A stretch of 64,000 nt of DNA from Saccostrea cucullata. Lineage: Eukaryota. Below the pieces are notes generated by a model, which saw nothing but the letters and a program-made list of their open reading frames with translations, made no database searches and had not been told where the DNA came from. Of this stretch, positions 1 to 64,000 are shown piece by piece (the stretch's first letter is position 1; each line of letters begins with the position of its first letter). Position numbers and translations under genes: made by a program. The stretch spans positions 62,001 through 126,000 of the forward strand of contig NW_026935164.1 in the NCBI RefSeq assembly GCF_032062105.1, written 5' to 3'.

Positions 1-3000
1 AGGAAATCCACCAGAACAACTAGACGGAGCAAGGTTAGGACTCATTTAATCATTGTCAGTCATATGTGGCATCTTACAAAATATCTTTGATACATAAAGT
101 ATTTAAAATATTTTGCTTTTTCTTTCAGAAGCCACCAACAGCAGGTAGTCATGGTGGACGGAAGAGGAAACAGACGGTAGGAGGACAATTTAAGGTGAGT
201 GTGCCTGATCATTTGTGGTTTGCATGTATGTAAATATACTGCAGATCACCCAATAGAGTTCTTGTAAATAAAAACTGATTTTCAAATATATATTAAGAAT
301 GTAGATTGCTGTCTTTTTGCACTATTGTTGTCTCACTGTTGTTTATAAATGTTAAGACCTCCCTGAGTATTCTGATGGAGAGAATGATGTCCTCATCCCC
401 AGTGTTTGTACGATGTCTGAAGCCAAATCATGTCAAAGTCCCAGGAAAGTTTGATGATAGCTACATACAAGACCAAGTAAGAACTGGATGCAGGCAATCA
501 ATGTTGACTTTGATTACTTAGCTTATTGGTATTGGTGCAATTTATAAACATTGTGTAGAAGAGTATCAAAATAACTGTAAATTTAAAAGTAAAGACCTAG
601 AAAAATGATATGAGAAGAAAAGAATTGCATCCTTAAAAGTTGAATTGCAAATCTGTCTATCTACGTTTTTGTACACTGGTATGTTTGCTTTAGTTATTGT
701 ACACTGGTATGTTGGAGACCATTAAGATTAGAAGAGAAGGGTTTGCAGTAAGGCCATCATTTGCAGAATTTGTAGAAAAGTTTGTATATTTTATTAATAT
801 TTTGAAATTCTTTTGTATCCAAGCACTGTCTTGTATTTTTTGTGAGTGAATATAAAATGCTGTCATAAGATTTAATGGTTTTAATTTTTTTTCATTACAG
901 ATACAAAATTATTGTATGTGAAGCAGCATTACCAGGGACAAAAGAAAATTGTTATAAAATTCTAAAGGCCAGCAAAATAGCTGGCTGGCAGATAGGGTAA
1001 TCTTCTTTCTAATTTTTTAAACAGTTAAGTCCAGCTTGAAAAATTCTTTGTTCTTAATTCTTAATTTTTTTAAGTGGATGGGTACTGGGGGACAGTTTTT
1101 TTTTTTTAAATATTGTAGTTTTCAAACTTTTGTTACAGAGCAAAAGTTATAAACATAATTGTATAAGCAATTAATTGATAAACCAAAAAAAAAACAGAAA
1201 ATGAAACAGCTTCAATATCCTAAAAGCTTGAAACCTTGAAAAAAAATACCCCAAAAAAGCTGAAAAAATTTAAGGTTGGTTGCATTTTCAGTGTTTTGTA
1301 GGTAACTGCAAACAAGTGAATTTAAATTTTTATTTTAGGCCTTAGGTTTATATGAATTATGCTTAGAATAATGTTCAGTAAAATGTCTTTCAAACGAGTT
1401 ACACATATTTATATGTTTAAGTGCAGTATTTTAAAAAAATTACATGTACCTTGATATTTCAATATCAAATTGGGTTTTTTTTTTTCATTTCAGCAAAACT
1501 AAGGTTTTCATGAAATACTTTCATTTAGAACAGCTTTCAGATGTTTTAAAAACAATGGGTGTTTCTGCCATAAAAATTCAGAAAGGTATGTAAAATATAT
1601 TTACATGTAATATAACTATGAGGTTCAGCTTTTAGATTTGATAAGAATTTAACAATAAAAAAAGAGTAAAGAGATAATGTGGCTGAGATCAATTATGCAT
1701 GAAGTGATTTTATTTCAGTGGTAAGGGGATTTATTGGTCGTCAGGAATACAAGCGAAGACTTGCTAAAGCTAAAAGTGAAGCAGAAAGATTAAAGCATTT
1801 GGCTGATGATATTTATAACCTTAACATTCATCTGTGTAATCAACTGCAGATAGCCAAACAAAATGATGATAATATTCCATCTAGTAAGTATGCTGCCAAT
1901 ACCTAGTGACATCTTAAATTACCCAACTGAAAAGAATGAAAATTGAGCTCTCTATCTCTCAAATTTTAAGAAAGGCTTAGTCAAAACTTGTAATAAAACA
2001 TCTATGCTTTTTATTGAAGATTTTTATTTATATATCTGTGATACAAATTTTATCCTCTACATGCATATATATATATATAAAATAAAGGGGAAAAAAGCTG
2101 CAAAATTGTGTGGTTTTTATTTTGATAATAAATGATTCAGATAAGACAGAACTGCAGTGATTGTCTTTTTACAAGGTTTCTTTGGTGTTCCTGATGGCTC
2201 TGACCTTCCACCAATCCCTGATTTCACTGATGTTCAGTCTGTACAGATGAGTACCAGGAGTTATGAAAAACCAGCACCAAAAAAGACTTTTCATGAAATG
2301 GGCACCCAGGTATGTGTTGTGAAATTGCTTTTAAACTTTTAAAATAAGGATACCTTGATTATACCCAACTCTGAAGGAGAGGGGTGTGTGCTATTTTACC
2401 CATGTAAATCTGTGTTTGTCTGTCCAAACAAATTTTTGTCACAGTTTTCTCAGCAACCACTTCTCCCAAATGCTTGAAATTGTAGCACATTCTTTGTTTC
2501 GGCATGCCATATGGTGAGATTCATTTTTATATGAATCCATTGTCAGCTTCCTGTTGTCTGTCTGAACGAAATTTCTGTCCCAGTTTTCTCAGCAACTACT
2601 TGAAATTTCAGCACACTTTTTGTTTAGGCATTGGGTATGGTGGGTTTCAAACTTGTAAGTACCCAATGTTAACTTCCTGTTTGTCTGTAATTCTGTCTAA
2701 ACCAAATATTTCTGTGAAAGTTTTCTCAGCAACAACTCATCTCAGATACATAAAGTTTAAGCAGTGATACACTCTTTGTTTTGGCATTCCATATGTTTGG
2801 ATTTTTTATGTCAACATCTGATGTTTATATACCTGTTTATCTCTTCTTCTGTCCAAACAGTGTATATTCACTTAAGACTGGTAGTATTACTAGTGAGCAT
2901 CCACTGGTTCACAGACCTCTTGTTTAAAGTGTTCCGAATAGGAACTGAAATAAATGTAAAAAAGATTATTTTATATTTTTGAAAAAGAAAAAAAGTGTTG

Positions 3001-6000
3001 AGACTAAATGCAAGAATATTTAATTCATGTACATGTATTCAGGCCTTTTTGTTAAGAAATGTGTTGAGAGGGAGATTCCTATTAAACATTAAATTTACTT
3101 TTTCAATTATTTTTAGAGAAGAGGATCCAAAAGGTCACTTAACTTACTGTTTATTGTTTCAAGCTCTTTTCTTTTTTTTTTTTTACATTTTTTATTTGCC
3201 TTAAACTCCTGAAAATTTTGCTTATTTTGTTTTGATAGTTATGATGAGGAACATACTAACTGAATTTTATCAAAATTAATTTACTTGGCCTCATTTTGTT
3301 AAAGGGCTTTAAAATCTTTTGTGCTTTGCATGTTCATTATAGTATACACAAATTACATCCTTTGAATATTTCGTTTTTTTCCTTTATTTTTTTTAAAACA
3401 ATCAGAACAATTTTCCTTTAAACCTGTAAGATCTTTCTTATATTTATCTGTATTACTCCACATAAGTAAAGTCATGTATGTAAAGGGTCGACAGATTCAT
3501 TATAGGTTCCTCCATCTTTGTAATGTATTAGATCAATGCATTATCTAGTACATTTACACCCACTTGAGTTGAATAATATCTCAAGTATGTGTAACTTCAA
3601 CTCCATGGATATGTTGAAACAAGTATGAAGTCCAAACTATTTTTTTCATTGACTAATTAATTCAACATCAATATTTCATATCCTCAGATGTCTTGAAATT
3701 TCTCTTCAGGCCCATTAAATTCAATTAAGATAATGCAATTTGACCCTTATTTTGATATATGTATGGTTCATTTAAAGGCGGAAGTTAGCTCCTCAGATTC
3801 AGAGTTTTCAGAGGATGAATTCAAGCCTGTGTCCTCCCACAATTTTGGTACCCCAGGGACCAGGATGGCCACGGTGCGATGGTTCAAAGAGACCCAGACT
3901 CATCAGGTCTATGATCCTATCAATGTCAGCGGAAATTTTATTGCAGAGTGGTTCCATGGTGTCATTAGTCGCAGGTAATTCAATCAAGTTCTGCAAAGAG
4001 GGTATTATAATATTGTAATATTGTAGATTACTAATTTTTCCTGCCACCTTATTTTTGTGATATGGTCATTTACTCTTAATTACGAGACAAATTTTGACAA
4101 ATGTGTTTTCTTTAGAAATGTGTATATACGTGAGAATTTCATATTATCACTGTCTTGCTTAACTGCATGAAAATAAAATTCTCATGAATAAAAATATATT
4201 TAGAGTAGTTAAGGAGATGTACACATTTTAATTCCAACTAAATACCTGTAGAGAGACATGCTAGAAAATATCATTTGAATTCCTTGAATATACATGCAGT
4301 GAAACTATCTAATCTGGATGTTGGGTAATCTGAAATCTTGTCTATTACAATGATAACTCTCTGTCCTTTTGAGTAAGTTAGCTGTTTAAAATCTAGAGTT
4401 TTGTCTAATCGAGTCAATTTCTATAAAATGATGGTTTTCTGATTAGAAAAGTTTCCCTGTATAAAGCATTAACCGATATACAGGTACTACAAAAGCAGAT
4501 CAATGAACAAAAGGTGGCAAAAAATTCTTTCATAATAAATAATTCTTTCGTGATAAAACCTGTATTTTTCATGTAATAGTGTTTAGTTTTTTAACATAAA
4601 TGAGTTATTTGGATGCTTTAAATTACAATTAAAAGAAATGATTCTCCTGTTCCAACATATTGAAAATAATGCGAGGTTCATGTATGATAATCTCAGTGAT
4701 CTTGTATGTAGGGGTAAATCTGCATATATTGAAGAATGGTAGGGCCACGATGACTCAGATAAGCATTATGATCCATGGTTCGGGTCTCTTGTATTGGATT
4801 TAAACATTTTACAAATCCTATTTGTACTTTTAGAGAGTCAGAAACCTTGTTAAAAGGAAAACCAAGAGGCTGTTACCTTATTCGAGTCAGCGAAAGCAGA
4901 TTTGGTTACACATTATCTTTTAGGTAAATCAGAGTTTTTATGAATGGATTTTGTAAATTGAAGGTGTATACATTACTTTGATTTGTAAAAGGTAGCGTAT
5001 ATCATTTGCTCCTTTTTGCATATATCCATACACCAGTGAGTCCTCCAAGCTTAATTACTACAACTGTATGCTCTGATTCAATTAATGGTGAAATGAACAT
5101 TGATAATTGAAAACAAAATGAAAAACAAAATTAATTACTTTTGCTCCTGTATTCAGTGGGGGAGATCGAACAAGACATTACATGATTGATCAGCTTCCAA
5201 ACAAGAAGTATATAATTATTGGGGAACCTAAGGTCCACAGAAATCTGAAGGATCTGGTGGAATATCATAAAAACGTAAGATACAATTTCATCTTTCTCTC
5301 CAAGCTATTATTTCACAACAATATATTATACTCATGTTCCTTGGATTATTTTTTTTTTCATTTTTATAGGTTAAGATATCCAACTGGAATGGTTACCTTA
5401 CAGAACCATGTGGGCAGGTAAAATATTGACATTTTTAAAAGGATTCTTTGAAAATTAAGGAAGGATGACAACATTTATGATATACTAAACAAATAACAAT
5501 GATTAAAATAGCTAAAAATAAAATTTATTTATTTTTCATAAGATATGTCTATTTTACTGCAGGAACATGGTGTGTGTGACTACCAGGAATTGGTCGGAGA
5601 CAATATGTACTTCAAACTGGAAGAAAACTCCCAGGTAAAACATAGAGACTATCTTTATTGTCTTAATGTAAAAACATCATTATACTTGTATACAATTTTC
5701 TTAACTTATGATTGTGCTATGAATGATTTATTCAAAGTAACAATATTTACAGAATAAATCTAGTCATCAAGCTACAAGAAATCCACAGAGAGTAAGATTT
5801 TAGAATTCTTGTTTTCTGCATGATGGTCACTATTTAAAAAAATTATAACCCATAATGCAAATTTTGAAATTAACTTATAAAAAATACTTTAAAACTTTTT
5901 CTGGTTTAAAGTCTGATAAAGATAAGTATTTGTATTAATAAATTATTAAATTAACATTTTAACTCACTGAAGAGAATATTTTGGTTGTCTGTTTTGAAAT

Positions 6001-7674
6001 CAACATGTTGTGTTTTAGCACCTGACTCGTCCTTATGTGTGAGTCATTCTTCCTGTCACATCAAAAATGCATCCTATAATAACCCAGATGTACCCTGTTT
6101 TGCATGAAATACATGTGTAATGAGTCTACTTGCATTCTGTGTACAAATTTCAAATGTTTATCGAAGCCATGCATTTAGATCTGAAACTGGGTTTATCAGT
6201 ATATCAATTATGAAATCATTTAACCTATCTTTAATTACCAGACTACAATATGATGGCTAATGTACTCTGAACAAAAAAACTTGGAATGGCAAGCAGAATT
6301 TCATAATCAGTAATTATTTCTATTAAAAGTGTATGAACTGTTTGGTTACATTTTTAGCTGCAACCAAGTATATTAAATTTAAGCATGTTTTATGTGTATG
6401 TAATTAGTAATGTAGGCTACAAAATTTATATTACTGTAATATCACATATTTTCGTGGGGCCAAATTTTCGGGTTTGAGGAAAAATTGTTGGTTCATTTTG
6501 ATTTCGTGGATGAAGAACGTTTTAGTAGTTTTGCATATGAAAATTTACATTTCATGGTGGGCATGAATTCGTGGGTCTCTTCATACCTCGAAAACAACGA
6601 AGATTAAACCCCCCGCGAAAATTATTGATTTGACCATATATTCTGTATTCATATTATTTGTTTTCATAGTTACATGTACTAGCTATTGAAAAGCTAGTTT
6701 ATTAAAAACACTCATTTTTGCCCACCCTTAGAGCAGAATGCAAGAGTAACACTGTTATGTCATTTTTTGTTTAAATTTTTATGTTTTTTGTTTTGGTTTC
6801 ATTGCTAACGACTACCGTTTAAGGGGCTTTTGTTTGTTGAAGTTACAAACTAAGCATTCAATGCTTGAGCATGGCCATGTTTTTTTTATTTCACAACAAT
6901 GAATTTAAGAAGTGCATAGAGCCTATTAAATATTTACTAATACTTTCCTGATACAAAGAAATTTGATTATGTTGAAGTATTAAAAATGTTTTTAGATAGA
7001 TATTCACAAAGATTATTTCTTCTTTGATCATTTTTTATTTCATTTTCTATAGTTTTTGCATTCTCGGAGTATCATACGTTGAGACATCAAAACTTCAATA
7101 TTAATTTTTAAAGTGTGTTATCAGATGCTAATTAATATGATTACAGAGGGGTGCATCTCGCACAAACCGAGTCCAAGAAAATCAGACCAGCAATAGTCAA
7201 GTGACTTCAAATGACTCAGCCCCTCCAGTTCCAGAGCGCAGTTACTCTATGGCTAAACCTGTTCAACCACAGGCTTCGGTTATGAGTAACCGCCCCCTTC
7301 CTAGGAGACCTGATGAGGCATATCAAAGGCTTCTTAAAAATCAGGTACAGTAAAAGTTACTATCCTTCCAAGTTTATATTCCCCATATTTTTTTTTTGTC
7401 TTCAGAAATGTGGAAATAAGATCTAAAAATATTATGAAATAGATTAAAACAAGTCATTCCCTCTAAAGATACTACTGTATGATAATTCATAGGAATAATT
7501 TTATCTTGGCTAAAGTTGTTGGTTGATATCTTGTCACTACAGGTGCTTGCATGTGAAGGATTTGGGACTATTGATCAGTAAATCCATTATAAGACGTTCA
7601 ATTTGCCATTATTTCCTCATTTGTTGATTCTTATCTCTTGTCATTTACAGACCAAACAGCATGAGTATCACTGA
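1..7674 (+). CDS. Unconventional myosin with IQ and SH2 tail (myosin III/XXVIII-like), 5'-partial, 15 exons in window
   Basis: Exons 1-33, 129-194, 357-476, 694-779, 901-996, 1494-1585, 1719-1883, 2176-2309, 3778-3974, 4834-4923, 5157-5274, 5370-5417, 5563-5634, 7147-7344, 7651-7674. All introns are GT-AG with matching phases. Motor motifs QTVGGQFKTSL, FVRCLKPN, LLYTGMLETIKIRREGF, GKTKVFMKYFH; IQ motif IQKVVRGFIGR; SH2 WFHGVISR..YLIRVSES..PCGQ; stop TGA at 7672-7674. Confidence 0.9.
129..194 (+). CDS. Myosin exon (loop 2, KPPTAGSHGGRKRKQTVGGQFK)
   Basis: ttcag acceptor, gtgagt donor, phase 0-0. Confidence 0.85.
357..476 (+). CDS. Myosin motor exon (TSLSILMERMMSSSPVFVRCLKPN...IQDQ)
   Basis: Myosin FVRCxKPN motif; gtaaga donor. 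Confidence 0.9.
694..779 (+). CDS. Myosin motor exon (LLYTGMLETIKIRREGFAVRPSFAEFVE)
   Basis: SH1-helix motif; phase 0-2. Confidence 0.9.
901..996 (+). CDS. Myosin converter exon (YKIIVCEAAL...GWQIG)
   Basis: acag acceptor, gtaatc donor, phase 2-2. Confidence 0.88.
1494..1585 (+). CDS. Myosin converter/neck exon (KTKVFMKYFH...AIKIQK)
   Basis: GKTKVF motif; gtatgt donor. Confidence 0.9.
1719..1883 (+). CDS. Myosin IQ/short helical tail exon
   Basis: Completes IQxxxRGxxxR; gtaagt donor. Confidence 0.88.
2176..2309 (+). CDS. Myosin tail linker exon (FFGVPDGSDLPPIPDF...MGTQ)
   Basis: Phase 1-0, gtatgt donor, open frame. Confidence 0.78.
2355..2925 (+). mobile_element. Helentron-associated (HINE/pearl-like) non-autonomous element with ~140-bp internal tandem repeats
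   Basis: Starts with attataccc and a tgtctgtcc tract; repeat core (c/a)agttttctcagcaac recurs near 2442, 2582, 2718. Confidence 0.55.
3778..3974 (+). CDS. Myosin tail exon, SH2 N-terminus (VRWFKETQ...IAEWFHGVISR)
   Basis: WFHG SH2 start; gtaatt donor. Confidence 0.85.
4298..4459. mobile_element. Degenerate MITE (Tc1/pogo-like)
   Basis: cagtgaaactatctaatc ... gattagaaaagtttccctg imperfect TIRs. Confidence 0.4.
4834..4923 (+). CDS. SH2 core exon (ESETLLKGKPRGCYLIRVSESRFGYTLSF)
   Basis: FLVRES-equivalent YLIRVSES with the pTyr-binding Arg. Confidence 0.9.
   Translation, partial: RVRNLVKRKTKRLLPYSSQRKQIWLHIIF
5157..5274 (+). CDS. SH2 exon (GGDRTRHYMIDQLPNKKY...LVEYHKN)
   Basis: SH2 betaD to alphaB; canonical splice sites. 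Confidence 0.9.
5370..5417 (+). CDS. SH2 C-terminal exon (VKISNWNGYLTEPCGQ)
   Basis: 48 nt, phase 0-0. Confidence 0.85.
5563..5634 (+). CDS. Post-SH2 exon (EHGVCDYQELVGDNMYFKLEENSQ)
   Basis: 72 nt, phase 0-0. Confidence 0.82.
6433..6640. mobile_element. Degenerate MITE (tactgt...ttttcgtgg family)
   Basis: Imperfect TIRs attttcgtgggg / ccccgcgaaaat; repeated ttcgtgg. Confidence 0.4.
7147..7344 (+). CDS. Proline-rich tail exon (…APPVPERSY…RPLPRRPDEAYQRLLKNQ)
   Basis: 198 nt open, ttacag acceptor, gtacag donor. Confidence 0.8.
7651..7674 (+). CDS. Terminal myosin exon (TKQHEYH*)
   Basis: tttacag acceptor then in-frame TGA. Confidence 0.65.
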   Translation, partial: TKQHEYH

Positions 7675-7835
7675 AGAAATGGCAAAAAACTTTCGTGATC
7701 ATACTTCATTTCTCATTAAGGACCTTGGACGATTTAAACAACAGATATGATAAACCTTACTGTACCATATCACAGATCCATGACATATTAAATTAGTTCT
7801 TTATTTAGTCTTATGTTTGGTACAGATATATAGAG

Positions 7836-8443
7836 AATAATACATACCCTTTTCCATATCACATCCTGTATCAGCCCGAGACACCAATATCAGCCAGAGG
7901 GAAAAAGGCCCGAAGGGCTGATATTACGAGGGCTTATACAGGATGTGATGTGGAAAAGGGTATGTTTTATTATATTTATTACATACTTAGTAATAAAATA
8001 CAGTTGAGAAGAAAATAAGTAAATAATCATGCATGGACTTCTTACATACATGTACATAGTCTAATGTCTCATAAGATTTGGGTTTGTTTCTATTTCTATT
8101 TCAATGCACTTGATCCGTAATTTGAAAATATTCTATAGTATTACATGTATTTGTAAATTAAGATTAACCTTAATTTCAAAAAGTTAAAATTAAGAGAATA
8201 TGAACCCACCAAAAATTGTGTATGAGTACAAGTACTGTTATTGTGGTTTAATTTACTAAGGGTGTGATATTGACGTCACAATAGCCGTATCAGCCCTGCA
8301 GGGCTGATATGGATTTGCAGGGCTGATACGGATATCAGCCCCGCAAATCCATATCAGCCCTGCAGGGTTGATACGGCTATTGTGACGTCAGCCATATCGC
8401 ATATGCAAAAAACCTGTATTTATTACTAAGTGTGTAATAAATA
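7836..8443. mobile_element. Compound palindromic non-autonomous element just downstream of the myosin stop
   Basis: Hairpin 7836-7971; inverted repeats 7974-8002 / 8414-8443; internal 120-bp near-perfect palindrome 8271-8390; shared tatcagccc motif. Confidence 0.7.
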
Positions 8444-9331
8444 CATGTATATTTCACATATCAGATCTTTTTCTTTTGTTTGTTTTGTTTGAAATGAAAC
8501 ATATTATTTTGTCTTTGAAATGAATATCATAGTATCTGAAGAATAAAATTCTCCCCAGAATCAATACATATCAAAGCTTTAATTCCTTGTGAAAGGAATG
8601 TTTTATTGCGTAAAATATATTATGAATAAATGATAATAATACATGTGTGAATTTTCTGTTGACATTAAGTGTCCATTGTCATTCTTTTGTGCAATAGGTC
8701 TTAAATTAATGACAAATATGCATATATTAAGTAAACTTCAGGTTTGACCTTCATTTACAACCTAACATGTGTCCACCCTTCCACTGCTTACTTTTATTGG
8801 TTGAAGGTAGAAAATCACTGTTTCAGAAAATTTATAATTCAAAAATTAATTTTTTCAGGTTGCCACTTTAAACAAAGATGGCTATCCTTGGATATATTGA
8901 AGTCCTTTGGACCTTTTTATTGCCTTAGCTGTTATTACATCAATGTATTGAAATATATATATTAGTACAACAGAGTGGTTGGTTAATCGAGTACCTGTTA
9001 AAAGATCCGAGTATTGAACACTATAACTAATATTATTGAGTATACGTGGAATTTTTTTGACATTCTAACTTCCGAGTTCATCGCACAGTATTCTCAATAA
9101 GTAAACGTAACCTCGATTGAAGACCCTATCATAATTAGCCAGATAAAAGTCATTAGCATCCTTGTCAACGGCAGGGTTTTCTACACAGTTCAAAATAATG
9201 TAATAAAATAAAGCATAGACTCTTTAATTGTACAGGTATTCAGGATCAAAAATGCTTTGACAAGATGTGCATGATTTTAGTTTTCTTTGAACCTCTACGT
9301 CGTCTACATGCTGCTTTGGACTCCAGGGAAG

Positions 9332-9755
9332 ATTTTTATGCGCCCGGATCGATAGATCCGAGGCGTTTATTGTTTTTGTTCTGTCTGTTTATCTGTTTGT
9401 CTGTCTGTCTGCTGAAAACTTTAACCTTCGCCATAACTTTAGAATCTTGAGATATAGAGACTTCATATTTGGTATGCATATTGCACTAATAAGGTTCTTT
9501 CAAAAGTCACCAAGGTCAATGACCTTGTGACCTTGACTGTGACCTACATACTAAAAATAGCTATTTCAAACTTTTGCCTTAACTTTCGAAGCATAGGAGA
9601 TAGAGACTTCATATTTGGTATGCATACTTCACAAATAAAGTTCATACAAATGACACCAAAGTCATTGACGTTTTGACCTTGACTGTGACTTTAATGCTAA
9701 AAAAGCTATTTTCGAAATTTTGTCATAAATTTTGAACCATAGGAGATATAGACTA
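9332..9755 (+). mobile_element. HINE/pearl-like element with ~145-bp tandem units
   Basis: tttttatgcgcccggatcgatagatccg hairpin, (tctg)n tract, repeated agagacttcatatttggtatgcata and gaccttgac. Confidence 0.65.
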
Positions 9756-10278
9756 GAAAATAGAAATAGAAAATACAAAATAGAAAATTTGGGTATTCTT
9801 TTTCGTTTTAAAGGAGTTTAACTGTATTGTGATATTTTCAAAAATAGAGAATCAAACAATTTTATTACACAGCATTACTTTCAAGAATAAGATATGAATA
9901 AAGAACAAAATAATGAATTTATAAACTCTCAAATTAATGTTTTATTGTTGATGTGTTTGCATAATTTGGCAAAATATCCATATGCAAATATAACAGAAGT
10001 AAAACTTTCTCCCCTTAATTTGTACAATATTTTGAAGTGGATTTTTAATTCTACCAAAACTCTATGACAGTGGAACATTAAAATAACAATTTTTATCATC
10101 GTTTAGTCTTGAAAGTACAATATTGTGTTTCTCCACATCTGTCCAATTCCTTTTTTTTTTTTATAAATGACAAAACTGGAAAAATTATTGTACAATACAA
10201 TGATTTTTTTTTACAAAATTATTTGTTTCTTTGCATCGGCGTTATTACATTGTCATATTAATTGCAAGCCATTGTATA

Positions 10279-11438
10279 CGAGGGTTGTTCCAAAAAGTTG
10301 TAGACAGGGAACATATTTTATTTTCTCTTTGCTAAATCAAATTTCTTTTCTTGTCATAGCAAAGAGTAGCATTTTATGATCATGCATTTCAAGATTCATG
10401 ACGATACCACATTTAATAAGAAAACTATGAAAAAATGAAGAAACCATGTAAGTGTACATCGGCGCATGAAAGCAAGCGTAATTTACGTCTCTCATAACGT
10501 CATGATATCTTTTTCTGCTTCACATGAGGCTATTAACATCCAAATTAATATTTTTTTAATAGTGAAAAACCACTCTTGACAAAGGGACTAATTTAAATTT
10601 ACCACTGTCCCTCTTCTTATGCAGATTCAAATTTTAGTCAAAATTAAATTAGTTGAAAGATCACCGTACATTTGTTACATTAAAAGTTTAAATCTAAAGT
10701 TTAAACTTATCTAGATAGTATATAGATAAGTTTAAACTTTAGATTTAAACTTTTAATGTAACACATTTTAGGCAACAGGGAATGCACCTTGTTTGACGAC
10801 GTTCATGGCCCGTTTCCAAATGTCTGCGTTAAGCAATCAGTGCTCTAATTTACATGCAATAACTATTTTTCCGATATAGAGGGAATTAAAACTATCTTTG
10901 AATCTCGTGCTATTAAAAAACAACATTTCTATCAAAATATAGTGTGTAATGTCCTTTCTGTACTCTTTCCCTCCGTCTCTGATGAATGTAAAACATACCA
11001 AAAATAATCTATTACATTTCCGTACCCGTTCGACGACGTCATTTTCATCAATCTTAATTCGGACAACACTTTGAAAATCATAACACTAGTCGTCTGTTTC
11101 TAATGCTATTTACATGAAATTTTGACATATTATTAAGATTTTGATTCTGGTTTCAGTGATTAAAATTCTAGTTCAATCTTTTGCATAGTACTAAAGAAAT
11201 AAAAATAATGTAATAGTTATATGATGCGTAAATTATTCCGAATTTTGGTCGTGCGCCGACAGACCATATCGGCCTTCATATAAATCGTCCCAATATAATT
11301 AATATGAAAGATATATATTTAAGAATTCACAATTTTAAAGAACATTGGTTGTATTATGTGTATGCAAAATTTGGTTAGTTTTAGTTGCGTGTTAAAAAAG
11401 TTATTAACATTGTCTACGACTTTTTGGGACAACCCTCG
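10279..11438. mobile_element. Non-autonomous Tc1/mariner-type DNA transposon (1160 bp)
   Basis: TIRs cgagggttgttccaaaaagttgtagaca / tgtctacgactttttgggacaaccctcg, TA on both sides, no transposase ORF. Confidence 0.85.
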
Positions 11439-11689
11439 TATTGTTGTTTAATACATTTAAGTATATTTGAAAGGAAATACATGTATCTTTATATTTTTTT
11501 ACTTCCATGAATGAAAACTAATGAAACATAGTTATTAAATCATAAGAAGACGAATAATAGTCATGTATATAGTTATGAAATAAAATCTATAGAAGTAAGT
11601 TTTCAAAAAAACAAACAAACAAGAAACATTGGATGTCGTAAACTGTCTTTAAGATTGATGATTGTAAAAAAAAAATGCATAGTAGGTTA

Positions 11690-12030
11690 AAAAATGGTGA
11701 AGATAATAAAGTGTAAGAGAGATCAATCTCAAAACATCTTTTAACTATACAAATCTGTGAAGAGGGCATAAACGCCGACCCCTGGAAGTTTCAGTGGTGG
11801 GATCAGGAAGCATCCCCTGTAGACATGTTCCATCCACTGTGAGCCCTCCTACGTATTGGTAATGTAGATAGCATTCTGTAGTCAAATTCAGTATCCAAAA
11901 AAAAAATGCTTAACATTCAATACTAAACAAGTTTGCTTCAGCATGACTAAATGATATACGTCATATTTGCGTACAATGTCATTTAGACATCCATAGAATT
12001 TATGAAACTTTATAAGAGGTTTTTACTCAA
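11690..12030 (-). mobile_element. Degenerate 3' fragment of Penelope-like retroelement
   Basis: Shares the ggtgggatcagg..gcatcccctg motif and downstream sequence with the 24700-25265 copy. Confidence 0.5.
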
Positions 12031-12779
12031 CGGTCAGTAACATGCATCGGTTTTATATAAAGTGATTGCACATGACATGATAACGGGATATTAAAATATT
12101 ACGAAAAATAATAGCTGACGACCGAAATACTGGAATCATTTCGTTTGGCATACTTAGTCCTTTCTCGTTTTCTAGTAAAACATCCAAAATTAAATATGAA
12201 ACTGATTTGGCACACTGTAATGTCTTTGATTTCAATTAAGTTCTCTATGATATATCGATAATTAAATTGAAGTAACTATTGTTAATCGATAATACATTGT
12301 CGAAATTATATCTAAAAATATTTGATAAGTTAATTAGAAGTTTTTCCTTGCTCCTTTTTTTGTATGGTTAGCATAAACTATATGCTAGATAGTGTTCAAT
12401 ACGTGAAAGAGTCAATGTACTGTCATATAAAATACCTACAAAAATAGCATATCTACAAGATTTTGATGTTTAAACAAAGTATGTGAATGGATGTCTTGGG
12501 ATGCTATCTACCATTCTTTAAGAGCGAAACACTGGAATTCCTTTAACTTTCCAAGAAATATGACTTTACAAAAACTATATTTTCAAATCTAGTAAAGAAG
12601 AAGCATGTTTATCATTTAAATAAACAGCAAGTGTGACTCAAATGCATGAAGACGCTTTTTGTATATTTCATTGTGCCAGTCAAGGTTTTTGTTGCTTCAA
12701 TTGTAGCTAAAGATTGAACAAGTTAATGTTTTTGGAACAGTAAAAATTTTTGATGCATGTCCAAATAACTTTAAAACTT

Positions 12780-13380
12780 ACATTGATAAATCTTTCAAAT
12801 GAAACATCTAAGGATGTACATTACCAGGCTTGCTTAAGATGCTTGATCTGATCGTCATTTTCCGGATAAGTGACCAAGTCAAAGTTTTAGGATCACGTTT
12901 ATTGTAAGCTTGACCATGCATTTGCAAGGATGATGCACACTAACAGGATTGCTTCATGCAGATACTCGATCTGGCTTTTTCTGAATGAGTGGCCAGGTTA
13001 AAGTTTTTGGAGCACTTTCATTTTAATTGCATGAAAGTTTGCCCTTTCTGGACCAATTTGTAAGAATTATAAATCTAAGGATGCAATGATATACTTATAC
13101 AGAGTTGCTTCAGTAACTGAATTTGAAATACATTTTCCAGCAAAATGATCCAAGTTTTTGTAGCAGGTTCCTTCACAAGCAAACAAACCTAGACCAAACT
13201 TACATGGATGATGCATCTAGGGTTGAACTCTTTAGATGCTAGATTTTCCTCCCTTTTCCTGATGAATGATCAGAATAAAATTTTTGTTGCGATTCCATTC
13301 CAAAGTAACTTTATGACCTTCTTAACCAAACTTGCCTGGACGTTGCATCTAGGAATCTGCACTACTATAGATTATTAAGT
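12780..13380. repeat. Old degenerate tandem units (~120-150 bp), probably HINE internal repeats
   Basis: Recurrent ttgcttc/gatgcatctagg/tttccngatnaatgacca motifs. Confidence 0.4.
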
Positions 13381-16068
13381 TTAGTGTGGGACTTTCCATT
13401 ACCTAAAGACAACTATTTAAACAAGTCATTACCTGTCGACTTAATTTCACAGTATATCAAAGTAACACAGTTTTTTTTAATAACGTTAAGGTTTGAAAAC
13501 TAAATCTTTTGCATTGGTTTAGGAATTAAATGGTAGAAAATATATTTCTTTTAAAATCATTAATTCACATAACGTAAATCATAAGTAATAAGGCAATGTT
13601 TTGAAACATTTATGGGGACTTACTTGATAATTTCACAAACCTGTATTACATGTACTCCTCGATAAAGGTTTATAAATTGTACCTTAATTTTTATTAGAGT
13701 TTCAATTGAAAGAGGAAATGTGTTTTTTAAACAAATGTAATATTTTTTAAACCATTATTTTTTTTCTGTTGTATTGATGGGTTTGTTGGGGGGATAAGGG
13801 TGAGAGGGCACTTGTTTTTAAAAGTAGTTTTTGTTTCGTTTATTTTTATCCTTTGTGTATATTTTAAAAGCTTGTTTTCTACAAATCTTTATTTTGTTAA
13901 CGAAATGATTTTTTTCAATCCTCCACATCACCAGAACATGGAATTCCATTCCAAACATACAAAGATATAAACATGTAGTTGATTTTATATCAAACTTATT
14001 GAAATGTCTTTACATTTTAAGGTCAGCATTTTAAAATTCAATCTTAAAAGTGAAACGACTAAATATAACTTGTTTTATATCTTTATTCTGATAACACAGT
14101 GAATATCAGTATTTTTTCTCTACCCTTGATATTATATCAGGACGAGATAATATCTAACTGACACAAATAAAGACGTAACAAATATTAAATAAAAACAAGA
14201 TGCATGTATAATATCACAGTCGCTGATATCTGCAAAATAACACTCTATGAAATAAAAATACTCTATTCTTATTACATAATGTATAGGCCAAATTCGATAT
14301 CTTCTTTACTGAAAAGAAAGAGACCCCACTGCACATTTAATGAGCCTGTAAACTACAGATTAAAAATAACTTCCACACGTGCAACCAAACAAAAAAGAAA
14401 AACGCTTGGAATGTGCTTATCAGAGGATTAGAATGAATTCAGGATAATTTGCTGTGCAAAAGAATTAATGTTGGAAAAAAGAAACCTGAAATGTCTCTAT
14501 GATATATAAAAGACATTAAACTTAAAGGATGTTTACGTAGTATATGTATACTAACTTTCAAACAGAGAATTTCTTAAATATTTACCCATTTACAGAAGAC
14601 TGAAGTTTTCCGTCAGTACATGTAACACACCAATAGTGGGACACGTTATTATAATACTGATAATAAAACGTCAACCAATCTAAAGCTATGAATTTGAGAG
14701 TTCCTCCAAATCTCCCTGTTTGCAAATAAGATGAAAATAACAAAATTCGTTGTTGACTACATTCTACAAAATGACAATTTGGCACACATGATGTGCAATG
14801 CAATTGCACGACAAATCACAGAACATTTCGAATATAAAAATTGATATCAATTTTAAACAGAGAAATATATGAACAGTTATTCCAACGTTTAATTGATATG
14901 GAATAAAATTTATCTTACAATAGTGTTTGAATCAATTACTTTTGGAAATATACATCAATTGGACAGATGTTTATGGAAAAAACACATTTATTATAATGTG
15001 CCAGTTTTTAAGAAGCTTCAAAATGAAAATAAAAACATTAGATTAATAAAAAATCAGTTTGAAAACACAAATTATACTTCGCAGTGAGTTACAGTAGGAA
15101 AGTTGTTTCATTGCTTTCAAATAATTCCCAGTTTCATCAAAGTCAAGATCACAATAATATTGATTGATATGTAGAGAGGCCATGAATCATGGATTTCGAT
15201 CCGTAGAGGCAGGCAGTTACATTAGATTTCACTTTCAAGGAATATTCAGAAACCTAGAGTTATTAGCAATGGTTGATTTGCACCTTACATGTTTCAATTA
15301 ACAATGATACAGTGATTTATTAGGGTTGAAGATGTGCAATGATGGATAAAAAACAGGAATTACTAGGAAATTACAAGAATTAAAAATAATGGTAGACACG
15401 GTCCTTCTAATCTGTAAAAGTAGTTATATCTTATTAAAGATCATTAAATTGCATCTAGAGGACATCAAATTCCACTTTATATTTTCTCGGGTTAGATCTT
15501 TACCCCAGTTACACATAATCCACTTTAACAATGAAGTTTTTCGCTTGAAATGAAGAGAATCAAACATCCATTCTACTTTTTTTAAAACTGCTTATATTTA
15601 TTCACTGAGGATTTCCTTAACAATTATTCGATGCAGTCGTAAACGTCTAGAATCGATAAGGACATCAAAGGACTTATAACTTTTAAATACAAATGAAGAC
15701 CTATTCTCCAACGTTGAAAATAGAATTTATCGTATATAGTAATTAAGCTGCCTTACAGGATCGTAAACTACTGCAGAAGAATAATTAAGTTTTTTTTTAA
15801 ATCAAAAAAAAAAAAAAATTGATTAGGAAAAGAAATCCACAAAGACATATGCATCCTCTATTACCTGCATTAACATATCAAAATATAGTTTTATTACTGT
15901 TTAGTTGCATAATTCTTTAACTTGCATTCATATTGATAAATAATTATACATGTGTGATATGGCATGCTGAATGTAGTAATTGATCCCCTTACGAACTCCT
16001 GAAGTGAACAGAATATATTTTATGATAACCCAAGATTATATTATGAACGATTCATGAAAAATAAAACT

Positions 16069-17060
16069 TTAAAAACACGAACTACCAGGCTTTTCATCTA
16101 GATTTTCTATCTGATAGACGCATTCTTTAGCCCTATCTGTATGATGCACCACAGTTTCAATTTTCGGTAAATTTTCACTGCTTGATTGCACATTTGGAGC
16201 AGGTTCCTCCGACATGTTTTGGGAATGCATACTGGTGGATTCCTTAGGGGAAATAGATTGTTCAGATCTTGATTTCTTCCCCTTTAGTTTATGCCGTGTT
16301 TCAGCTTGCAAAGGTACTGTTAAAAACTGAATCACTCCACCCTTGCCTTCTGACAGAGGCGAATCGCTACCTCCCGTTGACTGTGTCCTTTGCTTCTTTT
16401 CTCTCTTTACTTCTTTTGGTTTAAAGAACCTTGTTCCTAAAAAACTGGCGCGGCGTGGAAGATTGCCTGGTTCGATTTGACTCTGATCAGAATCACGGCG
16501 ATCTATAGAATTAAGGTTCGCACCCACACTCTCTGAACGTTTCCTATCCGTGAAGCCTGCAAATCCTACCCGTAATCCGAACAAATTAGAGCCGGATGGT
16601 AATTTCCGTAATTTATCCATTTTACCATTTGGCATTTCAAGAGAATCTTTATGTATACTTTCTCTAGATTTCGATTTTCGTTCTTCGGTAATTTTGTGTA
16701 GTTTTCCAGTAAAGTCAAACTTAAATTTCTTTTTTCTACGTGAACTTTTTGAACTTTCTGAACTATCATCTGAATCTTTATCCTCGTCTTCACTCGCACT
16801 TGTGACGACTGGGGTCGATTCCATTACTATTTCATTAACCAACTTTTGATCTTCCTCAAGGTCAGCTCTACTACTAACAATGCTTGGATTTTTGCCGATT
16901 TTGGTTAACCTTTCAGCGGCAACACTTTCCATAGTTCTGCGCATGAGGGGATATCTTTCCAATACTGTATTAAAATGTTCAACCGATAAAGAATAAAGAT
17001 TCACGTAGGTTTCTGCACGTACACTAGCAACCCTTTTGGCATTTGTTAGTAAGCATATTT
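16069..17060 (-). CDS. HCN: HCN terminal coding exon (CNBD end, long C-tail)
   Basis: [26 protein letters not shown]...KPGSSCF*. Confidence 0.95.
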
Positions 17061-20000
17061 CTGTAAATACAATATAATGTGTTTATTGAATAATTTTGCA
17101 AGAAATCAAAAAGGAGAAACTGTGGTTTCATCAATATTCGTTGAGCACCAATTTTTGAGGATTTCGTTGTTGAGCAGATCCACGAATTTAAATGTTCATT
17201 GAATTAAGAAATATGTTATTCACTTCTATAGGCAATGCTTTTGTCCACGAAATTACGTATCCTCGAAAACGTTTGTTTTACACAATACACAAAATTGATG
17301 CCAACGAAAATTGATGAAACCACATTAACCGAGGAATTACAATATTTTGGAACAAATGCAAACGTGCGTAATTTTAACTGCGATAAAAAAGAAAAAAAAA
17401 CTTTTTTAATGGAGACTGGTAAGAGGGCAACTTACCACCAAAGTATGAACCATCAGACAGCGAAGTGGCGATCTCGCCGTCCTTAGTGATAATGTCGACG
17501 ATTCCCTCTTGAATGAAGTACATCTTTGTTCCCATAGTTCCTTCTTTTATGATATAATCCCCAGGTTGAAAGACTTCAAATTCCAATTTACTGATTACCT
17601 CAGAAACAAACTGGGGATCAGCATTTGTGAAAAATGGCACGGATTTCACCAAGGCTCGACAATTATGGTTGATAACTTCCTACGAATATAAAGTCATTTG
17701 TTCAGTTTCTTTGGCAAGTAAATTTCTATCCACGGTAGAATTAAAATGGAAATACAATTGTAAGATGCTCTGTATTTACAAGTATTATACTTATATAACT
17801 AAGGTGCTATATACCTAATTCATCCATTCCACTCATGAAGTTATTGCTACTACTGTTTGAATTGCACGTTGTAAAACAGATGAAACCTCTAGGGTTTAAC
17901 AACAATTTTAACATGAGGTTACTTTAATTTTTCGATTAAGTCTACATCAATCTACAAAATTGCTTTGTACGTTAAAGTATGCTACTTAAGAGAATAATAA
18001 ATATAATTTTTGTATATATCTTCCTAAATTCCATTCATTATTCCTATTTACTAAAATTCGCCCATAACCAGAAACAAACTTAAATTCACACAACATGGGA
18101 AAGTTTGCAAGTAGATAAATCTATACTGTGTTTCTGAGATTTCCTTTAATTCTTTTATAGTTCAATGCAATATTTTCGTCCTTTATTGTAACCCGACTCT
18201 TTCCCAAGGGATTAAACTTCGTTTAGGAAGGTTCCAAATAAATTTCTTTCTTTAGTCGAGATAGTCTAATTCCTTATCATTGAGGTCTCACCTTTACTCC
18301 GGGGATCCTAATTTGAACATTCTAAAATCTTTACTTTCATATACGTTTCCTTTTCAAAATTTTTTCTTACGAACTCGTAGTTAAATGCAAAGATTTCATC
18401 TTCTATTGTAACTATAATTTAAACTCAAGATTCATGATTTGGACAATTTACAATCTACGCTTTCTCAGAAAGGTTTCATCTTAGGTTCATTTTGGCCCCG
18501 TGGTTCTAAATAAGCCGATTTTTATTGATTTCTTTGTTTTTGCCTTTTTCTTGATTATCTCTCCTTGGAAGTGGGTTTGCATGGTCCTTGATTTTCAACA
18601 ATTTAGAATCCTTAATACGCATGGATGCTTCGTACCAGCGTTGGTAAAAATTGTTCCTATGCTTCTTAAGAAGAAGTCAGGAATTGGGAAACGTTCAATA
18701 GATAAGTGGATGGACGGTGATCAGAAACAATACAAGTACTTGAGCTTTCAGATGAGATAAGCTCATCAAATACACGTAATATATATTACACATAGTGCAT
18801 TTTTCTTAAGTTTGCTTATGTAAACATAACAGTTTAAGAAATAAGTACCTTAGTGAAAAACGTTATAGTATTTCACTTAACGATTTTTGAATTGATTCAG
18901 AAACGTATATATATTGTACTATGTTGGAATCTTGAAAAATACACACCTGACGAAGACACTCATTTAATTCAACCAAAATATTGTCTTCATCAAACATTTT
19001 GCCCTGGTAACGATGTTCATAATACTCGGATATCCTTTGTCGTAGTTTTCTGGGTAACTTTCTGTATATCATGTATTCCTCAACTTGTTTGAACTGAAAA
19101 TACATGAGATCTTGGCGTACATATATCTTACATAAAATAATGTTTACAACTGCTCGAATGTTCAGTATTTCTAACTTCGCAAAAAAAAAATAACAGTTGC
19201 TCTAGATCTTTTTTTATATGAAAGACAATTTTAAAATATCTTGTATACAGGGCGCTCAATAATGAATAGTCCCTTCATTATTATCTACATAATAGTATGT
19301 TTACGACTGTAAGCAAAGGTAAACATCTCGTTTAATGAGATAGACAACGAAATAAAGTAAATTTAACTAGTTAACTTAAAAAGCTTACGTCATTAGATGA
19401 TAAGAATGACTCTATGAAAGGTCATTTAAACATTAAGAAAGACCTTTGAAGATTTTCATATAGACTCCTTGTGTTTCTCTACAATAAGTTATATCCAAAA
19501 ATTTCAAATGAAAGTTTGCAGTTCTATGGATATGTTACAATCATTTCAGTTATCTTGAAGTTACATGCTTCAAAAAAAAGTTTCCATAATTTTTCTAAAA
19601 ACCTTGCAGTGTTCCAATTCAAAAACAGAAGATTGCTACATTTTTCTCATTTTTAATTACAATTTTTGAAGTTTTACACTTCGTGCTTTTGTGATATTCT
19701 AATGCTTTTAAATTCTTTTAAAAACTATAAAACTTTTCAAAATCAATTTTTAACATCAATGTCATGTATTTTTCTTTTCAAAAGCTTTATTTTAATGCTC
19801 AATGCATTTTGTCCATGTATATTTTTTTTTGTATACTGTAGTACCTTTTCGTTATAAAGCCGTCGTGATGTGTCAAATGACTGAATTATCGTTGTTGTAT
19901 GCCCAAGGAAAAGTGCATAACAAGTAGCACCACTAAGCATGCTCAAAATAGTCAACCACGTGTCCGTCATATTTTGTGGCGGGAAACGTCCATAGCCGAT

Positions 20001-23000
20001 ACAGAGCATGTGGGACAAAGCTTTAAATAACGCCCATGTGTACTGTGTAAACCATGAAGCATGCTGAAATAAATTAAAATACAGACTTAACAAAACGGAA
20101 CAGTATGTATATTTTTTTCATTAGTCGGAATGAATACTAAAGGAATCGTTCTGGTTATTCTTTCCAAATAAAATGGACTTTTGAATGAATTTAGAACTAA
20201 AGAAAAAATTGTCTGATGATTAGGAAATTCAGATTTAATGTTCATGAGTAATACTTGATTTTGAGGTTAAAAAAAACATGAATAATATCTGATAATGTCT
20301 TTCTCTTAAAAATACATATATGTTCTTATTACTTTGAAACTGAGATAGGTTTCGAGAAATGCTGTACGCAGCGAGGTGTTAAAAATATTCTGACATACTC
20401 CCCCCCTTCGCACACAATTATTTGAATCTCTCTTGTATATCTGGCAGCCTGTGGTTTTACCCATTAATCTTTTATTTGTAAACTCCACCACAACGTTGCT
20501 ATTTTGATGCTTCATTAAATATGAATACCATTAGAGATTTTAGACTTTCATTGTTACAATTCTTGTTGCTTTTTGGCTTCGATGCATCGACTTTCCTTTT
20601 TTAAGAGTGTTGAACAAAGCTCCAAAGTCAGTTATACAAACGGCAAACTTTTAGTGTATTTTATTTCTGGTTTCTAAGATATGAGTTTACCTTTAGTTCT
20701 TCAATGGAAACCCAGCAGTCTTTTGGGAAGTCTTCTAACATTGGCACTAAGAACTGCAGACACCCATTCCAATGACCGAGTAGTAGCATGAGACATATCA
20801 GATTAAAGATCCGCATAAATTTCCCAGCTACAGCAAGAAACTGAAAAAGTACAAATAGACAAGTTTCTAGTAGATCGTGATTTGCGTGTATTTATTTCTA
20901 AAAATGTTAACATTTTAGACAAATGTATATATTACATAATCATTCATCTTGTAGTTCAGCTTAATAAAAGACTGGGGAGGGAAGTGGAAAATGACAGCAG
21001 GGGTCAAAAGGTAATTGAGTTTTTTGGAGAATTCTGCATTATATGAAGCAAATTTGCTGAAAAAGAGACTCTCAACAGAGTAAAAAAAATAGAAAGCAGT
21101 GATAAAGGATGCAGTGAACCGAGAACTGCAAAAGCAGGTGCTGAAAATGCATGTAACATAACACTGGAATGACATTGTCATCTCTTAATCATGTTTATCA
21201 TTCTTCCAATTATTTTAAGGAATATTTTTTTAAGAAATGAAAAATAAGAAATTTAAAAAATTTTATGCATGATTGTATTACCGTATATACAACAAAGACA
21301 GGTATAGAAACAACAAACTGAAGCGAAACACAGAGCATGCCACATACAATAGCCAGCACATGCCAATGGTGAACTGGTTTTCACAGTTCAGATCAGAGTA
21401 TACTTCTAGTTGTCATCATTCAGAAGACAATCATTCAACATACTATGAAAGAGATCACTTTTTACAAAGTCATTTTGAATCCAACGTGCATTTCTAAAGA
21501 AATTATTTCTTGGTGCACTATAAAGTCCAACTCCGACAAAAAAGGCCTAGATGATTTCATCCAATCAGAGACTGCCTTCAACTCACCCCAGGTCGTTTTC
21601 GGCGTCCAAACATACTCAAACAAGGACAGGCTTCAAACTAATCGGAAATAAATCATGAGTACAAACAGGTTATGCTTAAATCCAAATAAGGATGTTAAAT
21701 GCAAGAAATTAAACGCTTTGCGCTGTAGACTTAGTAGAAATAAAGACATGGGGAGAAACCGTACTCAAAATAAAAGAAAACAGAAAGGCTAAATATAATC
21801 GTCAGTTCTTGTGTAGTAGGGTTATGACACACGTGTTGGTACGCATGATGTTTAATGGAATATTACAATGTTTGTGTTTATTAATCTATAGGATTTCCTA
21901 TAATAGTGACTACTATGCGATTGCTTTAGTTTGGTCACATGTATTGCTCCACAACTTTTATGTCGCTAAGGATATATATATTGATACTTGAAAGCACAAA
22001 ACTCACCTTCTTAGTTTTTAACAGCTGGAAAGCCAAATAAAAAGACATATTTGTAAGATTTGGGATTCTACACAGTTATACAATGAAGAACGACAAACTT
22101 TGTTTTTTTAACACGGCGCAATTGCAAAATATCAACAGTTGTGATACACTATTTAGTAATGGACTTTTGAAAGGAGCGCTGACTTTTACACTTGACGGCT
22201 TAATTTTACACATTAAGACAATGTACAGAAATTTTTTATATAAATTTGTAGCTCAACATTTAATTAAACGAAAATATCGGGTTATTTCAAAAGCACAAAT
22301 AAGTTGCCCTTGAAGAAAATGACATCCACACTACCCTCAACTCCCGGCATTAACATGTTCCCAAAACACCATACCTATTACCACTAGACATTTTTCTGAT
22401 CTATTATCTATTCTGTACCTACGTAGATGATATAGGTTTAAATGTCAAAGTAAACCGTCATCTGTAAAAGTCAGAGCTTCTCGCAGAAGTTCAGTACTTA
22501 CTGTATAACTAAGTGTTGCCTATTTTATGAATACAATTCCTCAATTTTTTATTAAGAGAAAACACATCGATTACGTACGAAGTATAACACATTATACAAC
22601 GTTTATAATTACAAAAGGTAGGGTGCACATTTGGAAAATTTGGGAATAAAAACTCTTTAAAATGACATGATTGGTTGTATTTAGGTACGTGGTATCGCTT
22701 TTATACCATTACCATGCATCCACAACAATGCACACGAACTGAGCCCAATTTTTAAGTTTAATACACTCATGCAAAATAGGAATATTTGCGAAAACCAGTT
22801 AGTATTTACAAAACTGTATTCAACACTTCCCTCCCACTTTACATCAAAGTAATCAGTAGATAATTTATTGGAAAAATATAATTTATGAACTGTTGTAATG
22901 CTAATGAAGACAAAAATTGAGACAATGCAGACGACAGAATGACGTTTTACTTTAGATTCTTACCTCTTCCCACTGTTGTACGTATCGCACCAAACGGGAC

Positions 23001-26000
23001 AACCGCAGCAATCGTAAGAGACTCAGCAGCTTTGCCAACCGTAAAATCCTCAACGCCCTTCCTACAATTAAAACATCATGGTTACTTATCAGATACTATA
23101 ATTGTTTTTCTTATTGCCCTAACAACACTTTTGATTGTTTTATCAACATATTTGTATTTTTTTTTTATTTCTTTATTTAACACCATTATGTAATATCAAG
23201 TCCATGTCAGTATATGCTAATGTATATTTTAAATCTAAGATAGAAAATTAAAACAAAAATATGCAGATCATGCTTCAGAACGTTTGATACAACAATGTTT
23301 TAATGCAGTATTTGATGATGTATTTCGAAATGACAAGAAATTGCAGATGATAATATTTCATAGATTTGCATGATTTTGTAAATGTTTTTGAGATCCATTA
23401 CTGTTTGTTTATTTCAACCTCTTTTTCATGTAAAGCCCCAAGCGTTGGAATAGAAAAATTTCTCCTAAATAAAAAGTACGCTCCTAATCATTTGAATTCC
23501 AAAGTGAGAGGATGCATGTTTAACATTTATCTTTATATTCCTGAGAAATGGTATGTATAAATAACTTAAGAAGATGGGGGAACAAGGCGGGCAGAATGCC
23601 TATAGCGTCATATATTAAAAGATCGTATGCAATATGTGAATTGAGTAAATAAATTAACTTCTAATTATTGAAGTTTTAGAAATTATGAGAAAAAAACTTT
23701 CTGAGAGAAAAAAAAAATATTGTAAAAAAATTTCTTTCTTAAAATTAGGCCTATTTGATGATATTCGTGGGACTCGAACCCTAGGAATAAAAATCCGTCG
23801 TATCAATAGCATACTGCTTTGAGACTAACGCGTTAACCACTATGCTACATCACTCCTGCTGATTTCGGGCATTTAAATCATGTTTGTGATATGACCTTCG
23901 ACTTAATGGACTTCAAGTATTTCTTTGAAAGATGCAAATGTTGTGTCATAAAAGTGTACTTTTAAGGTATTGTGGGTCTTCGCTCCATGTTTTTGTAAAC
24001 CAAAAAATGTGTATTTTACTGCAAACTTTTAGGATCATCTTTCAGAAAAATGGAGCGAAGACCCACTCATATTGAAAAACCTTGTTAAAGTATGAGAAAA
24101 TGATCGTTTTTGTTCTTTTTAGTGTGTGTAATCTTTTTCATAGGCAAATAATTTCAGTCTTTGTGAGATTTTTGTAAATTGTAGAGATTTTACATAAAGT
24201 AAACTTTAATATTAGATGAAATATCAAATAAAATTTAGTTTAAATTGAGATTAAATTTTTCACTTCTTATCTGTCGCACTATAGGCACTTCGCCCGCCTT
24301 ATCCCCCCATCTTCTTTACTAAAATGAAAAAATAGGAAGATGCTTTTTAGAAGGGATTTCTTGGGAATTTTTTTTTCTGCGAAAGCACTTCAAACAAAAA
24401 CTTTATACAAATTTACTTGTGTGTGTGTGTGTGTCCATCTATATAAAATATGTAAAAACCCTATCAAACTAACAGTAAATGCCAAGATTTAAAACACACA
24501 AACTTGTAGATGTGTAAAAATAAACACTGGTAATTATATGTACATCAATTGCAATCACATATTGATAAATCAGGATGTATTTAATTGATTACATTAGAAT
24601 AGTTAAATGTATAGCACCTCGTGTCAAGTACAAAATTCCCTCGTATTGATTTCCCTTGAAAATCTTAGAGGGTCATATATTTTATGCTTTTTATGGAACA
24701 GATGTAGATAACGAACAGTATTCAAGATCAAAACTCCATAAAACAATACAAAATAGGAGCAGAGCAAACACAGACCTCCAAAACATCAGAGGTGGGATCA
24801 GGTGCCATGGAGGAGTGAGCATCCCCTGCCAAACGGTCACTCCCGCCGTGCGCTTTTTGTCATGATCGGGAAATTACGGGAAAATCCGTCGTCGATTCAG
24901 TGTATAAATTATGGACTAACGATAAATATGTAAAACATTAGTCAGCATTTGACTCAATAATAAATTGTATTTGCTGACAAGGTAATAGAATTTACGAAAT
25001 TATTACTTTAAACGAGACTGCTGATATCCGTGTTTCATCAACTTGTTTATCAATAATTTACCTCGTTTTTAGAAATTGTTCATACGTAGAGCATGCTCTG
25101 GCGTATCGAATCAACTGAGATCTATAAATTCCGTATGCAGGTGATGAAGGTATACTGCATAAGTAAGAGAAGTTGACGATTAAAAAGTTAAAGTCACCTC
25201 GTTTATCATAGAGCTTGGTTGTTAGATTACCATTAACGTTTTTATCAAGTAAAATATCCAAATATCAATATCAAATCAACATATAATATCATACCCGGTA
25301 TTGATAAAATAAATGATTCTAGAAAGTCCTAAATATTCACAAGTTCAAAAAATTATACCAATTCACAAAATACAACCTTTCACTAGAGAATGAAGATATA
25401 ATTTATAAAAAAAAAAAATAATAATATTGACAGTAGAAATTGTGGTCACAACATCGATAAAAAAAATATATACTCCAGCATGCAGAGAAAGTGAAGTGAA
25501 GTGAAACATTCAACAATTTCATCCTTTTATCTTTCATTTTATGTAGCACATTACATATACACGAACACACAATAGTTATATATATTAAACACCGACAAAG
25601 GCCCTGAAGGAAACCTCGGTGCTTAGAACAAAATCACTTACAAAGCTCTTCCTTCCATTCGTTTTAATTACTATAACCTCCTAGGATATCCAAGGCGACC
25701 ATTCTCAATAATTTCTCAGCTTATATAAAAAATTTCTATTAAATGTTGCAATGGTATACAAAAGGTCTTAAGCATACAGAATGTCAACAAATTAATCGAA
25801 TTTTTTTAAAAAGTTTTATAAATTAAAAAAAAAGAGGGAGATGAAAGTAGATTTTATCTTTTGGGATGAAAACATTTGCTTTATAACAAAGAGGTTCATA
25901 TTCAAAAGAGTTTGAAATTACAAAAGTTGATCATTTTAAAATAAGTATCCTCTATCGTCAATAAACCTCAGCGTTAGTGCACACAAAGCAATAAACATTC

Positions 26001-27126
26001 TGAAGTTTTATAGCAGCAATTTCAACAAAGACAAGCCTTCATCGGATTAGAGGTAAATGCTTAAGAGTAGCAATCAAAATTCCTGTTTAGGTATGCATGT
26101 ATATGATATATTTTTACAAAAGGCATTTATTATTTTGTTTGCACGGTTTTCTTAGGAACAGAGAACCCTTTTTATCTTTCTTTATGCAACACACATGACA
26201 GTTCCCAAAACAATTTTCGAAGGATGTACCAAGCTATCTGAGGAAGACTTGTAAAATTACAAACCCCGAGGAAAGCTGATACAATTACGTGAAAAGGTTA
26301 AATAAAGGCAGGACAAACAAAAAAAAGTAACGTGATATAAGAGAGAGAATTATGGGAATGATCACCTTGCCAATAAGAGCCGGCATCCACTCGCGAGCTC
26401 GTACCTGCATGGATCATTTGGTAAAAGTCGGCCTCGGCATCCCACCAGAGAAAAATATAATCCATTGGAATACTACTGATGAGATCAAGGAAAAACCAAG
26501 ACTTAACATAATGCTTGGCTATCAACTTAGGATCTAAAATGATTTCGTCTGCGAAGTCATTCAATATTATACCTGTAATTTAATAAAAAGTTGAACAATT
26601 ACACAATATACATGTACATGTATATTAAATCAAAATAAAACTCTTAAGATTTCAGATTCAATTGGCCAGTTGAGTTTTATTCCTGATCTAACTACCTTTA
26701 GATAATTGTTAATTTGTATGTTAATTTAGTCAAATATTGGCCTTTATTTAACCATATGTGACATTGAAGTATTTCTCTTAAAATTTGCTTCTTTGAAAAT
26801 CTTAATCATGGATTTTAATTTGTTATCATACACAAGTTAAATTTAGAGATAACGCTCAATTCATATAATTATTTTTGTCCTGGCCTACTGTTCATGGGGA
26901 AGAAAATGTATTTCAACTAAACAAATAAACAAAAAAAAATTAAATAAGAAAAGAGTTTCTTATTTGACAAAAAATAGTCTTCACCATTATTTCGAAGGAA
27001 AATTCTGAGATTGCTTACACGTATATTCAAGATGGCAGAGGATCAAAACCCAGCGAGGAGCAAATTCCGGGAAATTACTTTCGAAAATATACGAAGTGCG
27101 AGATCTAAATAAAGGACAATGTACAC

Positions 27127-27219
<93 letters not shown>

Positions 27220-30200
27220 GGCTGGTAAATACGTAGAGGTATTTTATCATGAAGCTACCATGCTTTCTTGAGCAACACAGCTCGATAGAGTTCAATTTTT
27301 GTAAGATAAAACTGTCAAAAGATTTCAATTTCGTGGAATTTCAAGATACAGCTATAGGAAGAAAGAAATCTTCATATGCCTCTTTTACATGAACATATGA
27401 TATTTAGATCTAAATATACCAATGGGAGTAAGTGTTATTTACTGAAAAATTGCTACCATAGAAAGGGAGCGCCAGCATCGATTTTTTTCAGCATCATAAA
27501 AAGTTTTAACTAGTACATGAGTGTATGGATTGTAAGCTGAGCTTTTTATTAGCTGTCTCTTAAGGACCTGTCAAAATGAAACATACATTAATAGACCGTC
27601 TCCTTACAAAAATAAATTGATAAATTTTGGTTGAAAAAGATTGGTGATGATGTGAAGTAAGAGATAATTGAACCTTTACTACGACTTTTATTCGGGTATT
27701 GTAGATAAAATTACACTGATTGACCAGGTCAATAAAAAATCTACAAAATTGAAGAAATAAAAAATATAAAATAAAAGCCGCCCGCCCGCCTCGATTTTAA
27801 AAAAAACTCGGATGAGAATCTAGCAATTTATTTATTATGGCCTAATTCTTCGGCTTTACACTCGTTTTGAAGGCTAATGCCACACATTCAAATATTTCTG
27901 TAGTGTTTTGAACTGTAGTGTAAGAAAGAAAGACAAACTCAAAAAGTTATTTTTTAGTTCCTTTGCATAAATTTTACACAGTCTAAAAGTTGGTTACTTT
28001 CAAAGGAGAAAAAAATTCACGGGGTTCATTTTCTCTCAAAAATTCTACTGTATGGGCTGAAATATGCAGACATTCTTTAAAAAATACTGTATTTGTACTT
28101 CATATGTTCCTTCCTCTCCTGTTTTAAATAATAATAAAATAAATGTCACATATTTTAAAAAAGAAAAATATATTGATTTTTGGCAGAAAGCGTATTTTCG
28201 AACAAATCATACATCTTCATTGATTTATGTTACATTAACAGTGTTTTTTTTTTTAACGAAAAATGTTGTTAATAAATTGCAATGAAAAATGAAATCAGGA
28301 AGCATATACGAATTGTTTATGTTAGACTTGTTATTATCATTATGTCGAACGAGACTTTCTTAAGGGTTCATATTTTTTTAAAGTTCGTTTTGTAACAAAC
28401 AAGAAGGTTAATTAAACTGTGTTACAGAATTAATTTGAAGATCTTCATTATAATGATTTTGTTTATACACCCACCATCTGTTGTAATTGTAAACAGCTCA
28501 GTCTTCTTTTAGAACAAGACTTAATAATGACATGATAAATCACTTCGTGAAACCAATATTTGATAAGAGAATCGATTTTTTTAAAGAAACATACTTAAAT
28601 ACAATGGGTCTGAAATCAATTTTGCAGAAGGTCTTATAGGAATAAATTACGTACCTGTTCGGAAATTTATTATAATATCCAAAAAGAAAACCGTGTCTGA
28701 TATACAATTGAATGCGATCCATTCAGCGGTGAGATCATTGTTGAAGAATGATATGGCTACTGGTAAGATTATAAGGTTTGCAAGTAGAAGCACCAGCATG
28801 AATAGATCCCAATAAAACCTGTTGAATATAAATAATCGTATTCAGAAAACAGTAAAAATTAGTAATTGCAATGTGCTTGGAATCATAGTTCAGAATGCAT
28901 TTTTTAAAAGGATATGAATGTGTACATAAGTAAAAGGTCAAGATAATGAACAATGATCAACTTTGAAAAAAATATAACTAATAGAAATTTGTGAAGAGAG
29001 CATAAAACATAAACCCCTGGAAGTTCCAAAGGTGGATTAAGGTGCTAAGAAAGAGCAAGGATACCCTTTTTGTCCGGTGATATGTACCAGCCGTGAACCT
29101 TTTGAATTGATATGATACATCGCGTAGTCAAATCTAACCTAACATTTAGTATGAAACAATTCAGCCAGAACCCCATGATAGGTTATGTTTATATATCAAG
29201 GCCATTATAACGACCATAGAATTAACGGAATGCTGACAATGAACGAGGTAGTTGATATCCCTGTAATATCAACTTATCAGTGAGTAGCATACCTCGCTTC
29301 AAAACTCGAACTTACTCAGAGCACGCTCTTGAGTAGCAAATAAGTTGGGAGGCATAAGCACCATAAGCTGGGGATGGTGGAATATTACTTTAAATAAGGA
29401 AAGTTGACAATAAAAATAGTGAAAAATGTTGAAGAAAACAGTGATCGATCTCATAAGAACATCAAACAACACAAATTAAGAAAGAGCTGTATTTATTTTG
29501 AATATTGGTAAGCCCCGTCTTTCCATTACAATACAAAAATTGTTTCCCTTTCTAGGTAACCTTATTCAAATGGTCAAGTAAGCTGATCAAAGTTTGTCTG
29601 TTTTTTAGTTAACCTTAAACATATCTCAACCAACTTCAACTAAATAAGACAATGCATATAAAGAAAGTTTCTCTAAATTAAAAATAAAAGGTCACATATC
29701 ATTCCAAAAGGATTTTAATCAAGAAAGAGCGAGATCATTTCAAATCCATCATAAGAATCATTAGAGCAGAGCAAATGAAACTTATGCGTAAGATTCTTTA
29801 TTACTCATATTCAATTAGACTCAGTAGGGTCTAGTCTACGGAATAAGATTTAACATCAGAATACAAGAAAAACATGGATACATAAGACCTGGGATATTCC
29901 TATTCCTGTCTATAAAAATCAAATTCTATGTGCACCAAAATTAACATAGTAAATTCATATAAAGGCAAGAAAATATAACAAGCAAAACTTTTTCGCATGA
30001 AATATTTTATATGGTAAATACAAATATGTGGTTTTCTCCGAGTTTGGACCCAAGCAACAGGATTCAGGGTGTCTTTTCTTCCCTAGAGACTAAAACATCA
30101 AATACTAAGCCATGCAATATATCAAAGGTAGTGGCATGAAATAAAAGTAGATAACGAGCAATATATGTAAGCATATATCCTCATCATCTGCATATGGGGT

Positions 30201-33200
30201 TTATATCTATTAATTGATTCGAAATGCAAGAGCTTGCTCTAAGTACAACACGTTTTAAAACGATGAAAGATAATGACAAACAAGTTGAAAAAACAAGAAT
30301 AAGATCAGTTTCGTATAAAGTCATCATTTCGCAAGTCCTATGGTCGATTATATGACCATATCAGCAAATACAATATACTAGTATGATGAAGTCAAATGCA
30401 GAAAGACGTTCAGTCATACAAATTGTAATGCCATTACATTATTTACACACGACTAATTTTTTTCCATTTTTGCCGATCATGTCAATGAGCACACGGCAGG
30501 TGTGACTGGTCGGCAGGGGATGCTCACTACTCCATGGCACCCGAACCAAACTATGATGTTTTAGATGTTTGCCCTGCTCCTGATTTACATTGGTGGAATG
30601 AACATGTGAGTTTGAGTACTGTTCGTTGTCTTCATATATGACACCACTAACAACTGTATCCCAAAGAGAGAAATAATGTCTTATTTTAAATAATTCAATG
30701 CATTTTCAATGACTTTATTTATCAAAGTCATTGAAAATGCTTTGAATTATACAAGAAATAAATAACTTCGATGGTCTAAACCTCAATCTCAGTCCCCAAG
30801 ATGCAGACAATTCTCTCAGACTTTTGTTCAGACTTGTCAGAAGAAAATTTAAACGATATACACGTCTAAGACTAATAAGCAAAAGAAAAAAAACGAGATT
30901 AATTTTGAATCAGCCTTTGAAATGTAATATCTATCCATTACACACCTTACATTTCCTCAATTTAATGCAATCTCGGTGATAAATTGTCAGATATTTATTC
31001 AAGGATTTTGATTTTACTCTCTTGGATTTTTAAATTATTAAAACCCACACTTTTAGTTATTTCATGAAATATGCGTTTGATCATCAAGGATGCATTCACA
31101 ATTTCTTAGTGTAGTTAAATTCATGTACGTAAAAGTTTATATTATACTGATGAAATTTGAAGTTATAAAAGATAAATGCTTTTCGCTTTTTTCTTTCTTT
31201 TTGCTGCTGTACCGGATAAGGATAAAACGGTTTAGCAATATACATGTCTGTTCATCGAAACAGAACTAACGTTAATTTTGTTCGTCCATATTATGTTCTC
31301 TTGACTTATACATTAATTTCGAAGCTACGTTTCTCATCAAATTGTACATGTCCTCTACACTTTCCCTTGATGACAAGGTACTATATAAGAATGGAACGGA
31401 TATCCCTGTAATCTTATAAAATTAATAAAGGGACAAGGAAATTAGGAAAATTCCAATTAAAACACCATTAGATTTCATTTCGCGGTAGACGCAACAGGAT
31501 ATCTGGTTCTGTGATTAATTCGCCCCTCTAATTTAATTTTCCTCCCTATCACTCGTTTATAATTTCGGTGACAGATTGAAAAACTAATGATTCCAACCAA
31601 ATATGTACGAAATATCCGGAAATCAAGCTCGACTCTTGATACATGTAGAAATCACGGTCAATATACACGACTTTAATATCGGATAAAACATTCAACTGCC
31701 GCTGATCACGTGATTAATTCTAGCCTGATCCGTCATATGGTAAGTATTCTTAGTATCATTCACAGTTCCTCTATGGTTGTACCCTTCACAAACATCCAAG
31801 TCATTGTGAGGTCCTCATACTCTATAAATCCGTCCGTACTAGATAGATTAGAATCTGTAAAGCTTATTGGGTGCAAAGAATTTTTGATCAGAAGAATCAT
31901 ACCTTCAACTCTTGTGATGCACACGGTCGTGGACCGTTGCAAAAACATGTAGCAAGAAAGCGGAATCTCGCGATTATTGATATCTTATACCATTCATTAA
32001 GGAGTTTCATACTGAATTATTCATGTTACAATGAAAGATCGATTTAATAAAATAGAAATTATGTCTAACTTGTAAATAAATTCCACATATATTTATCCAT
32101 CTGCAAAACATGGAATTTTGAACATCTTCTATATCTCACTTAAAAATGAAATATTTATTATTTTTTTCGATCAAGGTTCAACATCCATATGATTACTTAT
32201 TACAATTTTTTTCTGTATAACTTTTGATATTTTCATGGAATAATATAATTTATGAAAAAAAAAATTAAAACATTATTTCATAACACCTCGCTTGGTAAAA
32301 TTTGAGTAATATTGAAATGGTAATAATATTTCTCTAGTTTTTTTTAATTATATGCATTGCCAAGTTAAGTTTAATATTTTCAATCATGAGTCCTTTTGCC
32401 CATAGACTTATTGAGGAAATACACAGAAATTGATCCCCTGTTCCATATTTTGGGGGTACAGCGCTTGTCTTTTGAAAAATCTACGTAAATAAAAGACGCA
32501 ATCGAAGAATGTTCTGCACTTTCATGCAAGGGTTCATGGAACTCTATCATATGTGAAAACTAAAGCATGCCCGTAATGTTCAAATAAACATCGCTCTTTG
32601 AGATAACCCGGGTTCTGACGGGAATCATAAAACAATCGGCTGACACTTCGTCAGCAGGGGGAGATTTAAATTGTTTATACAATAAATAAAACTACTTTTT
32701 TTTGCTTTCCCCCTCTAATATAAAGTACAGCTAATTGTGATGGCATAGGTATTGATTATTTGGCCAATATGAAGGCTTTTCAGGAAATTGAACTAACTAG
32801 AATGCAATCAATGCATACTGGTGCTTTTTTTCCTTTGCTTCCTTTTTATTGAAAGGGGTACTTTTGGTATATTTCAATAACTGTCAGTTATAAACTGTTT
32901 ATGCATTTGCTTCATTAAAAAACCTCAAGTACGAAATTGTAAAAATGTGTTTAAGTGAAATGAAATATATAATGATAACGAACAGTACTCAACCTCAAAA
33001 GTCCACCAAACAATGTAAATAACGACTAAAGTAAACATGGACCTCCAAAACATCAGAAGTTGGATCAGGTGTCATATGCAGGGAGGAGTAAACATCCCCT
33101 GCCGACCGAGCACACACGCCGTATGCTAATTGACATGATCGGTAAAAACAAAACAAAAATCCTTCTTTCTCCTCTCTTCTCTCTCTCTCTCTCTCTCCCT

Positions 33201-36200
33201 CTCACACACATAAGAAATTTACAGAAAATGTAATTATATATTGTAAAACTATGTATTAGAATCTGTAAATAAAAAAATAGAAGGCAATTTAGTGAGTAAA
33301 TAATGGTTCAACGATAGTGCAAAGAACGTCATTCAGTATTTGACTTAATGATATATTGTATTTGCTGAGGTATGTATTGTATCGACCATGGAACTTACAA
33401 AATGACCACTTTAAACGAGACTGCTGGAATTTTAGTTTGATCTACTTGTTTGCCAATAGCACCTAGTTTTTGAAACGTTGTGTGCAGGTGTTAAGGGTAT
33501 ACTGCTGCATAAGGGAAATGGACGAATGAAAAGTTAAAGACATCGTTTATCAAACTTCGTTGTTAGATTACCGGTACCATTAACGTCTTTTTCTCGTAAA
33601 ATATCTAAATATGATACAGATGTGTCAGACTCTGTGTTATCTTTTATTTTAAGCTCACTGAGATATATTGAGTCCACATAGGAATAGAAATAACTATTGT
33701 TAATTGACAATATATCGTTGATATATATCTAAATGTTGATTTGAATGTCACAGCAAGTTTCACGTAAAGGATTTTGAACAAATTTTGCTTCATACGACAT
33801 AAATTACAAAAATATGCTTTTAACGGGGCGCAATAGGTACACACGGGGATTCCAACAGGTTGTTGAAAGACCTCAACCCAGGCTCATGAAACAGGTGTAG
33901 ACATAAGTCAAATTTTGATCGCCTGTAAAATGCATATTAAATACAAAATTAATCTCTTTTTTTTTTTTAAAGAACAGCACTTTTGTGAATCAATATTGAA
34001 ACTTATTTTTAATTTTTGATCCGCTTAACTTCACTGATAGAAAAACCTAGTTGAATAGTGTACCTAGTAAAGCGTTCTTCATGATTAGTAATCACTCTGT
34101 TTACTAGCTAAGATAGTGGAAAGTGGAGTAGTGGTCGTAAAGATACTTAGATACCTAGTGAATGTTACTTATAAACTCTAGATTTACTAGTGTTGTGTAG
34201 TAAAAATACCCAATACCTAGTAAAACTACTTTTGAGGTAGTGATTGTATGGACAGTAAATTTACTAGTCTTCTTAGTGACTTTCACTTGTTATTTTTTTT
34301 CAGTGTTCCACAACATTTTAGTACATGGATATTTTGACTCAAGTTTAAAATGCTTCATGATCTTTGTACCTGGTCTCCAAAAACCAGATAAATTTTGTCA
34401 ATCAGAAACTCGAGCATCTTCTTAATATCAACTTCAGAGTACTTGTGTGTACAAGTGTGTGAAAGGAGTTAAAGTGACTACAAATAAAGGACTGCATCCC
34501 TTAGCAAAGCCATCTTTTTTTTTTAACTTGATATATAGCTAACTTCTTCACAAAACATTCTTTTCTGACAAATATACATAGATACATGTGTTTATAACGT
34601 CAATGTAGATTATAAAACACATTTTTCAAATCGTATTAAACTAAAGAAGACCAGAGCAATGCTCTATTCACTGCTGCCTTATGTCTTGTTTAAACTGATT
34701 CTAACTTACACTTTGAATTGATCAAGGGAGATAATGTGTTTTGATTTTAAATGACAATGCCATTAATAGGTATGTTATAAATTAGTAGAGATTACAGGGT
34801 TTCTTTGTTTCTGTCCGTCCTTCTGTCTATTTGTACGTTGTTCTGTCTGTCTCTGTGTCAGTCTGTCCCGCAGCTTTTTTCTTAACGTTTGTAGATCTTT
34901 AGGGCGTTCAGATTTTAGAACGCAGTTCGCAGTTCGCTATTCGCAATTCAAAAGTGAATTGCGTTCTAGAACGCAGTTCGCAATTCAAAATTTAAACATA
35001 AGCTGTGTGGTCTGAAATTTTGGGGGTGGGGTACTAGGGGCCAGATATCACTTCTATGAAAAAATGGTGATGGTACCATCTCTAGTTTCCGAGATATGGT
35101 CCTCTAGTTTTTAGCCCTACTATATAATACTAAACGAATAAACATCGGGCTCGGGGACATCGAAGTCCCCTACCCTGGGGTCTGAAATTTTGGGGTTAGG
35201 GTACTAGGGGCCAGATATCACTTCTATGAAAAAATGGTGATGGTAACCATCTCTAGTGTCCGAGATATGGTCCTCTAGTTTTTAGCCCTACTATATAATA
35301 TTAAACGAATAAACATCGGGCTCGGGGACATCGAAGTCCCCTACCCTGGGGTCTGAAATTTTGGGGGTGGGGTACTAGGGGCCAGATATCACTTCTATGA
35401 AAAAATGGTGATGGTACCACCTCTAGTTTCCGAGATATGGTCCTCTAGTTTTTAGCCCTACTATATAATACTAAACGAATAAACATCGGGCTCGGGGACA
35501 TCGAAGTCCCCTACCCTGGGGTCTGAAATTTTGGGGGTGGGGTACTAGGGGCCAGATATCACTTCTATGAAAAAATGGTGATGGTACCATTTCTAGTGTC
35601 CGAGATATGGTCCTCTAGTTTTTAGCCCTACTATATAATATTAAACGAATAAACATCGGGCTCGGGGACATCGAAGTCCCCTACCCTGGGGTCTGAAATT
35701 TTGGGGGTGGGGTACTAGGGGCCAGATATCACTTCTATGAAAAAATGGTGATGGTACCATCTCTAGTGTCCGAGATATGGTCCTCTAGTTTTTAGCCCTA
35801 CTATATAATATGAAACGAATAAACATCGGGCTCGGGGACATCGAAGTCCCCTACCCTGGGGTCTGAAATTTTGGGGGTGGGGTACTAGGGGCCAGATATT
35901 ACTTCTATGAAAAAATGGTGATGGTACCACCTCTAGTTTCCGAGATATGGTCCTCTAGTTTTTAGCCCTACTATATAATACTAAACGAATAAACATCGGG
36001 TTCGGGGACATCGAAGTCCCCTACCCTGGGGTCTGAAATTTTGGGGGTGGGGTACTAGGGGCCAGATATCACTTCTATGAAAAAATGGTGATGGTACCAT
36101 CTCTAGTTTCCGAGATATGGTCCTCTAGTTTTTAGCCCTACTATATAATATTAAACGAATAAACATCGGGCTCGGGGACATCGAAGTCCCCTACCCTGGG

Positions 36201-39200
36201 GTCTGAAATTTTGGAGGTGGGGTACTAGGGGCCAGATATCACTTCTATGAAAAAATGGTGATGGTACCACCTCTAGTTTCCGAGATATGGTCCTCTAGTT
36301 TTTAGCCCTACTATATAATACTAAACGAATAAACATCGGGCTCGGGGACATCGAAGTCCCCTACCCTGGGGTCTGAAATTTTGGGGGTGGGGTACTAGGG
36401 GCCAGATATCACTTCTATGAAAAAATGGTGATGGTACCATCTCTTGTTTCCGAGATATGCACCTCTAGTTTTTAGCCCTACTATATAATACTAAACGAAT
36501 AAACATCGGGCTCGGGGACATCGAAGTCCCCTACCCTGGGGTCTGAAATTTTTGAGGTGGGGTACTAGGGGCCAGATACCACTTCTATGAAAAAATGGTG
36601 ATGGTACCATCTCTTGTTTCCGAGATATGCACCTCTAGTTTTTAGCCCTACTATATAATACTAAACGAATAAACATCGGGCTCGGGGACATCGAGGTCCC
36701 CTACCCTGGGGTCTGAAATTTTGAGGGTGGGGTTCTAGGGGCCAGATACCACTTCTATGAAAAAATGGTGATGGTACCATCTCTTGTTTCCGAGATATGC
36801 ACCTCTAGTTTTTAGCCCTACTATATAATACTAAACGAATAAACATCGGGCTCGGGGACATCGAAGTCCCCTACCCTGGGGTCTGAAATTTTGGGGGTGG
36901 GGTACTAGGGGCCAGATATCACTTCTATGAAAAAATGGTGATGGTACCACCTCTAGTTTCCGAGATATGGTCCTCTAGTTTTTAGCCCTACTATATAATA
37001 CTAAACGAATAAACATCGGGCTCGGGGACATCGAAGTCCCCTACCCTGGGGTCTGAAATTTTGGGGGTGGGGTACTAGGGGCCAGATATCACTTCTATGA
37101 AAAAATGGTGATGGTACCACCTCTAGTTTCCGAGATATGGTCCTCTAGTTTTTAGCCCTACTATATAATACTAAACGAATAAACATCGGGCTCGGGGATA
37201 TCGAAGTCCCCTACCCTGGGATCTGAAATTTTGGGGGTGGGGTACTAGGGGCCAGATATCACTTCTATGAAAAAATGGTGATGGTACCATCTCTAGTTTC
37301 CGAGATATGGTCCTCTAGTTTTTAGCCCTACTATATAATATTAAACGAATAAACATCGGGCTCGGGGACATCGAAGTCCCCTACCCTGGGGTCTGAAATT
37401 TTGGGGGTGGGGTACTAGGGGCCAGATATCACTTCTATGAAAAAATGGTGATGGTACCATCTCTTGTTTCCGAGATATGCACCTCTAGTTTTTAGCCCTA
37501 CTATATAATACTAAACGAATAAACATCGGGCTCGGGGACATCGAAGTCCCCTACCCTGGGGTCTGAAATTTTGGGGGTGGGGTACTAGGGGCCAGATACC
37601 ACTTCTATGAAAAAATGGTGATGGTACCATCTCTTGTTTCCGAGATATGCACCTCTAGTTTTTAGCCCTACTATATAATACTAAACGAATAAACATCGGG
37701 CTCGGGGACATCGAGGTCCCCTACCCTGGGGTCTGAAATTTTGAGGGTGGGGTTCTAGGGGCCAGATACCACTTCTATGAAAAAATGGTGATGGTACCAT
37801 CTCTTGTTTCCGAGATATGCACCTCTAGTTTTTAGCCCTACTATATAATACTAAACGAATAAACATCGGGCTCGGGGACATCGAGGTCCCCTACCCTGGG
37901 GTCTGAAATTTTGGGGGTGGGGTACTAGGGGCCAGATATCACTTCTATGAAAAAATGGTGATGGTACCATCTCTTGTTTCCGAGATATGCACCTCTAGTT
38001 TTTAGCCCTACTATATAATACTAAACGAATAAACATCGGGCTCGGGGACATCGAAGTCCCCTACCCTGGGGTCTGAAATTTTGGGGGTGGGGTACTAGGG
38101 GCCAGATATCACTTCTATGAAAAAATGGTGATGGTACCACCTCTAGTTTCCGAGATATGGTGCTCTAGTTTTTAGCCCTACTGTATAATACTAAACGAAT
38201 AAACATCGGGCTCGGGGACATCGAAGTCCCCTACCCTGGGGTCTGAAATTTTGGGGGTGGGGTATTAGGGGCCAGATATCACTTCTATGAAAAAATGGTG
38301 ATGGTACCATCTCTAGTGTCCGAGATATGGTCCTCTAGTTTTTAGCCCTACTATATAATATTAAACGAATAAACATCGGGCTCGGGGACATCGAAGTCCC
38401 CTACCCTGGGGTCTGAAATTTTGGGGGTGGGGTACTAGGGGCCAGATATCACTTCTATGAAAAAATAGTGATGGTACCATCTCTAGTTTTTAGCCCTACT
38501 ATATAATATTAAACGAATAAACATCGGGCTCGGGGAGATATGGTCCTCTAGTTTTTAGCCCTACTATATAATACTAAACGAATAAACATCGGGCTCGGGG
38601 ACATCGAAGTCCCCAACCCTGGGATCTGAAATTTTGGGGGTGGGGTACTAGGGGCCAGATACCACGTCTATGAAAAAATGGTGATGGTACCATCTCTAGT
38701 TTCCGAGATATGGACCTCTAGTTTTTAGCCCTACTATATAATACTATACGAATAAACATCGGGCTCGGGGACATCGAAGTCCCCTACCCTGGGGTCTGAA
38801 ATTTTGGGGGTGGGGTACTAGGGGCCAGATATCACTTCTATGAAAAAATGGTGATGGTACCACCTCTAGTTTCCGAGATATGGTCCTCTAGTTTTTAGCC
38901 CTACTATATAATACTAAACGAATAAACATCGGGCTCGGGGACATCGAAGTCCCCTACCCTGGGGTCTGAAATTTTGGGGGTGGGGTACTAGGGGCCAGAT
39001 ATCACTTCTATGAAAAAATGGTGATGGTACCACCTCTAGTTTCCGAGATATGGTCCTCTAGTTTTTAGCCCTACTATATAATACTAAACGAATAAACATC
39101 GGGCTCGGGGACATCGAAGTCCCCTACCCTGGGGTCTGAAATTTTGGGGGTGGGGTACTAGGGGCCAGATATCACTTCTATGAAAAAATGGTGATGGTAC

Positions 39201-42200
39201 CATCTCTAGTGTCCGAGATATGGTCCTCTAGTTTTTAGCCCTACTATATAATATTAAACGAATAAACATCGGGCTCGGGGACATCGAAGTCCCCTACCCT
39301 GGGGTCTGAAATTTTGGGGGTGGGGTACTAGGGGCCAGATATCACTTCTATGAAAAAATGGTGATGGTACCACCTCTAGTTTCCGAGATATGGTCCTCTA
39401 GTTTTTAGCCCTACTATATAATACTAAACGAATAAACATCGGGCTCGGGGACATCGAAGTCCCCTACACTGGGGTCTGAAATTTTGGGGGTGGGGTACTA
39501 GGGGCCAGATATCACTTCTATGAAAAAATGGTGATGGTACCACCTCTAGTTTCCGAGATATGGTGCTCTAGTTTTTAGCCCTACTGTATAATACTAAACG
39601 AATAAACATCGGGCTCGGGGACATCGAAGTCCCCTACCCTGGGGTCTGAAATTTTGGGGGTGGGGTATTAGGGGCCAGATATCACTTCTATGAAAAAATG
39701 GTGATGGTACCATCTCTAGTGTCCGAGATATGGTCCTCTAGTTTTTAGCCCTACTATATAATGTTAAACGAATAAACATCGGGCTCGGGGACATCGAAGT
39801 CCCCTACCCTGGGGTCTGAAATTTTGGGGGTGGGGTACTAGGGGCCAGATATCACTTCTATGAAAAAATGGTGATGGTACCACCTCTAGTTTCCGAGATA
39901 TGGTCCTCTAGTTTTTAGCCCTACTATATAATATTAAACGAATAAACATCGGGCTCGGGGACATCGAAGTCCCCTACCCTGGGGTCTGATATTTTGGAGG
40001 TGGGGTACTAGGGGCCAGATATCACTTCTATGAAAAAATGGTGATGGTACCACCTCTAGTTTCCGAGATATGGTCCTCTAGTTTTTAGCCCTACTATATA
40101 ATACTAAACGAATAAACATCGGGCTCGATATGTGGAATACATATTCTTCATTTCTATAAATAGCAGGCAAACCCTTTCTTGTCATTCGTCTCTTAGGGGA
40201 AAACCCCCTGGATTTTATACGAAACTATGTTTAGCTTACATATGTAATGCCTGTAAATAATTAATCGCATTATCTGTGTATTTACATCAGAAATTGGAAA
40301 AAAAAAAATTCGAGTTTATTTCCCGATTATTTTGATTTTTTTATTTCTATTTCAATAAATATAATATTAATCACTTCTGAAATTTCATTTCAACTTTAGT
40401 CATTTCGGAATTATATTTTTTTTTTACAAAAATATGTCAACTAAAATATAACAACTAAAAAACAGATTACATGTACATGTGTGTAATTTAGTAATTGGGG
40501 TTTTGGGGGTTTACCATTTTAATAAGAAACCAGCAATCAAAAAAAGGGGGGAGAGTTACAGAGGAAGAATTTAAAAATAATTAAAATGGAAGAGGATATC
40601 CAATATTTAGAGGATATCTATGGAAAGTTGTAAATATTTCATTATCAACTTTTGTTTGATATTACAGCAGAACTCGGTTATAACGAAGTCACATGGGCCT
40701 ATGAAATTATTTCGCTATATCCATAATTCGTTATAACCGTATAAGAAAGTCATTAAATTCATATGGATGGGGATCCAAGATGACTTCGCTATATCCGTAA
40801 ATTCGCTATATCCGTGTTCGTACTAGACGAGTTTTGCTGTATACTGATATTGCCCTTTCATGATGTTTATCCATAAATATAGTTGTGTATATAGACTTCA
40901 CAGAAATGCAAAATACTCTTTTTTGTGGAGTCGATATATCTATGGATTGATTGTATGAAAGGACTACCCGGTACGTTTGTTAACTTCTTACCTAAGAAAA
41001 ATAATTTGTATAAGCCATAAGTTTTCTCTTTCATCTTTTTATCCCCCTAAAGAAAGTTTTGAGGTGTATATACGAATTAACTTGTCCGTCTAGCTGCCTG
41101 TCCGTCTGTATATAGCTGTCTGGTTGCATGCGCAAACGGGTCCGGTCCACATATATCTTTTGATGAAACTTAAGAATTTACTTCTCCCTACAAAAATTGC
41201 TCATGACCTAAGGATGTGCCATGACCTTAACCTACGGTCATTTTGTCAAGTTCAAGGTCACTGGAAGAAACTTTTTCATAAATCGTGTCCGGCCCATATC
41301 TTAGGATACACTTAGTGAGTTCCCATTTTACACTAAGATTGCTTATGACCTGAGGGAGGTTGTGCCATGACTTGGCTTAAGTACATTTGTGCAAATTCAA
41401 GTTCAACTTTAAGAAAATGTTCATAATTATCTTTCCTATGCAAAAAACCTGAATTTTCCGCTTTACACAAAGATTGCTTATGACTTGACGGTGTGTCATG
41501 ACCTTGATTCAAATTATTTTGTGCAAGTTCAATGTGACTAAAAGAAAAAGTGCATAATTTGTGGTCTAGTCCATATCCAACTTATGGATAAATTTGGTGG
41601 GTTTTTTCTTTTATACAAAGATTGCAAATGCCTTGAGGGTTTGACTTGATCTTTATTCAATGTTTTTTGTGCACGTTCAATGTCCTAGGAAGAAAATAGA
41701 AATATGTCCATAGGACATAAATGCCCCGCCGAAGGTATACCGGGGTATTAGTAAGGCAACATGAAAATTTGCATGAAATTTGTTCAGAATATCTTGAAAA
41801 GTGATGCAGTTGAATTACTTACATCAGTATGTATCAGCATATGAAGTTTCAGAAAAGTGGGGTCAAGGTCAAATGAAAGGTCATGGTCAAAAACTTGTGA
41901 TACAGTTGAACAGCTCTCATCCGTATGTATCAGCATATAAAGTTTCAAAAACATTATGAATGGTTTCTTTAAAATTGACATGAACACAATTTGATAAAAA
42001 TGAGGTCCAGGTCAAATGAAATGTCAAAGTCAAAATGTTGATGTAGTGAAATGCTTACATCAGTATGTATCTGCATATTAAGTTTGACACTAATTTTGGA
42101 AAAGTGAGGTCAAAGGAAAAGTCAAGGTCAAAATTGTTGATGCAGTTGAATAGTTCTCATCAGTATATGAAATTTGATAAAATATCTTGGATGGTTTCTT

Positions 42201-45200
42201 TAAAACTGAGTTTAACACTAATATAAGAAAAGTGTGGTCAAAGTTCAAAGGAAAGGTCAAGGTTAAAAATGTTGATGCGTTGAATAGCTTTTATTAGTAT
42301 GTATCAGTATATGAAGTTTGATAAAAATTCTTGGATGGTTTTTTTTTATACTTAGCTAAACACTAATTTAAGAAAAGTGTGGTAAAGGTCAAGGAATGGT
42401 CAAGATGAAAAAGTTTGATGCAGTTGCATAGCTCTCATCAGTATGTATCAACATGTGAAGTTTGATAAAACCACGTTGAATGGTATGTTTAAAACTAACA
42501 AAACACTCATTTAAGAAAAGTGAGGTCAAGGTCAAAGGAAAGGACAAGGTCTAAAATGTTGATACAATTGAAAAGCTCCGATCATTAGGTATCAGTACAT
42601 GAAGTTTGAAAAAAAAAATCTTGGATGGTTTCTTTAAAACTGAGCTAAACACCAATTTAAGACAAGCTAATTCAGAGAATTCAGAGAATTTGTGTCCCCC
42701 GCTTAGGGAAAAGTAAACAATGCGCAGTTCGGGGGGGGGGGGGGGTCGGATCCCCTTGACTGAATTTGTAGAATTATTAAATGTATACATGTATACTGAA
42801 GCAAATAAAATATGCCAATATGGATATAAATATTTGATTGCTTATTCTTTATTATGTATATAGAAGATTCTTTTTATATGGAATATTTATCACACTGTAA
42901 TGATGATTTTATGAGTTTGTACAAGCCAGACCTCATAAATTTTCATTTCACATGCTGAATACTATCATTTAGTTTGAAAAAAGTATTTCGAAAAAAAAAT
43001 AAATTGGATCGTTCGGGTTGCGAACCCGGGCCATCTCACATGTGAAGCGAGAGACATACCACTAGACCACGGAACTGCGTTATAGTGACACAAATGATAT
43101 GCAGAGATGAAGTCACATACATGTACATGTATATATTCACGTTCGATATTGTCATCATTTTACACAATGAATGGTGTCTAATTTAACCTGTGTTAATCAG
43201 TTCTAATTAAGGAATGACTCTAATTCTTGGCCAAATTATTCGATATAACCTGGTTTGGGTCAGTTTACGGCTTCGCAGATTATAAAAGAAGCGTAAACTG
43301 ACCTCTACCAGGTTATACTCGAATAATTTGGCCAAGAATTAGAGTCATTCCTTATAATTTAATTTTAAAATAATTTAACAATGTGGATGTAAAATTGTGC
43401 TGCTTTTCATGAGTTCAAATTTGCCGCTCAATAATACATCCTTAGAACGGAAGTGGTGGGGAACAAGGGGAGGTAATAACTGATACACAGATGTAGCAGC
43501 CATAATGTTTGTTTACATGAGGTAAGATCGAGCTACTGTCTGACGTTAAAGGTATATTTATTAAATCTGGAATTTTCCATGAATCCCAAGGCCATGAAAT
43601 GAGGGGATTGCATGGATACATATGATTCAGCTGGTTGTCAAGGGGGTGTGTCCCCATACCAAACCAGATTATTGAAAAATAATATGCATTCCTTTTTGGA
43701 AATCAACCAAAGAGAGAATAGAATACAAACAAAATTAAATTATTAGATGTAATAAGAATATAAAGTCCACCGAGAACCTGTTTTATACGTGATAACTCTC
43801 CTCATGCCCCAATGCTAAAAATAGCGACATGTAATACAATAAATACTAATAAAACAAACGGGACGGGACACTTTGAGAGGGGTAAGAGAGGTCCTAAGGA
43901 GTTTTTGTATAAAATTACATTGCAAAAGCTCAAAATTTTTTTGAAATATCGCCCGGAAGGGATAGTGTTTCATACAGGAAGAATGAATAAATTTACGACC
44001 TTGAACTTTGACCTTTTGACCTCAAAATCAATAGGGGTCTTCCTTAGGCCACAGGGGGTTGTTATGTAAAATTTCATTGCAAAAGCTCAAAGGGTTCTCG
44101 AGATATCGCGCGGAAACGAAAGTGTTATAACAGACAAAATTTGCGAATTTATGACCTTGACCTTGACCTTTGACCTCAAAATCAATAGGGTTCTTCTTTA
44201 GTTCATAGGGAGTTGCTATGCAAAATTTCATTGCGAAAGCTCAAAGGGTTCTCGAGATATCATGTGGAAACGAAAGCGTTACAGACAGACAGAAAGACGG
44301 ACGGACGGACGGAGGACAGACCCAAATTAATATTCCCCACTTTTCAAACGGGGGACAAAAACGACAACAATGCTTATTTTTTTCAGCAATTTCAAAGTGC
44401 TTTACAACTGAAACATTGTATTTTTACTTATATATATGTTTCTTTTTGTACATGAAAAGATTTCAGATACATTTACTGTATACAAGGTTATTTTCGCCCC
44501 GTCTTATTTTCGCCTTTCACACTTGCAAACAATTTTGCCCCGTTTAAATTCGCCCAGTCATAGTTTTGTGTAAGAAATTGTACTGCATTCTTTGATTTCG
44601 CCCCGTTTTAAATTCGCCCAAATGAGGATAGTGCGAAAGGGGCGAAAATAATACGGGGGCGAAAATTTCCCTGTATACAGTATTCATATCGAAGACTATT
44701 TCAGAATATAATGATGTTCTTTAACCCAGTTTCGGTGAAAAATATCGCCTATCCTCTTAATTTCAAGAGATCAAGATTTCATGATTTACTTTTTAGCACT
44801 GGTATTAAATAAATGATCAATTATCATTGAATTGTTCTTTGTATTTAATAAATATTTTATGTCATCAATATTGAATTAAATGGTTTTAAAATGTAAGCAG
44901 GAATCAAGAGTTAGCGTGCGTAGTTCTTTTATTCCGTGGTATAGGAGGAGTTGTGGATAAGAGATGGGTACTCTTTAATATTATAGAAAAATGACACTGT
45001 CATTGTTTTGCCTCGGAAAACCAAAAATATGTGTCAAAACAAAAAGTAAAATAGGAGGCCACAATGGCAATATATAACAAAAATTCTGTGGAAGTCTCAT
45101 TAAATATCATTTAGTGGTAAAAAAAAAAGAGGTGCGGAGAAGAAATAAGTACCCCAAAGCGTAACAGACGGACGTACAGACAGACGGACATCCCGATTAC

Positions 45201-48200
45201 TACATACCCCCCCCCCACCCCCGCTTTTCAAGTGGGGTATAATAATACGTTGTTTACTTTAATTGAGTTTCCATTTTTACTCAACTGAGTTGAAAGCTCG
45301 AATGAGCTTTCCTGATAACCGTTGTCCGTCGTCTGTCTGTCCGTCTGCAAACTTTTCACATATTCGACTTCTTCTGAAGAACCACTGGACCAATTTTAGC
45401 CAAACTTGGTAGAGAGCATCCTTGTTTAAAGGGAACTTTAAATTATTGAAATAAAGGGCCAGGTCCCCTTGCAAGTGGGGATGATCACGAAAAGGCAAGA
45501 ATAGGGTTCTGGAGACTCTAACCGAAGGTCAGAATAGTGGATAGAATTTGCATTGATTGTTTAAATCATTACCCTTGGTGGTAGGGGTTGGATAACGAAA
45601 ACAAAAGAAGGGGTAAGGAACAGCATGGTTAAAATAACTCAGGTGTGTCATATGGAACTTGTACCCAACCCTCAAAATATAAGACCCCGGGGTAGGGGAC
45701 TTCGATGTCCCCCAGCCATATCTCGGAAACTAGAGACGGTACCATTACCATTTTTTCATAGAAGTGGTAACTGACCCGTAGTACCCCACCCACAAAATTT
45801 CAGACCCCGGGGTAGGGGACTTCGATGTCTCCCAACCCGATGTTTATTCGTATAGTATTATATAGTAGGGCTAAAAACTGGAGGGCCATATCTCGGAAAC
45901 TAGAGATGGTACCGTCACCATTTTTTTTCACAGAAGTGGTAACTGGCCCCTAGTACCCTACCCACAAAATTTCAGACCCCGGGGTAGGGGACTTCGATGT
46001 CCCCCAACCCGATGTTTATTCGTATAGTATTATATAGTAGGGATAAAAACTGGAGGGCCGTATTTCGGAAACTAGAGATGGTACCATCACCATTTTTTCA
46101 CGGAAGTGGTAACTGGCCCCTAGTACCCTACCCACAAAATTTCAGACCCTGGGGTAGGGGACTTCGATGTCTCCCACCCCGATGTTTAGTCGTATAGTAT
46201 TATATAGGAAGGCTAAAAACTGGAGGGCCATATCGGAAACTAGGGATAATACTATCATCATTTTTATAGAAGTGGTATCTGACCCCTAGTACCCTACCCA
46301 CAAAATTTCAGACCCCGGGGTAGGGGACTTCGATGTCCCCCAACCCGATGTTTATTCGTATAGTATTATATAGTAGGGCTAAAAACTGGAGGGACATATC
46401 TCGGAAACTAGAGATGGTACCATCACCATTTTTTCACGGAAGTGGTAACTAACCCCTAGTACCCCACCCACAAAATTTCAGACCCCGGGGTAGGGGATTT
46501 CGATGTCCCCCAACCCGATGTTTATTCGTATAGTATTATATAGTAGGGATAAAAACTGGAGGGCCATATTTCGGAAACTAGAGATGGTACCATCACCATT
46601 TTTTCACGGAAGTGGTAACTAACCCCTAGTACCCCACCCACAAAATTTCAGACCACATAGCTTATGTTTAAATTTTGAATTGCGAACTGCGTTCTAGAAC
46701 GCAATTCACTTTTGAATTGCGAATAGCGAACTGCGAACTGCGTTCTAAAATCTGAACGCCGATCTTTAGCTGATATTTTAGAATTTGACCTACCTTGATG
46801 AGTTTTAGATCAAGTTTGCATTTTTTTCCGCTTCAATGTTCTTTTAAAGAATAATGGCATTTTTAATTTTTAACGGGGACCAGTTAAAACTTGCTAGTAC
46901 AATTCTCTCAGAATGATTGTTTTGTTTATTATTGTTCAACGTCCTTCTCGACAATTTTTTACTCATATGGAGACGCCAACATTTGCCGGAGGAGGACTGC
47001 AAATATATACTTATATGTTTACCCGTGTAATCAGGGTCATTGAGCAGTGGGGGATCTTTTTCGTGTCAACACTTACTGTACCTCGGTTTATACTGAATTG
47101 ATTTTGTCTTCTCCAAAGGAACAAGTAAATAGTTTGTACTGATTGAGAGAACCGTATATACTTTATGGGCTTATATCTGTTATAGGAAACATTTCGTGGT
47201 TGTACACATCACATTCCTAGCATATCTTTGGCTTCTAGCATAAAAGTTAAATGCGCTTTTTTTCTTTTTTAAATTTTTGCAAATTTGCTTTATTCGTTTA
47301 ATATCCAGCCAACAAATCATATCAAACGCATTCCATTTCTCTTCCTTTATAAATGGTTCACTTATTAGACTTCTAGTTAATAAAAACTCATCTTCAAACG
47401 TTAGAAAAACAGCTTTCATTAAGTCATTATTCAAGTTTACAAATGCACAAAAACACTGTAAACATTTAGCATATACATTTATACATGTTACAGCGATATG
47501 CAGGATCTGAATCCCTAAAATCCTCCTGAAAGCGTTATTTAATTCTTGCCATTTTACCTAAAATGTCGTAAATTTCATTATCAGAAACTTGACCTTCAGG
47601 CATACTGACTTTTGACGTCATTAAATGATATAAATGCTTAGTTTTTTTTTTAAGAAAGGGTTTCATAAATTTTATTATAGATGTAATTTTAAATTTATGC
47701 ACTATCTAAAACGCAGAATTTACTCTTGAAAAAGATATCTGATAACAGGTCGCTTTGAAGTATAACACCAAAAAAAAAAAACGTGATTTTTGTGAATTCA
47801 TGAAGTAGAGGTTTTCATTTATCCTTTCATGGACATTTTTCTTTATTCTAAATGGCAAAAACTGCAGGGATCGGAAACAAAATGATGAGACAAAGCGAAG
47901 AAATTGTTATGAGCAACAGATCTTCCTACGTTCTGTCTGAGACACAATATTATGTATTAATTATATGTTCGTTTAAATCATTTTTTTTTCTACCGTCATC
48001 CTTCTTTAATATTAAAGAAACAATCGCTTTGGTCTGAAATATGTCACTCAGATTGTAATTGCCAAACAAACCTTTATAACGACTATAAAACTGCTGAAAC
48101 AAGTGCAGCATTAGTTGTCTATCCACTCGTACATGTACGTCGGATACAATTCTCTGAGATCGATAAATTATCAAGTTAATGTACAATCCTAATCAAAACA

Positions 48201-50669
48201 GCAAGTTTTTTAAAAATATTATTTCTTGATACTGCCAAGTCAGCGAGAAAAAGAAGACAAGCATATCTTAAATGGAACATCAACCTCTCTGCTTGATCAA
48301 TCTAGAATAGCCGCAACGAGTTGATCATAATTTTGGTTAAATGTTATTTATTCAGTTCACCCTACCATCTATAAAAACATCAATAACATACACAACTACT
48401 ATATATCCCCAGCTTCATCTGTGATTCTTATCTTGATATGAAATATTCCTAGCGCACAAAAATATTTTCAATATCTATTTTCAACTATAATTGCACATTG
48501 AAGTGAAAAAAATCTCAGAATGCATAAAAATAAAATAATGCATCGCTGGTGAAATAAAGGGGGACAGAGCAACTAATTTACTCTAAGAGGTAGGTAAATG
48601 TATTTTTAGTGATAGACATTTCATGGAAAAGGAGCGCTAGCGAATTCCGATCAATAAACAATCTTAGGTAATGAGGGTACTGATGATGGAGTAAACATAG
48701 AATATCACAAGTAAGAATTGAACATAAGCTATTCAGCTTATTACTTGGAGGTTTTCACAGACACATTGAATCTGTCTTTGCTTTATTCTTAAAGAATGAT
48801 AGGGATTGAAAACAGAAAAAAATTACTTCAAGTTTTCAATCGACTTCTGTTTTTTCGATCAGGTTTTCTTTATGGGTTTGTAGATTATAGTCCGGTTATA
48901 CTGATCGTAGTTTGTACCCTTATCAAGAAGAAAACCTAAATAAATCTCTTGTCGCTAAAATAAGGGCAATTTCTCATCGCAAACGCATTCTGATTTTCTC
49001 AATATCTTGTATCTTCTGAAACATTATTTCTGCTTTGGACAGCTTGATGGATTTGGTCAGAAGGGATAGGAATCATTCATCAGCCTTCTCCGCAACTCAC
49101 CTCTTGGTCATTTCTTGGAATCAACCATTATTGCTTTGCAAGGGACGATTCTCGCCAATAATGGTTATCTAAGGAAAAGCTTGGACCATACCGATAATGC
49201 ATCTTAATTTTAGCAATTTAACATCGTCTTCTATACTCGAGTAAATGCACAACCCGGGTGATTGCCGGAGATTGAGATGGTCCATTTGGTTTAAGAGGAC
49301 GAACCGCCGTTCCAACAGCTCTCCAGATGTATAGAAGGATATAATATCGAAATAAGAACATTCGGAAATTGATTTCTGACATATGAGGCTGATTTTTTTA
49401 TATCATGTTGGATTTGTACGAACAATTAGACTTTTCAATGTTTTGACAGACTCAAGCTTAAATAACTTTTAAATTCATTTATTTGTCAAATGTATGAGTG
49501 CAAAGAACTGTTTTTTTTTAAGTTTGATGTCAGATGAGTAAAAATTACAAGTATTTTTTTCCAACCAAACTGCGAACAATTAATGCACATTATTCTGCAA
49601 AAAAGCAAAGAACGAACTTGATAAAATTTGCAAATTTTATACAGTTTTTTATTTTCAAGTTTTAATTTATTTTCTATTTCGTTGTATTTAATTGCATCCC
49701 TTTTTTGCAGAACACTCAAGGTAACATCTTTCTCGACCAGGATACCAGTAACTGAGCAAGGACTTTGATTGGAATACTAGCTGGTGGACTGTTGTATGGT
49801 GTGGTTCATATTCACATGTGCATGTACTTAATGGGTTTGAAGGCTTTATACTTGTATATTGATTTGTCTATGACATAATACAACGATTACTAATGTCCAT
49901 TTTGAAAAAAAAATTAATGAATTGCTACCCAATACAGATGCAAACGAATGATATAAAGTTTGCACTTATAACTTTTTAATATCTTCAGGATTTTTTCTTT
50001 CTCTAAATTAAGTCTCTCTCCTCTTAAACGAAAATCAACAATAATGTCAAGATTGCTTTTAAATAAGTTTTTGCACGATTTTCTTTGGATTTGAGTATAT
50101 TTTCTAATTGCTTTTCACATATCATTTCAAGCCATTGGCCTATTTTAACAGAGTACCTTTTTGAAACTGAACCCAAGTTTTTAAAATTAAATTTTAATAG
50201 AAACTATTGCCCTGTCACAGAAAAAAGAAAATACATGTTTATTGGATTTGAGAAACTCTCTTTATGATCATCAGAAGATACTAAGAGATCTTACATGTAA
50301 TTTTGTATACCTGAAATGGATATTAATATATCATTCACAACACCATTTCATGAATAAAAATGCAACAGATTTCAGATGGGACACATATGGAAAGCAAAGG
50401 CAGGAGCACTGATTTTTTTTAAATTTCGGTTTCATGAGAACTGTCCTTACGAAACATCCTAAAATACCACAGCTTGCTAATACACGTTAAAAGTTAAAAA
50501 AAAAAATATGTAGAAGACACTCTAGCTTAAAGTACTCAATTCCAAAACACACACAGGTAGCTCATATCATGCCTCTTTGCATTCAAGCCTTAATACCATA
50601 ATTATATTGATTGTTTGTATTTTGTTTTCGTCCCTTTCGAGAAAACTTGAATCTACATTATGTAAAACT

Positions 50670-50719
<50 letters not shown>

Positions 50720-53700
50720 TACTAATACATGTATTAATTCCCATTCGCGAATTTTTTCACTAACATAGAGACGACACCATATACCGGTCGAAAGCTTTAA
50801 ATTTTAGAGCTTTACTCTGCACTAAGAGCCAGTGAGAAGTGGGGGTTCTTTATCGTACTAACGCCGATCGTGACTCTCATACGGAGGAGGTGATCAGAAA
50901 GTAGTTGGACAAACGTGACAATCCCCTGCCTGTGGCTAAAGATCTATATATCCAAAGTATTAGAATATTTCTCATCAACAGTAAAGGGATTTATGGGCAA
51001 ACACATTTTCAAACTAAGCTTAAACGGAATAGTGTAGGAAAAAAGAATCTGTATTATCCTCGTAAAATATAACATATAATTTACAGTAAAAAAAAATGTA
51101 CTTTGTATAATTCCTAGTTTATTAAGTGATATTTTGCATTTTCGACGTGATTGTACAGTGTTCCGATTTGTTCTTGCAAAGCCGTCACTTGTACTTTGGT
51201 AATAATTCTGTTCACGTGCAATTATCAGTTTGTAACGAATAATTGCGCTAAAACGAATCGTTATTTACACAGATTTTCATCGCACAAATGACATCCAAAA
51301 CCATTCCAAATAAATTCTTAAAATATTTAATGATATTGTTGTATGTATTCCTCTTATTGCAAATCTTTTATGAATTTCATTGATAATTGCACAATGTACT
51401 TTATATGTATTATTATTTGCAAATGTATGTCCATCGTTCCAAGACTTTCTCATAGTGGTTTGTCTCGCAAAAGAGGCGTTATATTCACAGACGTTTTGCA
51501 TCCAAGAATTTAAATGCTCGTAAAATTTCCTCCGAGACCGTTGAAGTAAGATAAATACAGAAGCCACGTGCCTTATAATTTGTCTGCATTGTGTATATTT
51601 TGTGGAAGTGATAAGGAATAAAACATTTCTTACACAGAGACAGGGATGCGCAATGTGTACATTTCTCCGCGATGAAATAAACCACCTGGTAGCGTCAAAT
51701 GCGTTCCGGTAAAATTATAGATGGTAGCTAAGCCTTTTCTTTTCAAAACATTTCTCACATTTTACAACTGGTTTCCCAAGCGGTTCGAAGCCGAACTTTC
51801 TTGCCCTCTGCAGCCCAATAAATTGCATTTCACAGCCTATAAAGTATTTCATCCTCAGTTGTTGGAGTTTCCTTTACTTCCTGCTTTATAAAAACTGCAT
51901 ATGTCGGAAATTTCAAAATAAGACCATCAATACCTGCCACTGTAATTTTTTCGTATCATCAATTTTTGTTCATTTTTACATTATGCCCGTGGAATATTTA
52001 CAATTATAGATGTCACTGATGTACAGAAAGTCGATTCTTTTAATCTCATTAAGCATTAAGAACGTACGCCGCAAAAAATCTACCAGTGACATTTGTATAA
52101 AAAAAAAGATTCCACAATCCTTCATAATGATATCCATTGAAGTTTTTCGATCGTGTTTTAAAAGGATCATGATTAAAGCTTACGTTATTGATACATATTG
52201 TGTATCGTTAACATGGGTGAATGGCGGAAAAAATATTTTATTCTTGAATTTTGTTGTATATGTTAAAAGATTTTTTTTTTTTTTTGGAAAATGGAAGTAA
52301 ATGGTATTCCTTCATCAGTGTAAAGATACCTAGAGAAACCTAAAGGTACATACAAGAAAACATTGATGTAACCATCAATTGTCGCCCGGGAAATAAATAG
52401 AGTAAACAATGGAAATGAGTCTTGATCATCAAACCGCTTCGATATGTGTGAAAAAGATATGCGTCTAAATGATGGAGACGATAGTCGAGAATATTTTGAA
52501 AACTTATAGTCGGAAGAAAATCGAAAACAAACAATACCAATTTAAACTTATCAATTCCTCAAGTAAATGTTGGCTGCATAAAATATAAATCGAAACCAGA
52601 CATATATATCACCTGTATTCAAAAATGTATTTCACTTTAAGAATATAAAACACGAACTGTCTACAGTACGTTTTTATGCGATAAGTAAAATTCGATGTTC
52701 TAAAAAAAGGGAACTGTCGTTTTTCGATAGTAAATTATAAGCAACTTTATATATTAAATATAAAAACATATATATTTTTACAGATTCACTTTATGGAAGT
52801 AAATATATCATGTATCTCGTAATTTATAAAGAGAAAGAACATTCTGATTACCAATCTTTTTAATGTTTAGAAAACCTTTAATTCTGAATAACTTCTCCCA
52901 CCTCAATCCCCATATACCAAAACTTAAACTTATATGTATAGAGCAGCCCGGTTCTCCGGGCTGCAATAAGACATTCCGAGATCACGATATTTGGTGTTAA
53001 AGTTATATTTTAGGATTTCAGATAATGATAATTCAAACGTAATTTTAAATCATTTAGCGAGAAAAACATGCAATGCTCAGCAGAAAATCAGATTTCTGAT
53101 TCGACATAACATATTGAATCATAGTCTTTGCCTTAAAGCATTTTATTGTTTCCATAGGTCCTTGTTTACTTAGCTGACAATTATACATATAATTTTACAG
53201 TTTAACTGGACTTTTGAGCTTGATGGTGTAGGCTATCCTCAACACTTCATTTTCTTTTTAAAAAAAACAACTCTTTACTGAGAACATTACACATGCCGTA
53301 TTGCAGATAATTTGAAGTATCTTCTACTAACATGTATTTAATTCTACCGCTACGACAATATGATACTCACAGCTCATAGTTTATAAACTACGATAATGTT
53401 ATATGCAACAGACCATTAAGTTTTGGTTAGTTATATCGTCAAAGATAGAAAATAAAATATTTTTGGCAAGAATCTTGGCAGCATTTTCATCCATCTACAT
53501 TATAATAATCAATTTAACTCTTCAAGTAGTAGATTAAATACAGGAGATACACGAAAGATGACGTGATTTACTTACATAAAAATACTCAGAAGTACTACTA
53601 TATGCTGTATATTGAGAATTCTCATACATAATTACAGCTACCTTTCCATGCTATTTTTATTCTTGTCTTCGGACCTTTATCTGACTTTTTTCACAATTTC

Positions 53701-64000: not shown

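What the first reader, a model, noticed from the sequence alone, without database searches (positions are those of the whole stretch)
20936..22024. Cluster of frame-preserving candidate microexons in the HCN S4-S5 linker intron
The phase-0 intron between QQWEE and FLAVAGK contains four stop-free 3n segments with AG/GT boundaries. These are 22007-22024 (LLKTKK, strong acceptor, gtgagt), 21587-21637 ([17 protein letters not shown], gtgagt), 20936-20971 ([12 protein letters not shown], strong ttttccacttccctccccag acceptor, weaker gtaata) and 21282-21317 ([12 protein letters not shown], weakest). Known: the S4-S5 linker couples voltage sensing to gating, and arthropod Ih genes (Drosophila, Apis, Panulirus) are alternatively spliced there. 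Inference: a combinatorial splice cassette tunes voltage dependence from a single gene. Such exons are often missed by annotation.
Basis: partly seen in the sequence, partly recalled or inferred. Interest (0 to 1): 0.7.

Follow-up and report, generated by a model that had tools for sequence, protein, structure and literature searches.

The report
Optional exons in oyster pacemaker channel
An oyster pacemaker (HCN) ion-channel gene has one optional mini-exon seen spliced in RNA and already annotated, plus a second, likely real one that is conserved in other oysters; both add basic residues to the voltage-sensor linker and likely tune gating, as recalled for bees and lobsters, while two further candidate exons remain unproven.

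Summary
All four segments are present as described, in the phase-0 intron after QQWEE of an oyster HCN/Ih gene (minus strand). B (51 nt, 21587-21637) is a real cassette exon: both joints are seen in contigs of 3 of 8 runs laid, skipping in 2 of 8. It is already in RefSeq isoforms identical to the window and is conserved in oysters, scallops and mussels (F...PC....GRR..PG). A (18 nt, 22007-22024) is very likely real: LLKSKK sits at this junction in 14 of 24 isoforms from two other oysters, and depth in one run fits one S4-A-B read. It is missing from the 6 isoforms identical to the window. C and D (36 nt each) have no RNA cover and no protein match among 318 junctions. Their acceptors are still unusually good and resemble neuron-specific (eMIC-type) exons, so they are open (about 25% each), not refuted. 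Four forms (skip, A, B, A+B) are annotated in other oysters. A gating effect is inferred, not tested. Optional inserts at this junction are common in arthropod Ih proteins, so this is a bivalve member of a known kind.

The parts
22964..23061 (-). Constitutive S4 exon, ends RYVQQWEE; strong donor GAG|GTAAGA
   Evidence: 100% match to RefSeq P0123; RNA joints at 22964
20841..22963 (-). Phase-0 intron in the S4-S5 linker (2123 nt)
   Evidence: GT..AG; skipped whole in the X1 contig and one X7 read
22007..22024 (-). Microexon A, 18 nt, LLKTKK (net +3); very likely real; absent from the 6 RefSeq isoforms identical to the window
   Evidence: Top-scoring candidate of 105; LLKSKK at the same junction in 14 of 24 isoforms of two other oyster sets; X9 depth equals 18 nt in its bin
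21587..21637 (-). Cassette exon B, 51 nt, [17 protein letters not shown] (Cys plus polybasic); real, alternatively spliced, already annotated
   Evidence: Both joints at exact coordinates in contigs of X2, X4, X6, no mismatch in 51 nt; in P0121-P0123, P0128; conserved in oysters, scallops, mussels
21282..21317 (-). Candidate C, 36 nt, [12 protein letters not shown]; unproven
   Evidence: Good acceptor (54-nt AG-free zone, UGC at -20), weak donor ACG|GTAATA; no cover in 8 of 8 runs; in no protein
20936..20971 (-). Candidate D, 36 nt, [12 protein letters not shown]; unproven
   Evidence: Good acceptor (60-nt AG-free zone, UGC at -28, branch-point-like motif at -36), poor donor TAT|GTAATA; no cover in 8 of 8 runs; no homologous insert
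20691..20840 (-). Constitutive S5 exon, starts FLAVAGK
   Evidence: 100% match to P0123; one match in own genome; RNA joints at 20840

Best explanation
The intron holds one exon (B, 51 nt) that RNA shows to be either included or skipped and a second, likely real exon (A, 18 nt); together they likely give four HCN isoforms whose S4-S5 linker is 0, 6, 17 or 23 residues longer and more basic, which is predicted to shift voltage and cAMP gating. SHOWN: the inserts fall right after the QWE(E) motif at the end of S4; the skip form has a linker 4 residues shorter than human HCN1; B keeps an invariant Cys and a GRR..PG basic run across oysters, scallops and mussels. INFERRED: the longer, basic loop weakens the closed-state S4/S5 contacts and changes contact with the neighbouring C-linker and acidic lipids, moving activation to less negative voltages; the Cys of B may be S-acylated and tether the loop to the membrane. 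C and D are more likely unused than used.
For: B: both joints (20840/21587 and 21637/22964, CT..AC) in 3 of 4 contig runs (2 studies); full skip in X1 and one X7 read. B is in 21 of 36 oyster isoform proteins, 4 of 7 of one scallop cluster and 8 of 15 listed Mytilus proteins. A: LLKSKK in 5 of 8 and 9 of 16 isoforms of two oyster sets, with all four combinations; X9 depths equal exactly 18 and 46 nt in the A and B bins with the bins between empty; no candidate in 35.1 kb of other introns matches A's site scores. Position: alignment to HCN1; QWE stabilises the closed state (PMC7078272, passages); the S4-S5 linker contacts the C-linker and affects the cAMP response in HCN4 (PMC8294335, passages). 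Arthropod Ih proteins carry optional, mostly basic inserts at the same junction.
Against: No electrophysiology for any bivalve isoform. Cutting the S4-S5 linker does not prevent HCN gating (PMC7078272, passage), so inserts might matter little. A rests on one unlisted read inferred from depth plus RefSeq models of relatives; it is absent from 11 of 11 isoforms in the window's own cluster. B was not seen in one other scallop cluster (0 of 2), in Pinctada (0 of 1), or in heterodont bivalves and gastropods. The AlphaFold model is low-confidence (mean pLDDT 46; insert <50). Tissues of the runs are unknown. The direction of shift rests on recalled bee work.
Confidence: 0.68

Rival explanations
1. 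All four are real: C and/or D are neuron-restricted microexons of the eMIC/Srrm234 type, unseen because ganglia are rarely sequenced in oysters; the cassette could give up to 16 linker forms.
For: C and D have long AG-free zones (54, 60 nt), UGC near the acceptor, pyrimidine tracts of 12-14/15 and weak donors, as described for fly eMIC exons (PMC8797185, passage). Such acceptors occur 1 in 35.1 kb and 1 in 63.9 kb of control sequence (0.03-0.06 per intron length). RNA depth at this junction was only a few molecules or one contig per run. RefSeq also missed A in this lineage.
Against: No cover in 8 of 8 runs; absent from 36 of 36 oyster isoforms and all 318 readable junctions (best match 4 of 12) and from 146 further fragments. 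The strict thresholds were set after seeing the segments; the looser rule gives P about 0.1 for two extra hits. A model-free score expects 0.12-0.21 such segments per intron. D's donor scores far below real donors (matrix biased to annelid sites). C is almost wholly hydrophobic, unlike the other inserts.
Confidence: 0.22
2. A and B are spliced but act on trafficking, stability or membrane attachment (or are tolerated neutrally) rather than on voltage dependence.
For: Non-domain-swapped channels gate without a covalent S4-S5 link (PMC7078272, passage). Cys plus polybasic motifs control palmitoylation and channel properties in BK STREX (PMC3256903, abstract and outline).
Against: Conservation of 8 of 17 positions of B across seven variants argues against neutrality. 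The insert abuts the QWE gating motif. Recalled bee and lobster work found gating shifts for inserts here.
Confidence: 0.2
3. Only B is real in this species; A is a conserved but silent relic here.
For: 0 of 11 isoforms of the window's own cluster contain A; no listed joint in 8 runs.
Against: Best splice sites in the intron, 5 of 6 residues conserved with two other oysters, and exact 18-nt depth in X9.
Confidence: 0.07

Closest known systems
Arthropod Ih S4-S5 splice variants (Apis AMIH, Drosophila DmIh, Panulirus PIIH)
   Same: Same junction just after QWEE; optional in-frame inserts, singly or in tandem, mostly basic; skip and inclusion forms both annotated. DmIh is one gene with at least 12 isoforms (PMC3344876, passage). 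Panulirus splice-variant names were seen.
   Different: No sequence similarity between oyster and arthropod inserts (tblastn against the window intron, best E >= 0.1). Arthropods add VY before the insert. Oyster inserts are shorter and B has an invariant Cys. The gating effects in the primary papers are recalled; those papers were not held.
RefSeq isoforms of oyster, scallop and mussel HCN
   Same: B is identical to the insert in XP_062580044.1, -45.1, -46.1 and -48.1; A matches LLKSKK in XP_048736851-54.1 and XP_022331253 series.
   Different: A is not in the series identical to the window; C and D are in none.
BK channel STREX exon
   Same: Optional exon with cysteines beside a polybasic run, on the cytosolic side of a channel.
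   Different: Unrelated channel region (C-terminus); in STREX the basic run lies upstream of the cysteines (PMC3256903 abstract), in B downstream; acylation of B is untested.
eMIC/Srrm234-dependent neural microexons
   Same: Short, frame-preserving exons enriched in ion channels; C and D show the acceptor code.
   Different: A and B lack UGC near the acceptor and have strong donors; neural specificity unknown.

Membership tests
HCN/Ih channel | Ion_trans_N + Ion_trans + cNMP-binding domains, CIGYG pore | tested here: met
   Pfam hits on P0128; CIGYG in P0123; best PDB matches HCN1/HCN4, E about 1e-213
HCN/Ih channel | Opens on hyperpolarisation | not testable with these tools
   Needs voltage clamp
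Protostome Ih S4-S5 cassette splicing | Optional insert directly after QWEE | tested here: met
   intron at the same place in other loci
Protostome Ih S4-S5 cassette splicing | Both inclusion and skipping in transcripts | tested here: met
   B included in X2, X4, X6; skipped in X1, X7
Protostome Ih S4-S5 cassette splicing | Inserts homologous to the arthropod exons | tested here: not met
   No significant tblastn match: same site, different exons
Protostome Ih S4-S5 cassette splicing | Insert shifts activation voltage | not testable with these tools
   Recalled for Apis and Panulirus; not measured here
eMIC neural microexons | UGC near 3' splice site, long AG-free zone, weak donor: exons A and B | tested here: not met
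   No UGC within -35..-5, donors GTGAGT
eMIC neural microexons | Same code: candidates C and D | tested here: met
   AG-free 54/60 nt, UGC at -20/-28, donors GTAATA; being exons is not shown
eMIC neural microexons | Neuron-specific inclusion | not testable with these tools
   Run tissues are not given
STREX-like acylated insert | Cys next to polybasic run | tested here: met
   F...PC....GRR..PG invariant in 7 variants, net charge +3 to +4, 2-3 Cys
STREX-like acylated insert | S-acylation of the Cys | not testable with these tools
   Needs acyl-exchange assay

The most novel reading that the evidence does not exclude
The oyster HCN linker is a four-exon switchboard: A and B add charge, with B's invariant cysteine acylated to pin the S4-S5 loop to the membrane (a lipid switch placed inside the gating linker), while C and D are neuron-only microexons that every annotation has missed.
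Probability: 0.1. Interest if true: 0.6.

Novelty: new member of a known kind. Interest (0 to 1): 0.33.

Why it matters
It gives natural length and charge variants of the HCN S4-S5 linker (0, +6, +17, +23 residues) from one gene, a ready test set for how the sensor couples to the gate in hyperpolarisation-activated channels. It shows the post-QWEE intron as a splicing hotspot used with unrelated exons in arthropods, bivalves and a nemertean. It also adds one exon (A) to this oyster's annotation. The splicing principle is known and B is already in databases, so surprise is modest.

Tried and rejected
No cover of C or D in 8 of the 24 listed runs that were laid; contigs drop rare variants and raw reads gave only a few molecules, so this is weak. 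Read pile-ups at about 22140-22500 are 90-95%-alike repeat reads with loose ends, not exons. No relative oyster genome is held; 78 metagenome loci came from other animals (74-90% identity in S5), and the 13 introns compared share no conserved island with the window intron, so conservation of C and D could not be tested. The 50%-representative search returned mostly intron-flanked single-exon fragments; 1 of 146 had a readable junction. The region search with P0133 gave only 7 known oyster proteins; no Magallana isoform series was retrieved, only one protein. The splice matrix was trained mostly on those distant loci and penalises C-rich tracts, so a model-free score was added (its rows S1-2, S3 and S3long had wrong coordinates and were dropped, corrected). 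The AlphaFold model was too poor for a fold search. Considered and rejected: C as homologue of the Sinanodonta insert FLIAIPDKYADSGLRFPG (shares only F..IP; that insert ends in PG like B); C and D as tandem duplicates (no similarity by eye); C/D region as a repeat (one match in own genome). The primary bee, fly and lobster papers were not held. Earlier scan findings: none. The supplement of PMC8797185 (1 file held) gave no hit for three fly Ih gene identifiers; its tables may not all be held.

Full report
1. Observation. I call them A (22007-22024), B (21587-21637), C (21282-21317) and D (20936-20971). The bare criterion is weak: 116 segments up to 150 nt in this intron meet it.

2. The gene. 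It is an HCN/Ih channel: Ion_trans_N, Ion_trans and cNMP domains, closest solved structures HCN1 and HCN4, one S5 match in the own genome. Its exons run from about 56,380 to 16,070. RefSeq protein P0123 (XP_062580044.1) matches the window's exons residue for residue within exon bounds. The nearest relatives are oysters (Magallana is named; that the other series are Saccostrea, Ostrea edulis and Crassostrea virginica, and that clusters 4-5 are scallops, is recalled from accession series because the names were cut).

3. Exon B is real and already annotated. Of 24 runs listed I laid 8. Contigs of X2, X4 and X6 (two studies) join 22964 to 21637 and 21587 to 20840 with CT..AC ends and no mismatch in the 51 nt. 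The X1 contig and one X7 read skip the whole intron. X3 and X8 gave no joint. The runs differ from the window at 2-4 of 150 S5 bases, so they are the same or a very close species; tissues are not given. B is in 4 of 6 isoforms of the series identical to the window, 21 of 36 oyster isoform proteins in all (the count includes two annotation versions of one species), 4 of 7 proteins of one scallop cluster, 0 of 2 of another and 8 of 15 listed Mytilus proteins. Seven variants share F...PC....GRR..PG, net charge +3 to +4, with 2-3 cysteines.

4. Exon A is very likely real. It ranks first of 105 candidates by splice matrix, and none in 35.1 kb of the gene's other introns equals its sites. LLKSKK stands at the same junction in 5 of 8 and 9 of 16 isoforms of two other oyster sets, and each set has skip, A, B and A+B. 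In run X9 the depth is 0.20 in bin 21956-22046 and 0.51 in bin 21592-21682, with empty bins between; these equal exactly 18 and 46 bases and fit one 150-nt read spanning S4, A and most of B. The tool lists joints only from three reads, so this is an inference from one read. Against: 0 of 11 isoforms in the window's own cluster contain A. One scallop model has another 6-residue insert (VLFSHQ) before B.

5. C and D are unproven. They have no cover in 8 of 8 runs and appear in none of 318 proteins with a readable junction (best 4 of 12 identities) or 146 further fragments. Both donors are weak (GTAATA; D also lacks the -1 G). A model-free score expects 0.18 and 0.12 segments as good per intron of this length. 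Their acceptors are better than chance suggests: AG-free zones of 54 and 60 nt, UGC at -20 and -28, 12 and 14 of 15 pyrimidines. A loose rule picks exactly A-D against 0.54-0.56 expected (P about 0.1 for two extra); a strict rule picks A, C and D against 0.03-0.06. Both rules were set after seeing the segments. The features match those reported for fly eMIC-dependent neural exons (PMC8797185, passage), which non-neural RNA would miss. I put each at about 25%. No relative genome was available to test conservation.

6. How it likely works. Shown: the inserts go directly after QWEE; the skip form's linker is four residues shorter than that of HCN1; A adds 6 residues (+3), B 17 (+3), both 23 (+6). 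A low-confidence model places B (residues 453-469 of P0128) as a loop between S4 and S5 helices (pLDDT under 50 there). From papers: QWE stabilises the closed state, and cutting the linker does not stop gating (PMC7078272, passages); in HCN4 the linker contacts the neighbouring C-linker and contributes to the cAMP shift (PMC8294335, passages). Inferred: a longer, basic loop is tolerated because the channel does not need a tight covalent link, but it alters S4/S5 packing and contacts with the C-linker and acidic lipids, most likely easing opening. I recall a positive shift for the long S4-S5 insert of the honeybee channel and altered properties for lobster variants; those papers were not held, and I saw only the lobster and fly titles in reference lists. 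B's invariant cysteine beside a basic run suggests S-acylation as in BK STREX (PMC3256903, abstract and outline only); this is untested.

7. Comparison with what is known. Insect, crustacean, chelicerate and myriapod Ih proteins carry optional inserts of roughly 3-90 residues at this junction, as do a nemertean, Sinanodonta, a heterodont clam cluster and some gastropods. The oyster inserts show no sequence similarity to the arthropod ones: same site, separate exons. Searches of the held library (listings only) showed no paper on bivalve HCN linker splicing; subscription journals are not covered.

8. Verdict. This is a two-exon (possibly larger) alternative cassette in the S4-S5 linker of an oyster HCN channel, a new member of a known kind; B is in RefSeq, A is an annotation gap here, C and D await ganglion RNA. 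Interest 0.33.

Noticed in passing
window 26366-26404 (-): Alternative 5' donor extends the S3 exon by 39 nt, adding 13 residues ([13 protein letters not shown]) to the extracellular S3-S4 loop; an optional ...YWQ insert is annotated in oysters, scallops, mussels, clams and gastropods. A second splice switch next to the voltage sensor, and more widely conserved than A or B.
   Followed up: partly
proteins P0037, P0212, P0214, P0217, P0220-P0222: Snail HCN models (Bulinus, Biomphalaria cluster) contain two tandem copies of the S5 exon, probably mutually exclusive exons joined by gene prediction; arthropod-like fragments show tandem S5 copies too. The oyster has one.
   Followed up: no
window 35009-40127 and 45715-46654: Arrays of a 170-bp tandem repeat (about 30 and 5.5 copies, 91-97% matches) inside the 27-kb HCN intron.
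   Followed up: no
window about 22140-22500: Dispersed repeat inside the S4-S5 intron that collects 90-95%-alike RNA reads from other loci.
   Followed up: no
window about 690-7900 (+): Convergent neighbour gene with myosin-head and SH2 exon matches.
   Followed up: no
window 21587-21637 (-): B has Phe where all six other variants have a Cys before GRR; the RNA contigs carry the same letters as the window.
   Followed up: partly
L040:4545, L044:4576, L048:897, L067:3700: In some metagenome loci of other animals the donor after QWEE is GC, not GT; Haliotis-cluster and Lottia models add two residues (VG, VC) here by donor shift.
   Followed up: no
window beyond 56380: The alternative first exons of the RefSeq isoforms (three different N-termini) were not found in the window by tblastn for two of them; they probably lie upstream.
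   Followed up: no

What the first reader, a model, noticed from the sequence alone, without database searches (positions are those of the whole stretch)
34894..46769. 11.9-kb foldback transposon whose arms are inverted 170-bp satellite arrays
Seen: a perfect 9-bp TSD (gatctttag), 102-bp identical inverted termini, then 170-bp tandem repeats running inward on both arms in opposite orientation (about 30 vs about 6 copies). These surround a 5.5-kb core with no transposase ORF. Known: modular tandem-repeat TIRs with 9-bp TSDs characterise Foldback and Phantom-type Mutator elements. Inference: a repeat finder would call two unrelated satellite blocks, but this is a single mobile unit that disperses and amplifies a satellite. 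The intact TSD and identical ends suggest a recent insertion. As I recall, bivalve satellite-TE links are mostly described for Helentron-type elements, so a TIR-borne satellite may be an undescribed family.
Basis: partly seen in the sequence, partly recalled or inferred. Interest (0 to 1): 0.85.

Follow-up and report, generated by a model that had tools for sequence, protein, structure and literature searches.

The report
Oyster foldback transposon with satellite arms
This is a real jumping-DNA family in an oyster-like genome, with dozens of copies whose two ends carry opposed runs of a 170-base repeat; the design is already known from flies and beetles, so it is a new example, not a new kind.

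Summary
Observation confirmed: 9-bp target-site duplication, 102-bp identical termini, about 30 and 5.5 opposed 170-bp units, 5.56-kb core without a transposase. It is one copy of a family: at least 150 termini, 50 inward-facing pairs 0.9-28 kb apart (some are haplotig duplicates). Seven other complete copies have different 9-bp duplications (five perfect) and share a ~3.8-kb non-coding core. It sits in an intron of an HCN channel gene. Best reading: a non-autonomous foldback cut-and-paste element, most likely moved in trans by a Mutator/Rehavkus-type transposase, which I did not find. Tetris (Drosophila) and Rehavkus (Tribolium) already show this design, so it is a new member of a known kind. 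Added detail: left and right arms carry distinct monomer subtypes inherited across copies, yet three copies have both arms homogenised, pointing to arm-to-arm conversion. 'Recent insertion' is unproven (no empty site; core at least 9% from all sampled copies). Kinship of the monomer to Helentron-borne Cg170 is only suggestive. The scan noted other satellite-armed foldbacks in this genome (unchecked).

The parts
34894..34902 (+). Left copy of the 9-bp target-site duplication
   Evidence: other copies carry other 9-mers
34903..35004 (+). Left outer terminal inverted repeat, 102 bp, starts GG; contains four TTCGC motifs and internal palindromes (likely transposase-binding part, inferred)
   Evidence: at least 150 such termini in the genome
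35009..40127 (+). Left arm: about 30 units of the 170-bp repeat, L subtype, with one broken unit near 38411-38535 and recurring variant blocks
40128..42666 (.). Family core, left part: ~500 bp shared end, a ~200-bp insertion (40625-40839) absent from other copies, then Helentron/HINE-like relics with ~140-146-bp internal units
   Evidence: HINE likeness is from recalled anatomy, not tested
42667..44357 (.). 1.7-kb segment shared only with copy C15537; includes 154-bp repeats at 43911-44291
44358..45684 (.). Family core, right part: a ~190-bp palindromic insertion (about 44474-44683) and a Helentron-like relic with Cg170-like units ending just before the right arm
45685..46654 (-). Right arm: about 5.5 units of the 170-bp repeat, R subtype, about 8% from the left consensus
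46659..46760 (-). Right outer terminal inverted repeat, identical to the left over 102 bp
46761..46769 (+). Right copy of the 9-bp target-site duplication
28825..55537 (-). Host context: ~26.7-kb intron of an HCN channel gene (between the exon ending IHPCSNFR and the exon starting FYWDL); boundaries approximate

Best explanation
A non-autonomous foldback DNA transposon. A transposase made elsewhere binds the 102-bp outer termini, cuts the whole 6-15 kb unit out and inserts it with a 9-bp staggered cut (shown: repeated insertions with different 9-bp duplications; inferred: cut-and-paste in trans, most likely a Mutator-superfamily enzyme of the Rehavkus/FB-NOF or Phantom kind). The two arrays ride along as part of the arms, each keeping its own subtype from the progenitor (shown). 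After insertion each array grows or shrinks on its own by unequal exchange or slippage (shown: 2-43 units per arm, variant blocks repeated; mechanism inferred), and now and then one arm overwrites the other (shown in three copies; conversion in the folded-back form inferred). The core is junk cargo: relics of other elements plus later nested insertions.
For: Seven further complete copies with own 9-bp TSDs, five perfect and two with 1-2 mismatches. At least 150 termini, 50 inward-facing pairs counted by hand. Shared collinear core at 82-96% identity. All 39 hits of a right-junction 27-mer and about 1,530 monomer hits are consistent with element-borne arrays. L and R consensus monomers form two clusters across copies; five diagnostic sites; C4953, C15537, C18547 have one type on both arms. 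MULE TSD 8-11 bp, Rehavkus 9 bp (PMC6446971); Rehavkus termini with up to 50 repeats and over 11 kb (PMC12581902); the genome has many MULE transposase ORFs.
Against: No MULE, IS1595/Merlin or PF20700 hit lies inside any listed pair of termini; those lists are capped and Rehavkus transposases may not match these profiles. No empty site seen. The monomer does not contain the short motifs of the outer terminus, so a binding role for the array is not shown.
Confidence: 0.68

Rival explanations
1. Same foldback unit, but mobilised by a Merlin (IS1595-type) transposase.
For: Termini start GG and TSD is 9 bp, both Merlin traits, and Merlin elements often hold tandem repeats (PMC8101967). The genome has 93 Merlin-like hits; two lie on contigs that carry a copy (C11436, C23636, probably one locus).
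Against: In those two contigs the family core is of normal size (junctions 12884-17437 and 44945-49512), so the Merlin hit is 11 kb beyond the right junction; roughly a 20% chance that some copy has such a neighbour. Kilobase satellite arms on both ends are not a described Merlin trait in the paper read.
Confidence: 0.17
2. Mobilised by another long-TSD enzyme (P/Galileo-like or an unclassified DDE transposase); the foldback form is convergent.
For: Foldback structure arises in unrelated superfamilies (PMC3169594, PMC3573991); no partner was found among the three profiles tried.
Against: From established knowledge, P/Galileo make 7-8 bp duplications and start CA; here 9 bp and GG in all held copies. 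P-type profiles were not searched.
Confidence: 0.12
3. Not one mobile unit: two short elements or satellite blocks landed near each other, or an assembly artefact.
For: About 50 termini have no listed partner on their contig; array length at this one locus is not checked by reads.
Against: Matching 9-bp duplications outside both ends in eight copies, a shared core between the arms, haplotig pairs with the same structure, and monomers with distinct variants rather than collapsed copies.
Confidence: 0.03

Closest known systems
Rehavkus (Mutator-related foldback group), Tribolium copies carrying TfSat/TCsat arrays (PMC12581902; PMC6446971)
   Same: Outer TIR plus variable subterminal tandem arrays on both ends, up to tens of units and many kb; 9-bp TSD; disperses a satellite-like repeat
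   Different: No transposase or PHD finger found here; Rehavkus is reported from arthropods and annelids, not molluscs; no sequence comparison possible
Tetris, Drosophila virilis (PMC4079207)
   Same: Flanking domain, tandem ~220-bp outer domain, non-coding middle, 8-10 bp TSD, unequal repeat numbers, within-element homogenisation, no known transposase
   Different: Here the flanking domain is 102 bp, arrays inside elements are far longer, copies are dozens not three, and no large free-standing array of the monomer was seen
Tm1/Phantom and Muta1 foldback MULEs (PMC3169594, PMC5499845)
   Same: Composite TIRs, 9-bp TSD, repeats inside the termini
   Different: Their repeats are 12-15 bp binding motifs; the 170-bp unit here lacks the terminal motifs; no FLYWCH-MULE gene found
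Galileo (P superfamily; PMC3573991)
   Same: Long TIRs with ~210-bp internal repeats that expand independently; conversion and TIR extension
   Different: TSD length and terminal bases differ (from established knowledge); Galileo has a P-type transposase
Oyster Helentron/HINE elements with Cg170/HindIII arrays (PMC8268682, PMC11136912)
   Same: Oyster mobile element that scatters short arrays of a 160-180 bp repeat; HINE-like relics lie in this core
   Different: HINEs carry one central array and move by rolling circle; this element has two opposed terminal arrays, TIRs and 9-bp TSDs

Membership tests
Foldback elements (structural class) | Long modular inverted termini with an outer domain and internal tandem repeats | tested here: met
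Foldback elements (structural class) | Dispersed copies with different TSDs and unequal arm lengths | tested here: met
Mutator/MULE incl. Rehavkus, Phantom | 8-11 bp (Rehavkus 9 bp) TSD | tested here: met
   9 bp in eight copies; PMC6446971
Mutator/MULE incl. Rehavkus, Phantom | TIR longer than 100 bp | tested here: met
   102-bp outer TIR plus kb arrays; PMC5499845
Mutator/MULE incl. Rehavkus, Phantom | Autonomous member with MULE-type DDE transposase | tested here: inconclusive
   no PF10551 or PF20700 hit inside listed pairs; lists capped; no ORF over 120 aa in held cores except a nested element
Rehavkus | PHD finger and sequence kinship to Repbase Rehavkus | not testable with these tools
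   no Repbase/Dfam, no query protein from a tool
Merlin | 5'-GG termini and 8-9 bp TSD | tested here: met
   PMC8101967
Merlin | DDE_Tnp_IS1595 transposase within the termini | tested here: inconclusive
   no hit inside a pair; nearest lies 11 kb outside the core of one locus
Helentron/HINE | Single central array, no long TIR pair, no 9-bp TSD | tested here: not met
   two opposed terminal arrays, TIRs and 9-bp TSDs
Cg170/HindIII satellite | Monomer homologous to CgiSat01 | tested here: inconclusive
   six collinear anchors by eye; profile and shuffle tests against 11 local Cg170-like units weak, z -1.3 to 3.0, HMM scores below 1 bit
Classical satellite DNA | Long free-standing arrays independent of the element | tested here: inconclusive
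   about 1,530 monomer hits, 0.02% of the assembly, about 10 per terminus; first 100 hits lie on contigs that mostly carry termini or core; long arrays may be unassembled

The most novel reading that the evidence does not exclude
The 170-bp arm repeat is a diverged Cg170/Helentron central repeat that was captured next to one terminus, copied to the other arm, and so changed vehicle from rolling-circle to cut-and-paste; the two arms then kept polar subtypes through many rounds of transposition, with occasional arm-to-arm overwriting. That would be a satellite switching between transposon classes, caught in dozens of dated copies.
Probability: 0.25. Interest if true: 0.6.

Novelty: new member of a known kind. 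Interest (0 to 1): 0.38.

Why it matters
Oyster satellite dispersal is credited mostly to Helentrons. This family shows a second route, a TIR element that moves 1-7 kb arrays in pairs and drops them into genes (here nearly half of an HCN intron). Because each copy holds two arrays of known subtype between dated ends, the family is a ready natural experiment on array growth, homogenisation and arm-to-arm conversion. Long inverted arms are also candidates for inversions and assembly breaks. The design itself is known from insects.

Tried and rejected
Merlin hit near copies on C11436/C23636 as the partner gene: rejected, it lies 11 kb outside a normal-sized core. The 564-aa ORF inside copy C13650/C19564 as the partner: rejected, it lies in a nested element with its own 66-70 bp inverted ends, has no Pfam match, and two homologues sit in elements with CAGTG ends and an apparent 4-bp duplication. 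Terminus variant seen in run X6 as a satellite-free autonomous end: it matches termini of known satellite-bearing copies. Terminus patterns in metagenome and viral contigs: none. Rfam: none. Monomer against the rest of the window: no similarity above shuffles. CgiSat01-12, 15, 28, 39, 46 of C. gigas by eye: none is this monomer; the other entries were not read. Reads of related organisms gave no contig across the insertion site. A computed alignment to the published CgiSat01 monomer was left out because it has no reference and would have had to be typed.

Full report
Observation. GATCTTTAG lies at 34894-34902 and 46761-46769, directly outside termini that are identical for 102 bp. Inward of each terminus runs a 170-bp repeat: about 30 units on the left (35009-40127, 97% matches, one broken unit near 38411-38535) and 5.5 units on the opposite strand on the right. 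The 5.56-kb core has no ORF over 109 aa, no Pfam and no Rfam match. The window has no N.

It is a family. A 27-mer of the terminus has 123 hits with at most one mismatch and none in the reversed control. A sequence model finds at least 150 termini, the cap of the search. From I counted by hand 50 inward-facing pairs on one contig, 0.86 to 27.8 kb apart, mostly 6-15 kb; at least six pairs of these look like haplotig duplicates, so about 40 loci have both ends. Of nine held copies with both ends, this one and five others have perfect 9-bp duplications, all different; two have one or two mismatches; one has a damaged end. Chance for one 9/9 match is about 1e-5. The copies share a collinear core of about 3.8 kb at 82-96% identity, with different nested insertions.

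The arms. Arm length varies from 2 to 43 units among held copies; positions on C14544 imply an arm region of about 11.7 kb. Oriented by the core, left arms share one monomer subtype and right arms another, 5-9% apart, with five diagnostic sites. Three copies break the rule: C4953 has the left type with a private change on both arms, C15537 has one intermediate type on both, C18547 has right-like units on both. The simplest reading is conversion of one arm by the other, as proposed for Galileo (PMC3573991); this is inference. Variant blocks recur along the left array here, as expected from unequal exchange. A conserved 22-mer of the monomer has 1,532 hits, about 0.02% of the assembly and about ten per terminus; the first hundred lie on contigs that mostly also carry termini or core. 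No long free-standing array was seen, though such arrays are often unassembled. The monomer lacks the short motifs repeated in the outer terminus, so unlike Muta1 repeats (PMC5499845) it is not an obvious multiplied binding site; passenger is as likely.

Partner transposase. The genome holds many MULE, Merlin and PF20700 hits, none inside a listed pair. The one near neighbour, a Merlin hit, lies 11 kb beyond a normal core. A 564-aa ORF in copy C13650/C19564 belongs to a nested element. Superfamily therefore rests on TSD and ends: 9 bp and long TIRs fit Mutator, Rehavkus above all (PMC6446971, PMC12581902); GG ends and 8-9 bp also fit Merlin (PMC8101967). I put Mutator-type at about 0.7.

Age. 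Not shown to be recent. The core here is at least 9% from every sampled copy, whereas four other copies form a closer clade at 92-98%. Copy C4953 also has identical ends and a perfect duplication, yet is shared by two haplotigs 2% apart, and conversion can keep ends identical. Contigs from runs of two coded organisms hold the terminus and monomers about 85-90% alike, so the family is older than this genome's lineage; none spans the insertion site, so no empty allele was seen.

Host and context. The element lies in the ~26.7-kb intron after the first coding exon of an HCN channel gene on the minus strand. Units nearly matching CgiSat01 of C. gigas are nested in neighbouring loci, which points to an oyster; the species is not given.

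Origin of the repeat. By eye the monomer shares six collinear anchors with CgiSat01b (166 bp), and the right arm has the same orientation as a Cg170-like relic at the core's right end, though not in phase. Computed tests against 11 local Cg170-like units were weak. This stays a lead.

Comparison. Tetris has the same plan (outer domain, ~220-bp tandem domain, non-coding middle, 8-10 bp TSD; PMC4079207). Tribolium Rehavkus elements carry up to 50 repeats and termini over 11 kb (PMC12581902). Oyster satellitome papers stress Helitrons but also list MuDR-related satellites, CgiSat23 and CgiSat28 (PMC8268682, PMC11136912); CgiSat28 is not this monomer by eye. I found no description of a satellite-armed foldback in bivalves in the papers searched, but could not check Repbase or Dfam. 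Unchecked notes of this scan list other foldbacks with 36- and 47-bp satellite arms in the same genome, so the design may be common here.

Verdict. Real, well supported, a new member of a known kind. Interest 0.38. The arm polarity with occasional conversion and the possible Cg170 origin are what could raise it. 

Noticed in passing
G000 C1015, C1243, C2127, C3289, C5388, C5696, C5894 (period ~1452 bp); C1748 (period ~4026 bp): A one-base variant of a 28-mer from the core's left end (window ~40212) occurs in long tandem arrays, 12 units on C3289; 260 hits in all. Exact monomer hits were absent from those contigs among the first 100 listed. A larger tandem repeat shares sequence with the core; source or derivative unknown.
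   Followed up: partly
run X6, window 34903-34993: One 166-nt contig matches 91 nt of the terminus at 100% in a run that holds none of the flanking high-copy repeats; could be a distant host (horizontal transfer) or a trace. Its next letters match a terminus variant of known copies.
   Followed up: partly
L039 3816-5959 (-), L040 about 2060-7276: 5.2-kb nested element with own 66-70 bp inverted ends and a transposase-like ORF in two pieces (564 and 135 aa), no Pfam match, with hundreds of unnamed homologues in marine invertebrates; two homologues sit in elements with 28-bp CAGTG ends.
   Followed up: partly
G000 C1354 about 132400-136950: Monomer hits alternate at 1172 and 512 bp, suggesting a ~1.68-kb higher-order unit inside an arm.
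   Followed up: no
window 16069-56473 (-): HCN channel gene; exons located by motif at about 55538, 28820, 26500, 23020, 20770, 20030, 19075, 17640, 17030.
   Followed up: partly
G000 C4853, C8789, C11481, C796, C10732: PF20700 hits with ~686-745 aa open frames recur at ~4.1-kb spacing, i.e. tandem arrays of a whole transposase-bearing element.
   Followed up: no
L035 from about 834: Copy C20375 breaks off after about 1.3 monomers into unrelated sequence: a truncated end.
   Followed up: no
G000 C16869 21922-28390: Two left-junction motifs facing away from each other 6.4 kb apart with no listed terminus: a rearranged copy.
   Followed up: no
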